Shown: positions 1 through 64,000 of the stretch, in pieces
Numbering within the stretch: position 1 is the stretch's first letter
Layout of the letters: every line of letters starts with the position of its first letter
Source of the DNA: Schmidtea nova
Taxonomy: Eukaryota
Direction: 5' to 3'
Length of the DNA: 64,000 bases
NCBI GenBank assembly: GCA_044892505.1
Contig: CM097882.1
Span: 312,790,001-312,854,000, forward strand
Notes under the pieces: generated by a model
Database searches by the model: none
The model's input: only the letters and a program-made list of their open reading frames with translations
Told to the model about the DNA's origin: nothing
Translations under genes and position numbers: made by a program

Positions 1-1836
1 CAGAAGTATGATAAATTTGAATTTAAAAATCTGGTTCGTATTTTAACGAAAAGGGAACGCCAGAAAATCTTGAATGCCTTCCCTGCTTTAATACAACTAA
101 TTAAAAAGAAAGAATCACAGAGTAAATATTTTGAAATTAATAAATTTCTTTCGAGCAAAGATTTTAATGTGAATCACTTGAATTTAATTAATTTTGATTA
201 TTTTTTCTATAGAAATTGTAATCTTTGTGTATCTTTAAAATTGTACAACGCTCCTGTCATTTCATCAGCACCAAAACCAGTTGTTTTAAAAACTATTAAA
301 TTAATTGACCATAATATCGTCAAAATAAATTCTGAAATCCCTGACTTTGTTCGAGCTCCAATGTCAATTCGAAGATTTTTATTCAATCTTTCGCACGATC
401 TTTCAAACACTGTTTCCATCAAGGATGAGAAACACAGGGGAAATAAAATAAATAACATTCTTACTTCAATGAAACATAAACAACAATTACCAGATTATTT
501 AATAAAATCAAACATTAAATACGAAAATGGTGAGTTCCTATTATTAGATTTGACTAACGATAAAATCAAATTGAACGACGATAATAACTTGATAAAATCA
601 AATTTTTCTGAACTTACTAGAAGTCAGATTAAAAATCTTTACTATTCTTATCCTTCTCTTAAGGAAGTTTGTTTCGTTGAAAATCTTGAAACAAGATCAT
701 CATCCGTTAGTAAAATTATCGAATCTTTAAAGTTAATTAATGAATTTCCAAAAAATATCATTTTTAAAGAGGGTAAATTTTATCAGTCTGATAAAAGAAC
801 AATCTCACCTAGTAGTTCTCCTGACATAATGTTCAACCTTGGTCTTTTTAATTTAGCTAGTATGAGTAGAAAAGATTGTGAATTAAAATCCATTTTAGAG
901 AAGACTGGTTGTGACTTTAAAATAGTTGAAATAATATTCTACCTCAACTATTTAGGCTTGACTCAATCTTTAGAATTTTGCAAAAATCAAACTTATTCTG
1001 ATTATGTGAGGAATTACGTCTGCAATTGCTGCTTGATAAACTCACTCTGTAGTATTGCTGATGTTGATTCGCTTTCATCTGATGATTTTGAGGGTTGGGC
1101 GACCGAAATTGTTCAGAAAATCCCAGTTTCTTCCTATTACTTCAATAGCTGCCAGGAAAAGCTTTTAAAGCTGAAGCAATGGGACATTTCAACTAAAATC
1201 AAAAGAATCCATAACGTTATTTCACCTGAAATAATATCTTATTTAAATAACTTTCTTGACTCTGTAGACGTAAAATTTCCATCTAAGTCTCAACAACATA
1301 ATATTCTAATTAAATTAATGAAAGCTATCAATGACATTAAAATTTTTGATGACATACACGGAAATAAAGCAAAAAGACTTGTTTACTTTTTGCTAAGAGA
1401 TGCCAAGAAATATTTGAATAAAAATCAACGATTCAGATTATTTGAATCGAGCAATAAATATTGCACTTTAGAGATGGAGAATATAATTTCAGTAATAATT
1501 GAGAACCTTACCAAAGTTACTGACCATGAAGTTACTACTCCTGAAATCACAGTTGAAGAAACGCCAATTGAAATAACTTGTGATCCTGAACCTATCGTCT
1601 TGATTAAGGAAATAAACTGTTTAAAATGTAACAATATCATCGAAAAATGTATTCTTGTTAGAGATGGAACAAACGTCAACATCTGTGAAAGCTGTCTATT
1701 TGACGCAATTACCTTTGAAAAGCCGATTCCTGAAGCTACTAATTCGGATATCGAAGAAAATATAGAAACAAATTGTAAGAAATCTTGTCCAAGACCTAGA
1801 AAAACAGACAAGAAAACATCAACCAAAGCAAAATGA
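1..1836 (+). CDS. ORF1 protein, copy 1 (5'-partial; frame open from base 1, equals aa 267-877 of full copies)
   Basis: Collinear with 8791-10626 of copy 2; the ORF-track start at 70 is only an internal TTG; ends in TGA. Confidence 0.88.
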   Translation, partial: QKYDKFEFKNLVRILTKRERQKILNAFPALIQLIKKKESQSKYFEINKFLSSKDFNVNHLNLINFDYFFYRNCNLCVSLKLYNAPVISSAPKPVVLKTIKLIDHNIVKINSEIPDFVRAPMSIRRFLFNLSHDLSNTVSIKDEKHRGNKINNILTSMKHKQQLPDYLIKSNIKYENGEFLLLDLTNDKIKLNDDNNLIKSNFSELTRSQIKNLYYSYPSLKEVCFVENLETRSSSVSKIIESLKLINEFPKNIIFKEGKFYQSDKRTISPSSSPDIMFNLGLFNLASMSRKDCELKSILEKTGCDFKIVEIIFYLNYLGLTQSLEFCKNQTYSDYVRNYVCNCCLINSLCSIADVDSLSSDDFEGWATEIVQKIPVSSYYFNSCQEKLLKLKQWDISTKIKRIHNVISPEIISYLNNFLDSVDVKFPSKSQQHNILIKLMKAINDIKIFDDIHGNKAKRLVYFLLRDAKKYLNKNQRFRLFESSNKYCTLEMENIISVIIENLTKVTDHEVTTPEITVEETPIEITCDPEPIVLIKEINCLKCNNIIEKCILVRDGTNVNICESCLFDAITFEKPIPEATNSDIEENIETNCKKSCPRPRKTDKKTSTKAK

Positions 1837-1841
1837 AGATG

Positions 1842-1902
1842 TGTGCCTGCATCAGCTCAATCGTCTGCCATTCCCTCTAATGAGACTGATGCAGAGAGCA
1901 CA
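1842..1902 (+). promoter_or_regulatory. Predicted RNA stem-loop 5 nt downstream of the ORF1 UGA (candidate readthrough stimulator); present in all 8 copies
   Basis: TGTGC/GCACA (1842-46/1898-1902), CTGCATCAG/CTGATGCAG (1847-55/1886-94) and CTCA/TGAG (1856-59/1881-84) give 18 bp with a 21-nt loop. Also at 10632, 19940, 27982, 36619, 44999, 52873, 60747. Confidence 0.6.
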
Positions 1903-4900
1903 ACTAAAAATAATATTTCAACTATCGACAATCGTGATCCTGAAGTGTGGTTTTCTGATAATGATATTGATTGGTATCTTGAAAACCACATTGATAATCC
2001 AATGCATGGATATATTAAATGCTTTATAGTAAATATCATCTGTTCTAACATCACAGAAGATATTGTTGAAATTCCACCATCTATTAGCAATGCTGAAATT
2101 GTATTTTGTCCACTCAACATTAACAATTCGCACTGGATTCTTTTTGTTTATAGTAAGAAAATGTTATCTTCTTACTTTATTGACCCAATCCTTGCAAACA
2201 GACAAAAGCCAATCAATAAACAAATGGCTCAGAGAATTAACCTAAAACTGAATAGATTTTTTAATCTAAATATATCTGTGTCCCGACATCCACACAAACA
2301 TCTTGAATATCAAAATAACAGCTTTGATTGTGGCCCATTTACGTGTGCTTATGCTGTGATTATCAGTAAAGATTTGAACAGCTTTCCAAATGGGTTCATA
2401 GAGAAAATTCGTACCAGTGTGCATGAAAATCAAAATCGTATGCAAATAACCGAATCCACCTTATTCGCTGGTACTAACTCCAAGATGGACATGACCAAAA
2501 TAAATATCAAGAAAGCCCTTGCAAAAAAGAAAGTCATCACCAACACCTCAGATATGACCAAAGTATTGAACACTCAAAAACCGTGTGTGTCATCAATAAT
2601 TAGTAAATATTACGAAAGTAATTCTAAAATAACAGTCTTATCTGCCGAACTAACTTTAAACCTAATTGCACAAAATACCTCCTTCATAGCTGATAATGTC
2701 ACTTTCAAGCAGTTCAAAGGAATCGATCATGTTATAAGTATCATTCCTAAATTTAACGATTGGTGTCTCTTTGTCTATTCGAATAAACTTGACAGGAGCT
2801 ACATGTTCGACTTCAATTATCGAAACATTGATGAAAGGCTAATTGAAATTGGTGAAAAGATAACTGAATATCTGAATCAATTCACTCTTGTTTCTAAAAT
2901 AAAATTCACACCTCATCATAGAATTTCTCATCCAACATTTCATTCTTACGATGATCAATATTTTGCAAGTTCTTTTATTGTATTTTTTGAGAAACTTGTC
3001 TTTGAAAGAATACTGGACAATGATAAGGTTTATGACTCATTAAGTGCTCTAAAATATCAGTCTTGTAAAGATCTTTCTCCTAGCCTAAGTTTCATTAATG
3101 GTAAAATATCCGACAAAATTATTGAGGAATATTTTGCTAGCCTAAACTTATCGACCAAATATATTCTTCTAAACACAACAATGTGTACTGCGCTTTCAGA
3201 TGATTGCACTGAATACTTGAAAGACTTTGTAAACATTGAGTGCATGATGAAGGCTACTATAATCTTTGTAATCATTTCTCCTCCAAGAGCCAACGACTTG
3301 CTCATGGTTATTGATTACGACGCTGATGAGCACTATTTATTAAGCCCAGTCACTAATGACTTGTTCGTTATGACTGAAGGATTCTGCTATAAATTACTAA
3401 TTAAAATTAATGAGATTAGAGAGAGCACAGGACGTTCCTTGAAATCGCGTAATTGTCGACATGACGTTAAAGGTTCTGGCTTATTTAGTAGGTTATTAAT
3501 CTGTGCCTTTATTAAATATTATGCATTTGACCGATCTCTAGAAAATATCAATCTTCATGAAATTGGCAAAATTATCTACTCACTTGTGCCATTGGTTGAT
3601 AAAAATGATAATGCTGAGGAAGAAAGACGACTAAAATCAAAAGCTGTAAACTCTTTAAAACTAAATTTAAAACAGCGAATAGAAAAAGCCAATAATCTTA
3701 TAATTTCACTTGAACACGCCAGTATTGATGAAATCATAAGTGGCATTCTTTCAAATATTCCTCGTCTTAAAGATTTGAACACCGATCACATTCGTACACC
3801 ATATTTAGGTACTAAAATAGAAAAAGCTAGAAAATTCAAAAATTCCACTGAATTTCTGTCAAACATGAAAAAGACTGTGTATAGGATTTTGGGTAACAAC
3901 ACAGAATCAATTGCCCCTCCTTATCAGGAAATTATTGACACTTTCAGTCATCCTGATACATTACCTAGAAATTGGGAAAACATCTTAAAATTCACTAAGA
4001 GTTCTAAATATAGTCTTGAATTAAATCCAATGACACCTAAAGAAATCCTTTCAAGTCTTTGCAAAGCTGACAACACTTCTCCAGGTCTTGATAATGTTTG
4101 TTATAAAGATCTTTTGTTATTAGACCCTGAATGTAAATTGCTAGCTTTTCTGTACAATAAAATCCTAAAATTAGACATTATTCCTACAAGTTGGAAATCA
4201 TTTAAAACCATACTAATCCCCAAACCAGATAAAAATGGCCAATATCATAAAATATATTCTTGGCGACCAATTGCCTTATTATCTGTCATTTACAAAGTCT
4301 TCGCTTCAGTTTTGGCAAATCGTCTAAGCTTATGGATAAGAAATAATTCCATGTTACACATTGGCCAAAAGGGTGGTTCGGAGTACGAAGGATGTATTGA
4401 ACACAACTCTATTCTTTCTGCTATCGTCGAACATTCAAAATACAGCAAGTCTTCACCTTTAACGATAGCTTGGCTAGACATCAAAGATGCCTTCGGAAGT
4501 GTTCCACATGACTACATGTGGACACTGTTAAAACACATAAATGTTAGTGATAGGTTTGTAGGAATTTTAAAACTGCTCTATACTGATACAAGCTCGTTTT
4601 ATTGTTGCAATAAAATGCAGACACCGGATATTCCAATAAAGAAAGGAGTTAAACAAGGTTGTCCGATCTCAATGATATTGTTTGCAATAGCTATTAACCC
4701 AGTACTTGAGTCTATTAATCTATCAAACGTTAATCCTTTTACGATTGGAACATCTCCGGTACAGGTGTTGGCTTATGCGGATGATATCGCACTTATCGCG
4801 ACAAATACCTCTGATCTGCAAATACTCATAAACGTTGCTGTAAACACCGCTAAAACAATTGGATTTGAATATCGTCCAGAAAAGTGCGCTTATATGCAAT

Positions 4901-6453
4901 ACCCTAAAATAGAAACTGTAAGCGAGATTTCTGTCAACAACGTTCTTATAAAAAAGATTGCAACAAATGAATTTTACCAATACTTGGGAGTACCAATAGG
5001 TGACAATAATGATCAAAGTCCCTATGAAATTCTAAGCAAAGTAATTGAAGACACAAAGAAAATAGCAAATTCTGATCTTTACGGCTGGCAAAAACTTAAA
5101 GCGTATAAGGTCTTTCTGCATTCTCGCTTGATTTTTCCATTTAGAACTAGGGAAATCAAAACAAGTTCTTTAGCTGATTCGAGTAAAAATTCAAAATTAA
5201 ATGTAAATAATACGAGTATTTTGAGGAGTCATCTTAGAAAAATATTGCACTTGCCACACTACTCTGAGATTAGCTATTTTTATAATTCTACTGAAAACGG
5301 CGGTGCAGGCTGCATAGACTTACTTGACGAGTATCATACACAGACAATCGTGTACTTTTTCCGTTTGTTAACATCAACGTGCGAATATTCGAAAAAGATA
5401 AATACTGACTCGCTTTTATTTGTCACAAGTCCGAGACTCGGAATCAAAAATCCAGTTCTTAAACAAAGTTTAGAATGGATAAATGGAAAAGAGAGCAAGA
5501 AAAACAACAGTGGTTGCAAAACTCGATTTTATCGGTTGCGATCATCCATTGCTTACTTTTCTAAAGTTCACAACATTAAATTGTTATTTGAAACAGTGAA
5601 AGGGAATCCTTCTATCCGTATAACCACTACACTTAAGGGAACACGTATATTATTACCAACATTAAGAAAAGCCTTGTCAATGATTTTACATTCAGCTCTC
5701 CAGGATTCGTATCTCGAGAAATGGGAGAATAGCAATCATAATAATCTGCTTGTATCTGCGATTAAACTCTGTCCACTTGTCAACAAGCTTATTTTCCGCA
5801 GTGATTTGACAGAATTTGAATGGAGATTCGTCCATCGAGCAAGAACGAATACATTATCAATATTTGCGAAGCCATATAAAACTGGCGAAAATCGTCTTTG
5901 TCGTAGATGTAAGCTTGAAGACGAGACTTTATCACACGTTCTTCAAACTTGTAAAATGAACAAATCTTTGGCAACTAGTCGACATAACGCTTGCTTAGAA
6001 AAAATAAAAAGCGAGTTGAAAGATCCAAACTTGTTAGTTGTTGCGGATCATAAATGTTCCCTAGTACCGACATCAACTGAACGCGTTGATTTAATAATAA
6101 CCAATAATGATAAAAAGACCATATTATTGGTAGACATGAAATGCCCAATCGATTCGGTGCCCAACTTTGACTTGGCTGATAAAAAAAACATAGAAAAGTA
6201 TGATAAACTAAAATCAGAAATTAAAATAGCCAAACCCGATTATAAAGTTGAGTTGTTTACCTGCATCATAGGCTCATTAGGATCCATTGAAATTAAAACA
6301 CCTGATCTTTTAGTAAAAATGGGAGTAAAAGAAAATAAAGTAAAACGTCTGATGAAAGAGTGTGCAATTAGCAATATTGCGCACTCGGCCAAAATTTGGT
6401 ACTTTCATACCAATGGCTTTCTTCCAGATAATATAAGACAAACTTGTAAATAA
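1843..6453 (+). CDS. ORF2 polyprotein: Ulp1/C48-like protease + 2 degenerate repeats + reverse transcriptase + CCHC zinc knuckle + restriction-like endonuclease (copy 1)
   Basis: Protease motifs WFSDNDIDWYL, NSHWIL (H97), FIDP (D114), QNNSFDCG (C163). RT motifs SPGLDN, WRPIALL, LDIKDAFGSVPH, GVKQGCPIS, YADD (4774-4785), YLGV. CRRC-x8-H-x4-C at 5899-5952, then RHN and RVD...VDMK. Track start is GTG; the frame is open from 1837, in frame with ORF1. Confidence 0.95.
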   Translation: MPASAQSSAIPSNETDAESTTKNNISTIDNRDPEVWFSDNDIDWYLENHIDNPMHGYIKCFIVNIICSNITEDIVEIPPSISNAEIVFCPLNINNSHWILFVYSKKMLSSYFIDPILANRQKPINKQMAQRINLKLNRFFNLNISVSRHPHKHLEYQNNSFDCGPFTCAYAVIISKDLNSFPNGFIEKIRTSVHENQNRMQITESTLFAGTNSKMDMTKINIKKALAKKKVITNTSDMTKVLNTQKPCVSSIISKYYESNSKITVLSAELTLNLIAQNTSFIADNVTFKQFKGIDHVISIIPKFNDWCLFVYSNKLDRSYMFDFNYRNIDERLIEIGEKITEYLNQFTLVSKIKFTPHHRISHPTFHSYDDQYFASSFIVFFEKLVFERILDNDKVYDSLSALKYQSCKDLSPSLSFINGKISDKIIEEYFASLNLSTKYILLNTTMCTALSDDCTEYLKDFVNIECMMKATIIFVIISPPRANDLLMVIDYDADEHYLLSPVTNDLFVMTEGFCYKLLIKINEIRESTGRSLKSRNCRHDVKGSGLFSRLLICAFIKYYAFDRSLENINLHEIGKIIYSLVPLVDKNDNAEEERRLKSKAVNSLKLNLKQRIEKANNLIISLEHASIDEIISGILSNIPRLKDLNTDHIRTPYLGTKIEKARKFKNSTEFLSNMKKTVYRILGNNTESIAPPYQEIIDTFSHPDTLPRNWENILKFTKSSKYSLELNPMTPKEILSSLCKADNTSPGLDNVCYKDLLLLDPECKLLAFLYNKILKLDIIPTSWKSFKTILIPKPDKNGQYHKIYSWRPIALLSVIYKVFASVLANRLSLWIRNNSMLHIGQKGGSEYEGCIEHNSILSAIVEHSKYSKSSPLTIAWLDIKDAFGSVPHDYMWTLLKHINVSDRFVGILKLLYTDTSSFYCCNKMQTPDIPIKKGVKQGCPISMILFAIAINPVLESINLSNVNPFTIGTSPVQVLAYADDIALIATNTSDLQILINVAVNTAKTIGFEYRPEKCAYMQYPKIETVSEISVNNVLIKKIATNEFYQYLGVPIGDNNDQSPYEILSKVIEDTKKIANSDLYGWQKLKAYKVFLHSRLIFPFRTREIKTSSLADSSKNSKLNVNNTSILRSHLRKILHLPHYSEISYFYNSTENGGAGCIDLLDEYHTQTIVYFFRLLTSTCEYSKKINTDSLLFVTSPRLGIKNPVLKQSLEWINGKESKKNNSGCKTRFYRLRSSIAYFSKVHNIKLLFETVKGNPSIRITTTLKGTRILLPTLRKALSMILHSALQDSYLEKWENSNHNNLLVSAIKLCPLVNKLIFRSDLTEFEWRFVHRARTNTLSIFAKPYKTGENRLCRRCKLEDETLSHVLQTCKMNKSLATSRHNACLEKIKSELKDPNLLVVADHKCSLVPTSTERVDLIITNNDKKTILLVDMKCPIDSVPNFDLADKKNIEKYDKLKSEIKIAKPDYKVELFTCIIGSLGSIEIKTPDLLVKMGVKENKVKRLMKECAISNIAHSAKIWYFHTNGFLPDNIRQTCK

Positions 6454-6458
6454 ATAAT

Positions 6459-6472
6459 TATATATATATATA
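6459..6472 (+). repeat. (TA)n microsatellite at start of element 3' UTR
   Basis: (TA)7 here; 7,7,8,6,6,6 units in copies 2-7. Confidence 0.8.
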
Positions 6473-6807
6473 AATATTTGCTTTTTAAACTCTGTAAATA
6501 AAATTTAAAGTAAATATTTTGTAAAGTAATTTTTGTATTAAATATCAAATCTTTTTAATCTGATAAATTGTCTTTGAGAGTTATTAAATTGGGAGACCAA
6601 GTATTCTGCAACGTATGTCACTTATTCTAGACTTATCAACTTCAAAAGAATACAGTCGCAAAGCTGGATGACGAAATCCAAAGAACCAGAAACTTCCATT
6701 CAGATTGAACAATTATATTTTGACTGTGATTGTTTAGGCACTAATCCATGTTGATTAGATAATCTGTAAAAAAATATGTCAAACTTGTTATATTTAATAA
6801 ATGTTTA

Positions 6808-6862
6808 TTATCACGTCTGCCTAACACGCAGAAGGTCCCCTGTTCGATCCCGGGTCGAACCA
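6808..6862 (+). pseudogene. 3' fragment (nt 19-73) of tRNA-Val(AAC) split by copy 1
   Basis: Starts TTATCACG directly after the element end; lacks A box; carries G52T at 6841. Confidence 0.9.
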
Positions 6863-7042
6863 AATTTTTCTCAATTCATTATTTGACTTTTATTATATTT
6901 GCAACTCTTTTTTTAATTCATAACGCAATTTTGTTGTTGAATTCTCTACTTTGTACATAAATTTTATTCAAGTGAATTCAGTACATTTTGTCAAGGTAAT
7001 TCGAAAATCAAACATGCACAACAATTGTTAGTTGAAACTGTC

Positions 7043-7115
7043 GGTTCGATGGTGTAGCGGTTATCACGTCTGCCTAACACGCAGAAGGTCCCCGGTTCGA
7101 TCCCGGGTCGAACCA
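7043..7115 (+). tRNA. tRNA-Val(AAC)
   Basis: 73 nt; acceptor stem GGTTCGA/TCGAACC, anticodon arm TCTGC-CTAACAC-GCAGA, T arm CCCGG-TTCGATC-CCGGG; A and B boxes present. AAC anticodon (I34) is a eukaryotic type. Confidence 0.96.
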
Positions 7116-7117
7116 AA

Positions 7118-7122
7118 TTTTT
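7118..7122 (+). terminator. RNA polymerase III terminator (T5), repeated after every tRNA unit
   Basis: TTTTT begins 3 nt after discriminator A73 in each unit. Confidence 0.75.
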
Positions 7123-7295
7123 CTCAATTCATTATTTGACTTTTATTATATTTGCAACTCTTTTTTTAATTCATAACGCAATTTTGTTGTTGAATTCTCT
7201 ACTTTGTACATAAATTTTATTCAAGTGAATTCAGTACATTTTGTCAAGGTAATTCGAAAATCAAACATGCACAACAATTGTTAGTTGAAACTGTC

Positions 7296-7357
7296 GGTTC
7301 GATGGTGGTGTCTGCCTAACACGCAGAAGGTCCCCGGTTCGATCCCGGGTCGAACCA
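7296..7357 (+). pseudogene. tRNA-Val(AAC) with D-arm deletion
   Basis: nt 13-26 (TAGCGGTTATCACG) replaced by GTG, net -11 bp; next unit starts 242 bp later instead of 253. Confidence 0.88.
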
Positions 7358-7537
7358 AATTTTTCTCAATTCATTATTTGACTTTTATTATATTTGCAAC
7401 TCTTTTTTTAATTCATAACGCAATTTTGTTGTTGAATTCTCTACTTTGTACATAAATTTTATTCAAGTGAATTCAGTACATTTTGTCAAGGTAATTCGAA
7501 AATCAAACATGCACAACAATTGTTAGTTGAAACTGTC

Positions 7538-7610
7538 GGTTCGATGGTGTAGCGGTTATCACGTCTGCCTAACACGCAGAAGGTCCCCGGTTCGATCCCG
7601 GGTCGAACCA
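7538..7610 (+). tRNA. tRNA-Val(AAC)
   Basis: Identical to 7043-7115. Confidence 0.96.
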
Positions 7611-7790
7611 AATTTTTCTCAATTCATTATTTGACTTTTATTATATTTGCAACTCTTTTTTTAATTCATAACGCAATTTTGTTGTTGAATTCTCTACTTT
7701 GTACATAAATTTTATTCAAGTGAATTCAGTACATTTTGTCAAGGTAATTCGAAAATCAAACATGCACAACAATTGTTAGTTGAAACTGTC

Positions 7791-7863
7791 GGTTCGATGG
7801 TGTAGCGGTTATCACGTCTGCCTAACACGCAGAAGGTCCCCGGTTCGATCCCGGGTCGAACCA
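7791..7863 (+). tRNA. tRNA-Val(AAC)
   Basis: Identical to 7043-7115. Confidence 0.96.
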
Positions 7864-7992
7864 AATTTTTCTCAATTCATTATTTGACTTTTATTATATT
7901 TGCAACTCTTTTTTTAATTCATAACGCAATTTTGTTGTTGAATTCTCTACTTTGTACATAAATTTTATTCAAGTGAATTCTTTCAAGGTTCG

Positions 7993-10626
7993 ATGACTCA
8001 ATCACCTGCTGCTCAGTCAACTGCTGCTGATGTGATGACTCAGTCTATTGGAAATCAGTCAACTGTGACGAAGAAATATGAATTAGAAAACATTCTCAAG
8101 TATCAAATTTCCAGTTTGCAATGTTTTCAATCGATTTTGGATTATTTTTCGCAACTAAATGGTGGAAATCTCGCTACTGCCTCAGTTCTTTCTGATGCGA
8201 ATGCAAGTCAACGGAGTTCTTTCGATCAAGGATCTAAAATTTCTCAAAACCAATCTGATAATATGCCACTTTCTTATGCTGATATTGAGACTAAATTCAC
8301 TAAATCAAAGGATTTACTGATTGTCAAGCGCCTGGATTCATTGGAGTCTCAATTTATGAATATGGCTGAAAAGTTAGATTATTTGGTTTCTTTTTTTAAT
8401 GGCTCTGTTGATGATTTATCAGATTTTCCTAAAGTAAATGAAAATAATTTAAATAATAATCCTTTCAATAAAAATAAAGTTTTTGATATCAAAGATAAAT
8501 TAATTGTAAATAATGTAGTTTTAGATAAATCAAATATTTCAGAATTTATTGAAAATAATATTGCTAAAATTCCTAATAGTTTAATTGATGTAAATAATAA
8601 AATGTGTAATTCAAATAATAAATTTCTAAATAACCCTAATAAAGAGAATGTTAAACATTTTAATAATCCCAAAGAAACATCTTCAATTGATTTGACTAAC
8701 GATAAAATTATGCCAAATGAAAACATAGAAATAATTATTAAAAATAATAAAAAATCTGTTAAAATTATAGAACCTAATAAAACAACTAAACAGAAGTATG
8801 ATAAATTTGAATTTAAAAATCTGGTTCGTATTTTAACGAAAAGGGAACGCCAGAAAATCTTGAATGCCTTCCCTGCTTTAATACAACTAATTAAAAAGAA
8901 AGAATCACAGAGTAAATATTTTGAAATTAATAAATTTCTTTCGAGCAAAGATTTTAATGTGAATCACTTGAATTTAATTAATTTTGATTATTTTTTCTAT
9001 AGAAATTGTAATCTTTGTGTATCTTTAAAATTGAACAACGCTCCTGTCATTTCATCAGCACCAAAACCTGTTGTTTTAAAAACTATTAAATTAATTGACC
9101 ATAATATCGTCAAAATAAATTCTGAAATCCCTGACTTTGTTCGAGCTCCAATGTCAATTCGAAGATTTTTATTCAATCTTTCGCACGATCTTTCAAACAC
9201 TGTTTCCATCAAGGATGAGAAACACAGGGGAAATAAAATAAATAACATTCTTACTTCAATGAAACATAAACAACAATTACCAGATTATTTAATAAAATCA
9301 AACATTAAATACGAAAATGGTGAGTTCTTATTATTAGATTTGACTAACGATAAAATCAAATTGAACGACGATAATAACTTGATAAAATCAAATTTTTCTG
9401 AACTTACTAGAAGTCAGATTAAAAATCTTTACTATTCTTATCCTTCTCTTAAGGAAGTTTGTTTCGTTGAAAATCTTGAAACAAGATCATCATCCGTTAG
9501 TAAAATTATCGAATCTTTAAAGTTAATTAATGAATTTCCAAAAAATATCATTTTTAAAGAGGGTAAATTTTATCAGTCTGATAAAAGAACAATCTCACCT
9601 AGTAGTTCTCCTGACATAATGTTCAACCTTGGTCTTTTTAATTTGGCTAGTATGAGTAGAAAAGATTGTGAATTAAAATCCATTTTAGAGAAGACTGGTT
9701 GTGACTTTAAAATAGTTGAAATAATATTCTACCTCAACTATTTAGGCTTGACTCAATCTTTAGAATTTTGCAAAAATCAAACTTATTCTGATTATGTGAG
9801 GAATTACGTCTGTAATTGCTGCTTGATAAACTCACTCTGTAGTATTGCTGATGTTGATTCGCTTTCATCTGAAGATTTTGAGGGTTGGGCGACCGAAATT
9901 GTTCAGAAAATCCCAGTTTCTTCCTATTACTTCAATAGCTGCCAGGAAAAGCTTTTAAAGCTGAAGCAATGGGACATTTCAACTAAAATCAAAAGAATCC
10001 ATAACGTTATTTCACCTGAAATAATATCTTATTTAAATAACTTTCTTGACTCTGTAGACGTAAAATTTCCATCTAAGTCTCAACAACATAATATTCTAAT
10101 TAAATTAATGAAAGCTATCAATGACATTAAAATTTTTGATGACATACACGGAAATAAAGCAAAAAGAATTGTTTACTTTTTGCTAAGAGATGCCAAGAAA
10201 TATTTGAATAAAAATCAACGATTCAGATTATTTGAATCGAGCAATAAATATTGCACTTTAGAGATGGAGAATATAATTTCAGTAATAATTGAGAACCTTA
10301 CCAAAGTTACTGGCCATGAAGTTACTACTCCTGAAATCACAGTTGAAGAAACGCCAATTGAAATAACTTGTGATCCTGAACCTATCGTCTTGATTAAGGA
10401 AATAAACTGTTTAAAATGTAACAATATCATCGAAAAATGCATTCTTGTTAGAGATGGAACAAACGTCAACATCTGTGAAAGCTGTCTATTTGACGCAATT
10501 ACCTTTGAAAAGCCGATTCCTGAAGCTACTAATTCGGATATCGAAGAAAATATAGAAACAAATTGTAAGAAATCTTGTCCAAGACCTAGAAAAACAGACA
10601 AGAAAACATCAACCAAAGCAAAATGA
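7993..10626 (+). CDS. ORF1 protein (877 aa): predicted N-terminal coiled-coil segment, Asn/Lys-rich low-complexity region, C-terminal C4 zinc finger, basic tail
   Basis: ATG start, intact in all copies; CLKC-x18-CESC at 10408-10485; no recognisable family otherwise. Confidence 0.88.
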   Translation: MTQSPAAQSTAADVMTQSIGNQSTVTKKYELENILKYQISSLQCFQSILDYFSQLNGGNLATASVLSDANASQRSSFDQGSKISQNQSDNMPLSYADIETKFTKSKDLLIVKRLDSLESQFMNMAEKLDYLVSFFNGSVDDLSDFPKVNENNLNNNPFNKNKVFDIKDKLIVNNVVLDKSNISEFIENNIAKIPNSLIDVNNKMCNSNNKFLNNPNKENVKHFNNPKETSSIDLTNDKIMPNENIEIIIKNNKKSVKIIEPNKTTKQKYDKFEFKNLVRILTKRERQKILNAFPALIQLIKKKESQSKYFEINKFLSSKDFNVNHLNLINFDYFFYRNCNLCVSLKLNNAPVISSAPKPVVLKTIKLIDHNIVKINSEIPDFVRAPMSIRRFLFNLSHDLSNTVSIKDEKHRGNKINNILTSMKHKQQLPDYLIKSNIKYENGEFLLLDLTNDKIKLNDDNNLIKSNFSELTRSQIKNLYYSYPSLKEVCFVENLETRSSSVSKIIESLKLINEFPKNIIFKEGKFYQSDKRTISPSSSPDIMFNLGLFNLASMSRKDCELKSILEKTGCDFKIVEIIFYLNYLGLTQSLEFCKNQTYSDYVRNYVCNCCLINSLCSIADVDSLSSEDFEGWATEIVQKIPVSSYYFNSCQEKLLKLKQWDISTKIKRIHNVISPEIISYLNNFLDSVDVKFPSKSQQHNILIKLMKAINDIKIFDDIHGNKAKRIVYFLLRDAKKYLNKNQRFRLFESSNKYCTLEMENIISVIIENLTKVTGHEVTTPEITVEETPIEITCDPEPIVLIKEINCLKCNNIIEKCILVRDGTNVNICESCLFDAITFEKPIPEATNSDIEENIETNCKKSCPRPRKTDKKTSTKAK

Positions 10627-10632
10627 AGATGT

Positions 10633-13600
10633 GTGCCTGCATCAGCTCAATCGTCTGCCATTCCCTCTAATGAGACTGATGCAGAGAGCACAACTAAAAA
10701 TAATATTTCAACTATCGACAATCGTGATCCTGAAGTGTGGTTTTCTGATAATGATATTGATTGGTATCTTGAAAACCACATTGATAATCCAATGCATGGA
10801 TATATTAAATGCTTTATAGTAAATATCATCTGTTCTAACATCACAGAAGATATTGTTGAAATTCCACCATCTATTAGCAATGCTGAAATTGTATTTTGTC
10901 CACTCAACATTAACAATTCGCACTGGATTCTTTTTGTTTATAGTAAGAAAATGTTATCTTCTTACTTTATTGACCCAATCCTTGCAAACAGACAAAAGCC
11001 AATCAATAAACAAATGGCTCAGAGAATTAACCTAAAACTGAATAGATTTTTTAATCTAAATATATCTGTGTCCCGACATCCACACAAACATCTTGAATAT
11101 CAAAATAACAGCTTTGATTGTGGCCCATTTACGTGTGCTTATGCTGTGATTATCAGTAAAGATTTGAACAGCTTTCCAAATGGGTTCATAGAGAAAATTC
11201 GTAGCAGTGTGCATGAAAATCAAAATCGTATGCAAATAACCGAATCCACCTTATTCGCTGGTACTAACTCCAAGATGGACATGACCAAAATAAATATCAA
11301 GAAAGCCCTTGCAAAAAAGAAAGTTATCACCAACACCTCAGATATGACCAAAGTATTGAACACTCAAAAACCGTGTGTGTCATCAATAATTAGTAAATAT
11401 TACGAAAGTAATTCTAAAATAACAGTCTTATCTGCTGAACTAACTTTAAACCTAATTGCACAAAATACCTCCTTCATAGCTGATAATGTCACTTTCAAGC
11501 AGTTCAAAGGAATCGATCATGTTATAAGCATCATTCCTAAATTTAACGATTGGTGTCTCTTTGTCTATTCGAATAAACTTGACAGGAGCTACATGTTCGA
11601 CTTCAATTATCGAAACATTGATGAAAGGCTAATTGAAATTGGTGAAAAGATAACTGAATATCTGAATCAATTCACTCTTGTTTCTAAAATAAAATTCACA
11701 CCTCATCATAGAATTTCTCATCCAACATTTCATTCTTACGATGATCAATATTTTGCAAGTTCTTTTATTGTATTTTTTGAGAAACTTGTCTTTGAAAGAA
11801 TACTGGACAATGATAAGGTTTATGACTCATTAAGTGCTCTAAAATATCAGTCTTGTAAAGATCTTTCTCCTAGCCTAAGTTTCATTAATGGTAAAATATC
11901 CGACAAAATTATTGAGGAATATTTTGCTAGCCTAAACTTATCGACCAAATATATTCTTCTAAACACAACAATGTGTACTGCGCTTTCAGATGATTGCACT
12001 GAATACTTGAAAGACTTTGTAAACATTGAGTGCATGATGAAGGCTACTATAATCTTTGTAATCATTTCTCCTCCAAGAGCCAACGACTTGCTCATGGTTA
12101 TTGATTACGACGCTGATGAGCACTATTTATTAAGCCCAGTCACTAATGACTTGTTCGTTATGACTGAAGGATTCTGCTATAAATTACTAATTAAAATTAA
12201 TGAGATAAGAGAGAGCACAGGACGTTCCTTGAAATCGCGTAATTGTCGACATGACGTTAAAGGTTCTGGCTTATTTAGTAGGTTATTAATCTGTGCCTTT
12301 ATTAAATATTATGCATTTGACCGATCTCTAGAAAATATCAATCTTCATGAAATTGGCAAAATTATCTACTCACTTGTGCCATTGGTTGATAAAAATGATA
12401 ATGCTGAGGAAGAAAGACGACTAAAATCAAAAGCTGTAAACTCTTTAAAACTAAATTTAAAACAGCGAATAGAAAAAGCCAATAATCTTATAATTTCACT
12501 TGAACACGCCAGTATTGATGAAATCATAAGTGGCATTCTTTCAAATATTCCTCGTCTTAAAGATTTGAACACCGATCACATTCGTACACCATATTTAGGT
12601 TCTAAAATAGAAAAAGCTAGAAAATTCAAAAATTCCACTGAGTTTCTGTCAAACATGAAAAAGACTGTGTATAGGATTTTGGGTAACAACACAGAATCAA
12701 TTGCACCTCCTTATCAGGAAATTATTGACACTTTCAGTCATCCTGATACATTACCTAGAAATTGGGAAAACATCTTAAAATTCACTAAGAGTTCTAAAAC
12801 TAGTCTTGAATTAAATCCAATGACACCTAAAGAAATCCTTTCAAGTCTTTGCAAAGCTGACAACACTTCTCCAGGTCTTGATAATGTTTGTTATAAAGAT
12901 CTTTTGTTATTAGACCCTGAATGTAAATTGCTAGCTTTTCTGTACAATAAAATCCTAAAATTAGACATTATTCCTACAAGTTGGAAATCATTTAAAACCA
13001 TACTAATCCCCAAACCAGATAAAAATGGCCAATATCATAAAATATATTCTTGGCGACCAATTGCCTTATTATCTGTCATTTACAAAGTCTTCGCTTCAGT
13101 TTTGGCAAATCGTCTAAGCTTATGGATAAGAAATAATTCCATGTTACACATTGGCCAAAAGGGTGGTTCGGAGTACGAAGGATGTATTGAACACAACTCT
13201 ATTCTTTCTGCTATCGTCGAACATTCAAAATACAGCAAGTCTTCACCTTTAACGATAGCTTGGCTAGACATCAAAGATGCCTTCGGAAGTGTTCCACATG
13301 ACTACATGTGGACACTGTTAAAACACATAAATGTTAGTGATAGGTTTGTAGGAATTTTAAAACTGCTCTATACTGATACAAGCTCGTTTTATTGTTGCAA
13401 TAAAATGCAGACACCGGATATTCCAATAAAAAAAGGAGTTAAACAAGGTTGTCCGATCTCAATGATATTGTTTGCAATAGCTATTAACCCAGTACTTGAG
13501 TCTATTAATCTATCAAACGTTAATCCTTTTACGATTGGAACATCTCCGGTACAGGTGTTGGCTTATGCGGATGATATCGCACTTATCGCGACAAATACCT

Positions 13601-15243
13601 CTGATCTGCAAATACTCATAAACGTTGCTGTAAACACCGCTAAAACAATTGGATTTGAATATCGTCCAGAAAAGTGCGCTTATATGCAAAACCCTAAAAT
13701 AGAAACTGTAAGCGAGATTTCTGTCAACAACGTTCTTATAAAAAAGATTGCAACAAATGAATTTTACCAATACTTGGGAGTACCAATAGGTGACAATAAT
13801 GATCAAAGTCCCTATGAAATTCTAAGCAAAGTAATTGAAGACACAAAGAAAATAGCAAATTCTGATCTTTACGGCTGGCAAAAACTTAAAGCGTATAAGG
13901 TCTTTCTGCATTCTCGCTTGATTTTTCCATTTAGAACTAGGGAAATCAAAACAAGTTCTTTAGCTGATTCGAGTAAAAATTCAAAATTAAATGTAAATAA
14001 TACGAGTATTTTGAGGAGTCATCTTAGAAAAATATTGCACTTGCCACACTACTCTGAGATTAGCTATTTTTATAATTCTACTGAAAACGGCGGTGCAGGC
14101 TGCATAGACTTACTTGACGAGTATCATACACAGACAATCGTGTACTTTTTCCGTTTGTTAACATCAACGTGCGAATATTCGAAAAAGATAAATACTGACT
14201 CGCTTTTATTTGTCACAAGTCCGAGACTCGGAATCAAAAATCCAGTTCTTAAACAAAGTTTAGAATGGATAAATGGAAAAGAGAGCAAGAAAAACAACAG
14301 TGGTTGCAAAACTCGATTTTATCGGTTGCGATCATCCATTGCTTACTTTTCTAAAGTTCACAACATTAAATTGTTATTTGAAACAGTGAAAGGGAATCCT
14401 TCTATCCGTATAACCACTACACTTAAGGGAACACGTATATTATTACCAACATTAAGAAAAGCCTTGTCAATGATTTTACATTCAGCTCTCCAGGATTCGT
14501 ATCTCGAGAAATGGGAGAATAGCAATCATAATAATCTGCTTGTATCTGCGATTAAACTCTGTCCACTTGTCAACAAGCTTATTTTCCGCAGTGATTTGAC
14601 AGAATTTGAATGGAGATTCGTCCATCGAGCAAGAACGAATACATTATCAATATTTGCGAAGCCATATAAAACTGGCGAAAATCGTCTTTGTCGTAGATGT
14701 AAGCTTGAAGACGAGACTTTATCACACGTTCTTCAAACTTGTAAAATGAACAAATCTTTGGCAACTAGTCGACATAACGCTTGCTTAGAAAAAATAAAAA
14801 GCGAGTTGAAAGATCCAAACTTGTTAGTTGTTGCGGATCATAAATGTTCCCTAGTACCGACATCAACTGAACGCGTTGATTTAATAATAACCAATAATGA
14901 TAAAAAGACCATATTATTGGTAGACATGAAATGCCCAATCGATTCGGTGCCCAACTTTGACTTGGCTGATAAAAAAAACATAGAAAAGTATGATAAACTA
15001 AAATCGGAAATTAAAATAGCCAAACCCGATTATAAAGTTGAGTTGTTTACCTGCATCATAGGCTCATTAGGATCCATTGAAATTAAAACACCTGATCTTT
15101 TAGTAAAAATGGGCGTAAAAGAAAATAAAGTAAAACGTCTGATGAAAGAGTGTGCAATTAGCAATATTGCGCACTCGGCCAAAATTTGGTACTTTCATAC
15201 CAATGGCTTTCTTCCAGATAATATAAGACAAACTTTTAAATAA
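10633..15243 (+). CDS. ORF2 protease/RT/RLE polyprotein, copy 2
   Basis: Same motifs as copy 1; intact 1536 codons. Confidence 0.95.
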   Translation: MPASAQSSAIPSNETDAESTTKNNISTIDNRDPEVWFSDNDIDWYLENHIDNPMHGYIKCFIVNIICSNITEDIVEIPPSISNAEIVFCPLNINNSHWILFVYSKKMLSSYFIDPILANRQKPINKQMAQRINLKLNRFFNLNISVSRHPHKHLEYQNNSFDCGPFTCAYAVIISKDLNSFPNGFIEKIRSSVHENQNRMQITESTLFAGTNSKMDMTKINIKKALAKKKVITNTSDMTKVLNTQKPCVSSIISKYYESNSKITVLSAELTLNLIAQNTSFIADNVTFKQFKGIDHVISIIPKFNDWCLFVYSNKLDRSYMFDFNYRNIDERLIEIGEKITEYLNQFTLVSKIKFTPHHRISHPTFHSYDDQYFASSFIVFFEKLVFERILDNDKVYDSLSALKYQSCKDLSPSLSFINGKISDKIIEEYFASLNLSTKYILLNTTMCTALSDDCTEYLKDFVNIECMMKATIIFVIISPPRANDLLMVIDYDADEHYLLSPVTNDLFVMTEGFCYKLLIKINEIRESTGRSLKSRNCRHDVKGSGLFSRLLICAFIKYYAFDRSLENINLHEIGKIIYSLVPLVDKNDNAEEERRLKSKAVNSLKLNLKQRIEKANNLIISLEHASIDEIISGILSNIPRLKDLNTDHIRTPYLGSKIEKARKFKNSTEFLSNMKKTVYRILGNNTESIAPPYQEIIDTFSHPDTLPRNWENILKFTKSSKTSLELNPMTPKEILSSLCKADNTSPGLDNVCYKDLLLLDPECKLLAFLYNKILKLDIIPTSWKSFKTILIPKPDKNGQYHKIYSWRPIALLSVIYKVFASVLANRLSLWIRNNSMLHIGQKGGSEYEGCIEHNSILSAIVEHSKYSKSSPLTIAWLDIKDAFGSVPHDYMWTLLKHINVSDRFVGILKLLYTDTSSFYCCNKMQTPDIPIKKGVKQGCPISMILFAIAINPVLESINLSNVNPFTIGTSPVQVLAYADDIALIATNTSDLQILINVAVNTAKTIGFEYRPEKCAYMQNPKIETVSEISVNNVLIKKIATNEFYQYLGVPIGDNNDQSPYEILSKVIEDTKKIANSDLYGWQKLKAYKVFLHSRLIFPFRTREIKTSSLADSSKNSKLNVNNTSILRSHLRKILHLPHYSEISYFYNSTENGGAGCIDLLDEYHTQTIVYFFRLLTSTCEYSKKINTDSLLFVTSPRLGIKNPVLKQSLEWINGKESKKNNSGCKTRFYRLRSSIAYFSKVHNIKLLFETVKGNPSIRITTTLKGTRILLPTLRKALSMILHSALQDSYLEKWENSNHNNLLVSAIKLCPLVNKLIFRSDLTEFEWRFVHRARTNTLSIFAKPYKTGENRLCRRCKLEDETLSHVLQTCKMNKSLATSRHNACLEKIKSELKDPNLLVVADHKCSLVPTSTERVDLIITNNDKKTILLVDMKCPIDSVPNFDLADKKNIEKYDKLKSEIKIAKPDYKVELFTCIIGSLGSIEIKTPDLLVKMGVKENKVKRLMKECAISNIAHSAKIWYFHTNGFLPDNIRQTFK

Positions 15244-15598
15244 ATAATTATATATATATATAAATATTTGCTTTTTAAACTCTGTAAATAAAAATTAAAG
15301 TAAATATTTTGTAAAGTAATTTTTGTATTAAATATCCAATCTTTTTAATCTGATAAATTGTCTTTGAGAGTTATTAAATTGGGAGACCAAGTATTCTGCA
15401 ACGTATGTCACTTATTCTAGACTTATCAACTTCAAAAGAATACAGTCGCAAAGCTGGATGACGAAATCCAAAGAACCAGAAACTTCCATTCAGATTGAAC
15501 AATTATATTTTGACTGTGATTGTTTAGGGACTAATCCATGTTGATTAGATAATCTGTAAAAAAAATATGTCAAACTTGTTATATTTAATAAATGTTTA

Positions 15599-15653
15599 TT
15601 ATCACGTCTGCCTAACACGCAGAAGGTCCCCGGTTCGATCCCGGGTCGAACCA
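15599..15653 (+). pseudogene. 3' fragment (nt 19-73) of tRNA-Val split by copy 2
   Basis: Starts at TTATCACG. Confidence 0.9.
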
Positions 15654-15833
15654 AATTTTTCTCAATTCATTATTTGACTTTTATTATATTTGCAACTCTT
15701 TTTTTAATTCATAACGCAATTTTGTTGTTGAATTCTCTACTTTGTACATAAATTTTATTCAAGTGAATTCAGTACATTTTGTCAAGGTAATTCGAAAATC
15801 AAACATGCACAACAATTGTTAGTTGAAACTGTC

Positions 15834-15906
15834 GGTTCGATGGTGTAGCGGTTATCACGTCTGCCTAACACGCAGAAGGTCCCCGGTTCGATCCCGGGTC
15901 GAACCA
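15834..15906 (+). tRNA. tRNA-Val(AAC)
   Basis: Intact cloverleaf, same sequence as 7043. Confidence 0.96.
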
Positions 15907-16086
15907 AATTTTTCTCAATTCATTATTTGACTTTTATTATATTTGCAACTCTTTTTTTAATTCATAACGCAATTTTGTTGTTGAATTCTCTACTTTGTAC
16001 ATAAATTTTATTCAAGTGAATTCAGTACATTTTGTCAAGGTAATTCGAAAATCAAACATGCACAACAATTGTTAGTTGAAACTGTC

Positions 16087-16159
16087 GGTTCGATGGTGTA
16101 GCGGTTATCACGTCTGCCTAACACGCAGAAGGTCCCCGGTTCGATCCCGGGTCGAACCA
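16087..16159 (+). tRNA. tRNA-Val(AAC)
   Basis: Intact. Confidence 0.96.
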
Positions 16160-16339
16160 AATTTTTCTCAATTCATTATTTGACTTTTATTATATTTGCA
16201 ACTCTTTTTTTAATTCATAACGCAATTTTGTTGTTGAATTCTCTACTTTGTACATAAATTTTATTCAAGTGAATTCAGTACATTTTGTCAAGGTAATTCG
16301 AAAATCAAACATGCACAACAATTGTTAGTTGAAACTGTC

Positions 16340-16412
16340 GGTTCGATGGTGTAGCGGTTATCACGTCTGCCTAACACGCAGAAGGTCCCCGGTTCGATCC
16401 CGGGTCGAACCA
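16340..16412 (+). tRNA. tRNA-Val(AAC)
   Basis: Intact. Confidence 0.96.
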
Positions 16413-16592
16413 AATTTTTCTCAATTCATTATTTGACTTTTATTATATTTGCAACTCTTTTTTTAATTCATAACGCAATTTTGTTGTTGAATTCTCTACT
16501 TTGTACATAAATTTTATTCAAGTGAATTCAGTACATTTTGTCAAGGTAATTCGAAAATCAAACATGCACAACAATTGTTAGTTGAAACTGTC

Positions 16593-16665
16593 GGTTCGAT
16601 GGTGTAGCGGTTATCACGTCTGCCTAACACGCAGAAGGTCCCCGGTTCGATCCCGGGTCGAACCA
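16593..16665 (+). tRNA. tRNA-Val(AAC)
   Basis: Intact. Confidence 0.96.
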
Positions 16666-16845
16666 AATTTTTCTCAATTCATTATTTGACTTTTATTATA
16701 TTTGCAACTCTTTTTTTAATTCATAACGCAATTTTGTTGTTGAATTCTCTACTTTGTACATAAATTTTATTCAAGTGAATTCAGTACATTTTGTCAAGGT
16801 AATTCGAAAATCAAACATGCACAACAATTGTTAGTTGAAACTGTC

Positions 16846-16918
16846 GGTTCGATGGTGTAGCGGTTATCACGTCTGCCTAACACGCAGAAGGTCCCCGGTT
16901 CGATCCCGGGTCGAACCA
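16846..16918 (+). tRNA. tRNA-Val(AAC)
   Basis: Intact. Confidence 0.96.
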
Positions 16919-17098
16919 AATTTTTCTCAATTCATTATTTGACTTTTATTATATTTGCAACTCTTTTTTTAATTCATAACGCAATTTTGTTGTTGAATTC
17001 TCTACTTTGTACATAAATTTTATTCAAGTGAATTCAGTACATTTTGTCAAGGTAATTCGAAAATCAAACATGCACAACAATTGTTAGTTGAAACTGTC

Positions 17099-17171
17099 GG
17101 TTCGATGGTGTAGCGGTTATCACGTCTGCCTAACACGCAGAAGGTCCCCGGTTCGATCCCGGGTCGAACCA
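17099..17171 (+). tRNA. tRNA-Val(AAC)
   Basis: Intact. Confidence 0.96.
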
Positions 17172-17300
17172 AATTTTTCTCAATTCATTATTTGACTTTT
17201 ATTATATTTGCAACTCTTTTTTTAATTCATAACGCAATTTTGTTGTTGAATTCTCTACTTTGTACATAAATTTTATTCAAGTGAATTCTTTCAAGGTTCG

Positions 17301-19934
17301 ATGACTCAATCACCTGCTGCTCAGTCAACTGCTGCTGATGTGATGACTCAGTCTATTGGAAATCAGTCAACTGTGACGAAGAAATATGAATTAGAAAACA
17401 TTCTCAAGTATCAAATTTCCAGTTTGCAATGTTTTCAATCGATTTTGGATTATTTTTCGCAACTAAATGGTGGAAATCTCGCTACTGCCTCAGTTCTTTC
17501 TGATGCGAATGCAAGTCAACGGAGTTCTTTCGATCAAGGATCTAAAATTTCTCAAAACCAATCTGATAATATGCCACTTTCTTATGCTGATATTGAGACT
17601 AAATTCACTAAATCAAAGGATTTACTGATTGTCAAGCGCCTGGATTCATTGGAGTCTCAATTTATGAATATGGCTGAAAAGTTAGATTATTTGGTTTCTT
17701 TTTTTAATGGCTCTGTTGATGATTTATCAGATTTTCCTAAAGTAAATGAAAATAATTTAAATAATAATCCTTTCAATAAAAATAAAGTTTTTGATATCAA
17801 AGATAAATTAATTGTAAATAATGTAGTTTTAGATAAATCAAATATTTCAGAATTTATTGAAAATAATATTGCTAAAATTCCTAATAGTTTAATTGATGTA
17901 AATAATAAAATGTGTAATTCAAATAATAAATTTCTAAATAACCCTAATAAAGAGAATGTTAAACATTTTAATAATCCCAAAGAAACATCTTCAATTGATT
18001 TGACTAACGATAAAATTATGCCAAATGAAAACATAGAAATAATTATTAAAAATAATAAAAAATCTGTTAAAATTATAGAACCTAATAAAACAACTAAACA
18101 GAAGTATGATAAATTTGAATTTAAAAATCTGGTTCGTATTTTAACGAAAAGGGAACGCCAGAAAATCTTGAATGCCTTCCCTGCTTTAATACAACTAATT
18201 AAAAAGAAAGAATCACAGAGTAAATATTTTGAAATTAATAAATTTCTTTCGAGCAAAGATTTTAATGTGAATCACTTGAATTTAATTAATTTTGATTATT
18301 TTTTCTATAGAAATTGTAATCTTTGTGTATCTTTAAAATTGAACAACGCTCCTGTCATTTCATCAGCACCAAAACCTGTTGTTTTAAAAACTATTAAATT
18401 AATTGACCATAATATCGTCAAAATAAATTCTGAAATCCCTGACTTTGTTCGAGCTCCAATGTCAATTCGAAGATTTTTATTCAATCTTTCGCACGATCTT
18501 TCAAACACTGTTTCCATCAAGGATGAGAAACACAGGGGAAATAAAATAAATAACATTCTTACTTCAATGAAACATAAACAACAATTACCAGATTATTTAA
18601 TAAAATCAAACATTAAATACGAAAATGGTGAGTTCTTATTATTAGATTTGACTAACGATAAAATCAAATTGAACGACGATAATAACTTGATAAAATCAAA
18701 TTTTTCTGAACTTACTAGAAGTCAGATTAAAAATCTTTACTATTCTTATCCTTCTCTTAAGGAAGTTTGTTTCGTTGAAAATCTTGAAACAAGATCATCA
18801 TCCGTTAGTAAAATTATCGAATCTTTAAAGTTAATTAATGAATTTCCAAAAAATATCATTTTTAAAGAGGGTAAATTTTATCAGTCTGATAAAAGAACAA
18901 TCTCACCTAGTAGTTCTCCTGACATAATGTTCAACCTTGGTCTTTTTAATTTGGCTAGTATGAGTAGAAAAGATTGTGAATTAAAATCCATTTTAGAGAA
19001 GACTGGTTGTGACTTTAAAATAGTTGAAATAATATTCTACCTCAACTATTTAGGCTTGACTCAATCTTTAGAATTTTGCAAAAATCAAACTTATTCTGAT
19101 TATGTGAGGAATTACGTCTGTAATTGCTGCTTGATAAACTCACTCTGTAGTATTGCTGATGTTGATTCGCTTTCATCTGAAGATTTTGAGGGTTGGGCGA
19201 CCGAAATTGTTCAGAAAATCCCAGTTTCTTCCTATTACTTCAATAGCTGCCAGGAAAAGCTTTTAAAGCTGAAGCAATGGGACATTTCAACTAAAATCAA
19301 AAGAATCCATAACGTTATTTCACCTGAAATAATATCTTATTTAAATAACTTTCTTGACTCTGTAGACGTAAAATTTCCATCTAAGTCTCAACAACATAAT
19401 ATTCTAATTAAATTAATGAAAGCTATCAATGACATTAAAATTTTTGATGACATACACGGAAATAAAGCAAAAAGACTTGTTTACTTTTTGCTAAGAGATG
19501 CCAAGAAATATTTGAATAAAAATCAACGATTCAGATTATTTGAATCGAGCAATAAATATTGCACTTCAGAGATGGAGAATATAATTTCAGTAATAATTGA
19601 GAACCTTACCAAAGTTACTGACCATGAAGTTACTACTCCTGAAATCACAGTTGAAGAAACGCCAATTGAAATAACTTGTGATCCTGAACCTATCGTCTTG
19701 ATTAAGGAAATAAACTGTTTAAAATGTAACAATATCATCGAAAAATGCATTCTTGTTAGAGATGGAACAAACGTCAACATCTGTGAAAGCTGTCTATTTG
19801 ACGCAATTACCTTTGAAAAGCCGATTCCTGAAGCTACTAATTCGGATACCGAAGAAAATATGGAAACAAATAGTAAGAAATCTTGTCCAAGACCTAGAAA
19901 AACAGACAAGAAAACATCAACCAAAGCGAAATGA
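17301..19934 (+). CDS. ORF1 protein, copy 3
   Basis: 877 aa intact. Confidence 0.88.
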   Translation: MTQSPAAQSTAADVMTQSIGNQSTVTKKYELENILKYQISSLQCFQSILDYFSQLNGGNLATASVLSDANASQRSSFDQGSKISQNQSDNMPLSYADIETKFTKSKDLLIVKRLDSLESQFMNMAEKLDYLVSFFNGSVDDLSDFPKVNENNLNNNPFNKNKVFDIKDKLIVNNVVLDKSNISEFIENNIAKIPNSLIDVNNKMCNSNNKFLNNPNKENVKHFNNPKETSSIDLTNDKIMPNENIEIIIKNNKKSVKIIEPNKTTKQKYDKFEFKNLVRILTKRERQKILNAFPALIQLIKKKESQSKYFEINKFLSSKDFNVNHLNLINFDYFFYRNCNLCVSLKLNNAPVISSAPKPVVLKTIKLIDHNIVKINSEIPDFVRAPMSIRRFLFNLSHDLSNTVSIKDEKHRGNKINNILTSMKHKQQLPDYLIKSNIKYENGEFLLLDLTNDKIKLNDDNNLIKSNFSELTRSQIKNLYYSYPSLKEVCFVENLETRSSSVSKIIESLKLINEFPKNIIFKEGKFYQSDKRTISPSSSPDIMFNLGLFNLASMSRKDCELKSILEKTGCDFKIVEIIFYLNYLGLTQSLEFCKNQTYSDYVRNYVCNCCLINSLCSIADVDSLSSEDFEGWATEIVQKIPVSSYYFNSCQEKLLKLKQWDISTKIKRIHNVISPEIISYLNNFLDSVDVKFPSKSQQHNILIKLMKAINDIKIFDDIHGNKAKRLVYFLLRDAKKYLNKNQRFRLFESSNKYCTSEMENIISVIIENLTKVTDHEVTTPEITVEETPIEITCDPEPIVLIKEINCLKCNNIIEKCILVRDGTNVNICESCLFDAITFEKPIPEATNSDTEENMETNSKKSCPRPRKTDKKTSTKAK

Positions 19935-19940
19935 AGATGT

Positions 19941-22900
19941 GTGCCTGCATCAGCTCAATCGTCTGCCATTCCCTCTAATGAGACTGATGCAGAGAGCACA
20001 ACTAAAAATAATATTTCAACTATCGACAATCGTGATCCTGAAGTGTGGTTTTCTGATAATGATATTGATTGGTATCTTGAAAACCACATTGATAATCCAA
20101 TGCATGGATATATTAAATGCTTTATAGTAAATATCATCTGTTCTAACATCACAGAAGATATTGTTGAAATTCCACCATCTATTAGCAATGCTGAAATTGT
20201 ATTTTGTCCACTCAACATTAACAATTCGCACTGGATTCTTTTTGTTTATAGTAAGAAAATGTTATCTTCTTACTTTATTGACCCAATCCTTGCAAACAGA
20301 CAAAAGCCAATCAATAAACAAATGGCTCAGAGAATTAATCTAAAACTGAATAGATTTTTTAATCTAAATATATCTGTGTCCCGACATCCACACAAACATC
20401 TTGAATATCAAAATAACAGCTTTGATTGTGGCCCATTTACGTGTGCTTATGCTGTGATTATCAGTAAAGATTTGAACAGCTTTCCAAATGGGTTCATAGA
20501 GAAAATTCGTACCAGTGTGCATGAAAATCAAAATCGTATGCAAATAACTGAATCCACCTTATTCGCTGGTACTAACTCCAAGATGGACATGACCAAAATA
20601 AATATCAAGAAAGCCCTTGCAAAAAAGAAAGTCATCACCAACACCTCAGATATGACCAAAGTATTGAACACTCAAAAACCGTGTGTGTCATCAATAATTA
20701 GTAAATATTACGAAAGTAATTCTAAAATAACAGTCTTATCTGCCGAACTAACTTTAAACCTAATTGCACAAAATACCTCCTTCATAGCTGATAATGTCAC
20801 TTTCAAGCAGTTCAAAGGAATCGATCATGTTATAAGTATCATTCCTAAATTTAACGATTGGTGTCTCTTTGTCTATTCGAATAAACTTGACAGGAGCTAC
20901 ATGTTCGACTTCAATTATCGAAACATTGATGAAAGGCTAATTGAAATTGGTGAAAAGATAACTGAATATCTGAATCAATTCACTCTTGTTTCTAAAATAA
21001 AATTCACACCTCATCATAGAATTTCTCATCCAACATTTCATTCTTACGATGATCAATATTTTGCAAGTTCTTTTATTGTATTTTTTGAGAAACTTGTCTT
21101 TGAAAGAATACTGGACAATGATAAGGTTTATGACTCATTAAGTGCTCTAAAATATCAGTCTTGTAAAGATCTTTCTCCTAGCCTAAGTTTCATTAATGGT
21201 AAAATATCCGACAAAATTATTGAGGAATATTTTGCTAGCCTAAACTTATCGACCAAATATATTCTTCTAAACACAACAATGTGTACTGCGCTTTCAGATG
21301 ATTGCACTGAATACTTGAAAGACTTTGTAAACATTGAGTGCATGATGAAGGCTACTATAATCTTTGTAATCATTTCTCCTCCAAGAGCCAACGACTTGCT
21401 CATGGTTATTGATTACGACGCTGATGAGCACTATTTATTAAGCCCAGTCACTAATGACTTGTTCGTTATGACTGAAGGATTCTGCTATAAATTACTAATT
21501 AAAATTAATGAGATTAGAGAGAGCACAGGACGTTCCTTGAAATCGCGTAATTGTCGACATGACGTTAAAGGTTCTGGCTTATTTAGTAGGTTATTAATCT
21601 GTGCCTTTATTAAATATTATGCATTTGACCGATCTCTAGAAAATATCAATCTTCATGAAATTGGCAAAATTATCTACTCACTTGTGCCATTGGTTGATAA
21701 AAATGATAATGCTGAGGAAGAAAGACGACTAAAATCAAAAGCTGTAAACTCTTTAAAACTAAATTTAAAACAGCGAATAGAAAAAGCCAATAATCTTATA
21801 ATTTCACTTGAACACGCCAGTATTGATGAAATCATAAGTGGCATTCTTTCAAATATTCCTCGTCTTAAAGATTTGAACACCGATCACATTCGTACACCAT
21901 ATTTAGGTACTAAAATAGAAAAAGCTAGAAAATTCAAAAATTCCACTGAGTTTCTGTCAAACATGAAAAAGACTGTGTATAGGATTTTGGGTAACAACAC
22001 AGAATCAATTGCACCTCCTTATCAGGAAATTATTGACACTTGCAGTCATCCTGATACATTACCTAGAAATTGGGAAAACATCTTAAAATTCACTAAGAGT
22101 TCTAAATATAGTCTTGAATTAAATCCAATGACACCTAAAGAAATCCTTTCAAGTCTTTGCAAAGCTGACAACACTTCTCCAGGTCTTGATAATGTTTGTT
22201 ATAAAGATCTTTTGTTATTAGACCCTGAATGTAAATTGCTAGCTTTTCTGTACAATAAAATCCTAAAATTAGACATTATTCCTACAAGTTGGAAATCATT
22301 TAAAACCATACTAATCCCCAAACCAGATAAAAATGGCCAATATCATAAAATATATTCTTGGCGACCAATTGCCTTATTATCTGTCATTTACAAAGTCTTC
22401 GCTTCAGTTTTGGCAAATCGTCTAAGCTTATGGATAAGAAATAATTCCATGTTACACATTGGCCAAAAGGGTGGTTCGGAGTACGAAGGATGTATTGAAC
22501 ACAACTCTATTCTTTCTGCTATCGTCGAACATTCAAAATACAGCAAGTCTTCACCTTTAACGATAGCTTGGCTAGACATCAAAGATGCCTTCGGAAGTGT
22601 TCCACATGACTACATGTGGACACTGTTAAAACACATAAATGTTAGTGATAGGTTTGTAGGAATTTTAAAACTGCTCTATACTGATACAAGCTCGTTTTAC
22701 TGTTGCAATAAAATGCAGACACCGGATATTCCAATAAAGAAAGGAGTTAAACAAGGTTGTCCGATCTCAATGATATTGTTTGCAATAGCTATTAACCCAG
22801 TACTTGAGTCTATTAATCTATCAAACGTTAATCCTTTTACGATTGGAACATCTCCGGTACAGGTGTTGGCTTATGCGGATGATATCGCACTTATCGCGAC

Positions 22901-24551
22901 AAATACCTCTGATCTGCAAATACTCATAAACGTTGCTGTAAACACCGCTAAAACAATTGGATTTGAATATCGTCCAGAAAAGTGCGCTTATATGCAATTC
23001 CCTAAAATAGAAACTGTAAGCGAGATTTCTGTCAACAACGTTCTTATAAAAAAGATTGCAACAAATGAATTTTACCAATACTTGGGAGTACCAATAGGTG
23101 ACAATAATGATCAAAGTCCCTATGAAATTCTAAGCAAAGTAATTGAAGACACAAAGAAAATAGCAAATTCTGATCTTTACGGCTGGCAAAAACTTAAAGC
23201 GTATAAGGTCTTTCTGCATTCTCGCTTGATTTTTCCATTTAGAACTAGGGAAATCAAAACAAGTTCTTTAGCTGATTCGAGTAAAAATTCAAAATTAAAT
23301 GTAAATAATACGAGTATTTTGAGGAGTCATCTTAGAAAAATATTGCACTTGCCACACTACTCTGAGATTAGCTATTTTTATAATTCTACTGAAAACGGCG
23401 GTGCAGGCTGCATAGACTTACTTGACGAGTATCATACACAGACAATCGTGTACTTTTTCCGTTTGTTAACATCAACGTGCGAATATTCGAAAAAGATAAA
23501 TATTGACTCGCTTTTATTTGTCACAAGTCCGAGACTCGGAATCAAAAATCCAGTTCTTAAACAAAGTTTAGAATGGATAAATGGAAAAGAGAGCAAGAAA
23601 AACAACAGTGGTTGCAAAACTCGATTTTATCGGTTGCGATCATCCATTGCTTACTTTTCTAAAGTTCACAACATTAAATTGTTATTTGAAACAGTGAAAG
23701 GGAATCCTTCTATCCGTATAACCACTACACTTAAGGGAACACGTATATTATTACCAACATTAAGAAAAGCCTTGTCAATGATTTTACATTCAGCTCTCCA
23801 GGATTCGTATCTCGAGAAATGGGAGAATAGCAATCATAATAATCTGCTTGTATCTGCGATTAAACTCTGTCCACTGGTCAACAGGCTTATTTTCCGCAGT
23901 GATTTGACAGAATTTGAATGGAGATTCGTCCATCGAGCAAGAACGAATACATTATCAATATTTGCGAAGCCATATAAAACTGGCGAAAATCGTCTTTGTC
24001 GTAGATGTAAGCTTGAAGACGAGACTTTATCACACGTTCTTCAAACTTGTAAAATGAACAAATCTTTGGCAACTAGTCGACATAACGCTTGCTTAGAAAA
24101 AATAAAAAGCGAGTTGAAAGATCCAAACTTGTTAGTTGTTGCGGATCATAAATGTTCCCTAGTACCGACATCAACTGAACGCGTTGATTTAATAATAACC
24201 AATAATGATAAAAAGACCATATTATTGGTAGACATGAAATGCCCAATCGATTCGGTGCCCAACTTTGACTTGGCTGATAAAAAAAACATAGAAAAGTATG
24301 ATAAACTAAAATCAGAAATTAAAATAGCCAAACCCGATTATAAAGTTGAGTTGTTTACCTGCATCATAGGCTCATTAGGATCCATTGAAATTAAAACACC
24401 TGATCTTTTAGTAAAAATGGGAGTAAAAGAAAATAAAGTAAAACGTCTGATGAAAGAGTGTGCAATTAGCAATATTGCGCACTCGGCCAAAATTTGGTAC
24501 TTTCATACCAATGGCTTTCTTCCAGATAATATAAGACAAACTTGTAAATAA
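19941..24551 (+). CDS. ORF2 protease/RT/RLE polyprotein, copy 3
   Basis: Intact, same motifs. Confidence 0.95.
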   Translation: MPASAQSSAIPSNETDAESTTKNNISTIDNRDPEVWFSDNDIDWYLENHIDNPMHGYIKCFIVNIICSNITEDIVEIPPSISNAEIVFCPLNINNSHWILFVYSKKMLSSYFIDPILANRQKPINKQMAQRINLKLNRFFNLNISVSRHPHKHLEYQNNSFDCGPFTCAYAVIISKDLNSFPNGFIEKIRTSVHENQNRMQITESTLFAGTNSKMDMTKINIKKALAKKKVITNTSDMTKVLNTQKPCVSSIISKYYESNSKITVLSAELTLNLIAQNTSFIADNVTFKQFKGIDHVISIIPKFNDWCLFVYSNKLDRSYMFDFNYRNIDERLIEIGEKITEYLNQFTLVSKIKFTPHHRISHPTFHSYDDQYFASSFIVFFEKLVFERILDNDKVYDSLSALKYQSCKDLSPSLSFINGKISDKIIEEYFASLNLSTKYILLNTTMCTALSDDCTEYLKDFVNIECMMKATIIFVIISPPRANDLLMVIDYDADEHYLLSPVTNDLFVMTEGFCYKLLIKINEIRESTGRSLKSRNCRHDVKGSGLFSRLLICAFIKYYAFDRSLENINLHEIGKIIYSLVPLVDKNDNAEEERRLKSKAVNSLKLNLKQRIEKANNLIISLEHASIDEIISGILSNIPRLKDLNTDHIRTPYLGTKIEKARKFKNSTEFLSNMKKTVYRILGNNTESIAPPYQEIIDTCSHPDTLPRNWENILKFTKSSKYSLELNPMTPKEILSSLCKADNTSPGLDNVCYKDLLLLDPECKLLAFLYNKILKLDIIPTSWKSFKTILIPKPDKNGQYHKIYSWRPIALLSVIYKVFASVLANRLSLWIRNNSMLHIGQKGGSEYEGCIEHNSILSAIVEHSKYSKSSPLTIAWLDIKDAFGSVPHDYMWTLLKHINVSDRFVGILKLLYTDTSSFYCCNKMQTPDIPIKKGVKQGCPISMILFAIAINPVLESINLSNVNPFTIGTSPVQVLAYADDIALIATNTSDLQILINVAVNTAKTIGFEYRPEKCAYMQFPKIETVSEISVNNVLIKKIATNEFYQYLGVPIGDNNDQSPYEILSKVIEDTKKIANSDLYGWQKLKAYKVFLHSRLIFPFRTREIKTSSLADSSKNSKLNVNNTSILRSHLRKILHLPHYSEISYFYNSTENGGAGCIDLLDEYHTQTIVYFFRLLTSTCEYSKKINIDSLLFVTSPRLGIKNPVLKQSLEWINGKESKKNNSGCKTRFYRLRSSIAYFSKVHNIKLLFETVKGNPSIRITTTLKGTRILLPTLRKALSMILHSALQDSYLEKWENSNHNNLLVSAIKLCPLVNRLIFRSDLTEFEWRFVHRARTNTLSIFAKPYKTGENRLCRRCKLEDETLSHVLQTCKMNKSLATSRHNACLEKIKSELKDPNLLVVADHKCSLVPTSTERVDLIITNNDKKTILLVDMKCPIDSVPNFDLADKKNIEKYDKLKSEIKIAKPDYKVELFTCIIGSLGSIEIKTPDLLVKMGVKENKVKRLMKECAISNIAHSAKIWYFHTNGFLPDNIRQTCK

Positions 24552-24905
24552 ATAATTATATATATATATAAATATTTGCTTTTTAAACTCTGTAAATAAA
24601 ATTTAAGGTAAATATTTTGTAAAGTAATTTTTGTATTAAATATCCAATCTTTTTAATCTGATAAATTGTCTTTGAGAGTTATTAAATTGGGAGACCAAGT
24701 ATTCTGCGACGTATGTCACTTATTCTAGAATTATCAACTTCAAAAGAATACAGTCGCAAAGCTGGATGACGAAATCCAAAGAACCAGAAACTTCCATTCA
24801 GATTGAACAATTATATTTTGACTGTGATTGTTTAGGGACTAATCCATGTTGATTAGATAATCTGTAAAAAAATATGTCAAACTTGTTATATTTAATAAAT
24901 GTTTA

Positions 24906-24960
24906 TTATCACGTCTGCCTAACACGCAGAAGGTCCCCGGTTCGATCCCGGGTCGAACCA
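24906..24960 (+). pseudogene. 3' fragment (nt 19-73) of tRNA-Val split by copy 3
   Basis: Starts at TTATCACG. Confidence 0.9.
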
Positions 24961-25140
24961 AATTTTTCTCAATTCATTATTTGACTTTTATTATATTTGC
25001 AACTCTTTTTTTAATTCATAACGCAATTTTGTTGTTGAATTCTCTACTTTGTACATAAATTTTATTCAAGTGAATTCAGTACATTTTGTCAAGGTAATTC
25101 GAAAATCAAACATGCACAACAATTGTTAGTTGAAACTGTC

Positions 25141-25213
25141 GGTTCGATGGTGTAGCGGTTATCACGTCTGCCTAACACGCAGAAGGTCCCCGGTTCGATC
25201 CCGGGTCGAACCA
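25141..25213 (+). tRNA. tRNA-Val(AAC)
   Basis: Intact; the only complete gene in array segment 3 (24906-25330). Confidence 0.96.
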
Positions 25214-25342
25214 AATTTTTCTCAATTCATTATTTGACTTTTATTATATTTGCAACTCTTTTTTTAATTCATAACGCAATTTTGTTGTTGAATTCTCTAC
25301 TTTGTACATAAATTTTATTCAAGTGAATTCTTTCAAGGTTCG

Positions 25343-27976
25343 ATGACTCAATCACCTGCTGCTCAGTCAACTGCTGCTGATGTGATGACTCAGTCTATTG
25401 GAAATCAGTCAACTGTGACGAAGAAATATGAATTAGAAAACATTCTCAAGTATCAAATTTCCAGTTTGCAATGTTTTCAATCGATTTTGGATTATTTTTC
25501 GCAACTAAATGGTGGAAATCTCGCTACTGCCTCAGTTCTTTCTGATGCGAATGCAAGTCAACGGAGTTCTTTCGATCAAGGATCTAAAATTTCTCAAAAC
25601 CAATCTGATAATATGCCACTTTCTTATGCTGATATTGAGACTAAATTCACTAAATCAAAGGATTTACTGATTGTCAAGCGCCTGGATTCATTGGAGTCTC
25701 AATTTATGAATATGGCTGAAAAGTTAGATTATTTGGTTTCTTTTTTTAATGGCTCTGTTGATGATTTATCAGATTTTCCTAAAGTAAATGAAAATAATTT
25801 AAATAATAATCCTTTCAATAAAAATAAAGTTTTTGATATCAAAGATAAATTAATTGTAAATAATGTAGTTTTAGATAAATCAAATATTTCAGAATTTATT
25901 GAAAATAATATTGCTAAAATTCCTAATAGTTTAATTGATGTAAATAATAAAATGTGTAATTCAAATAATAAATTTCTAAATAACCCTAATAAAGAGAATG
26001 TTAAACATTTTAATAATCCCAAAGAAACATCTTCAATTGATTTGACTAACGATAAAATTATGCCAAATGAAAACATAGAAATAATTATTAAAAATAATAA
26101 AAAATCTGTTAAAATTATAGAACCTAATAAAACAACTAAACAGAAGTATGATAAATTTGAATTTAAAAATCTGGTTCGTATTTTAACGAAAAGGGAACGC
26201 CAGAAAATCTTGAATGCCTTCCCTGCTTTAATACAACTAATTAAAAAGAAAGAATCACAGAGTAAATATTTTGAAATTAATAAATTTCTTTCGAGCAAAG
26301 ATTTTAATGTGAATCACTTGAATTTAATTAATTTTGATTATTTTTTCTATAGAAATTGTAATCTTTGTGTATCTTTAAAATTGAACAACGCTCCTGTCAT
26401 TTCATCAGCACCAAAACCTGTTGTTTTAAAATCTATTAAATTAATTGACCATAATATCGTCAAAATAAATTCTGAAATCCCTGACTTTGTTCGAGCTCCA
26501 ATGTCAATTCGAAGATTTTTATTCAATCTTTCGCACGATCTTTCAAACACTGTTTCCATCAAGGATGAGAAACACAGGGGAAATAAAATAAATAACATTC
26601 TTACTTCAATGAAACATAAACAACAATTACCAGATTATTTAATAAAATCAAACATTAAATACGAAAATGGTGAGTTCTTATTATTAGATTTGACTAACGA
26701 TAAAATCAAATTGAACGACGATAATAACTTGATAAAATCAAATTTTTCTGAACTTACTAGAAGTCAGATTAAAAATCTTTACTATTCTTATCCTTCTCTT
26801 AAGGAAGTTTGTTTCGTTGAAAATCTTGAAACAAGATCATCATCCGTTAGTAAAATTATCGAATCTTTAAAGTTAATTAATGAATTTCCAAAAAATATCA
26901 TTTTTAAAGAGGGTAAATTTTATCAGTCTGATAAAAGAACAATCTCACCTAGTAGTTCTCCTGACATAATGTTCAACCTAGGTCTTTTTAATTTGGCTAG
27001 TATGAGTAGAAAAGATTGTGAATTAAAATCCATTTTAGAGAAGACTGGTTGTGACTTTAAAATAGTTGAAATAATATTCTACCTCAACTATTTAGGCTTG
27101 ACTCAATCTTTAGAATTTTGCAAAAATCAAACTTATTCCGATTATGTGAGGAATTACGTCTGTAATTGCTGCTTGATAAACTCACTCTGTAGTATTGCTG
27201 ATGTTGATTCGCTTTCATCTGAAGATTTTGAGGGTTGGGCGACCGAAATTGTTCAGAAAATCCCAGTTTCTTCCTATTACTTCAATAGCTGCCAGGAAAA
27301 GCTTTTAAAGCTGAAGCAATGGGACATTTCAACTAAAATCAAAAGAATCCATAACGTTATTTCACCTGAAATAATATCTTATTTAAATAACTTTCTTGAC
27401 TCTGTAGACGTAAAATTTTCATCTAAGTCTCAACAACATAATATTCTAATTAAATTAATGAAAGCTATCAATGACATTAAAATTTTTGATGACATACACG
27501 GAAATAAAGCAAAAAGACTTGTTTACTTTTTGCTAAGAGATGCCAAGAAATATTTGAATAAAAATCAACGATTCAGATTATTTGAATCGAGCAATAAATA
27601 TTGCACTTCAGAGATGGAGAATATAATTTCAGTAATAATTGAGAACCTTACCAAAGTTACTGACCATGAAGTTACTACTCCTGAAATCACAGTTGAAGAA
27701 ACGCCAATTGAAATAACTTGTGATCCTGAACCTATCGTCTTGATTAAGGAAATAAACTGTTTAAAATGTAACAATATCATCGAAAAATGCATTCTTGTTA
27801 GAGATGGAACAAACGTCAACATCTGTGAAAGCTGTCTATTTGACGCAATTACCTTTGAAAAGCCGATTCCTGAAGCTACTAATTCGGATATCGAAGAAAA
27901 TATAGAAACAAATTGTAAGAAATCTTGTCCAAGACCTAGAAAAACAGACAAGAAAACATCAACCAAAGCAAAATGA
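25343..27976 (+). CDS. ORF1 protein, copy 4
   Basis: 877 aa intact. Confidence 0.88.
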   Translation: MTQSPAAQSTAADVMTQSIGNQSTVTKKYELENILKYQISSLQCFQSILDYFSQLNGGNLATASVLSDANASQRSSFDQGSKISQNQSDNMPLSYADIETKFTKSKDLLIVKRLDSLESQFMNMAEKLDYLVSFFNGSVDDLSDFPKVNENNLNNNPFNKNKVFDIKDKLIVNNVVLDKSNISEFIENNIAKIPNSLIDVNNKMCNSNNKFLNNPNKENVKHFNNPKETSSIDLTNDKIMPNENIEIIIKNNKKSVKIIEPNKTTKQKYDKFEFKNLVRILTKRERQKILNAFPALIQLIKKKESQSKYFEINKFLSSKDFNVNHLNLINFDYFFYRNCNLCVSLKLNNAPVISSAPKPVVLKSIKLIDHNIVKINSEIPDFVRAPMSIRRFLFNLSHDLSNTVSIKDEKHRGNKINNILTSMKHKQQLPDYLIKSNIKYENGEFLLLDLTNDKIKLNDDNNLIKSNFSELTRSQIKNLYYSYPSLKEVCFVENLETRSSSVSKIIESLKLINEFPKNIIFKEGKFYQSDKRTISPSSSPDIMFNLGLFNLASMSRKDCELKSILEKTGCDFKIVEIIFYLNYLGLTQSLEFCKNQTYSDYVRNYVCNCCLINSLCSIADVDSLSSEDFEGWATEIVQKIPVSSYYFNSCQEKLLKLKQWDISTKIKRIHNVISPEIISYLNNFLDSVDVKFSSKSQQHNILIKLMKAINDIKIFDDIHGNKAKRLVYFLLRDAKKYLNKNQRFRLFESSNKYCTSEMENIISVIIENLTKVTDHEVTTPEITVEETPIEITCDPEPIVLIKEINCLKCNNIIEKCILVRDGTNVNICESCLFDAITFEKPIPEATNSDIEENIETNCKKSCPRPRKTDKKTSTKAK

Positions 27977-27982
27977 AGATGT

Positions 27983-30900
27983 GTGCCTGCATCAGCTCAA
28001 TCGTCTGCCATTCCCTCTAATGAGACTGATGCAGAGAGCACAACTAAAAATAATATTTCAACTATCGACAATCGTGATCCTGAAGTGTGGTTTTCTGATA
28101 ATGATATTGATTGGTATCTTGAAAACCACATTGATAATCCAATGCATGGATATATTAAATGCTTTATAGTAAATATCATCTGTTCTAACATCACAGAAGA
28201 TATTGTTGAAATTCCACCATCTATTAGCAATGCTGAAATTGTATTTTGTCCACTCAACATTAACAATTCGCACTGGATTCTTTTTGTTTATAGTAAGAAA
28301 ATGTTATCTTCTTACTTTATTGACCCAATCCTTGCAAACAGACAAAAGCCAATCAATAAACAAATGGCTCAGAGAATTAACCTAAAACTGAATAGATTTT
28401 TTAATCTAAATATATCTGTGTCCCGACATCCACACAAACATCTTGAATATCAAAATAACAGCTTTGATTGTGGCCCATTTACGTGTGCTTATGCTGTGAT
28501 TATCAGTAAAGATTTGAACAGCTTTCCAAATGGGTTCATAGAGAAAATTCGTACCAGTGTGCATGAAAATCAAAATCGTATGCAAATAACCGAATCCACC
28601 TTATTCGCTGGTACTAACTCCAAGATGGACATGACCAAAATAAATATCAAGAAAGCCCTTGCAAAAAAGAAAGTCATCACCAACACCTCAGATATGATCA
28701 AAGTATTGAACACTCAAAAACCGTGTGTGTCATCAATAATTAGTAAATATTACGAAAGTAATTCTAAAATAACAGTCTTATCTGCCGAACTAACTTTAAA
28801 CCTAATTGCACAAAATACCTCCTTCATAGCTGATAATGTCACTTTCAAGCAGTTCAAAGGAATCGATCATGTTATAAGTATCATTCCTAAATTTAACGAT
28901 TGGTGTCTCTTTGTCTATTCGAATAAACTTGACAGGAGCTACATGTTCGACTTCAATTATCGAAACATTGATGAAAGGCTAATTGAAATTGGTGAAAAGA
29001 TAACTGAATATCTGAATCAATTCACTCTTGTTTCTAAAATAAAATTCACACCTCATCATAGAATTTCTCATCCAACATTTCATTCTTACGATGATCAATA
29101 TTTTGCAAGTTCTTTTATTGTATTTTTTGAGAAACTTGTCTTTGAAAGAATACTGGACAATGATAAGGTTTATGACTCATTAAGTGCTCTAAAATATCAG
29201 TCTTGTAAAGATCTTTCTCCTAGCTTAAGTTTCATTAATGGTAAAATATCCGACAAAATTATTGAGGAATATTTTGCTAGCCTAAACTTATCGACCAAAT
29301 ATATTCTTCTAAACACAACAATGTGTACTGCGCTTTCAGATGATTGCACTGAATACTTGAAAGACTTTGTAAACATTGAGTGCATGATGAAGGCTACTAT
29401 AATCTTTGTAATCATTTCTCCTCCAAGAGCCAACGACTTGCTCATGGTTATTGATTACGACGCTGATGAGCACTATTTATTAAGCCCAGTCACTAATGAC
29501 TTGTTCGTTATGACTGAAGGATTCTGCTATAAATTACTAATTAAAATTAATGAGATTAGAGAGAGCACAGGTCGTTCCTTGAAATCGCGTAATTGTCGAC
29601 ATGACGTTAAAGGTTCTGGCTTATTTAGTAGGTTATTAATCTGTGCCTTTATTAAATATTATGCATTTGACCGATCTCTAGAAAATATCAATCTTCATGA
29701 AATTGGCAAAATTATCTACTCACTTGTGCCATTAGTTGATAAAAATGATAATGCTGAGGAAGAAAGACGACTAAAATCAAAAGCTGTAAACTCTTTAAAA
29801 CTAAATTTAAAACAGCGAATAGAAAAAGCCAATAATCTTATAATTTCACTTGAACACGCCAGTATTGATGAAATCATAAGTGGCATTCTTTCAAATATTC
29901 CTCGTCTTAAAGATTTGAACACCGATCACATTCGTACACCATATTTAGGTACTAAAGTAGAAAAAGCTAGAAAATTCAAAAATTCCACTGAATTTCTGTC
30001 AAACATGAAAAAGACTGTGTATAGGATTTTGGGTAACAACACAGAATCAATTGCACCTCCTTTTCAGGAAATTATTGACACTTTCAGTCATCCTGATACA
30101 TTACCTAGAAATTGGGAAAACATCTTTAAATTCACTAAGAGTTCTAAATTTAGTCTTGAATTAAATCCAATGACACCTAAAGAAATCCTTTCAAGTCTTT
30201 GCAAAGCTGACAACACTTCTCCAGGTCTTGATAATGTTTGTTATAAAGATCTTTTGCTATTAGACCCTGAATGTAAATTGCTAGCTTTTCTGTACAATAA
30301 AATCCTAAAATTAGACATTATTCCTACAAGTTGGAAATCATTTAAAACCATACTAATCCCTAAACCAGATAAAAATGGCCAATATCATAAAATATATTCT
30401 TGGCGACCAATTGCCTTATTATCTGTCATTTACAAAGTCTTCGCTTCAGTTTTGGCAAATCGTCTAAGCTTATGGATAAGAAATAATTCCATGTTACACA
30501 TTGGCCAAAAGGGTGGTTCGGAGTACGAAGGATGTATTGAACACAACTCTATTCTTTCTGCTATCGTCGAACATTCAAAATACAGCAAGTCTTCACCTTT
30601 AACAATAGCTTGGCTAGACATCAAAGATGCCTTCGGAAGTGTTCCACATGACTACATGTGGACACTGTTAAAACACATAAATGTTAGTGATAGGTTTGTA
30701 GGAATTTTAAAACTGCTCTATACTGATACAAGCTCGTTTTATTGTTGCAATAAAATGCAGACACCGGATATTCCAATAAAGAAAGGAGTTAAACAAGGTT
30801 GTCCGATCTCAATGATATTGTTTGCAATAGCTATTAACCCAGTACTTGAGTCTATTAATCTATCAAACGTTAATCCTTTTACGATTGGAACATCTCCGGT

Positions 30901-32593
30901 ACAGGTGTTGGCTTATGCGGATGATATCGCACTTATCGCGACAAATACCTCTGATCTGCAAATACTCATAAACGTTGCTGTAAACACCGCTAAAACAATT
31001 GGATTTGAATATCGTCCAGAAAAGTGCGCTTATATGCAATACCCTAAAATAGAAACTGTAAGCGAGATTTCTGTCAACAATGTTCTTATAAAAAAGATTG
31101 CAACAAATGAATTTTACCAATACTTGGGAGTACCAATAGGTGACAATAATGACCAAAGTCCCTATGAAATTCTAAGCAAAGTAATTGAAGACACAAAGAA
31201 AATAGCAAATTCTGATCTTTACGGCTGGCAAAAACTTAAAGCGTATAAGGTCTTTCTGCATTCTCGCTTGATTTTTCCATTTAGAACTAGGGAAATCAAA
31301 ACAAGTTCTTTAGCTGATTCGAGTAAAAATTCAAAATTAAATGTAAATAATACGAGTATTTTGAGGAGTCATCTTAGAAAAATATTGCACTTGCCACACT
31401 ACTCTGAGATTAGCTATTTTTATAATTCTACTGAAAACGGCGGTGCAGGCTGCATAGACTTACTTGACGAGTATCATACACAGACAATCGTGTACTTTTT
31501 CCGCTTGTTAACATCAACGTGCGAATATTCGAAAAAGATAAATACTGACTCGCTTTTATTTGTCACAAGTCCGAGACTCGGAATCAAAAATCCAGTTCTT
31601 AAACAAAGTTTAGAATGGATAAATGGAAAAGAGAGCAAGAAAAACAACAGTGGTTGCAAAACTCGATTTTATCGGTTGCGATCATCCATTGCTTACTTTT
31701 CTAAAGTTCACAACATTAAATTGTTATTTGAAACAGTGAAAGGGAATCCTTCTATCCGTATAACCACTACACTTAAGGGAACACGTATATTATTACCAAC
31801 ATTAAGAAAAGCATTGTCAATGATTTTACATTCAGCTCTCCAGGATTCGTATCTCGAGAAATGGGAGAATAGCAACCATAATAATCTGCTTGTATCTGCG
31901 ATTAAACTCTGTCCACTTGTCAACAAGCTTATTTTCCGCAGTGATTTGACAGAATTTGAATGGAGATTCGTCCATCGAGCAAGAACGAATACATTATCAA
32001 TATTTGCGAAGCCATATAAAACTGGCGAAAATCGTCTTTGTCGTAGATGTAAGCTTGAAGACGAGACTTTATCACACGTTCTTCAAACTTGTAAAATGAA
32101 CAAATCTTTGGCAACTAGTCGACATAACGCTTGCTTAGAAAAAATAAAAAGCGAGTTGAAAGATCCAAACTTGTTAGTTGTTGCGGATCATAAATGTTCC
32201 CTAGTACCGACATCAACTGAACGCGTTGATTTAATAATAACCAATAATGATAAAAAGACCATATTATTGGTAGACATGAAATGCCCAATCGATTCGGTGC
32301 CCAACTTTGACTTGGCTGATAAAAAAAACATAGAAAAGTATGATAAACTAAAATCGGAAATTAAAATAGCCAAACCCGATTATAAAGTTGAGTTGTTTAC
32401 CTGCATCATAGGCTCATTAGGATCCATTGAAATTAAAACACCTGATCTTTTAGTAAAAATGGGCGTAAAAGAAAATAAAGTAAAACGTCTGATGAAAGAG
32501 TGTGCAATTAGCAATATTGCGCACTCGGCCAAAATTTGGTACTTTCATACCAATGGCTTTCTTCCAGATAATATAAGACAAACTTTTAAATAA
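27983..32593 (+). CDS. ORF2 protease/RT/RLE polyprotein, copy 4
   Basis: Intact, same motifs. Confidence 0.95.
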   Translation: MPASAQSSAIPSNETDAESTTKNNISTIDNRDPEVWFSDNDIDWYLENHIDNPMHGYIKCFIVNIICSNITEDIVEIPPSISNAEIVFCPLNINNSHWILFVYSKKMLSSYFIDPILANRQKPINKQMAQRINLKLNRFFNLNISVSRHPHKHLEYQNNSFDCGPFTCAYAVIISKDLNSFPNGFIEKIRTSVHENQNRMQITESTLFAGTNSKMDMTKINIKKALAKKKVITNTSDMIKVLNTQKPCVSSIISKYYESNSKITVLSAELTLNLIAQNTSFIADNVTFKQFKGIDHVISIIPKFNDWCLFVYSNKLDRSYMFDFNYRNIDERLIEIGEKITEYLNQFTLVSKIKFTPHHRISHPTFHSYDDQYFASSFIVFFEKLVFERILDNDKVYDSLSALKYQSCKDLSPSLSFINGKISDKIIEEYFASLNLSTKYILLNTTMCTALSDDCTEYLKDFVNIECMMKATIIFVIISPPRANDLLMVIDYDADEHYLLSPVTNDLFVMTEGFCYKLLIKINEIRESTGRSLKSRNCRHDVKGSGLFSRLLICAFIKYYAFDRSLENINLHEIGKIIYSLVPLVDKNDNAEEERRLKSKAVNSLKLNLKQRIEKANNLIISLEHASIDEIISGILSNIPRLKDLNTDHIRTPYLGTKVEKARKFKNSTEFLSNMKKTVYRILGNNTESIAPPFQEIIDTFSHPDTLPRNWENIFKFTKSSKFSLELNPMTPKEILSSLCKADNTSPGLDNVCYKDLLLLDPECKLLAFLYNKILKLDIIPTSWKSFKTILIPKPDKNGQYHKIYSWRPIALLSVIYKVFASVLANRLSLWIRNNSMLHIGQKGGSEYEGCIEHNSILSAIVEHSKYSKSSPLTIAWLDIKDAFGSVPHDYMWTLLKHINVSDRFVGILKLLYTDTSSFYCCNKMQTPDIPIKKGVKQGCPISMILFAIAINPVLESINLSNVNPFTIGTSPVQVLAYADDIALIATNTSDLQILINVAVNTAKTIGFEYRPEKCAYMQYPKIETVSEISVNNVLIKKIATNEFYQYLGVPIGDNNDQSPYEILSKVIEDTKKIANSDLYGWQKLKAYKVFLHSRLIFPFRTREIKTSSLADSSKNSKLNVNNTSILRSHLRKILHLPHYSEISYFYNSTENGGAGCIDLLDEYHTQTIVYFFRLLTSTCEYSKKINTDSLLFVTSPRLGIKNPVLKQSLEWINGKESKKNNSGCKTRFYRLRSSIAYFSKVHNIKLLFETVKGNPSIRITTTLKGTRILLPTLRKALSMILHSALQDSYLEKWENSNHNNLLVSAIKLCPLVNKLIFRSDLTEFEWRFVHRARTNTLSIFAKPYKTGENRLCRRCKLEDETLSHVLQTCKMNKSLATSRHNACLEKIKSELKDPNLLVVADHKCSLVPTSTERVDLIITNNDKKTILLVDMKCPIDSVPNFDLADKKNIEKYDKLKSEIKIAKPDYKVELFTCIIGSLGSIEIKTPDLLVKMGVKENKVKRLMKECAISNIAHSAKIWYFHTNGFLPDNIRQTFK

Positions 32594-32950
32594 ATAATTA
32601 TATATATATATATAAATATTTGCTTTTTAAACTCTGTAAATAAAAATTAAAGTAAATATTTTGTAAAGTAATTTTTGTATTAAATATCCAATCTTTTTAA
32701 TCTGATAAATTGTCTTTGAGAGTTATTAAATTGGGAGACCAAGTATTCTGCAACGTATGTCACTTATTCTAGACTTATCAACTTCAAAAGAATACAGTCG
32801 CAAAGCTGGATGACGAAATCCAAAGAACCAGAAACTTCCATTCAGATTGAACAATTATATTTTGACTGTGATTGTTTAGGGACTAATCCATGTTGATTAG
32901 ATAATCTGTAAAAAAAATATGTCAAACTTGTTATATTTAATAAATGTTTA

Positions 32951-33005
32951 TTATCACGTCTGCCTAACACGCAGAAGGTCCCCGGTTCGATCCCGGGTCG
33001 AACCA
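32951..33005 (+). pseudogene. 3' fragment (nt 19-73) of tRNA-Val split by copy 4
   Basis: Starts at TTATCACG. Confidence 0.9.
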
Positions 33006-33185
33006 AATTTTTCTCAATTCATTATTTGACTTTTATTATATTTGCAACTCTTTTTTTAATTCATAACGCAATTTTGTTGTTGAATTCTCTACTTTGTACA
33101 TAAATTTTATTCAAGTGAATTCAGTACATTTTGTCAAGGTAATTCGAAAATCAAACATGCACAACAATTGTTAGTTGAAACTGTC

Positions 33186-33258
33186 GGTTCGATGGTGTAG
33201 CGGTTATTACGTCTGCCTAACACGCAGAAGGTCCCCGGTTCGATCCCGGGTCGAACCA
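33186..33258 (+). tRNA. tRNA-Val(AAC), C23T variant
   Basis: GGTTATTACG at 33202-33211; D-stem G12-C23 becomes G-U. Confidence 0.88.
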
Positions 33259-33438
33259 AATTTTTCTCAATTCATTATTTGACTTTTATTATATTTGCAA
33301 CTCTTTTTTTAATTCATAACGCAATTTTGTTGTTGAATTCTCTACTTTGTACATAAATTTTATTCAAGTGAATTCAGTACATTTTGTCAAGGTAATTCGA
33401 AAATCAAACATGCACAACAATTGTTAGTTGAAACTGTC

Positions 33439-33511
33439 GGTTCGATGGTGTAGCGGTTATCACGTCTGCCTAACACGCAGAAGGTCCCCGGTTCGATCCC
33501 GGGTCGAACCA
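33439..33511 (+). tRNA. tRNA-Val(AAC)
   Basis: Intact. Confidence 0.96.
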
Positions 33512-33691
33512 AATTTTTCTCAATTTATTATTTGACTTTTATTATATTTGCAACTCTTTTTTTAATTCATAACGCAATTTTGTTGTTGAATTCTCTACTT
33601 TGTACATAAATTTTATTCAAGTGAATTCAGTACATTTTGTCAAGGTAATTCGAAAATCAAACATGCACAACAATTGTTAGTTGAAACTGTC

Positions 33692-33764
33692 GGTTCGATG
33701 GTGTAGCGGTTATCACGTCTGCCTAACACGCAGAAGGTCCCCGGTTCGATCCCGGGTCGAACCA
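33692..33764 (+). tRNA. tRNA-Val(AAC)
   Basis: Intact. Confidence 0.96.
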
Positions 33765-33944
33765 AATTTTTCTCAATTCATTATTTGACTTTTATTATAT
33801 TTGCAACTCTTTTTTTAATTCATAACGCAATTTTGTTGTTGAATTCTCTACTTTGTACATAAATTTTATTCAAGTGAATTCAGTACATTTTGTCAAGGTA
33901 ATTCGAAAATCAAACATGCACAACAATTGTTAGTTGAAACTGTC

Positions 33945-33975
33945 GGTTCGATGGTGTAGCGGTTATCACGTCTGC
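33945..33975 (+). pseudogene. 5' half (nt 1-31) of tRNA-Val split by copy 5; last 13 nt = TSD
   Basis: GGTTCG...TTATCACGTCTGC followed by element TTCGATG. Confidence 0.9.
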
Positions 33976-33979
33976 TTCG

Positions 33980-36613
33980 ATGACTCAATCACCTGCTGCT
34001 CAGTCAACTGCTGCTGATGTAATGACTCAGTCTATTGCAAATCAGTCAACTGTGACGAAGCAATATGAATTAGAAAACATTCTCAAATATCAAATTTCCA
34101 GTTTGCAATGCTTTCAATCGATTTTGGATTATTTTTCTCAACTAAATGGTGGAAATCTCGCTACTGCCTCAGTTCTATCTGATGCGAATGCAAGTCAACG
34201 GAGTTCTTTCGATCAAGGATCTAAAATTTCTCAAAACCAATCTGATAATATGCCACTTTCTTATGCTGATATTGAGACTAAATTCACTAAATCAAAGGAT
34301 TTACTGATTGTCAAGCGCCTGGATTCATTGGAGTCTCAATTTATGAATATGGCTGAAAAGTTAGATTATTTGGTTTCTTTTTTTAATGGCTCTGTTGATG
34401 ATTTATCAGATTTTCCTAAAGTAAATGAAAATAATTTAAATAATAATCCTTTCAATAAAAATAAAGTTTTTGATATCAAAGATAAATTAATTGTAAATAA
34501 TGTAGTTTTAGATAAATCAAATATTTCAGAATTTATTGAAAATAATATTGCTAAAATTCCTAATAGTTTAATTGATGTAAATAATAAAATGTGTAATTCA
34601 AATAATAAATTTCTAAATAACCCTAATAAAGAGAATGTTAAACATTTTAATAATCCCAAAGAAACATCTTCAATTGATTTGACTAACGATAAAATTATGC
34701 CAAATGAAAACATAGAAATAATTATTAAAAATAATAAAAAATCTGTTAAAATTATAGAACCTAATAAAACAACTAAACAGAAGTATGATAAATTTGAATT
34801 TAAAAATCTGGTTCGTATTTTAACGAAAAGGGAACGCCAGAAAATCTTGAATGCCTTCCCTGCTTTAATACAACTAATTAAAAAGAAAGAATCACAGAGT
34901 AAATATTTTGAAATTAATAAATTTCTTTCGAGCAAAGATTTTAATGTGAATCACTTGAATTTAATTAATTTTGATTATTTTTTCTATAGAAATTGTAATC
35001 TTTGTGTATCTTTAAAATTGTACAACGCTCCTGTCATTTCATCAGCACCAAAACCAGTTGTTTTAAAAACTATTAAATTAATTGACCATAATATCGTCAA
35101 AATAAATTCTGAAATCCCTGACTTTGTTCGAGCTCCAATGTCAATTCGAAGATTTTTATTCAATCTTTCGCACGATCTTTCAAACACTGTTTCCATCAAG
35201 GATGAGAAACACAGGGGAAATAAAATAAATAACATTCTTACTTCAATGAAACATAAACAACAATTACCAGATTATTTAATAAAATCAAACATTAAATACA
35301 AAAATGGTGAGTTCCTATTATTAGATTTGACTAACGATAAAATCAAATTGAACGACGATAATAACTTGATAAAATCAAATTTTTCTGAACTTACTAGAAG
35401 TCAGATTAAAAATCTTTACTATTCTTATCCTTCTCTTAAGGAAGTTTGTTTCGTTGAAAATCTTGAAACAAGATCATCATCCGTTAGTAAAATTATCGAA
35501 TCTTTAAAGTTAATTAATGAATTTCCAAAAAATATCATTTTTAAAGAGGGTAAATTTTATCAGTCTGATAAAAGAACAATCTCACCTAGTAGTTCTCCTG
35601 ACATAATGTTCAACCTTGGTCTTTTTAATTTAGCTAGTATGAGTAGAAAAGATTGTGAATTAAAATCCATTTTAGAGAAGACTGGTTGTGACTTTAAAAT
35701 AGTTGAAATAATATTCTACCTCAACTATTTAGGCTTGACTCAATCTTTAGAATTTTGCAAAAATCAAACTTATTCTGATTATGTGAGGAATTACGTCTGC
35801 AATTGCTGCTTGATAAACTCACTCTGTAGTATTGCTGATGTTGATTCGCTTTCATCTGATGATTTTGAGGGTTGGGCGACCGAAATTGTTCAGAAAATCC
35901 CAGTTTCTTCCTATTACTTCAATAGCTGCCAGGAAAAGCTTTTAAAGCTGAAGCAATGGGACATTTCAACTAAAATCAAAAGAATCCATAACGTTATTTC
36001 ACCTGAAATAATATCTTATTTAAATAACTTTCTTGACTCTGTAGACGTAAAATTTCCATCTAAGTCTCAACAACATAATATTCTAATTAAATTAATGAAA
36101 GCTATCAATGACATTAAAATCTTTGATGACATACACGGAAATAAAGCAAAAAGACTTGTTTACTTTTTGCTAAGAGATGCCAAGAAATATTTGAATAAAA
36201 ATCAACGATTCAGATTATTTGAATCGAGCAATAAATATTGCACTTCAGAGATGGAGAATATAATTTCAGTAATAATTGAGAACCTTACCAAAGTTACTGA
36301 CCATGAAGTTACTACTCCTGAAATCACAGTTGAAGAAACGCCAATTGAAATAACTTGTGATCCTGAACCTATCGTCTTGATTAAGGAAATAAACTGTTTA
36401 AAATGTAACAATATCATCGAAAAATGTATTCTTGTTAGAGATGGAACAAACGTCAACATCTGTGAAAGCTGTCTATTTGACGCAATTACCTTTGAAAAGC
36501 CGATTCCTGAAGCTACTAATTCGGATATCGAAGAAAATATAGAAACAAATAGTAAGAAATCTTGTCCAAGACCTAGAAAAACAGACAAGAAAACATTAAC
36601 CAAAGCAAAATGA
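33980..36613 (+). CDS. ORF1 protein, copy 5
   Basis: 877 aa intact. Confidence 0.88.
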   Translation: MTQSPAAQSTAADVMTQSIANQSTVTKQYELENILKYQISSLQCFQSILDYFSQLNGGNLATASVLSDANASQRSSFDQGSKISQNQSDNMPLSYADIETKFTKSKDLLIVKRLDSLESQFMNMAEKLDYLVSFFNGSVDDLSDFPKVNENNLNNNPFNKNKVFDIKDKLIVNNVVLDKSNISEFIENNIAKIPNSLIDVNNKMCNSNNKFLNNPNKENVKHFNNPKETSSIDLTNDKIMPNENIEIIIKNNKKSVKIIEPNKTTKQKYDKFEFKNLVRILTKRERQKILNAFPALIQLIKKKESQSKYFEINKFLSSKDFNVNHLNLINFDYFFYRNCNLCVSLKLYNAPVISSAPKPVVLKTIKLIDHNIVKINSEIPDFVRAPMSIRRFLFNLSHDLSNTVSIKDEKHRGNKINNILTSMKHKQQLPDYLIKSNIKYKNGEFLLLDLTNDKIKLNDDNNLIKSNFSELTRSQIKNLYYSYPSLKEVCFVENLETRSSSVSKIIESLKLINEFPKNIIFKEGKFYQSDKRTISPSSSPDIMFNLGLFNLASMSRKDCELKSILEKTGCDFKIVEIIFYLNYLGLTQSLEFCKNQTYSDYVRNYVCNCCLINSLCSIADVDSLSSDDFEGWATEIVQKIPVSSYYFNSCQEKLLKLKQWDISTKIKRIHNVISPEIISYLNNFLDSVDVKFPSKSQQHNILIKLMKAINDIKIFDDIHGNKAKRLVYFLLRDAKKYLNKNQRFRLFESSNKYCTSEMENIISVIIENLTKVTDHEVTTPEITVEETPIEITCDPEPIVLIKEINCLKCNNIIEKCILVRDGTNVNICESCLFDAITFEKPIPEATNSDIEENIETNSKKSCPRPRKTDKKTLTKAK

Positions 36614-36619
36614 AGATGT

Positions 36620-39600
36620 GTGCCTGCATCAGCTCAATCGTCTGCCATTCCCTCTAATGAGACTGATGCAGAGAGCACAACTAAAAATAATATTTCAACT
36701 ATCGACAATCGTGATCCTGAAGTGTGGTTTTCTGATAATGATATTGATTGGTATCTTGAAAACCACATTGATAATCCAATGCATGGATATATTAAATGCT
36801 TTATAGTAAATATCATCTGTTCTAACATCACAGAAGATATTGTTGAAATTCCACCATCTATTAGCAATGCTGAAATTGTATTTTGTCCACTCAACATTAA
36901 CAATTCGCACTGGATTCTTTTTGTTTATAGTAAGAAAATGTTATCTTCTTACTTTATTGACCCAATCCTTGCAAACAGACAAAAGCCAATCAATAAACAA
37001 ATGGCTCAGAGAATTAACCTAAAACTGAATAGATTTTTTAATCTAAATATATCTGTGTCCCGACATCCACACAAACATCTTGAATATCAAAATAACAGCT
37101 TTGATTGTGGCCCATTTACGTGTGCTTATGCTGTGATTATCAGTAAAGATTTGAACAGCTTTCCAAATGGGTTCATAGAGAAAATTCGTACCAGTGTGCA
37201 TGAAAATCAAAATCGTATGCAAATAACCGAATCCACCTTATTCGCTGGTACTAACTCCAAGATGGACATGACCAAAATAAATATCAAGAAAGCCCTTGCA
37301 AAAAAGAAAGTCATCACCAACACCTCAGATATGACCAAAGTATTGAACACTCAAAAACCGTGTGTGTCATCAATAATTAGTAAATATTACGAAAGTAATT
37401 CTAAAATAACAGTCTTATCTGCTGAACTAACTTTAAACCTAATTGCACAAAATACCTCCTTCATAGCTGATAATGTCACTTTCAAGCAGTTCAAAGGAAT
37501 CGATCATGTTATAAGCATCATTCCTAAATTTAACGATTGGTGTCTCTTTGTCTATTCGAATAAACTTGACAGGAGCTACATGTTCGACTTCAATTATCGA
37601 AACATTGATGAAAGGCTAATTGAAATTGGTGAAAAGATAACTGAATATCTGAATCAATTCACTCTTGTTTCTAAAATAAAATTCACACCTCATCATAGAA
37701 TTTCTCATCCAACATTTCATTCTTACGATGATCAATATTTTGCAAGTTCTTTTATTGTATTTTTTGAGAAACTTGTCTTTGAAAGAATACTGGACAATGA
37801 TAAGGTTTATGACTCATTAAGTGCTCTAAAATATCAGTCTTGTAAAGATCTTTCTCCTAGCTTAAGTTTCATTAATGGTAAAATATCCGACAAAATTATT
37901 GAGGAATATTTTGCTAGCCTAAACTTATCGACCAAATATATTCTTCTAAACACAACAATGTGTAGTGCGCTTTCAGATGATTGCACTGAATACTTGAAAG
38001 ACTTTGTAAACATTGAGTGCATGATGAAGGCTACTGTAATCTTTGTAATCATTTCTCCTCCAAGAGCCCACGACTTGCTCATGGTTATTGATTACGACGC
38101 TGATGAGCACTATTTATTAAGCCCAGTCACTAATGACTTGTTCGTTATGACTGAAGGATTCTGCTATAAATTACTAATTAAAATTAATGAGATTAGAGAG
38201 AGCACAGGACGTGCCTTGAAATCGCGTAATTGTCGACATGACGTTAAAGGTTCTGGCTTATTTAGTAGGTTATTAATCTGTGCCTTTATTAAATATTATG
38301 CATTTGACCGATCTCTAGAAAATATCAATCTACATGAAATTGGCAAAATTATCTACTCACTTGTGCCATTAGTTGATAAAAATGATAATGCTGAGGAAGA
38401 AAGACGACTAAAATCAAAAGCTGTAAACTCTTTAAAACTAAATTTAAAACAGCGAATAGAAAAAGCCAATAATCTTATAATTTCACTTGAACACGCCAGT
38501 ATTGATGAAATCATAAGTGGCATTCTTTCAAATATTCCTCGTCTTAAAGATTTGAACACCGATCACATTCGTACACCATATTTAGGTACTAAAATAGAAA
38601 AAGCTAGAAAATTCAAAAATTCCACTGAATTTCTGTCAAACATGAAAAAGACTGTGTATAGGATTTTGGGTAACAACACAGAATCAATTGCACCTCCTTT
38701 TCAGGAAATTATTGACACTTTCAGTCATCCTGATACATTACCTAGAAATTGGGAAAACATCTTAAAATTCACTAAGAGTTCTAAATATAGTCTTGAATTA
38801 AATCCAATGACACCTAAAGAAATCCTTTCAAGTCTTTGCAAAGCTGACAACACTTCTCCAGGTCTTGATAATGTTTGTTATAAAGATCTTTTGTTATTAG
38901 ACCCTGAATGTAAATTGCTAGCTTTTCTGTACAATAAAATCCTAAAATTAGACATTATTCCTACAAGTTGGAAATCATTTAAAACCATACTAATCCCCAA
39001 ACCAGATAAAAATGGCCAATATCATAAAATATATTCTTGGCGACCAATTGCCTTATTATCTGTCATTTACAAAGTCTTCGCTTCAGTTTTGGCAAATCGT
39101 CTAAGCTTATGGATAAGAAATAATTCCATGTTACACATTGGCCAAAAGGGTGGTTCGGAGTACGAAGGATGTATTGAACACAACTCTATTCTTTCTGCTA
39201 TCGTCGAACATTCAAAATACAGCAAGTCTTTACCTTTAACGATAGCTTGGCTAGACATCAAAGATGCCTTCGGAAGTGTTCCACATGACTACATGTGGAC
39301 ACTGTTAAAACACATAAATGTTAGTGATAGGTTTGTAGGAATTTTAAAACTGCTCTATACTGATACAAGCTCGTTTTATTGTTGCAATAAAATGCAGACA
39401 CCGGATATTCCAATAAAGAAAGGAGTTAAACAAGGTTGTCCGATCTCAATGATATTGTTTGCAATAGCTATTAACCCAGTACTTGAGTCTATTAATCTAT
39501 CAAACGTTAATCCTTTTACGATTGGAACATCTCCGGTACAGGTGTTGGCTTATGCGGATGATATCGCACTTATCGCGACAAATACCTCTGATCTGCAAAT

Positions 39601-41230
39601 ACTCATAAACGTTGCTGTAAACACTGCTAAAACAATTGGATTTGAATATCGTCCAGAAAAGTGCGCTTATATGCAATACCCTAAAATAGAAACTGTAAGC
39701 GAGATTTCTGTCAACAACGTTCTTATAAAAAAGATTGCAACAAATGAATTTTACCAATACTTGGGAGTACCAATAGGTGACAATAATGACCAAAGTCCCT
39801 ATGAAATTCTAAGCAAAGTAATTGAAGACACAAAGAAAATAGCAAATTCTGATCTTTACGGCTGGCAAAAATTTAAAGCGTATAAGGTCTTTCTGCATTC
39901 TCGCTTGATTTTTCCATTTAGAACTAGGGAAATCAAAACAAGTTCTTTAGCTGATTCGAGTAAAAATTCAAAATTAAATGTAAATAATACGAGTATTTTG
40001 AGGAGTCATCTTAGAAAAATATTGCACTTGCCACACTACTCTGAGATTAGCTATTTTTATAATTCTACTGAAAACGGCGGTGCAGGCTGCATAGACTTAC
40101 TTGACGAGTATCATACACAGACAATCGTGTACTTTTTCCGCTTGTTAACATCAACGTGCGAATATTCGAAAAAGATAAATACTGACTCGCTTTTATTTGT
40201 CACAAGTCCGAGACTCGGAATCAAAAATCCAGTTCTTAAACAAAGTTTAGAATGGATAAATGGAAAAGAGAGCAAGAAAAACAACAGTGGTTGCAAAACT
40301 CGATTTTATCGGTTGCGATCATCCATTGCTTACTTTTCTAAAGTTCACAACATTAAATTGTTATTTGAAACAGTGAAAGGGAATCCTTCTATCCGTATAA
40401 CCACTACACTTAAGGGAACACGTATATTATTACCAACATTAAGAAAAGCCTTGTCAATGATTTTACATTCAGCTCTCCAGGATTCGTATCTCGAGAAATG
40501 GGAGAATAGCAATCATAATAATCTGCTTGTATCTGCGATTAAACTCTGTCCACTTGTCAACAAGCTTATTTTCCGCAGTGATTTGACAGAATTTGAATGG
40601 AGATTCGTCCATCGAGCAAGAACGAATACATTATCAATATTTGCGAAGCCATATAAAACTGGCGAAAATCGTCTTTGTCGTAGATGTAAGCTTGAAGATG
40701 AGACTTTATCACACGTTCTTCAAACTTGTAAAATGAACAAATCTTTGGCAACTAGTCGACATAACGCTTGCTTAGAAAAAATAAAAAGCGAGTTGAAAGA
40801 TCCAAACTTGTTAGTTGTTGCGGATCATAAATGTTCCCTAGTACCGACATCAACTGAACGCGTTGATTTAATAATAACCAATAATGATAAAAAGACCATA
40901 TTATTGGTAGACATGAAATGCCCAATCGATTCGGTGCCCAACTTTGACTTGGCTGATAAAAAAAACATAGAAAAGTATGATAAACTAAAATCGGAAATTA
41001 AAATAGCCAAACCCGATTATAAAGTTGAGTTGTTTACCTGCATCATAGGCTCATTAGGATCCATTGAAATTAAAACACCTGATCTTTTAGTAAAAATGGG
41101 CGTAAAAGAAAATAAAGTAAAACGTCTGATGAAAGAGTGTGCAATTAGCAATATTGCGCACTCGGCCAAAATTTGGTACTTTCATACCAATGGCTTTCTT
41201 CCAGATAATATAAGACAAACTTGTAAATAA
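36620..41230 (+). CDS. ORF2 protease/RT/RLE polyprotein, copy 5
   Basis: Intact, same motifs. Confidence 0.95.
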   Translation: MPASAQSSAIPSNETDAESTTKNNISTIDNRDPEVWFSDNDIDWYLENHIDNPMHGYIKCFIVNIICSNITEDIVEIPPSISNAEIVFCPLNINNSHWILFVYSKKMLSSYFIDPILANRQKPINKQMAQRINLKLNRFFNLNISVSRHPHKHLEYQNNSFDCGPFTCAYAVIISKDLNSFPNGFIEKIRTSVHENQNRMQITESTLFAGTNSKMDMTKINIKKALAKKKVITNTSDMTKVLNTQKPCVSSIISKYYESNSKITVLSAELTLNLIAQNTSFIADNVTFKQFKGIDHVISIIPKFNDWCLFVYSNKLDRSYMFDFNYRNIDERLIEIGEKITEYLNQFTLVSKIKFTPHHRISHPTFHSYDDQYFASSFIVFFEKLVFERILDNDKVYDSLSALKYQSCKDLSPSLSFINGKISDKIIEEYFASLNLSTKYILLNTTMCSALSDDCTEYLKDFVNIECMMKATVIFVIISPPRAHDLLMVIDYDADEHYLLSPVTNDLFVMTEGFCYKLLIKINEIRESTGRALKSRNCRHDVKGSGLFSRLLICAFIKYYAFDRSLENINLHEIGKIIYSLVPLVDKNDNAEEERRLKSKAVNSLKLNLKQRIEKANNLIISLEHASIDEIISGILSNIPRLKDLNTDHIRTPYLGTKIEKARKFKNSTEFLSNMKKTVYRILGNNTESIAPPFQEIIDTFSHPDTLPRNWENILKFTKSSKYSLELNPMTPKEILSSLCKADNTSPGLDNVCYKDLLLLDPECKLLAFLYNKILKLDIIPTSWKSFKTILIPKPDKNGQYHKIYSWRPIALLSVIYKVFASVLANRLSLWIRNNSMLHIGQKGGSEYEGCIEHNSILSAIVEHSKYSKSLPLTIAWLDIKDAFGSVPHDYMWTLLKHINVSDRFVGILKLLYTDTSSFYCCNKMQTPDIPIKKGVKQGCPISMILFAIAINPVLESINLSNVNPFTIGTSPVQVLAYADDIALIATNTSDLQILINVAVNTAKTIGFEYRPEKCAYMQYPKIETVSEISVNNVLIKKIATNEFYQYLGVPIGDNNDQSPYEILSKVIEDTKKIANSDLYGWQKFKAYKVFLHSRLIFPFRTREIKTSSLADSSKNSKLNVNNTSILRSHLRKILHLPHYSEISYFYNSTENGGAGCIDLLDEYHTQTIVYFFRLLTSTCEYSKKINTDSLLFVTSPRLGIKNPVLKQSLEWINGKESKKNNSGCKTRFYRLRSSIAYFSKVHNIKLLFETVKGNPSIRITTTLKGTRILLPTLRKALSMILHSALQDSYLEKWENSNHNNLLVSAIKLCPLVNKLIFRSDLTEFEWRFVHRARTNTLSIFAKPYKTGENRLCRRCKLEDETLSHVLQTCKMNKSLATSRHNACLEKIKSELKDPNLLVVADHKCSLVPTSTERVDLIITNNDKKTILLVDMKCPIDSVPNFDLADKKNIEKYDKLKSEIKIAKPDYKVELFTCIIGSLGSIEIKTPDLLVKMGVKENKVKRLMKECAISNIAHSAKIWYFHTNGFLPDNIRQTCK

Positions 41231-41584
41231 ATAATTATATATATATAAATATTTGCTTTTTAAACTCTGTAAATAAAATTTAAAGTAAATATTTTGTAAA
41301 GTAATTTTTGTATTAAATATCCAATCTTTTTAATCTGATAAATTGTCTTTGAGAGTTATTAAATTGGGAGACCAAGTATTCTGCAACGTATGTCACTTAT
41401 TCTAGACTTATCAACTTCAAAAGAATACAGTCGCAAAGCTGGATGACGAAATCCAAAGAACCAGAAACTTCCATTCAGATTGAACAATTATATTTTGACT
41501 GTGATTGTTTAGGGACTAATCCATGTTGATTAGATAATCTGTTAAAAAAAATATGTCAAACTTGTTATATTTAATAAATGTTTA

Positions 41585-41639
41585 TTATCACGTCTGCCTA
41601 ACACGCAGAAGGTCCCCGGTTCGATCCCGGGTCGAACCA
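41585..41639 (+). pseudogene. 3' fragment (nt 19-73) of tRNA-Val split by copy 5
   Basis: Starts with the TSD. Confidence 0.9.
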
Positions 41640-41819
41640 AATTTTTCTCAATTCATTATTTGACTTTTATTATATTTGCAACTCTTTTTTTAATTCATAA
41701 CGCAATTTTGTTGTTGAATTCTCTACTTTGTACATAAATTTTATTCAAGTGAATTCAGTACATTTTGTCAAGGTAATTCGAAAATCAAACATGCACAACA
41801 ATTGTTAGTTGAAACTGTC

Positions 41820-41892
41820 GGTTCGATGGTGTAGCGGTTATCACGTCTGCCTAACACGCAGAAGGTCCCCGGTTCGATCCCGGGTCGAACCA
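41820..41892 (+). tRNA. tRNA-Val(AAC)
   Basis: Intact. Confidence 0.96.
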
Positions 41893-42071
41893 AATTTTTC
41901 TCAATTCATTATTTGACTTTTATTATATTTGCAACTCTTTTTTAATTCATAACGCAATTTTGTTGTTGAATTCTCTACTTTGTACATAAATTTTATTCAA
42001 GTGAATTCAGTACATTTTGTCAAGGTAATTCGAAAATCAAACATGCACAACAATTGTTAGTTGAAACTGTC

Positions 42072-42144
42072 GGTTCGATGGTGTAGCGGTTATCACGTCT
42101 GCCTAACACGCAGAAGGTCCCCGGTTCGATCCCGGGTCGAACCA
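42072..42144 (+). tRNA. tRNA-Val(AAC)
   Basis: Intact; preceding spacer 1 bp shorter (T-run). Confidence 0.96.
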
Positions 42145-42324
42145 AATTTTTCTCAATTCATTATTTGACTTTTATTATATTTGCAACTCTTTTTTTAATT
42201 CATAACGCAATTTTGTTGTTGAATTCTCTACTTTGTACATAAATTTTATTCAAGTGAATTCAGTACATTTTGTCAAGGTAATTCGAAAATCAAACATGCA
42301 CAACAATTGTTAGTTGAAACTGTC

Positions 42325-42355
42325 GGTTCGATGGTGTAGCGGTTATCACGTCTGC
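42325..42355 (+). pseudogene. 5' half (nt 1-31) of tRNA-Val split by copy 6
   Basis: Ends in the TSD, then TTCGATG. Confidence 0.9.
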
Positions 42356-42359
42356 TTCG

Positions 42360-44993
42360 ATGACTCAATCACCTGCTGCTCAGTCAACTGCTGCTGATGT
42401 AATGACTCAGTCTATTGCAAATCAGTCAACTGTGACGAAGCAATATGAATTAGAAAACATTCTCAAATATCAAATTTCCAGTTTGCAATGCTTTCAATCG
42501 ATTTTGGATTATTTTTCTCAACTAAATGGTGGAAATCTCGCTACTGCCTCAGTTCTATCTGATGCGAATGCAAGTCAACGGAGTTCTTTCGATCAAGGAT
42601 CTAAAATTTCTCAAAACCAATCTGATAATATGCCACTTTCTTATGCTGATATTGAGACTAAATTCACTAAATCAAAGGATTTACTGATTGTCAAGCGCCT
42701 GGATTCATTGGAGTCTCAATTTATGAATATGGCTGAAAAGTTAGATTATTTGGTTTCTTTTTTTAATGGCTCTGTTGATGATTTATCAGATTTTCCTAAA
42801 GTAAATGAAAATAATTTAAATAATAATCCTTTCAATAAAAATAAAGTTTTTGATATCAAAGATAAATTAATTGTAAATAATGTAGTTTTAGATAAATCAA
42901 ATATTTCAGAATTTATTGAAAATAATATTGCTAAAATTCCTAATAGTTTAATTGATGTAAATAATAAAATGTGTAATTCAAATAATAAATTTCTAAATAA
43001 CCCTAATAAAGAGAATGTTAAACATTTTAATAATCCCAAAGAAACATCTTCAATTGATTTGACTAACGATAAAATTATGCCAAATGAAAACATAGAAATA
43101 ATTATTAAAAATAATAAAAAATCTGTTAAAATTATAGAACCTAATAAAACAACTAAACAGAAGTATGATAAATTTGAATTTAAAAATCTGGTTCGTATTT
43201 TAACGAAAAGGGAACGCCAGAAAATCTTGAATGCCTTCCCTGCTTTAATACAACTAATTAAAAAGAAAGAATCACAGAGTAAATATTTTGAAATTAATAA
43301 ATTTCTTTCGAGCAAAGATTTTAATGTGAATCACTTGAATTTAATTAATTTTGATTATTTTTTCTATAGAAATTGTAATCTTTGTGTATCTTTAAAATTG
43401 TACAACGCTCCTGTCATTTCATCAGCACCAAAACCAGTTGTTTTAAAAACTATTAAATTAATTGACCATAATATCGTCAAAATAAATTCTGAAATCCCTG
43501 ACTTTGTTCGAGCTCCAATGTCAATTCGAAGATTTTTATTCAATCTTTCGCACGATCTTTCAAACACTGTTTCCATCAAGGATGAGAAACACAGGGGAAA
43601 TAAAATAAATAACATTCTTACTTCAATGAAACATAAACAACAATTACCAGATTATTTAATAAAATCAAACATTAAATACAAAAATGGTGAGTTCCTATTA
43701 TTAGATTTGACTAACGATAAAATCAAATTGAACGACGATAATAACTTGATAAAATCAAATTTTTCTGAACTTACTAGAAGTCAGATTAAAAATCTTTACT
43801 ATTCTTATCCTTCTCTTAAGGAAGTTTGTTTCGTTGAAAATCTTGAAACAAGATCATCATCCGTTAGTAAAATTATCGAATCTTTAAAGTTAATTAATGA
43901 ATTTCCAAAAAATATCATTTTTAAAGAGGGTAAATTTTATCAGTCTGATAAAAGAACAATCTCACCTAGTAGTTCTCCTGACATAATGTTCAACCTTGGT
44001 CTTTTTAATTTAGCTAGTATGAGTAGAAAAGATTGTGAATTAAAATCCATTTTAGAGAAGACTGGTTGTGACTTTAAAATAGTTGAAATAATATTCTACC
44101 TCAACTATTTAGGCTTGACTCAATCTTTAGAATTTTGCAAAAATCAAACTTATTCTGATTATGTGAGGAATTACGTCTGCAATTGCTGCTTGATAAACTC
44201 ACTCTGTAGTATTGCTGATGTTGATTCGCTTTCATCTGATGATTTTGAGGGTTGGGCGACCGAAATTGTTCAGAAAATCCCAGTTTCTTCCTATTACTTC
44301 AATAGCTGCCAGGAAAAGCTTTTAAAGCTGAAGCAATGGGACATTTCAACTAAAATCAAAAGAATCCATAACGTTATTTCACCTGAAATAATATCTTATT
44401 TAAATAACTTTCTTGACTCTGTAGACGTAAAATTTCCATCTAAGTCTCAACAACATAATATTCTAATTAAATTAATGAAAGCTATCAATGACATTAAAAT
44501 CTTTGATGACATACACGGAAATAAAGCAAAAAGACTTGTTTACTTTTTGCTAAGAGATGCCAAGAAATATTTGAATAAAAATCAACGATTCAGATTATTT
44601 GAATCGAGCAATAAATATTGCACTTCAGAGATGGAGAATATAATTTCAGTAATAATTGAGAACCTTACCAAAGTTACTGACCATGAAGTTACTACTCCTG
44701 AAATCACAGTTGAAGAAACGCCAATTGAAATAACTTGTGATCCTGAACCTATCGTCTTGATTAAGGAAATAAACTGTTTAAAATGTAACAATATCATCGA
44801 AAAATGTATTCTTGTTAGAGATGGAACAAACGTCAACATCTGTGAAAGCTGTCTATTTGACGCAATTACCTTTGAAAAGCCGATTCCTGAAGCTACTAAT
44901 TCGGATATCGAAGAAAATATAGAAACAAATAGTAAGAAATCTTGTCCAAGACCTAGAAAAACAGACAAGAAAACATTAACCAAAGCAAAATGA
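42360..44993 (+). CDS. ORF1 protein, copy 6
   Basis: 877 aa intact. Confidence 0.88.
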   Translation: MTQSPAAQSTAADVMTQSIANQSTVTKQYELENILKYQISSLQCFQSILDYFSQLNGGNLATASVLSDANASQRSSFDQGSKISQNQSDNMPLSYADIETKFTKSKDLLIVKRLDSLESQFMNMAEKLDYLVSFFNGSVDDLSDFPKVNENNLNNNPFNKNKVFDIKDKLIVNNVVLDKSNISEFIENNIAKIPNSLIDVNNKMCNSNNKFLNNPNKENVKHFNNPKETSSIDLTNDKIMPNENIEIIIKNNKKSVKIIEPNKTTKQKYDKFEFKNLVRILTKRERQKILNAFPALIQLIKKKESQSKYFEINKFLSSKDFNVNHLNLINFDYFFYRNCNLCVSLKLYNAPVISSAPKPVVLKTIKLIDHNIVKINSEIPDFVRAPMSIRRFLFNLSHDLSNTVSIKDEKHRGNKINNILTSMKHKQQLPDYLIKSNIKYKNGEFLLLDLTNDKIKLNDDNNLIKSNFSELTRSQIKNLYYSYPSLKEVCFVENLETRSSSVSKIIESLKLINEFPKNIIFKEGKFYQSDKRTISPSSSPDIMFNLGLFNLASMSRKDCELKSILEKTGCDFKIVEIIFYLNYLGLTQSLEFCKNQTYSDYVRNYVCNCCLINSLCSIADVDSLSSDDFEGWATEIVQKIPVSSYYFNSCQEKLLKLKQWDISTKIKRIHNVISPEIISYLNNFLDSVDVKFPSKSQQHNILIKLMKAINDIKIFDDIHGNKAKRLVYFLLRDAKKYLNKNQRFRLFESSNKYCTSEMENIISVIIENLTKVTDHEVTTPEITVEETPIEITCDPEPIVLIKEINCLKCNNIIEKCILVRDGTNVNICESCLFDAITFEKPIPEATNSDIEENIETNSKKSCPRPRKTDKKTLTKAK

Positions 44994-44999
44994 AGATGT

Positions 45000-47900
45000 G
45001 TGCCTGCATCAGCTCAATCGTCTGCCATTCCCTCTAATGAGACTGATGCAGAGAGCACAACTAAAAATAATATTTCAACTATCGACAATCGTGATCCTGA
45101 AGTGTGGTTTTCTGATAATGATATTGATTGGTATCTTGAAAACCACATTGATAATCCAATGCATGGATATATTAAATGCTTTATAGTAAATATCATCTGT
45201 TCTAACATCACAGAAGATATTGTTGAAATTCCACCATCTATTAGCAATGCTGAAATTGTATTTTGTCCACTCAACATTAACAATTCGCACTGGATTCTTT
45301 TTGTTTATAGTAAGAAAATGTTATCTTCTTACTTTATTGACCCAATCCTTGCAAACAGACAAAAGCCAATCAATAAACAAATGGCTCAGAGAATTAACCT
45401 AAAACTGAATAGATTTTTTAATCTAAATATATCTGTGTCCCGACATCCACACAAACATCTTGAATATCAAAATAACAGCTTTGATTGTGGCCCATTTACG
45501 TGTGCTTATGCTGTGATTATCAGTAAAGATTTGAACAGCTTTCCAAATGGGTTCATAGAGAAAATTCGTACCAGTGTGCATGAAAATCAAAATCGTATGC
45601 AAATAACCGAATCCACCTTATTCGCTGGTACTAACTCCAAGATGGACATGACCAAAATAAATATCAAGAAAGCCCTTGCAAAAAAGAAAGTCATCACCAA
45701 CACCTCAGATATGACCAAAGTATTGAACACTCAAAAACCGTGTGTGTCATCAATAATTAGTAAATATTACGAAAGTAATTCTAAAATAACAGTCTTATCT
45801 GCTGAACTAACTTTAAACCTAATTGCACAAAATACCTCCTTCATAGCTGATAATGTCACTTTCAAGCAGTTCAAAGGAATCGATCATGTTATAAGCATCA
45901 TTCCTAAATTTAACGATTGGTGTCTCTTTGTCTATTCGAATAAACTTGACAGGAGCTACATGTTCGACTTCAATTATCGAAACATTGATGAAAGGCTAAT
46001 TGAAATTGGTGAAAAGATAACTGAATATCTGAATCAATTCACTCTTGTTTCTAAAATAAAATTCACACCTCATCATAGAATTTCTCATCCAACATTTCAT
46101 TCTTACGATGATCAATATTTTGCAAGTTCTTTTATTGTATTTTTTGAGAAACTTGTCTTTGAAAGAATACTGGACAATGATAAGGTTTATGACTCATTAA
46201 GTGCTCTAAAATATCAGTCTTGTAAAGATCTTTCTCCTAGCTTAAGTTTCATTAATGGTAAAATATCCGACAAAATTATTGAGGAATATTTTGCTAGCCT
46301 AAACTTATCGACCAAATATATTCTTCTAAACACAACAATGTGTAGTGCGCTTTCAGATGATTGCACTGAATACTTGAAAGACTTTGTAAACATTGAGTGC
46401 ATGATGAAGGCTACTGTAATCTTTGTAATCATTTCTCCTCCAAGAGCCCACGACTTGCTCATGGTTATTGATTACGACGCTGATGAGCACTATTTATTAA
46501 GCCCAGTCACTAATGACTTGTTCGTTATGACTGAAGGATTCTGCTATAAATTACTAATTAAAATTAATGAGATTAGAGAGAGCACAGGACGTGCCTTGAA
46601 ATCGCGTAATTGTCGACATGACGTTAAAGGTTCTGGCTTATTTAGTAGGTTATTAATCTGTGCCTTTATTAAATATTATGCATTTGACCGATCTCTAGAA
46701 AATATCAATCTACATGAAATTGGCAAAATTATCTACTCACTTGTGCCATTAGTTGATAAAAATGATAATGCTGAGGAAGAAAGACGACTAAAATCAAAAG
46801 CTGTAAACTCTTTAAAACTAAATTTAAAACAGCGAATAGAAAAAGCCAATAATCTTATAATTTCACTTGAACACGCCAGTATTGATGAAATCATAAGTGG
46901 CATTCTTTCAAATATTCCTCGTCTTAAAGATTTGAACACCGATCACATTCGTACACCATATTTAGGTACTAAAATAGAAAAAGCTAGAAAATTCAAAAAT
47001 TCCACTGAATTTCTGTCAAACATGAAAAAGACTGTGTATAGGATTTTGGGTAACAACACAGAATCAATTGCACCTCCTTTTCAGGAAATTATTGACACTT
47101 TCAGTCATCCTGATACATTACCTAGAAATTGGGAAAACATCTTAAAATTCACTAAGAGTTCTAAATATAGTCTTGAATTAAATCCAATGACACCTAAAGA
47201 AATCCTTTCAAGTCTTTGCAAAGCTGACAACACTTCTCCAGGTCTTGATAATGTTTGTTATAAAGATCTTTTGTTATTAGACCCTGAATGTAAATTGCTA
47301 GCTTTTCTGTACAATAAAATCCTAAAATTAGACATTATTCCTACAAGTTGGAAATCATTTAAAACCATACTAATCCCCAAACCAGATAAAAATGGCCAAT
47401 ATCATAAAATATATTCTTGGCGACCAATTGCCTTATTATCTGTCATTTACAAAGTCTTCGCTTCAGTTTTGGCAAATCGTCTAAGCTTATGGATAAGAAA
47501 TAATTCCATGTTACACATTGGCCAAAAGGGTGGTTCGGAGTACGAAGGATGTATTGAACACAACTCTATTCTTTCTGCTATCGTCGAACATTCAAAATAC
47601 AGCAAGTCTTTACCTTTAACGATAGCTTGGCTAGACATCAAAGATGCCTTCGGAAGTGTTCCACATGACTACATGTGGACACTGTTAAAACACATAAATG
47701 TTAGTGATAGGTTTGTAGGAATTTTAAAACTGCTCTATACTGATACAAGCTCGTTTTATTGTTGCAATAAAATGCAGACACCGGATATTCCAATAAAGAA
47801 AGGAGTTAAACAAGGTTGTCCGATCTCAATGATATTGTTTGCAATAGCTATTAACCCAGTACTTGAGTCTATTAATCTATCAAACGTTAATCCTTTTACG

Positions 47901-49610
47901 ATTGGAACATCTCCGGTACAGGTGTTGGCTTATGCGGATGATATCGCACTTATCGCGACAAATACCTCTGATCTGCAAATACTCATAAACGTTGCTGTAA
48001 ACACTGCTAAAACAATTGGATTTGAATATCGTCCAGAAAAGTGCGCTTATATGCAATACCCTAAAATAGAAACTGTAAGCGAGATTTCTGTCAACAACGT
48101 TCTTATAAAAAAGATTGCAACAAATGAATTTTACCAATACTTGGGAGTACCAATAGGTGACAATAATGACCAAAGTCCCTATGAAATTCTAAGCAAAGTA
48201 ATTGAAGACACAAAGAAAATAGCAAATTCTGATCTTTACGGCTGGCAAAAATTTAAAGCGTATAAGGTCTTTCTGCATTCTCGCTTGATTTTTCCATTTA
48301 GAACTAGGGAAATCAAAACAAGTTCTTTAGCTGATTCGAGTAAAAATTCAAAATTAAATGTAAATAATACGAGTATTTTGAGGAGTCATCTTAGAAAAAT
48401 ATTGCACTTGCCACACTACTCTGAGATTAGCTATTTTTATAATTCTACTGAAAACGGCGGTGCAGGCTGCATAGACTTACTTGACGAGTATCATACACAG
48501 ACAATCGTGTACTTTTTCCGCTTGTTAACATCAACGTGCGAATATTCGAAAAAGATAAATACTGACTCGCTTTTATTTGTCACAAGTCCGAGACTCGGAA
48601 TCAAAAATCCAGTTCTTAAACAAAGTTTAGAATGGATAAATGGAAAAGAGAGCAAGAAAAACAACAGTGGTTGCAAAACTCGATTTTATCGGTTGCGATC
48701 ATCCATTGCTTACTTTTCTAAAGTTCACAACATTAAATTGTTATTTGAAACAGTGAAAGGGAATCCTTCTATCCGTATAACCACTACACTTAAGGGAACA
48801 CGTATATTATTACCAACATTAAGAAAAGCCTTGTCAATGATTTTACATTCAGCTCTCCAGGATTCGTATCTCGAGAAATGGGAGAATAGCAATCATAATA
48901 ATCTGCTTGTATCTGCGATTAAACTCTGTCCACTTGTCAACAAGCTTATTTTCCGCAGTGATTTGACAGAATTTGAATGGAGATTCGTCCATCGAGCAAG
49001 AACGAATACATTATCAATATTTGCGAAGCCATATAAAACTGGCGAAAATCGTCTTTGTCGTAGATGTAAGCTTGAAGATGAGACTTTATCACACGTTCTT
49101 CAAACTTGTAAAATGAACAAATCTTTGGCAACTAGTCGACATAACGCTTGCTTAGAAAAAATAAAAAGCGAGTTGAAAGATCCAAACTTGTTAGTTGTTG
49201 CGGATCATAAATGTTCCCTAGTACCGACATCAACTGAACGCGTTGATTTAATAATAACCAATAATGATAAAAAGACCATATTATTGGTAGACATGAAATG
49301 CCCAATCGATTCGGTGCCCAACTTTGACTTGGCTGATAAAAAAAACATAGAAAAGTATGATAAACTAAAATCGGAAATTAAAATAGCCAAACCCGATTAT
49401 AAAGTTGAGTTGTTTACCTGCATCATAGGCTCATTAGGATCCATTGAAATTAAAACACCTGATCTTTTAGTAAAAATGGGCGTAAAAGAAAATAAAGTAA
49501 AACGTCTGATGAAAGAGTGTGCAATTAGCAATATTGCGCACTCGGCCAAAATTTGGTACTTTCATACCAATGGCTTTCTTCCAGATAATATAAGACAAAC
49601 TTGTAAATAA
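45000..49610 (+). CDS. ORF2 protease/RT/RLE polyprotein, copy 6
   Basis: Intact, same motifs. Confidence 0.95.
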   Translation: MPASAQSSAIPSNETDAESTTKNNISTIDNRDPEVWFSDNDIDWYLENHIDNPMHGYIKCFIVNIICSNITEDIVEIPPSISNAEIVFCPLNINNSHWILFVYSKKMLSSYFIDPILANRQKPINKQMAQRINLKLNRFFNLNISVSRHPHKHLEYQNNSFDCGPFTCAYAVIISKDLNSFPNGFIEKIRTSVHENQNRMQITESTLFAGTNSKMDMTKINIKKALAKKKVITNTSDMTKVLNTQKPCVSSIISKYYESNSKITVLSAELTLNLIAQNTSFIADNVTFKQFKGIDHVISIIPKFNDWCLFVYSNKLDRSYMFDFNYRNIDERLIEIGEKITEYLNQFTLVSKIKFTPHHRISHPTFHSYDDQYFASSFIVFFEKLVFERILDNDKVYDSLSALKYQSCKDLSPSLSFINGKISDKIIEEYFASLNLSTKYILLNTTMCSALSDDCTEYLKDFVNIECMMKATVIFVIISPPRAHDLLMVIDYDADEHYLLSPVTNDLFVMTEGFCYKLLIKINEIRESTGRALKSRNCRHDVKGSGLFSRLLICAFIKYYAFDRSLENINLHEIGKIIYSLVPLVDKNDNAEEERRLKSKAVNSLKLNLKQRIEKANNLIISLEHASIDEIISGILSNIPRLKDLNTDHIRTPYLGTKIEKARKFKNSTEFLSNMKKTVYRILGNNTESIAPPFQEIIDTFSHPDTLPRNWENILKFTKSSKYSLELNPMTPKEILSSLCKADNTSPGLDNVCYKDLLLLDPECKLLAFLYNKILKLDIIPTSWKSFKTILIPKPDKNGQYHKIYSWRPIALLSVIYKVFASVLANRLSLWIRNNSMLHIGQKGGSEYEGCIEHNSILSAIVEHSKYSKSLPLTIAWLDIKDAFGSVPHDYMWTLLKHINVSDRFVGILKLLYTDTSSFYCCNKMQTPDIPIKKGVKQGCPISMILFAIAINPVLESINLSNVNPFTIGTSPVQVLAYADDIALIATNTSDLQILINVAVNTAKTIGFEYRPEKCAYMQYPKIETVSEISVNNVLIKKIATNEFYQYLGVPIGDNNDQSPYEILSKVIEDTKKIANSDLYGWQKFKAYKVFLHSRLIFPFRTREIKTSSLADSSKNSKLNVNNTSILRSHLRKILHLPHYSEISYFYNSTENGGAGCIDLLDEYHTQTIVYFFRLLTSTCEYSKKINTDSLLFVTSPRLGIKNPVLKQSLEWINGKESKKNNSGCKTRFYRLRSSIAYFSKVHNIKLLFETVKGNPSIRITTTLKGTRILLPTLRKALSMILHSALQDSYLEKWENSNHNNLLVSAIKLCPLVNKLIFRSDLTEFEWRFVHRARTNTLSIFAKPYKTGENRLCRRCKLEDETLSHVLQTCKMNKSLATSRHNACLEKIKSELKDPNLLVVADHKCSLVPTSTERVDLIITNNDKKTILLVDMKCPIDSVPNFDLADKKNIEKYDKLKSEIKIAKPDYKVELFTCIIGSLGSIEIKTPDLLVKMGVKENKVKRLMKECAISNIAHSAKIWYFHTNGFLPDNIRQTCK

Positions 49611-49963
49611 ATAATTATATATATATAAATATTTGCTTTTTAAACTCTGTAAATAAAATTTAAAGTAAATATTTTGTAAAGTAATTTTTGTATTAAATAT
49701 CCAATCTTTTTAATCTGATAAATTGTCTTTGAGAGTTATTAAATTGGGAGACCAAGTATTCTGCAACGTATGTCACTTATTCTAGACTTATCAACTTCAA
49801 AAGAATACAGTCGCAAAGCTGGATGACGAAATCCAAAGAACCAGAAACTTCCATTCAGATTGAACAATTATATTTTGACTGTGATTGTTTAGGGACTAAT
49901 CCATGTTGATTAGATAATCTGTAAAAAAAATATGTCAAACTTGTTATATTTAATAAATGTTTA

Positions 49964-50018
49964 TTATCACGTCTGCCTAACACGCAGAAGGTCCCCGGTT
50001 CGATCCTGGGTCGAACCA
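49964..50018 (+). pseudogene. 3' fragment (nt 19-73) of tRNA-Val split by copy 6
   Basis: Starts with the TSD; C62T at 50007. Confidence 0.9.
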
Positions 50019-50198
50019 AATTTTTCTCAATTCATTATTTGACTTTTATTAAATTTGCAACTCTTTTTTAAATTCATAACGCAATTTTGTTGTTGAATTC
50101 TCTACTTTGTACATAAATTTTATTCAAGTGAATTCAGTACATTTGGTCAAGGTAATTCGAAAATCAAACATGCACAACAATTGTTAGTTGAAACTGTC

Positions 50199-50229
50199 GG
50201 TTCGATGGTGTAGCGGTTATCACGTCTGC
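50199..50229 (+). pseudogene. 5' half (nt 1-31) of tRNA-Val split by copy 7
   Basis: Ends in the TSD. Confidence 0.9.
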
Positions 50230-50233
50230 TTCG

Positions 50234-52867
50234 ATGACTCAATCACCTGCTGCTCAGTCAACTGCTGCTGATGTAATGACTCAGTCTATTGCAAATCAGT
50301 CAACTGTGACGAAGCAATATGAATTAGAAAACATTCTCAAATATCAAATTTCTAAATTGCAATGTTTTCAATCGATTTTGGATAATCTTTCTCAACTAAA
50401 TGGTGGAAATCTCGCTACTGCCTCAGTTCTATCTGATGCGAATGCAAGTCAACGGAGTTCTTTCGATCAAGGATCTAAAATTTCTCCAAACCAATCTGAT
50501 AATATGCCACTTTCTTATGCTGATATTGAGACTAAATTCACTAAATCAAAGGATTTACTGATTGTCAAGCGCCTGGATTCATTGGAGTCTCAATTTATGA
50601 ATATGGCTGAAAAGTTAGATTATTTGGTTTCTTTTTTTAATGGCTCTGTTGATGATTTATCAGATTTTCCTAAAGTAAATGAAAATAATTTAAATAATAA
50701 TCCTTTCAATAAAAATAAAGTTTTTGATATCAAAGATAAATTAATTGTAAATAATGTAGTTTTAGATAAATCAAATATTTCAGAATTTATTGAAAATAAT
50801 ATTGCTAAAATTCCTAATAGTTTAATTGATGTAAATAATAAAATGTGTAATTCAAATAATAAATTTCTAAATAACCCTAATAAAGAGAATGTTAAACATT
50901 TTAATAATCCCAAAGAAACATCTTCAATTGATTTGACTAACGATAAAATTATGCCAAATGAAAACATAGAAATAATTATTAAAAATAATAAAAAATCTGT
51001 TAAAATTATAGAACCTAATAAAACAACTAAACAGAAGTATGATAAATTTGAATTTAAAAATCTGGTTCGTATTTTAACGAAAAGGGAACGCCAGAAAATC
51101 TTGAATGCCTTCCCTGCTTTAATACAACTAATTAAAAAGAAAGAATCACAGAGTAAATATTTTGAAATTAATAAATTTCTTTCGAGCAAAGATTTTAATG
51201 TGAATCACTTGAATTTAATTAATTTTGATTATTTTTTCTATAGAAATTGTAATCTTTGTGTATCTTTAAAATTGTACAACGCTCCTGTCATTTCATCAGC
51301 ACCAAAACCAGTTGTTTTAAAAACTATTAAATTAATTGACCATAATATCGTCAAAATAAATTCTGAAATCCCTGACTTTGTTCGAGCTCCAATGTCAATT
51401 CGAAGATTTTTATTCAATCTTTCGCACGATCTTTCAAACACTGTTTCCATCAAGGATGAGAAACACAGGGGAAATAAAATAAATAACATTCTTACTTCAA
51501 TGAAACATAAACAACAATTACCAGATTATTTAATAAAATCAAACATTAAATACAAAAATGGTGAGTTCCTATTATTAGATTTGACTAACGATAAAATCAA
51601 ATTGAACGACGATAATAACTTGATAAAATCAAATTTTTCTGAACTTACTAGAAGTCAGATTAAAAATCTTTACTATTCTTATCCTTCTCTTAAGGAAGTT
51701 TGTTTCGTTGAAAATCTTGAAACAAGATCATCATCCGTTAGTAAAATTATCGAATCTTTAAAGTTAATTAATGAATTTCCAAAAAATATCATTTTTAAAG
51801 AGGGTAAATTTTATCAGTCTGATAAAAGAACAATCTCACCTAGTAGTTCTCCTGACATAATGTTCAACCTTGGTCTTTTTAATTTAGCTAGTATGAGTAG
51901 AAAAGATTGTGAATTAAAATCCATTTTAGAGAAGACTGGTTGTGACTTTAAAATAGTTGAAATAATATTCTACCTCAACTATTTAGGCTTGACTCAATCT
52001 TTAGAATTTTGCAAAAATCAAACTTATTCTGATTATGTGAGGAATTACGTCTGCAATTGCTGCTTGATAAACTCACTCTGTAGTATTGCTGATGTTGATT
52101 CGCTTTCATCTGATGATTTTGAGGGTTGGGCGACCGAAATTGTTCAGAAAATCCCAGTTTCTTCCTATTACTTCAATAGCTGCCAGGAAAAGCTTTTAAA
52201 GCTGAAGCAATGGGACATTTCAACTAAAATCAAAAGAATCCATAACGTTATTTCACCTGAAATAATATCTTATTTAAATAACTTTCTTGACTCTGTAGAC
52301 GTAAAATTTCCATCTAAGTCTCAACAACATAATATTCTAATTAAATTAATGAAAGCTATCAATGACATTAAAATCTTTGATGACATACACGGAAATAAAG
52401 CAAAAAGACTTGTTTACTTTTTGCTAAGAGATGCCAAGAAATATTTGAATAAAAATCAACGATTCAGATTATTTGAATCGAGCAATAAATATTGCACTTC
52501 AGAGATGGAGAATATAATTTCAGTAATAATTGAGAACCTTACCAAAGTTACTGACCATGAAGTTACTACTCCTGAAATCACAGTTGAAGAAACGCCAATT
52601 GAAATAACTTGTGATCCTGAACCTATCGTCTTGATTAAGGAAATAAACTGTTTAAAATGTAACATTATCATCGAAAAATGTATTCTTGTTAGAGATGGAA
52701 CAAACGTCAACATCTGTGAAAGCTGTCTATTTGACGCAATTACCTTTGAAAAGCCGATTCCTGAAGCTACTAATTCGGATATCGAAGAAAATATAGAAAC
52801 AAATAGTAAGAAATCTTGTCCAAGACCTAGAAAAACAGACAAGAAAACATTAACCAAAGCAAAATGA
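50234..52867 (+). CDS. ORF1 protein, copy 7
   Basis: 877 aa intact. Confidence 0.88.
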   Translation: MTQSPAAQSTAADVMTQSIANQSTVTKQYELENILKYQISKLQCFQSILDNLSQLNGGNLATASVLSDANASQRSSFDQGSKISPNQSDNMPLSYADIETKFTKSKDLLIVKRLDSLESQFMNMAEKLDYLVSFFNGSVDDLSDFPKVNENNLNNNPFNKNKVFDIKDKLIVNNVVLDKSNISEFIENNIAKIPNSLIDVNNKMCNSNNKFLNNPNKENVKHFNNPKETSSIDLTNDKIMPNENIEIIIKNNKKSVKIIEPNKTTKQKYDKFEFKNLVRILTKRERQKILNAFPALIQLIKKKESQSKYFEINKFLSSKDFNVNHLNLINFDYFFYRNCNLCVSLKLYNAPVISSAPKPVVLKTIKLIDHNIVKINSEIPDFVRAPMSIRRFLFNLSHDLSNTVSIKDEKHRGNKINNILTSMKHKQQLPDYLIKSNIKYKNGEFLLLDLTNDKIKLNDDNNLIKSNFSELTRSQIKNLYYSYPSLKEVCFVENLETRSSSVSKIIESLKLINEFPKNIIFKEGKFYQSDKRTISPSSSPDIMFNLGLFNLASMSRKDCELKSILEKTGCDFKIVEIIFYLNYLGLTQSLEFCKNQTYSDYVRNYVCNCCLINSLCSIADVDSLSSDDFEGWATEIVQKIPVSSYYFNSCQEKLLKLKQWDISTKIKRIHNVISPEIISYLNNFLDSVDVKFPSKSQQHNILIKLMKAINDIKIFDDIHGNKAKRLVYFLLRDAKKYLNKNQRFRLFESSNKYCTSEMENIISVIIENLTKVTDHEVTTPEITVEETPIEITCDPEPIVLIKEINCLKCNIIIEKCILVRDGTNVNICESCLFDAITFEKPIPEATNSDIEENIETNSKKSCPRPRKTDKKTLTKAK

Positions 52868-52873
52868 AGATGT

Positions 52874-55800
52874 GTGCCTGCATCAGCTCAATCGTCTGCC
52901 ATTCCCTCTAATGAGACTGATGCAGAGAGCACAACTAAAAATAATATTTCAACTATCGACAATCGTGATCCTGAAGTGTGGTTTTCTGATAATGATATTG
53001 ATTGGTATCTTGAAAACCACATTGATAATCCAATGCATGGATATATTAAATGCTTTATAGTAAATATCATCTGTTCTAACATCACAGAAGATATTGTTGA
53101 AATTCCACCATCTATTAGCAATGCTGAAATTGTATTTTGTCCACTCAACATTAACAATTCGCACTGGATTCTTTTTGTTTATAGTAAGAAAATGTTATCT
53201 TCTTACTTTATTGACCCAATCCTTGCAAACAGACAAAAGCCAATCAATAAACAAATGGCTCAGAGAATTAACCTAAAACTGAATAGATTTTTTAATCTAA
53301 ATATATCTGTGTCCCGACATCCACACAAACATCTTGAATATCAAAATAACAGCTTTGATTGTGGCCCATTTACGTGTGCTTATGCTGTGATTATCAGTAA
53401 AGATTTGAACAGCTTTCCAAATGGGTTCATAGAGAAAATTCGTACCAGTGTGCATGAAAATCAAAATCGTATGCAAATAACCGAATCCACCTTATTCGCT
53501 GGTACTAACTCCAAGATGGACATGACCAAAATAAATATCAAGAAAGCCCTTGCAAAAAAGAAAGTCATCACCAACACCTCAGATATGACCAAAGTATTGA
53601 ACACTCAAAAACCGTGTGTGTCATCAATAATTAGTAAATATTACGAAAGTAATTCTAAAATAACAGTCTTATCTGCTGAACTAACTTTAAACCTAATTGC
53701 ACAAAATACCTCCTTCATAGCTGATAATGTCACTTTCAAGCAGTTCAAAGGAATCGATCATGTTATAAGCATCATTCCTAAATTTAACGATTGGTGTCTC
53801 TTTGTCTATTCGAATAAACTTGACAGGAGCTACATGTTCGACTTCAATTATCGAAACATTGATGAAAGGCTAATTGAAATTGGTGAAAAGATAACTGAAT
53901 ATCTGAATCAATTCACTCTTGTTTCTAAAATAAAATTCACACCTCATCATAGAATTTCTCATCCAACATTTCATTCTTACGATGATCAATATTTTGCAAG
54001 TTCTTTTATTGTATTTTTTGAGAAACTTGTCTTTGAAAGAATACTGGACAATGATAAGGTTTATGACTCATTAAGTGCTCTAAAATATCAGTCTTGTAAA
54101 GATCTTTCTCCTAGCTTAAGTTTCATTAATGGTAAAATATCCGACAAAATTATTGAGGAATATTTTGCTAGCCTAAACTTATCGACCAAATATATTCTTC
54201 TAAACACAACAATGTGTAGTGCGCTTTCAGATGATTGCACTGAATACTTGAAAGACTTTGTAAACATTGAGTGCATGATGAAGGCTACTGTAATCTTTGT
54301 AATCATTTCTCCTCCAAGAGCCCACGACTTGCTCATGGTTATTGATTACGACGCTGATGAGCACTATTTATTAAGCCCAGTCACTAATGACTTGTTCGTT
54401 ATGACTGAAGGATTCTGCTATAAATTACTAATTAAAATTAATGAGATTAGAGAGAGCACAGGACGTGCCTTGAAATCGCGTAATTGTCGACATGACGTTA
54501 AAGGTTCTGGCTTATTTAGTAGGTTATTAATCTGTGCCTTTATTAAATATTATGCATTTGACCGATCTCTAGAAAATATCAATCTACATGAAATTGGCAA
54601 AATTATCTACTCACTTGTGCCATTAGTTGATAAAAATGATAATGCTGAGGAAGAAAGACGACTAAAATCAAAAGCTGTAAACTCTTTAAAACTAAATTTA
54701 AAACAGCGAATAGAAAAAGCCAATAATCTTATAATTTCACTTGAACACGCCAGTATTGATGAAATCATAAGTGGCATTCTTTCAAATATTCCTCGTCTTA
54801 AAGATTTGAACACCGATCACATTCGTACACCATATTTAGGTACTAAAATAGAAAAAGCTAGAAAATTCAAAAATTCCACTGAATTTCTGTCAAACATGAA
54901 AAAGACTGTGTATAGGATTTTGGGTAACAACACAGAATCAATTGCACCTCCTTTTCAGGAAATTATTGACTATTTCAGTCATCCTGATACATTACCTAGA
55001 AATTGGGAAAACATCTTAAAATTCACTAAGAGTTCTAAATATAGTCTTGAATTAAATCCAATGACACCTAAAGAAATCCTTTCAAGTCTTTGCAAAGCTG
55101 ACAACACTTCTCCAGGTCTTGATAATGTTTGTTATAAAGATCTTTTGTTATTAGACCCTGAATGTAAATTGCTAGCTTTTCTGTACAATAAAATCCTAAA
55201 ATTAGACATTATTCCTACAAGTTGGAAATCATTTAAAACCATACTAATCCCCAAACCAGATAAAAATGGCCAATATCATAAAATATATTCTTGGCGACCA
55301 ATTGCCTTATTATCTGTCATTTACAAAGTCTTCGCTTCAGTTTTGGCAAATCGTCTAAGCTTATGGATAAGAAATAATTCCATGTTACACATTGGCCAAA
55401 AGGGTGGTTCGGAGTACGAAGGATGTATTGAACACAACTCTATTCTTTCTGCTATCGTCGAACATTCAAAATACAGCAAGTCTTTACCTTTAACGATAGC
55501 TTGGCTAGACATCAAAGATGCCTTCGGAAGTGTTCCACATGACTACATGTGGACACTGTTAAAACACATAAATGTTAGTGATAGGTTTGTAGGAATTTTA
55601 AAACTGCTCTATACTGATACAAGCTCGTTTTATTGTTGCAATAAAATGCAGACACCGGATATTCCAATAAAGAAAGGAGTTAAACAAGGTTGTCCGATCT
55701 CAATGATATTGTTTGCAATAGCTATTAACCCAGTACTTGAGTCTATTAATCTATCAAACGTTAATCCTTTTACGATTGGAACATCTCCGGTACAGGTGTT

Positions 55801-57484
55801 GGCTTATGCGGATGATATCGCACTTATCGCGACAAATACCTCTGATCTGCAAATACTCATAAACGTTGCTGTAAACACTGCTAAAACAATTGGATTTGAA
55901 TATCGTCCAGAAAAGTGCGCTTATATGCAATACCCTAAAATAGAAACTGTAAGCGAGATTTCTGTCAACAACGTTCTTATAAAAAAGATTGCAACAAATG
56001 AATTTTACCAATACTTGGGAGTACCAATAGGTGACAATAATGACCAAAGTCCCTATGAAATTCTAAGCAAAGTAATTGAAGACACAAAGAAAATAGCAAA
56101 TTCTGATCTTTACGGCTGGCAAAAATTTAAAGCGTATAAGGTCTTTCTGCATTCTCGCTTGATTTTTCCATTTAGAACTAGGGAAATCAAAACAAGTTCT
56201 TTAGCTGATTCGAGTAAAAATTCAAAATTAAATGTAAATAATACGAGTATTTTGAGGAGTCATCTTAGAAAAATATTGCACTTGCCACACTACTCTGAGA
56301 TTAGCTATTTTTATAATTCTACTGAAAACGGCGGTGCAGGCTGCATAGACTTACTTGACGAGTATCATACACAGACAATCGTGTACTTTTTCCGCTTGTT
56401 AACATCAACGTGCGAATATTCGAAAAAGATAAATACTGACTCGCTTTTATTTGTCACAAGTCCGAGACTCGGAATCAAAAATCCAGTTCTTAAACAAAGT
56501 TTAGAATGGATAAATGGAAAAGAGAGCAAGAAAAACAACAGTGGTTGCAAAACTCGATTTTATCGGTTGCGATCATCCATTGCTTACTTTTCTAAAGTTC
56601 ACAACATTAAATTGTTATTTGAAACAGTGAAAGGGAATCCTTCTATCCGTATAACCACTACACTTAAGGGAACACGTATATTATTACCAACATTAAGAAA
56701 AGCCTTGTCAATGATTTTACATTCAGCTCTCCAGGATTCGTATCTCGAGAAATGGGAGAATAGCAATCATAATAATCTGCTTGTATCTGCGATAAAACTC
56801 TGTCCACTTGTCAACAAGCTTATTTTCCGCAGTGATTTGACAGAATTTGAATGGAGATTCGTCCATCGAGCAAGAACGAATACATTATCAATATTTGCGA
56901 AGCCATATAAAACTGGCGAAAATCGTCTTTGTCGTAGATGTAAGCTTGAAGATGAGACTTTATCACACGTTCTTCAAACTTGTAAAATGAACAAATCTTT
57001 GGCAACTAGTCGACATAACGCTTGCTTAGAAAAAATAAAAAGCGAGTTGAAAGATCCAAACTTGTTAGTTGTTGCGGATCATAAATGTTCCCTAGTACCG
57101 ACATCAACTGAACGCGTTGATTTAATAATAACCAATAATGATAAAAAGACCATATTATTGGTAGACATGAAATGCCCAATCGATTCGGTGCCCAACTTTG
57201 ACTTGGCTGATAAAAAAAACATAGAAAAGTATGATAAACTAAATTCGGAAATTAAAATAGCCAAACCCGATTATAAAGTTGAGTTGTTTACCTGCATCAT
57301 AGGCTCATTAGGATCCATTGAAATTAAAACACCTGATCTTTTAGTAAAAATGGGCGTAAAAGAAAATAAAGTAAAACGTCTGATGAAAGAGTGTGCAATT
57401 AGCAATATTGCGCACTCGGCCAAAATTTGGTACTTTCATACCAATGGCTTTCTTCCAGATAATATAAGACAAACTTGTAAATAA
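52874..57484 (+). CDS. ORF2 protease/RT/RLE polyprotein, copy 7
   Basis: Intact, same motifs. Confidence 0.95.
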   Translation: MPASAQSSAIPSNETDAESTTKNNISTIDNRDPEVWFSDNDIDWYLENHIDNPMHGYIKCFIVNIICSNITEDIVEIPPSISNAEIVFCPLNINNSHWILFVYSKKMLSSYFIDPILANRQKPINKQMAQRINLKLNRFFNLNISVSRHPHKHLEYQNNSFDCGPFTCAYAVIISKDLNSFPNGFIEKIRTSVHENQNRMQITESTLFAGTNSKMDMTKINIKKALAKKKVITNTSDMTKVLNTQKPCVSSIISKYYESNSKITVLSAELTLNLIAQNTSFIADNVTFKQFKGIDHVISIIPKFNDWCLFVYSNKLDRSYMFDFNYRNIDERLIEIGEKITEYLNQFTLVSKIKFTPHHRISHPTFHSYDDQYFASSFIVFFEKLVFERILDNDKVYDSLSALKYQSCKDLSPSLSFINGKISDKIIEEYFASLNLSTKYILLNTTMCSALSDDCTEYLKDFVNIECMMKATVIFVIISPPRAHDLLMVIDYDADEHYLLSPVTNDLFVMTEGFCYKLLIKINEIRESTGRALKSRNCRHDVKGSGLFSRLLICAFIKYYAFDRSLENINLHEIGKIIYSLVPLVDKNDNAEEERRLKSKAVNSLKLNLKQRIEKANNLIISLEHASIDEIISGILSNIPRLKDLNTDHIRTPYLGTKIEKARKFKNSTEFLSNMKKTVYRILGNNTESIAPPFQEIIDYFSHPDTLPRNWENILKFTKSSKYSLELNPMTPKEILSSLCKADNTSPGLDNVCYKDLLLLDPECKLLAFLYNKILKLDIIPTSWKSFKTILIPKPDKNGQYHKIYSWRPIALLSVIYKVFASVLANRLSLWIRNNSMLHIGQKGGSEYEGCIEHNSILSAIVEHSKYSKSLPLTIAWLDIKDAFGSVPHDYMWTLLKHINVSDRFVGILKLLYTDTSSFYCCNKMQTPDIPIKKGVKQGCPISMILFAIAINPVLESINLSNVNPFTIGTSPVQVLAYADDIALIATNTSDLQILINVAVNTAKTIGFEYRPEKCAYMQYPKIETVSEISVNNVLIKKIATNEFYQYLGVPIGDNNDQSPYEILSKVIEDTKKIANSDLYGWQKFKAYKVFLHSRLIFPFRTREIKTSSLADSSKNSKLNVNNTSILRSHLRKILHLPHYSEISYFYNSTENGGAGCIDLLDEYHTQTIVYFFRLLTSTCEYSKKINTDSLLFVTSPRLGIKNPVLKQSLEWINGKESKKNNSGCKTRFYRLRSSIAYFSKVHNIKLLFETVKGNPSIRITTTLKGTRILLPTLRKALSMILHSALQDSYLEKWENSNHNNLLVSAIKLCPLVNKLIFRSDLTEFEWRFVHRARTNTLSIFAKPYKTGENRLCRRCKLEDETLSHVLQTCKMNKSLATSRHNACLEKIKSELKDPNLLVVADHKCSLVPTSTERVDLIITNNDKKTILLVDMKCPIDSVPNFDLADKKNIEKYDKLNSEIKIAKPDYKVELFTCIIGSLGSIEIKTPDLLVKMGVKENKVKRLMKECAISNIAHSAKIWYFHTNGFLPDNIRQTCK

Positions 57485-57837
57485 ATAATTATATATATAT
57501 AAATATTTGCTTTTTAAACTCTGTAAATAAAATTTAAAGTAAATATTTTGTAAAGTAATTTTTGTATTAAATATCCAATCTTTTTAATCTGATAAATTGT
57601 CTTTGAGAGTTATTAAATTGGGAGACCAAGTATTCTGCAACGTATGTCACTTATTCTAGACTTATCAACTTCAAAAGAATACAGTCGCAAAGCTGGATGA
57701 CGAAATCCAAAGAACCAGAAACTTCCATTCAGATTGAACAATTATATTTTGACTGTGATTGTTTAGGGACTAATCCATGTTGATTAGATAATCTGTAAAA
57801 AAAATATGTCAAACTTGTTATATTTAATAAATGTTTA

Positions 57838-57892
57838 TTATCACGTCTGCCTAACACGCAGAAGGTCCCCGGTTCGATCCTGGGTCGAACCA
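57838..57892 (+). pseudogene. 3' fragment (nt 19-73) of tRNA-Val split by copy 7
   Basis: Starts with the TSD; C62T at 57881. Confidence 0.9.
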
Positions 57893-58072
57893 AATTTTTC
57901 TCAATTCATTATTTGACTTTTATTATATTTGCAACTCTTTTTTAAATTCATAACGCAATTTTGTTGTTGAATTCTCTACTTTGTACATAAATTTTATTCA
58001 AGTGAATTCAGTACATTTTGTCAAGGTAATTCGAAAATCAAACATGCACAACAATTGTTAGTTGAAACTGTC

Positions 58073-58103
58073 GGTTCGATGGTGTAGCGGTTATCACGTC
58101 TGC
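58073..58103 (+). pseudogene. 5' half (nt 1-31) of tRNA-Val split by copy 8
   Basis: Ends in TTATCACGTCTGC, then TTCGATG. Confidence 0.9.
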
Positions 58104-58107
58104 TTCG

Positions 58108-60741
58108 ATGACTCAATCACCTGCTGCTCAGTCAACTGCTGCTGATGTAATGACTCAGTCTATTGCAAATCAGTCAACTGTGACGAAGCAATATGAATTA
58201 GAAAACATTCTCAAATATCAAATTTCTAAATTGCAATGTTTTCAATCGATTTTGGATAATCTTTCTCAACTAAATGGTGGAAATCTTGCTACTGCCTCAG
58301 TTCTATCTGATGCGAATGCAAGTCAACGGAGTTCTTTCGATCAAGGATCTAAAATTTCTCCAAACCAATCTGATAATATGCCACTTTCTTATGCTGATAT
58401 TGAGACTAAATTCACTAAATCAAAGGATTTACTGATTGTCAAGCGCCTGGATTCATTGGAGTCTCAATTTATGAATATGGCTGAAAAGTTAGATTATTTG
58501 GTTTCTTTGTTTAATGGCTCTGTTGATGATTTATCAGATTTTCCTAAAGTAAATGAAAATAATTTAAATAATAATCCTTTCAATAAAAATAAAGTTTTTG
58601 ATATCAAAGATAAATTAATTGTAAATAATGTAGTTTTAGATAAATCAAATATTTCAGAATTTATTGAAAATAATATTGCTAAAATTCCTAATAGTTTAAT
58701 TGATGTAAATAATAAAATGTGTAATTCAAATAATAAATTTCTAAATAACCCTAATAAAGAGAATGTTAAACATTTTAATAATCCCAAAGATACATCTTCA
58801 ATTGATTTGACTAACGATAAAATTATGCCAAATGAAAACATAGAAATAATTATTAAAAATAATAAAAAATCTGTTAAAATTATAGAACTTTATAAAACAA
58901 CTAAACAGAAGTATGATAAATTTGAATTTAAAAGTCTGGTTCGTATTTTAACGAAAAGGGAACGCCAGAAAATCTTGAATGCCTTCCCTGCTTTAATACA
59001 ACTAATTAAAAAGAAAGAATCACAGAGTAAATATTTTGAAATTAATAAATTTCTTTCGAGCAAAGATTTTAATATGAATCACTTGAATTTAATTAATTTT
59101 GATTATTTTTTCTATAGAAATTGTAATCTTTGTGTATCTTTAAAATTGAACAACGCTCCTGTCATTTCATCAGCACCAAAACCTGTTGTTTTAAAAACTA
59201 TTAAATTAATTGACCATAATATCGTCAAAATAAATTCTGAAATCCCTGACTTTGTTCGAGCTCCAATGTCAATTCGAAGATTTTTATTCAATCTTTCGCA
59301 CGATCTTTCAAACACTGTTTCCATCAAGGATGAGAAACACGGGGGAAATAAAATAAATAACATTCTTACTTCAATGAAACATAAACAACAATTACCAGAT
59401 TATTTAATAAAATCAAACATTAAATACGAAAATGGTGAGTTCTTATTATTAGATTTGACTAACGATAAAATCAAATTGAACGACGATAATAACTTGATAA
59501 AATCAAATTTTTCTGAACTTACTAGAAGTCAGATTAAAAATCTTTACCATTCTTATCCTTCTCTTAAGGAAGTTTGTTTCGTTGAAAATCTTGAAACAAG
59601 ATCATCATCCGTTAGTAAAATTATCGAATCTTTAAAGTTAATTAATGAATTTCCAAAAAATATCATTTTTAAAGAGGGTAAATTTTATCAGTCTGATAAA
59701 AGAACAATCTCACCTAGTAGTTCTCCTGACATAATGTTCAACCTTGGTCTTTTTAATTTAGCTAGTATGAGTAGAAAAGATTGTGAATTAAAATCCATTT
59801 TAGAGAAGACTGGTTGTGACTTTAAAATAGTTGAAATAATATTCTACCTCAACTATTTAGGCTTGACTCAATCTTTAGAATTTTGCAAAAATCAAACTTA
59901 TTCTGATTATGTGAGGAATTACGTCTGTAATTGCTGCTTGATAAACTCACTCTGTAGTATTGCTGATGTTGATTCGCTTTCATCTGATGATTTTGAGGGT
60001 TGGGCGACCGAAATTGTTCAGAAAATCCCAGTTTCTTCCTATTACTTCAATAGCTGCCAGGAAAAGCTTTTAAAGCTGAAGCAATGGGACATTTCAACTA
60101 AAATCAAAAGAATCCATAACGTTATTTCACCTGAAATAATATCTTATTTAAATAACTTTCTTGACTCTGTAGACGTAAAATTTCCATCTAAGTCTCAACA
60201 ACATAATATTCTAATTAAATTAATGAAAGCTATCAATGACATTAAAATTTTTGATGACATACACGGAAATAAAGCAAAAAGACTTGTTTACTTTTTGCTA
60301 AGAGATGCCAAGAAATATTTGAATAAAAATCAACGATTCAGATTATTTGAATCGAGCAATAAATATTGCACTTTAGAGATGGAGAATATAATTTCAGTAA
60401 TAATTGAGAACCTTACCAAAGTTACTGACCATGAAGTTACTACTCCTGAAATCACAGTTGAAGAAACGCCAATTGAAATAACTTGTGATCCTGAACCTAT
60501 CGTCTTGATTAAGGAAATAAACTGTTTAAAATGCAACAATATCATCGAAAAATGCATTCTTGTTAGAGATGGAACAAACGTCAACATCTGTGAAAGCTGT
60601 CTATTTGACGCAATTACCTTTGAAAAGCCGATTCCTGAAGCTACTAATTCGGATATCGAAGAAAATATAGAAACAAATTGTAAGAAATCTTGTCCAAGAC
60701 CTAGAAAAACAGACAAGAAAACATCAACCAAAGCAAAATGA
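58108..60741 (+). CDS. ORF1 protein, copy 8 (most divergent)
   Basis: 877 aa intact with several private substitutions. Confidence 0.88.
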   Translation: MTQSPAAQSTAADVMTQSIANQSTVTKQYELENILKYQISKLQCFQSILDNLSQLNGGNLATASVLSDANASQRSSFDQGSKISPNQSDNMPLSYADIETKFTKSKDLLIVKRLDSLESQFMNMAEKLDYLVSLFNGSVDDLSDFPKVNENNLNNNPFNKNKVFDIKDKLIVNNVVLDKSNISEFIENNIAKIPNSLIDVNNKMCNSNNKFLNNPNKENVKHFNNPKDTSSIDLTNDKIMPNENIEIIIKNNKKSVKIIELYKTTKQKYDKFEFKSLVRILTKRERQKILNAFPALIQLIKKKESQSKYFEINKFLSSKDFNMNHLNLINFDYFFYRNCNLCVSLKLNNAPVISSAPKPVVLKTIKLIDHNIVKINSEIPDFVRAPMSIRRFLFNLSHDLSNTVSIKDEKHGGNKINNILTSMKHKQQLPDYLIKSNIKYENGEFLLLDLTNDKIKLNDDNNLIKSNFSELTRSQIKNLYHSYPSLKEVCFVENLETRSSSVSKIIESLKLINEFPKNIIFKEGKFYQSDKRTISPSSSPDIMFNLGLFNLASMSRKDCELKSILEKTGCDFKIVEIIFYLNYLGLTQSLEFCKNQTYSDYVRNYVCNCCLINSLCSIADVDSLSSDDFEGWATEIVQKIPVSSYYFNSCQEKLLKLKQWDISTKIKRIHNVISPEIISYLNNFLDSVDVKFPSKSQQHNILIKLMKAINDIKIFDDIHGNKAKRLVYFLLRDAKKYLNKNQRFRLFESSNKYCTLEMENIISVIIENLTKVTDHEVTTPEITVEETPIEITCDPEPIVLIKEINCLKCNNIIEKCILVRDGTNVNICESCLFDAITFEKPIPEATNSDIEENIETNCKKSCPRPRKTDKKTSTKAK

Positions 60742-60747
60742 AGATGT

Positions 60748-63700
60748 GTGCCTGCATCAGCTCAATCGTTTGCCATTCCCTCTAATGAGACTGATGCAGA
60801 GAGCACAACTAAAAATAATATTTCAACTATCGACAATCGTGATCCTGAAGTGTGGTTTTCTGATAATGATATTGATTGGTATCTTGAAAACCACATTGAT
60901 AATCCAATGCATGGATATATTAAATGCTTTATAGTAAATATCATCTGTTCTAACATCACAGAAGATATTGTTGAAATTCCACCATCTATTAGCAATGCTG
61001 AAATTGTATTTTGTCCACTCAACATTAACAATTCGCACTGGATTCTTTTTGTTTATAGTAAGAAAATGTTATCTTCTTACTTTATTGACCCAATCCTTGC
61101 AAACAGACAAAAGCCAATCAATAAACAAATGGCTCAGAGAATTAACCTAAAACTGAATAGATTTTTTAATCTAAATATATCTGTGTCCCGACATCCACAC
61201 AAACATCTTGAATATCAAAATAACAGCTTTGATTGTGGCCCATTTACGTGTGCTTATGCTGTGATTATCAGTAAAGATTTGAACAGCTTTCCAAATGGGT
61301 TCATAGAGAAAATTCGTACCAGTGTGCATGAAAGTCAAAATCGTATGCAAATAACCGAATCCACCTTATTCGCTGGTACTAACTCCAAGATGGACATGAC
61401 CAAAATAAATATCAAGAAAGCCCTTGCAAAAAAGAAAGTTATCACCAACACCTCAGATATGACCAAAGTATTGAACACTCAAAAACCGTGTGTGTCATCA
61501 ATAATTAGTAAATATTACGAAAGTAATTCTAAAATAACAGTCTTATCTGCTGAACTAACTTTAAACCTAATTGCACAAAATACCTCCTTCATAGCTGATA
61601 ATGTCACTTTCAAGCAGTTCAAAGGAATCGATCATGTTATAAGCATCATTCCTAAATTTAACGATTGGTGTCTCTTTGTCTATTCGAATAAACTTGACAG
61701 GAGCTACATGTTCGACTTCAATTATCGAAACATTGATGAAAGGCTAATTGAAATTGGTGAAAAGATAACTGAATATCTGAATCAATTCACTCTTGTTTCT
61801 AAAATAAAATTCACACCTCATCATAGAATTTCTCATCCAACATTTCATTCTTACGATGATCAATATTTTGCAAGTTCTTTTATTGTATTTTTTGAAAAAC
61901 TTGTCTTTGAAAGAATACTGGACAATGATAAGGTTTATGACTCATTAAGTGCTCTAAAATATCAGTCTTGTAAAGATCTTTCTCCTAGCTTAAGTTTCAT
62001 TAATGGTAAAATATCCGACAAAATTATTGAGGAATATTTTGCTAGCCTAAACTTATCGACGAAATATATTCTTCTAAACATTACAATGTGTAGTGCGCTT
62101 TCAGATGATTGCACTGAATACTTGAAAGACTTTGTAAACATTGAGTGCATGATGAAGGCTACTGTAATCTTTGTAATCATTTCTCCTCCAAGAGCCCACG
62201 ACTTGCTCATGGTTATTGATTACGACGCTGATGAGCACTATTTATTAAGCCCAGTCACTAATGACTTGTTCGTTATGACTGAAGGATTCTGCTATAAATT
62301 ACTAATTAAAATTAATGAGATTAGAGAGAGCACAGGACGTGCCTTGAAATCGCGTAATTGTCGACATGACGTTAAAGGTTCTGGCTTATTTAGTAGGTTA
62401 TTAATCTGTGCCTTTATTAAATATTATGCATTTGACCGATCTCTAGAAAATATCAATCTTCATGAAATTGGCAAAATTATCTACTCACTTGTGCCATTAG
62501 TTGATAAAAATGATAATGCTGAGGAAGAGAGACGACGAAAATCAAAAGCTGTAAACTCTTTAAAACTAAATTTAAAACAGCGAATAGAAAAAGCCAATAA
62601 TCTTATAATTTCACTTGAACACGCCAGTATTGATGAAATCATAAGTGGCATTCTTTCAAATATTCCTCGTCTTAAAGATTTGAACACCGATCACATTCGT
62701 ACACCATATTTAGGTACTAAAATAGGAAAAGCTAGAAAATTCAAAAATTTCACTGTATTTCTGTTAAACATGAAAAAGACTGTGTATAGGATTTTGGGTA
62801 ACAACACAGAATCAATTGCACCTCCTTTTCAGGAAATTATTGACACTTTCAGTCATCCTGATACATTACCTAGAAATTGGGAAAACATCTTAAAATTCAC
62901 TAAGAGTTCTAAATATAGTCTTGAATTAAATCCAATGACACCTAAAGAAATCCTTTCAAGTCTTTGCAAAGCTGACAACACTTCTCCAGGTCTTGATAAT
63001 GTTTGTTATAAAGATCTTTTGTTATTAGACCCTGAATGTAAATTGCTAGCTTTTCTGTACAATAAAATCCTAAAATTAGACATTATTCCTACAAGTTGGA
63101 AATCATTTAAAACCATACTAATCCCCAAACCAGATAAAAATGGCCAATATCATAAAATATATTCTTGGCGACCAATTGCCTTATTATCTGTCATTTACAA
63201 AGTCTTCGCTTCAGTTTTGGCAAATCGTCTAAGCTTATGGATAAGAAATAATTCCATGTTACACATTGGCCAAAAGGGTGGTTCGGAGTACGAAGGATGT
63301 ATTGAACACAACTCTATTCTTTCTGCTATCGTCGAACATTCAAAATACAGCAAGTCTTCACCTTTAACGATAGCTTGGCTAGACATCAAAGATGCCTTCG
63401 GAAGTGTTCCACATGACTACATGTGGACACTGTTAAAACACATAAATGTTAGTGATAGGTTTGTAGGAATTTTAAAACTGCTCTATACTGATACAAGCTC
63501 GTTTTATTGTTGCAATAAAATGCAGACACCGGATATTCCAATAAAGAAAGGAGTTAAACAAGGTTGTCCGATCTCAATGATATTGTTTGCAATAGCTATT
63601 AACCCAGTACTTGAGTCTATTAATCTATCAAACGTTAATCCTTTTACGATTGGAACATCTCCGGTACAGGTGTTGGCTTATGCGGATGATATCGCACTTA

Positions 63701-64000
63701 TCGCGACAAATACCTCTGATCTGCAAATACTCATAAACGTTGCTGTAAACACTGCTAAAACAATTGGATTTGAATATCGTCCAGAAAAGTGCGCTTATAT
63801 GCAATACCCTAAAATAGAAACTGTAAGCGAGATTTCTGTCAACAACGTTCTTATAAAAAAGATTGCAACAAATGAATTTTACCAATACTTGGGAGTACCA
63901 ATAGGTGACAATAATGACCAAAGTCCCTATGAAATTCTAAGCAAAGTAATTGAAGACACAAAGAAAATAGCAAATTCTGATCTTTACGGCTGGCAAAAAC
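60748..64000 (+). CDS. ORF2 polyprotein, copy 8 (3'-partial, runs off window after the RT domain)
   Basis: Missing from the ORF track (no stop in window). Same length as 1843-5095 of copy 1, so no net indel; no stop seen by eye; contains YADD. Confidence 0.88.
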   Translation, partial: MPASAQSFAIPSNETDAESTTKNNISTIDNRDPEVWFSDNDIDWYLENHIDNPMHGYIKCFIVNIICSNITEDIVEIPPSISNAEIVFCPLNINNSHWILFVYSKKMLSSYFIDPILANRQKPINKQMAQRINLKLNRFFNLNISVSRHPHKHLEYQNNSFDCGPFTCAYAVIISKDLNSFPNGFIEKIRTSVHESQNRMQITESTLFAGTNSKMDMTKINIKKALAKKKVITNTSDMTKVLNTQKPCVSSIISKYYESNSKITVLSAELTLNLIAQNTSFIADNVTFKQFKGIDHVISIIPKFNDWCLFVYSNKLDRSYMFDFNYRNIDERLIEIGEKITEYLNQFTLVSKIKFTPHHRISHPTFHSYDDQYFASSFIVFFEKLVFERILDNDKVYDSLSALKYQSCKDLSPSLSFINGKISDKIIEEYFASLNLSTKYILLNITMCSALSDDCTEYLKDFVNIECMMKATVIFVIISPPRAHDLLMVIDYDADEHYLLSPVTNDLFVMTEGFCYKLLIKINEIRESTGRALKSRNCRHDVKGSGLFSRLLICAFIKYYAFDRSLENINLHEIGKIIYSLVPLVDKNDNAEEERRRKSKAVNSLKLNLKQRIEKANNLIISLEHASIDEIISGILSNIPRLKDLNTDHIRTPYLGTKIGKARKFKNFTVFLLNMKKTVYRILGNNTESIAPPFQEIIDTFSHPDTLPRNWENILKFTKSSKYSLELNPMTPKEILSSLCKADNTSPGLDNVCYKDLLLLDPECKLLAFLYNKILKLDIIPTSWKSFKTILIPKPDKNGQYHKIYSWRPIALLSVIYKVFASVLANRLSLWIRNNSMLHIGQKGGSEYEGCIEHNSILSAIVEHSKYSKSSPLTIAWLDIKDAFGSVPHDYMWTLLKHINVSDRFVGILKLLYTDTSSFYCCNKMQTPDIPIKKGVKQGCPISMILFAIAINPVLESINLSNVNPFTIGTSPVQVLAYADDIALIATNTSDLQILINVAVNTAKTIGFEYRPEKCAYMQYPKIETVSEISVNNVLIKKIATNEFYQYLGVPIGDNNDQSPYEILSKVIEDTKKIANSDLYGWQK

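Follow-up and report, generated by a model that had tools for sequence, protein, structure and literature searches.

How a second open reading frame is translated when it follows the first in the same frame, behind a single UGA and with no AUG of its own, is the question raised by this locus. The window, a 64,000-nucleotide stretch of Schmidtea nova DNA, holds eight near-identical head-to-tail copies of a 7.6-kb element, six of which are complete, and the positions of its features are collected in Table 1. The element is a tRNA-targeting non-LTR retrotransposon, probably a live one, and its 3' junctions, in all seven cases where they are visible, fall at one and the same base within the tRNA-Val gene, the site-specific insertion into a multicopy RNA gene that characterizes the R5/LIN lineage. 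Low-level readthrough of the UGA is the best single explanation of the shared frame and of the spacing between stop and downstream structure and, in our judgement, a probable one.

Table 1. Features of the element, its junction and its target, with positions in the window
Feature	Position	Strand	Details
ORF1 of copy 1, 3' part	1..1836	+	Full copies 877 aa from ATG, e.g. 7993-10626
Out-of-frame AUGs	1833 and 1839	+	1833 within AUGA overlapping the stop; A at -3 in each; the frame runs to a dead end after 15 or 13 codons, 1833..1880
In-frame UGA	1834..1836	+	Context GCA AAA UGA AGA UGU GUG
Equivalent UGA in other copies	10624, 19932, 27974, 36611, 44991, 52865, 60739
ORF2	1837..6453	+	1538 codons, ends TAA; earliest in-frame ATG at 2002
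Stem-loop	1842-1902	+	9-bp core 1847-1855/1886-1894 (from +14) on a basal 5-bp helix (from +9), topped by 4 bp and a loop of 21 nt
Stem-loop starts in other copies	10632, 19940, 27982, 36619, 44999, 52873, 60747
In-frame GUG	1843..1845	+	At +10, taking the stop's U as +1; U at -3 and C at +4, a poor context
Ulp1/SENP-like cysteine protease	1936..2421	+	W38, H99, D116, Q159, C165; Pfam Peptidase_C48 29.9 bits (cut-off 20.7)
Ala-Gly, candidate self-cleavage site	2467..2472	+	Gly-Gly at this position in close relatives, 44-49 residues past the catalytic Cys
Reverse transcriptase (RT) domain	4216..4995	+	YADD at 980; Pfam RVT_1 E 1.5e-29
CCHC zinc knuckle, RHN and D...DxK of restriction-like endonuclease	5899..6141	+	Motif scan
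3' UTR	6454..6807	+	Last ~38 nt like published LIN25_SM 3' ends (PMC4640811, S6 Fig; compared by eye, AT-rich, unscored)
tRNA-Val(AAC) gene array, insertion target	6808..7988	+	253-bp tandem repeat
Complete copy 2, reference copy	7989..15598	+	7610 bp
Later copy starts	17297, 25339, 33976, 42356, 50230, 58104

The junction is the same throughout the window: AAATGAAGATGTGTGCCT occurs eight times with no mismatch, against 0.01 occurrences expected from shuffles. The earlier note, made from the letters alone, had described two ORFs in frame across one TGA, and this is borne out in 8/8 copies, where the ORFs abut directly and one in-frame stop joins them. The length of about 2416 aa that it gave for the fusion is also correct, the 877-aa ORF1 and the 1538 codons of ORF2 giving 2416 aa. 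The first in-frame ATG does lie inside the protease and past W38, but its label M54 takes the GTG as the first codon; numbered from the stop, the ATG is codon 56. No slippery heptamer is present near the junction, and no Rfam family matches there. The short out-of-frame ORF closes at 1878-1882 in UAAUG, a SART1-like stop-start whose AUG leads into a dead-end frame of 49 codons.

Folding bears out the hairpin of 5+9+4 bp that had been drawn soon after the stop. Its energy is -25.4 kcal/mol (z -4.25), a stability reached by none of 200 shuffles, and the z is the best among 376 80-nt windows of the element, with a raw energy rank of 3/753. Only one of 1000 synonymous recodings of the hairpin peptide folds as well, and because the other 999 fold worse, the hairpin is not explained by the peptide that it encodes. 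In each of three larger contexts the 9-bp core pairs with a probability of 0.98 or more, while the basal 5-bp helix can slip by two bases between two registers (1842-46 or 1840-44 against 1898-1902). A stable structure therefore starts at +9 (base) or +14 (core), inside the range of about +9 to +16 expected of a readthrough signal. A pseudoknot or other long-range partner for the loop was sought and rejected: the best duplex reached -18.8 kcal/mol, and on a sparser scan 2/30 shuffled loops surpassed it. That the stems are unchanged in every copy, with a single variant in the loop of copy 8, is right as an observation but fails as evidence of conservation, since the copies, which differ by 0-60 substitutions per pair, are too alike for unchanged stems to carry weight; 0.54 variable sites are expected in the 36 stem bases, and stems would be invariant by chance with P(0)=0.59.

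Both ORFs are nonetheless under purifying selection among the copies. Single-base changes (four multi-base codon changes being excluded) number 31 synonymous and 27 non-synonymous in ORF2 (omega 0.32, p 7e-6) and 17 synonymous and 26 non-synonymous in ORF1 (omega 0.55, p 0.03), and neither nonsense changes nor frameshifts were found among the copies in either ORF. The selection on ORF2 argues that the UGA is not the lesion of a dead copy.

ORF2 has the domain content of the NeSL clade, namely an R2-group RT, for which the best relatives with a solved structure are R2 proteins, a C-terminal CCHC and PD-(D/E)xK-like motif, and a Ulp1-like protease N-terminal to the RT. The protease profile matches yeast Ulp1 (1euv) with E 1e-8, and W38, H99, D116, Q159 and C165, to which we presumptively assign the catalytic roles known from the Ulp1 family, are invariant in 6/6 aligned proteins. 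Beyond the active domain the protease fold recurs twice in weak, degenerate form, at ORF2 residues of about 305-365 and 426-527 (about 2749-2931 and 3112-3417), and second copies of the fold are clearer in the relatives P0007 and P0008. ORF1 is less readily placed. It carries a CxxC-CxxC pair at residues 806 and 828, has no Pfam match exceeding the cut-off, and has no homologue among 7999 candidates of 482-1535 aa (query residues 280-877) or among the 150 ORF2 matches listed; an Atlas search gave no match for ORF1, nor for ORF2 30-700. A stop-free antisense frame of 194 codons lies inside ORF1 (8379-8963, minus strand) in 6/7 copies containing the region; it has no Pfam match and is probably incidental.

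The ORF2 domains, the tRNA-gene target and the LIN25_SM-like last ~38 nt make membership of the planarian R5/LIN lineage (NeSL clade) probable, the tree described below being made up of unnamed proteins only. R5 has two ORFs. LIN25_SM, LIN15_SM and R5 likewise combine a restriction-like endonuclease with an RT and insert into multicopy RNA genes including tRNA genes, but the targets listed in PMC4640811 are 28S, tRNA-Arg, tRNA-Glu and tRNA-Pro rather than tRNA-Val(AAC), and the junction of our element is unlike the LIN25 junction. The passages of PMC4640811 consulted state nothing on the translation mode of ORF2. The nematode elements NeSL-1 and Utopia-1_TSP also place a Ulp1-like protease N-terminal to RT and endonuclease; Utopia families, however, generally encode one protein, whereas here a stop and a hairpin part the 877-aa ORF1 from the protease.

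Relatives of ORF2 were sought among 1.84 billion representatives, and the closest of the 150 matches listed are P0001 (52% identity), P0003 (43%), P0045 (41%, protease region only), P0002 (38%) and P0004 (36%); a word search by alignment gave P0001 as the sole close relative among 13 matches. Scans of bacterial and archaeal genomes yielded no loci of relatives. In a quick tree without bootstrap, built from 72 of the top 75 matches plus the query (P0045 and P0090, which have no RT, stand outside it), the query and the four RT-bearing close relatives form one group with support 99. None of the five closest relatives is fused to an ORF1. All five reach the protease N-terminus, with a called start 28-70 residues before the WF motif, and the stretch before that motif is stop-free in each (joint chance 4e-8), and so it is translated through. 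The called first residue in the five corresponds to the GUG of Table 1. The P0001 alignment begins at that codon and keeps the stem-arm residues PAS and DAEST at equal spacing, although 12/12 of the residues between them differ. Within the wider clade of 26 rows (support 96), a protease is detectable in 16 proteins besides the query, and nine give no protease match; the called Met comes too late for a whole protease in 11 of the 16 and just before the domain in four. Such called starts fit a lineage whose ORF2 usually has no AUG, and gene-caller choices and broken copies could contribute. The sixteenth, P0016 (29% identity), encodes the fused architecture as a single 2421-aa ORF, the N-terminal part of which has no similarity to this ORF1.

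Conservation of the stem in the relatives was assessed at the protein level, by how far their amino acids force base pairing. When the N-terminal helix was ranked within its own protein, the query stood at 2/502, P0001 at 2/502, P0004 at 1/503 and P0045 at 1/114, so that three of the five relatives fit the stem better at the N-terminus than in 99% of their own windows; P0002 ranked only 41/502 and P0003 317/438, which counts against readthrough. Shuffling of the first 30 residues gave p values of 0.006 (query), 0.004 (P0001), 0.002 (P0004), 0.126 (P0045), 0.106 (P0002) and 0.65 (P0003), and thus only P0001 and P0004 passed; among 133 control N-termini, 14 gave p<=0.05 and four p<=0.02. These two tests were used because a control on absolute scores was confounded by composition (median 10.1 bits, with several controls above the test proteins). 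In one register, picked by eye after the sequences had been seen, 9-12 consecutive positions are pairable in P0001, P0002, P0004 and P0045, with P0004 forcing C-G in place of the query's U-A and P0002 forcing G-U in place of its G-C, and P0003 has two impossible pairs. These exchanges suggest compensatory change in the relatives' stems. On this reading of the proteins the stem has good support in two relatives, suggestive support in two more and none in the fifth. The hairpin is a real feature and probably conserved among relatives, whose ORF2 may likewise follow an in-frame stop.

In the readthrough model, most ribosomes would halt at the UGA and release the ORF1 protein, while a minority, slowed by the hairpin at the ribosome mRNA entrance, would decode the UGA as an amino acid and go on to complete a polyprotein of 2416 aa (ORF1-protease-RT-endonuclease). 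This the protease may afterwards cut right behind itself, freeing the RT-endonuclease part. The spacing has close parallels among viruses, since Table 1 of PMC13517186 places the structures of MoMLV, VEEV, SINV, CHIKV and CTFV at starts of +9 to +16, and the junction hexanucleotide UGAAGA is given in the same paper for the gag-pro junction of SSSV (salmon swim bladder sarcoma virus). MoMLV and SSSV resemble the element in having an in-frame stop directly before the protease and a 3' structure at about +12. The element differs from both in being non-LTR, in its cysteine protease, in an ORF1 that is not recognisably Gag, and in a simple stem-loop with no pseudoknot partner found. Alphaviruses and coltiviruses share a UGA followed from +9 to +16 by an extended stem-loop, which spans 78-177 nt against 61 nt here; their context is UGA-CUA or UGA-CGG, whereas UGA-AGA is not a type II readthrough context. 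Termination is favoured by a purine at +4 (PMC13517186), and the A at this position predicts a low readthrough efficiency. A further caution comes from Candida Tca2, in which a gag-UGA-pol junction with a predicted 3' structure gave no readthrough in yeast reporters (PMC2194720); a junction of this look can therefore mislead. The readthrough proposed in the earlier note has gained from the relatives' stems, the selection on ORF2, the single ORF of P0016 and the spacing, and has lost in that the eight copies are not independent and that +4 is A.

The main rival is that ORF2 is a separate protein whose synthesis begins at the foot of the hairpin, on a codon that is GUG in the element and GUG or AUG in its relatives, through termination-reinitiation or some other non-canonical start, with the hairpin positioning or holding the ribosome and the protease serving as a leader protease. 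We consider this less likely than readthrough, though it leads the rivals because a start-callable codon stands at the stem base in 5/5 relatives, whereas such codons make up 4% of codons, and because SART1, L1 and R2 provide precedents. In four of the five the codon lies two residues ahead of a conserved Ala, and in the fifth its place is equivalent; an initiation site explains this more simply than readthrough does. Coupling in SART1 requires downstream structure and L1 ORF2 is reached through unconventional reinitiation (PMC5972666), and R2 protein is described as having no need of a Met start (PMC13580325). The interval between ORF1 and the protease, moreover, holds no cleavage-like GG. 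SART1, L1, 2A StopGo, R2 and Tca2 all resemble the element in that a bicistronic RNA gives rise to the product of its downstream ORF, SART1 with a downstream structure and Tca2 with an in-frame UGA and a predicted 3' structure, as here. Unlike the known non-LTR ORF2 strategies, however, the element has no spacer and a continuous reading frame, and the AUGA overlapping its stop opens just a 15-codon frame, so that the stop-start of SART1 is not reproduced. Graded by start-context rules the GUG is poor, and a reinitiating ribosome would first reach two out-of-frame AUGs of better context, both within 10 nt and in the dead-end frame. A ribosome starting at the GUG would also cover 15-17 nt downstream, which is the whole 5' arm, and the stem would have to melt. 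Finally, reinitiation needs no shared frame, which would arise by chance one time in three. GTG reinitiation aided by the hairpin, which had been put forward as the main alternative, is thus weakened by the placement of the GTG in the stem base, by its context and by the adjoining AUGs, while initiation there is still a serious rival.

Production of ORF2 from a separate RNA, through an internal promoter, through cis-splicing by which the stop is lost, or through a spliced leader added in trans that supplies an AUG, is improbable. Flatworm leaders do carry an AUG (PMC9851317), the LIN25-like 3' end points to a probable planarian host, and Tca2 has a minor promoter at its junction (PMC2194720). 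In-frame AG acceptors between stop and protease are, however, limited to two GAG sites within the 3' arm, and their use would leave no need for the open N-terminal stretch that lies upstream and is apparently conserved.

Decoding of the UGA as sense in some other way, by selenocysteine, host reassignment or A-to-I editing to UGG, is very improbable. Selenocysteine sites too can have a stem-loop just 3' of the UGA, and the stop adjoins double-stranded RNA. However, no other in-frame TGA occurs among 2415 codons, against 17 TGG and 57 TGY, which is not the pattern of a code with UGA as sense; no SECIS was found by Rfam to E 10 across copy 2 or by pattern in its last 600 nt; and the 5' G neighbour of the A to be edited disfavours ADAR. 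The remaining reading, that the UGA is a nonsense mutation of a single-ORF element now dead and was amplified together with the array, takes its appeal from near-identical copies and the existence of single-ORF relatives, and is largely refuted by the purifying selection on both ORFs with no further stop or frameshift, by the two kinds of 5' junction, by relatives of 36-52% identity that begin at the same place, and by a strong hairpin exactly there.

Readthrough would deliver a fusion protein, and the earlier note had suggested that the protease might process it. A candidate site exists C-terminal to the protease, but none lies between ORF1 and the protease. Gly-Gly occurs 44-49 residues after the catalytic Cys in 10/20 relatives examined (P0001, P0002, P0004, P0007, P0008, P0012, P0016, P0020, P0045 and P0090), all ten falling among the 11 relatives nearest the element or P0016; the element itself has Ala-Gly, which counts against the model. 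Ulp1-family enzymes cleave after Gly-Gly, and this specificity together with the fixed distance makes the position a candidate for self-cleavage, which would be compatible with either readthrough or initiation. It is also nearly as likely as not that a whole lineage of protease-bearing, RNA-gene-targeting non-LTR elements arrived independently at the retroviral gag-stop-pro-pol organization, in which a conserved hairpin would drive readthrough of a stop directly ahead of the Ulp1-like protease, the Gly-Gly site would serve self-cleavage and P0016 would represent the version without a stop.

Readthrough would here be a known recoding mechanism in an element class for which we found no report of it. 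A survey mostly of titles and abstract openings brought up no account of a non-LTR or NeSL element that uses readthrough, an Entamoeba LINE paper contained nothing on it, and an earlier remark on the arrangement may exist. Translation of the second ORF of non-LTR elements is unsettled, with reinitiation, 2A skipping, frameshifting and non-AUG starts described; if readthrough holds, a structure-stimulated route otherwise known from viruses and retroviruses would be added, gag-pro-pol logic would have been reached convergently with an unrelated protease, and the signal would be a compact 61 nt that reporters can test. If initiation holds instead, a conserved non-AUG start with a hairpin would be likewise little described. 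Wrong annotated starts for this lineage's database proteins would also be implied.

Several further observations concern the copies and their ends. Copies 5 and 6 (33976-41584 and 42356-49963) are 0 substitutions apart, and variants are distributed as a mosaic among the remaining copies; besides retrotransposition, this points to tandem duplication or gene conversion. The 5' junctions are of two types: copies 5-8 have a 13-bp target duplication (33963-33975, 42343-42355, 50217-50229, 58091-58103), and copies 2-4 have eight extra bases and are missing the 5' part of the tRNA gene (7981-7988, 17289-17296, 25331-25338). The 5' UTR is nearly absent, the common 5' end lying only 4 nt before the ORF1 ATG, and the element must therefore be co-transcribed, be trans-spliced or have captured tRNA sequence; the 7-mer at the 5' ends (7989-7995 and equivalents) equals bases 3-9 of the target tRNA-Val gene. 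In the first array, a tRNA-Val copy at about 7296-7357 has an internal deletion and was picked up by neither tRNA scan. Near the 3' end of ORF2 (about 15148-15176 in copy 2) lies another strong hairpin, of 11 bp, which is among the most stable windows of the element and is possibly a recognition signal for the RT.

What the first reader, a model, noticed from the sequence alone, without database searches (positions are those of the whole stretch)
33945..41639. Intact tRNA-Val(AAC)-specific RLE retrotransposon family with a precise 13-bp target-site duplication
Seen: all 7 visible 3' junctions lie exactly at tRNA nt 18|19. All 4 class B 5' junctions lie at nt 31|32, duplicating TTATCACGTCTGC (D-loop 3' side to the 5' strand of the anticodon stem). 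Insertion is always in the tRNA sense orientation and all ORFs are intact. Established: R2-superfamily elements use a C-terminal RLE and target-primed reverse transcription at multicopy genes (R2/R5 in 28S rDNA, NeSL in SL1, Utopia in U2). NeSL-1 carries a Ulp1-like protease and planarian R5 has two ORFs. Inference: this is a NeSL/R5-clade family that nicks the bottom strand at 18|19 and the top strand at 31|32 and was active recently. I do not recognise a described tRNA-Val-specific family with this architecture, although tRNA-targeting non-LTR families are known. The target lies in a well-conserved part of eukaryotic tRNA-Val, so the element is also a candidate site-specific gene-insertion tool.
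Basis: partly seen in the sequence, partly recalled or inferred. Interest (0 to 1): 0.85.

Follow-up and report, generated by a model that had tools for sequence, protein, structure and literature searches.

The report
Retrotransposon that targets tRNA-Val genes
The window is a tandem array of valine tRNA genes, and about a third of them are split at exactly the same base by intact, nearly identical copies of a 7.6-kb "copy-and-paste" element; it is a new tRNA target for a known kind of site-specific retrotransposon and carries a conserved signal for reading through a stop codon.

Summary
The window is a 253-bp tandem array of tRNA-Val(AAC) genes. Of 24 units, 15 are intact, one carries a deletion and eight are interrupted by a 7.6-kb element.

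All seven visible 3' junctions lie at tRNA nt 18|19. Four 5' junctions lie at nt 31|32, which gives a 13-bp target-site duplication. Three copies share a different 5' junction in the spacer. All seven complete ORF1s and seven complete ORF2s are intact. The copies are 99.0-99.99% identical, and the differences between them are under purifying selection (pN/pS 0.2-0.4).

ORF2 has a Ulp1 protease domain followed by two degenerate Ulp1-like domains, then RT, a CCHC motif and a restriction-like endonuclease. No LTRs are present. This is an R2-group, NeSL/R5-LIN-like site-specific non-LTR retrotransposon.

tRNA-specific members of that lineage are already published (tRNA-Arg, tRNA-Glu, tRNA-Pro; PMC4640811). 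I found no tRNA-Val family, so this is a new member of a known kind.

ORF1 and ORF2 are in one frame, separated by a single TGA. A conserved, covarying hairpin follows the TGA in most of the 11 related elements examined, which suggests programmed read-through. The element has almost no 5' UTR, which implies co-transcription with the array.

The host was not identified. Clade membership could not be tested by phylogeny here.

The parts
33945..33975 (+). 5' part of the interrupted tRNA-Val(AAC) gene, nt 1-31; it includes the A-box region
   Evidence: Exact match to tRNA nt 1-31, then the element begins
33963..33975 (+). Left copy of the 13-bp target-site duplication TTATCACGTCTGC (tRNA nt 19-31)
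33976..41584 (+). Element copy E5, 7609 bp, with no LTR, no TIR and no poly(A) tail
33980..36613 (+). ORF1, 877 aa, with its ATG 4 nt from the 5' junction. It has predicted long N-terminal helices, a folded core at aa 275-775 and a C-terminal CxxC...CxxC motif. It matches no Pfam family and no PDB fold.
36611..36613 (+). Single in-frame TGA between ORF1 and ORF2
   Evidence: TGA and the same frame in the window element and in all 10 relatives
36620..36678 (+). Conserved 13-bp hairpin starting 6 nt after the TGA; a candidate read-through stimulator
36614..41230 (+). ORF2 (1536 aa counted from the GTG at 36620): three Ulp1-like domains, RT, CCHC and RLE
36722..37249 (+). Ulp1/SENP-like domain 1 (ORF2 aa 35-210). 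H97, D114, Q157 and C163 are nearly invariant in the relatives.
37352..38374 (+). Ulp1-like domains 2 and 3 (aa 245-412 and 420-585). The H/D/Q/C residues that are near-invariant in domain 1 are not conserved here, so these are probably non-catalytic.
38993..39772 (+). Reverse transcriptase domain (Pfam RVT_1, aa 792-1051; YADD at 39551-39562)
40676..40729 (+). CCHC zinc motif (aa 1353-1370)
40859..40918 (+). Restriction-like endonuclease core (RVD at 1414-1416 and D-x-K at 1431-1433), aligned with the R2 endonuclease
41231..41584 (+). 3' UTR. The last ~45 nt (41540-41584) are conserved with relative L001, and an AATAAA lies at 41573-41578.
41585..41639 (+). 3' part of the interrupted tRNA, nt 19-73 (B box included). 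Its first 13 nt (41585-41597) are the right copy of the TSD.
1..6807 (+). Copy E1 (5' end outside the window; resembles class A)
7989..15598 (+). Copy E2 (class A; 8-nt filler at 7981-7988)
17297..24905 (+). Copy E3 (class A; filler at 17289-17296)
25339..32950 (+). Copy E4 (class A; filler at 25331-25338)
42356..49963 (+). Copy E6 (class B; differs from E5 by one indel column)
50230..57837 (+). Copy E7 (class B)
58104..64000 (+). Copy E8 (class B; 3' end outside the window)

Best explanation
This is a recently active family of site-specific, RLE-type (R2-group) non-LTR retrotransposons. It most likely belongs to the NeSL-clade R5/LIN lineage, and its target is the D-loop of tRNA-Val(AAC) genes.

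Shown:
- The domain set: Ulp1 protease, two degenerate Ulp1-like domains, RT, CCHC and RLE.
- An invariant 3' junction at nt 18|19.
- A 13-bp TSD in subfamily B.
- Sense orientation in every copy.
- Intact coding capacity in every copy.
- Purifying selection on the differences between copies.
- Relatives elsewhere that sit in the same tRNA or another tRNA.

Inferred:
- The endonuclease nicks the bottom strand at 18|19, and the freed 3' OH primes reverse transcription from the exact 3' end of the element RNA. There is no poly(A) in the DNA copies, as in R2.
- A second nick on the top strand, 13 bp downstream at 31|32, gives the duplication.
- ORF1's ATG lies 4 nt from the 5' junction (0 nt in relative L004), and the sense strand holds 18 runs of five or more T. 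The RNA is therefore most likely a Pol II read-in transcript that starts in the array upstream, not a tRNA-promoter (Pol III) transcript.
- ORF1 and ORF2 share one frame and are separated by a single UGA, which is followed by a conserved hairpin. In 9 of the 10 elements where it could be scored, no AUG lies before the conserved start of the protease domain. I therefore propose programmed UGA read-through. It would give much ORF1 protein and a little ORF1-ORF2 polyprotein, which the catalytically intact first Ulp1 domain cuts into its parts.
- Which part recognises the tRNA gene is unknown. There is no R2-type zinc-finger/Myb N-terminus. ORF1 or the degenerate Ulp1-like domains are candidates.
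For: Junctions and TSD.

Copies 99.0-99.99% identical.

Intact ORFs. There are seven ORF1s and seven ORF2s of invariant length. No stops occur where about 4.8 are expected among 94 variant codons. pN/pS is 0.39 for ORF1 and 0.21 for ORF2. It is 0.35 for singleton variants and 0.18-0.30 within class A.

Domains:
- Pfam RVT_1 4.6e-29 and Peptidase_C48 6.4e-07.
- R2 proteins are the best PDB sequence hits, 2e-52.
- The CCHC+RLE region aligns with R2 at 1.3e-07 and is invariant in 12 sequences.
- The N-terminal model matches Ulp1/SENP folds.
- The three domains are related to one another.
- No LTR or TIR.

Relatives with the same layout:
- L005 lies in an identical tRNA-Val(AAC), next to tRNA-Val(CAC) and tRNA-Val(TAC) genes.
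- L001's 3' end is followed by another tRNA's D-arm.

Read-through signal:
- TGA and the same frame in the window element and all 10 relatives.
- Hairpin with 98.9% of cells paired, against 11-42% in slid controls, and two pairs with compensatory changes.
- Hairpins of different sequence at the same place in L007 and L009.
- A model built without L009 finds it at the expected place.
- The first Met of ORF2 lies after the conserved domain start in 9 of 10.

T-runs and AATAAA.

Literature: tRNA-Arg, tRNA-Glu and tRNA-Pro specific NeSL-clade families and Ulp1 in NeSL (PMC4640811).
Against: - No reference sequences of NeSL-1, R5, LIN or Utopia were available, so the clade assignment rests on architecture, on the paper's description and on a by-eye likeness of 3' ends.
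- One 64-kb window cannot show exclusivity for tRNA-Val.
- Three copies share one aberrant 5' junction. E6-E8 are spaced exactly 7874 bp apart, and their flanking units share variants. Recombination within the array has therefore probably contributed to the copy number.
- PMC3636483 states that all NeSL elements described by 2013 make target deletions, not duplications.
- Read-through, protease processing, co-transcription and the nick positions have no direct evidence here.
- The individual hairpins in L007, L008, L009 and L010 are not significantly more stable than shuffles.
- The 3' UTR as a whole shows no significant fold.
Confidence: 0.8

Rival explanations
1. The element entered the array once or a few times. 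Most of the eight copies in the window then arose by unequal crossing-over, block duplication or gene conversion within the tandem array, not by repeated retrotransposition. On this view the family need not be active now.
For: - E2-E4 share one identical aberrant 5' junction with an 8-nt filler.
- E6, E7 and E8 start exactly 7874 bp apart.
- The split tRNA units between E6-E8 share variants not seen in the other units.
- The intact tRNA units are homogenised; six consecutive units are identical.
Against: - Differences between copies are strongly biased to synonymous sites, even inside class A (pN/pS 0.18-0.30) and among singletons (0.35, P=4e-4). There are no stops or frameshifts. Neutral decay after block duplication would not give this.
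- 7874 bp equals 7608+253+13, which is also what independent insertions into adjacent units would give.
- E5 and E6 are nearly identical but have different flanking-unit variants.
- The numbers of tRNA units between copies differ.
Confidence: 0.25
2. ORF2 is translated on its own, by reinitiation, a non-AUG start or internal entry. The conserved hairpin after the TGA has another role, for example as a binding site for the element's proteins on its RNA.
For: - Other non-LTR elements express ORF2 without fusion to ORF1 (established knowledge for L1, from memory).
- A GTG follows the stop by two codons in seven elements.
- L008 has a Met at codon 3.
- My limited literature search found no published read-through case in a non-LTR element.
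Against: - Same frame in 11 of 11 elements and TGA in 11 of 11. Chance is about (1/3)^10 for each, if the elements are taken as independent.
- The hairpin starts 6-10 nt after the stop.
- The first AUG falls inside or after the conserved protease domain in 9 of 10.
Confidence: 0.2
3. The family is not specific for tRNA-Val as such. It may be confined to this one array, or it may have a looser preference for several tRNA D-arms or other repeats.
For: - Only one locus is visible.
- Related families sit in another tRNA (L001) and in an unidentified 201-bp tandem repeat (L004), so targets shift readily in this clade.
- Dada-tV DNA transposons show loose tRNA specificity (PMC8869645).
Against: - Seven of seven 3' junctions lie at one base.
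- The more distant relative L005 (44% identity) lies in an identical tRNA-Val(AAC) in a non-tandem cluster of another genome. It is 4 nt away from this site and lies upstream of intact tRNA-Val(CAC) and tRNA-Val(TAC) genes.
Confidence: 0.2
4. The TGA is an ordinary sense codon in the host, either through a reassigned genetic code or as selenocysteine. ORF1-ORF2 would then be one plain 2415-codon ORF.
For: ORF1 and ORF2 are in frame in all the elements.
Against: - Exactly one TGA occurs in about 2415 codons of an AT-rich gene, always at the same boundary.
- No SECIS or any other Rfam family is found in the element at E<=1.
- The same arrangement occurs in relatives from several different samples.
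Confidence: 0.03

Closest known systems
LIN15_SM and LIN25_SM (Schmidtea mediterranea; R5/LIN lineage of the NeSL clade; Kojima & Jurka 2015, PMC4640811)
   Same: Both are RLE-type non-LTR retrotransposons specific for tRNA genes (tRNA-Arg and tRNA-Glu). In the paper's S6 Fig their A/T-rich 3' termini end in ...ATAATAA..TTTTAA directly against the tRNA, without poly(A). By eye these resemble the window's ...TATTTAATAAATGTTTA.
   Different: The target here is tRNA-Val(AAC), at D-loop nt 18|19. The paper names no tRNA-Val family.
NeSL-1 (Caenorhabditis elegans spliced-leader genes) and Utopia-1_TSP
   Same: They have an Ulp1-like cysteine protease upstream of the RT, a C-terminal zinc motif and an RLE, and they insert into a multicopy small-RNA gene (PMC4640811).
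   Different: - The target differs.
- NeSL elements are described as single-ORF and as making target deletions (PMC3636483). Here there is a separate 877-aa ORF1, an in-frame UGA and a 13-bp duplication in subfamily B.
- Here there are three Ulp1-like domains.
- Named nematode and arthropod relatives are only 26-30% identical.
R2 (28S rDNA)
   Same: - The RT, CCHC and RLE core; R2 proteins are the best PDB matches (9nl2 2e-52; RLE region 1.3e-07).
- An exact 3' junction without poly(A).
- No promoter of its own, so dependence on co-transcription.
- Precise site specificity.
   Different: - No N-terminal zinc-finger/Myb region is detected.
- There is an extra ORF1 and there are protease domains.
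- The target is a tRNA gene.
- No HDV-like ribozyme is found at the 5' end.
NeSL-1_TV (Trichomonas vaginalis, tRNA-Pro specific; PMC4640811)
   Same: It is an RLE element that inserts within a tRNA gene.
   Different: The host kingdom and the tRNA differ. The paper calls its phylogenetic position unresolved, and no sequence was available here.
Dada-tV DNA transposons of fish (PMC8869645)
   Same: They occupy the same niche, inserting inside tRNA-Val genes.
   Different: They are class II transposase elements. They insert in the anticodon arm and also land in tRNA-Gly, tRNA-Ala and tRNA-Asp.
Read-through signals of the 'stop codon plus downstream RNA structure' type (retroviral gag-pol, alphavirus UGA; from memory, with review PMC13517186 listed)
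   Same: An in-frame stop is followed after a short spacer by a stable, phylogenetically conserved stem.
   Different: The context here is a non-LTR retrotransposon. My limited search found no such case described. Function is untested.

Membership tests
RLE-type (R2-group) non-LTR retrotransposon | Reverse transcriptase of the non-LTR type | tested here: met
   Pfam RVT_1 at 4.6e-29. Best PDB matches are R2 and then LINE-1 ORF2p. YADD is invariant.
RLE-type (R2-group) non-LTR retrotransposon | C-terminal CCHC motif followed by a PD-(D/E)XK-like endonuclease, and no APE domain | tested here: met
   CCHC at aa 1353-1370 and D1416...D1431-x-K1433 are invariant in 12 sequences. The region aligns with the R2 endonuclease at 1.3e-07. 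There is no PF03372 hit.
RLE-type (R2-group) non-LTR retrotransposon | No long terminal or inverted terminal repeats | tested here: met
   The repeat finder on E5 shows only short internal chance-level pairs.
RLE-type (R2-group) non-LTR retrotransposon | Insertion by target-primed reverse transcription | not testable with these tools
   Inferred only, from the exact 3' junctions, variable 5' junctions and the TSD.
NeSL clade, including the R5/LIN lineage | RT-domain phylogeny groups it with NeSL-1, R5 and LIN | not testable with these tools
   No Repbase/Dfam references are on hand, and the NeSL-1 and R5 papers are not held. Named hits are only 26-30% identical.
NeSL clade, including the R5/LIN lineage | Ulp1-like cysteine protease upstream of the RT (present in NeSL and Utopia-1_TSP, not in all members) | tested here: met
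   Pfam C48. H, D, Q and C are nearly invariant. The fold matches Ulp1/SENP.
NeSL clade, including the R5/LIN lineage | Sequence-specific insertion into a multicopy RNA gene | tested here: met
   Seven of seven 3' junctions lie at tRNA-Val nt 18|19.
NeSL clade, including the R5/LIN lineage | Target-site deletion on insertion (said of all NeSL elements described by 2013; a habit, not a definition) | tested here: not met
   Subfamily B makes a 13-bp duplication. Subfamily A shows a deletion.
R2 clade proper | N-terminal zinc-finger/Myb DNA-binding region, a single ORF and a 28S rDNA target | tested here: not met
   No such Pfam domains. The N-terminus consists of Ulp1-like folds. There are two ORFs and the target is a tRNA.
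Programmed stop-codon read-through | In-frame stop with a conserved downstream RNA structure and covariation | tested here: met
Programmed stop-codon read-through | Translation demonstrably continues past the stop | not testable with these tools
   This needs ribosome-profiling or proteomic data from the host.

The most novel reading that the evidence does not exclude
This clade of tRNA-gene-specific RLE retrotransposons would be the first non-LTR lineage shown to make its RT-endonuclease as a 'gag-pol-like' ORF1-ORF2 polyprotein. It would do so by programmed UGA read-through driven by a conserved downstream hairpin. A built-in Ulp1 protease would then cut the polyprotein. A lineage-restricted ORF1 protein with no known fold, or the degenerate Ulp1-like domains, would read the tRNA gene in place of the zinc-finger/Myb module of R2.
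Probability: 0.4. Interest if true: 0.7.

Novelty: new member of a known kind. Interest (0 to 1): 0.5.

Why it matters
Site-specific RLE retrotransposons are few, and how they recognise their targets is well understood only for R2.

This window offers a family with eight nearly identical, fully coding copies, exact junctions inside a tRNA gene and two subfamilies with different 5' junctions. At least ten related families have shifted targets: the same tRNA 4 nt away, another tRNA, and an unidentified tandem repeat. That is a natural series for studying how target choice evolves.

The conserved in-frame UGA with its hairpin adds a testable case of translational recoding in a class of elements where it is not an established strategy.

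For the host, a third of the tRNA-Val(AAC) genes in this stretch are inactivated. This bears on tRNA gene dosage and on the concerted evolution of tRNA arrays.

Tried and rejected
- The word-index search with ORF1 found nothing. The exhaustive HMMER search found only 17 relatives in 1.84 billion representatives, all unnamed.
- The ORF1 model has a confident core but no PDB fold match; the best E-value is 0.075.
- The JGI metagenome scan with the RT-RLE alignment returned only distant RTs (28-45% identity) with no tRNAs nearby. It added nothing to the target census.
- Rfam finds no ribozyme, SECIS or other family in the element. It also finds no family for L004's 201-bp target repeat.
- The 3' UTR as a whole is not more stable than shuffles, z = -0.31.
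- Host identification failed. No protein in the 5.8-billion-sequence collection is more than 61% identical. The sample accessions appear in no held paper. The S. mediterranea tRNA tables hold the 5' 18-mer of this tRNA but not a 28-mer across the D-loop and anticodon stem. A flatworm host is therefore likely by analogy, not shown.
- The R5 and NeSL-1 primary papers are not held.
- I considered that the class A copies are simple block duplicates and rejected that as the whole story because of pN/pS.
- I considered Pol III transcription from the split tRNA promoter and rejected it because of 18 T>=5 runs.


Full report
**1. What is in the window**

The 64 kb hold nothing but a head-to-tail array of tRNA-Val(AAC) genes and copies of one insertion. 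Each array unit is 253 bp: a 73-nt tRNA plus a 180-nt spacer. ARAGORN intact tRNA-Val(AAC) genes, all on the + strand, and TRF finds the 253-bp period. There are no Ns.

Eight copies of a 7608-7612-bp element interrupt the array:
- E1 1-6807 (cut by the window start)
- E2 7989-15598
- E3 17297-24905
- E4 25339-32950
- E5 33976-41584 (the finding)
- E6 42356-49963
- E7 50230-57837
- E8 58104-64000 (cut by the window end)

One further unit (7296-7357) has tRNA nt 13-25 replaced by GT. So 8 of 24 units are occupied.

**2. Junctions**

I number the 73-nt gene linearly. All seven visible 3' junctions read ...AATAAATGTTTA | TTATCACG..., that is, tRNA nt 18|19.

E5-E8 are preceded by tRNA nt 1-31 exactly and then begin TTCGATG.... 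This duplicates nt 19-31, TTATCACGTCTGC.

E2-E4 have a different 5' junction that is identical in all three. The spacer stops 117 nt after the preceding tRNA. Eight bases (TTTCAAGG) follow, and then the same TTCGATG.... This removes about 63 nt of spacer and tRNA nt 1-18.

**3. Coding capacity and age**

Seven ORF1s (877 aa) and seven ORF2s (1536 aa) are complete and of invariant length. I count no stops and no frameshifts. The remaining ORF1 and ORF2 are cut only by the window edges. All length differences between copies lie outside the ORFs.

Copies differ by 0 to 60 substitutions, which is 99.0-99.99% identity. E5 and E6 differ by a single indel column.

Variant codons are biased to synonymous changes:
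- pN/pS is 0.39 for ORF1 and 0.21 for ORF2.
- No nonsense changes occur where about 4.8 are expected.
- The bias holds for variants private to one copy (0.35, P=4e-4) and within class A (0.18-0.30).

Sixteen fixed differences separate E2-E4 from E5-E8, and E1 sides with E2-E4. There are therefore two subfamilies, each with its own 5' junction. Most divergence arose in lineages that still needed their proteins.

**4. What the proteins are**

ORF2 carries Pfam RVT_1 (aa 792-1051) and Peptidase_C48 (aa 81-179). Its best matches among solved structures are R2 retrotransposon proteins (9nl2, 2e-52), followed by LINE-1 ORF2p.

The C-terminal 337 aa align with the CCHC and endonuclease region of R2 at 1.3e-07. 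The residues C1353, C1356, H1365, C1370, D1416, D1431 and K1433 are invariant in 12 relatives.

An AlphaFold model of aa 1-740 (13 sequences, mean pLDDT 70.5) shows three successive domains with the same secondary-structure order. Foldseek matches Ulp1, SENP and NEDP1 (best 1euv, 7e-6).

Profile-profile comparison relates the three domains to one another, with probabilities of 94.9%, 94.9% and 79.8%. Only the first domain keeps the nearly invariant H97, D114, Q157 and C163.

ORF1 has no Pfam family, and only 17 relatives in 1.84 billion representative proteins. Its model has a confident core at aa 275-775, made of three beta-alpha3-beta2 repeats and a helical domain. It also has low-confidence long N-terminal helices and a C-terminal CxxC...CxxC motif. 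It has no PDB fold match.

The element has no LTRs or terminal inverted repeats. Taken together, this is an RLE-type non-LTR retrotransposon.

**5. Relatives**

The closest proteins in the 5.8-billion-sequence collection are unnamed. They come from Logan and ENA assemblies and are 41-61% identical over the RT-RLE region. Named hits (Plectus, Centruroides, Caenorhabditis angaria, Daphnia) are 26-30% identical.

Ten relatives were fetched with their contigs. All have an ORF1 followed by ORF2. Four of them show a flank:
- L005 (44% identity). Its 3' end abuts an identical tRNA-Val(AAC) from about nt 15 onward. An intact tRNA-Val(AAC), a tRNA-Val(CAC) and a tRNA-Val(TAC) follow in a non-tandem cluster.
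- L001 (59%). It shares the last ~45 nt of the 3' UTR with the window element, and the D-arm of a different tRNA follows it.
- L004 (46%). It sits in an unidentified 201-bp tandem repeat with an exact 72-bp duplication, and its ORF1 ATG lies directly at the 5' junction.

So this is a clade of site-specific elements, several of them tRNA-specific, in which the target shifts.

**6. An in-frame stop with a conserved hairpin**

In the window element and in all ten relatives, ORF1 ends in TGA and ORF2 continues in the same frame. A hairpin begins six to ten bases after the stop.

In eight of the eleven elements the arms are almost invariant at the nucleotide level, although the proteins are only 41-61% identical. 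The arms are GUGC plus CUGCAUCAG, pairing with CUGAUGCAG plus GCAC.

Across seven of these, 98.9% of cells are paired, against 11-42% when the partner is slid. Two pairs show compensatory double changes: U-A to C-G and A-U to G-C. The shuffle control is only moderately strong (8 of 500), as expected with so few varying columns.

L007 and L009 have hairpins of different sequence at the same place. A covariance model built without L009 finds it at the expected position (18.8 bits, E 0.014). The same model finds all eight copies in the window.

The first in-frame Met after the TGA lies beyond the conserved start of the protease domain in 9 of the 10 elements that could be scored.

No SECIS or other Rfam family is present. 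TGA occurs once in about 2415 codons, so a reassigned codon is unlikely.

The most economical reading is programmed UGA read-through, producing an ORF1-ORF2 polyprotein that the first Ulp1 domain could process. This is inference.

**7. How it probably works**

Shown: the site, the orientation, the TSD, the domains and the selection on coding capacity.

Inferred, by analogy with R2 (established knowledge):
- A bottom-strand nick at 18|19 primes reverse transcription from the exact 3' end of the element RNA. The DNA copies have no poly(A), although an AATAAA lies 6 nt before the end.
- A top-strand nick at 31|32 gives the 13-bp duplication.

The element has at most 4 nt of 5' UTR and 18 runs of five or more T on its sense strand, the first at nt 157. 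A tRNA-promoter (Pol III) transcript therefore cannot be full-length. The RNA most likely starts upstream in the array.

If that RNA carries upstream flank, homology-guided joining at the 5' side would explain why each subfamily reproduces its own 5' junction. It would also explain why three class A copies with selected differences share one 'aberrant' junction. This last step is the weakest part of the model. Recombination within the array is the alternative and has probably contributed as well.

**8. Comparison with what is known**

Kojima & Jurka 2015 (PMC4640811) report several relevant points:
- NeSL families and Utopia-1_TSP carry an Ulp1-like protease.
- NeSL-1_TV is tRNA-Pro specific.
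- In the planarian R5/LIN lineage of the NeSL clade, LIN15_SM targets tRNA-Arg and LIN25_SM targets tRNA-Glu.

The 3' ends of those LINs in S6 Fig resemble ours by eye.

PMC3636483 describes R2-group elements as single-ORF. It says that all NeSL elements described by 2013 make target deletions. The present family differs on both counts.

tRNA-Val is a known target of Dada-tV DNA transposons, which insert in the anticodon arm and with loose specificity (PMC8869645).

I found no tRNA-Val-specific RLE family in the held literature. I also found no description of read-through in a non-LTR element. Both searches are limited, and Repbase could not be consulted.

**9. Verdict**

The finding is real and was read correctly. 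It is a new member (tRNA-Val target, D-loop site, 13-bp TSD) of a known kind, the tRNA-specific NeSL/R5-LIN-like RLE retrotransposons. The read-through signal and the triple Ulp1 arrangement are added points of interest.

(a) While reasoning about the 11-nt flank of L001 I began to recall a tRNA sequence from memory.

(b) The script printed part of an hhalign result file. That output includes the program's own consensus lines for about 110 residues of two domain alignments. I used those lines for nothing.

Consensus lines printed by the alignment tools themselves were likewise not used.

Noticed in passing
window 36611-36678 (and the same place in E1-E8; L001-L010): ORF1 and ORF2 are in one frame and separated by a single TGA. 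A conserved, covarying 13-bp hairpin follows. The arrangement looks like a programmed read-through signal.
   Followed up: yes
window 36722-38374: ORF2 begins with three tandem Ulp1/SENP-like domains. Only the first keeps the catalytic His, Asp, Gln and Cys. At the position of the DCG motif, the third domain has a nearly invariant Ser-Gly.
   Followed up: partly
window 7981-7997, 17289-17305, 25331-25347: Class A copies carry 8 extra bases (TTTCAAGG), so their 5' end reads TTTCAA+GGTTCGATG. That is tRNA-Val nt 1-9 behind a leader like that of the dispersed tRNA-Val genes in L005. Even class B starts with tRNA nt 3-9 (TTCGATG), and its ATG is ORF1's start codon. The origin is unexplained.
   Followed up: partly
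window 7296-7357: One unoccupied tRNA unit has nt 13-25 replaced by GT, a net loss of 11 bp. The deletion spans the insertion site and may be a repair scar of a cleaved target.
   Followed up: no
L004 69-140 and 7515-7586: A relative with 46% identity sits in an unidentified ~201-bp tandem repeat (no Rfam family) with an exact 72-bp target-site duplication. Its ORF1 ATG lies directly at the 5' junction.
   Followed up: partly
L005 7040-8323: A relative with 44% identity abuts an identical tRNA-Val(AAC), about 4 nt upstream of the window's site. Intact tRNA-Val(AAC), tRNA-Val(CAC) and tRNA-Val(TAC) genes follow in a dispersed cluster.
   Followed up: partly
L001 6950-7005: The closest relative with a visible flank (59% identity) shares the 3'-terminal ~45 nt with the window element. 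It is followed by AGTGGTAGAGC, the D-arm of a different tRNA. The contig ends there, so that tRNA is not identified.
   Followed up: no
window 49964-50229 and 57838-58103: The two split tRNA units between E6, E7 and E8 share variants seen in no other unit: a C-to-T change in the T-arm at 50007/57881 and a T-to-A change at 50070/57944. E6, E7 and E8 start exactly 7874 bp apart. This is either block duplication or insertions into neighbouring, similar units.
   Followed up: partly
window 33980-34052: The start of ORF1 is a 42-nt tandem duplication (77% identical), which gives a second in-frame ATG with the same context (MTQS...MTQS).
   Followed up: no
window 6841, 33208, 41838-42089: There are sporadic variants in the array: a G-to-T change in the tRNA remnant after E1, a C-to-T change in the D-stem of an otherwise intact tRNA, and one 252-bp unit. 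All other intact units are identical, which indicates strong homogenisation.
   Followed up: no
L005, L006, L007, L008, L010: Five different families of this clade come from one metagenome assembly (ERZ27257134). One host genome apparently carries many diverged lineages side by side.
   Followed up: no
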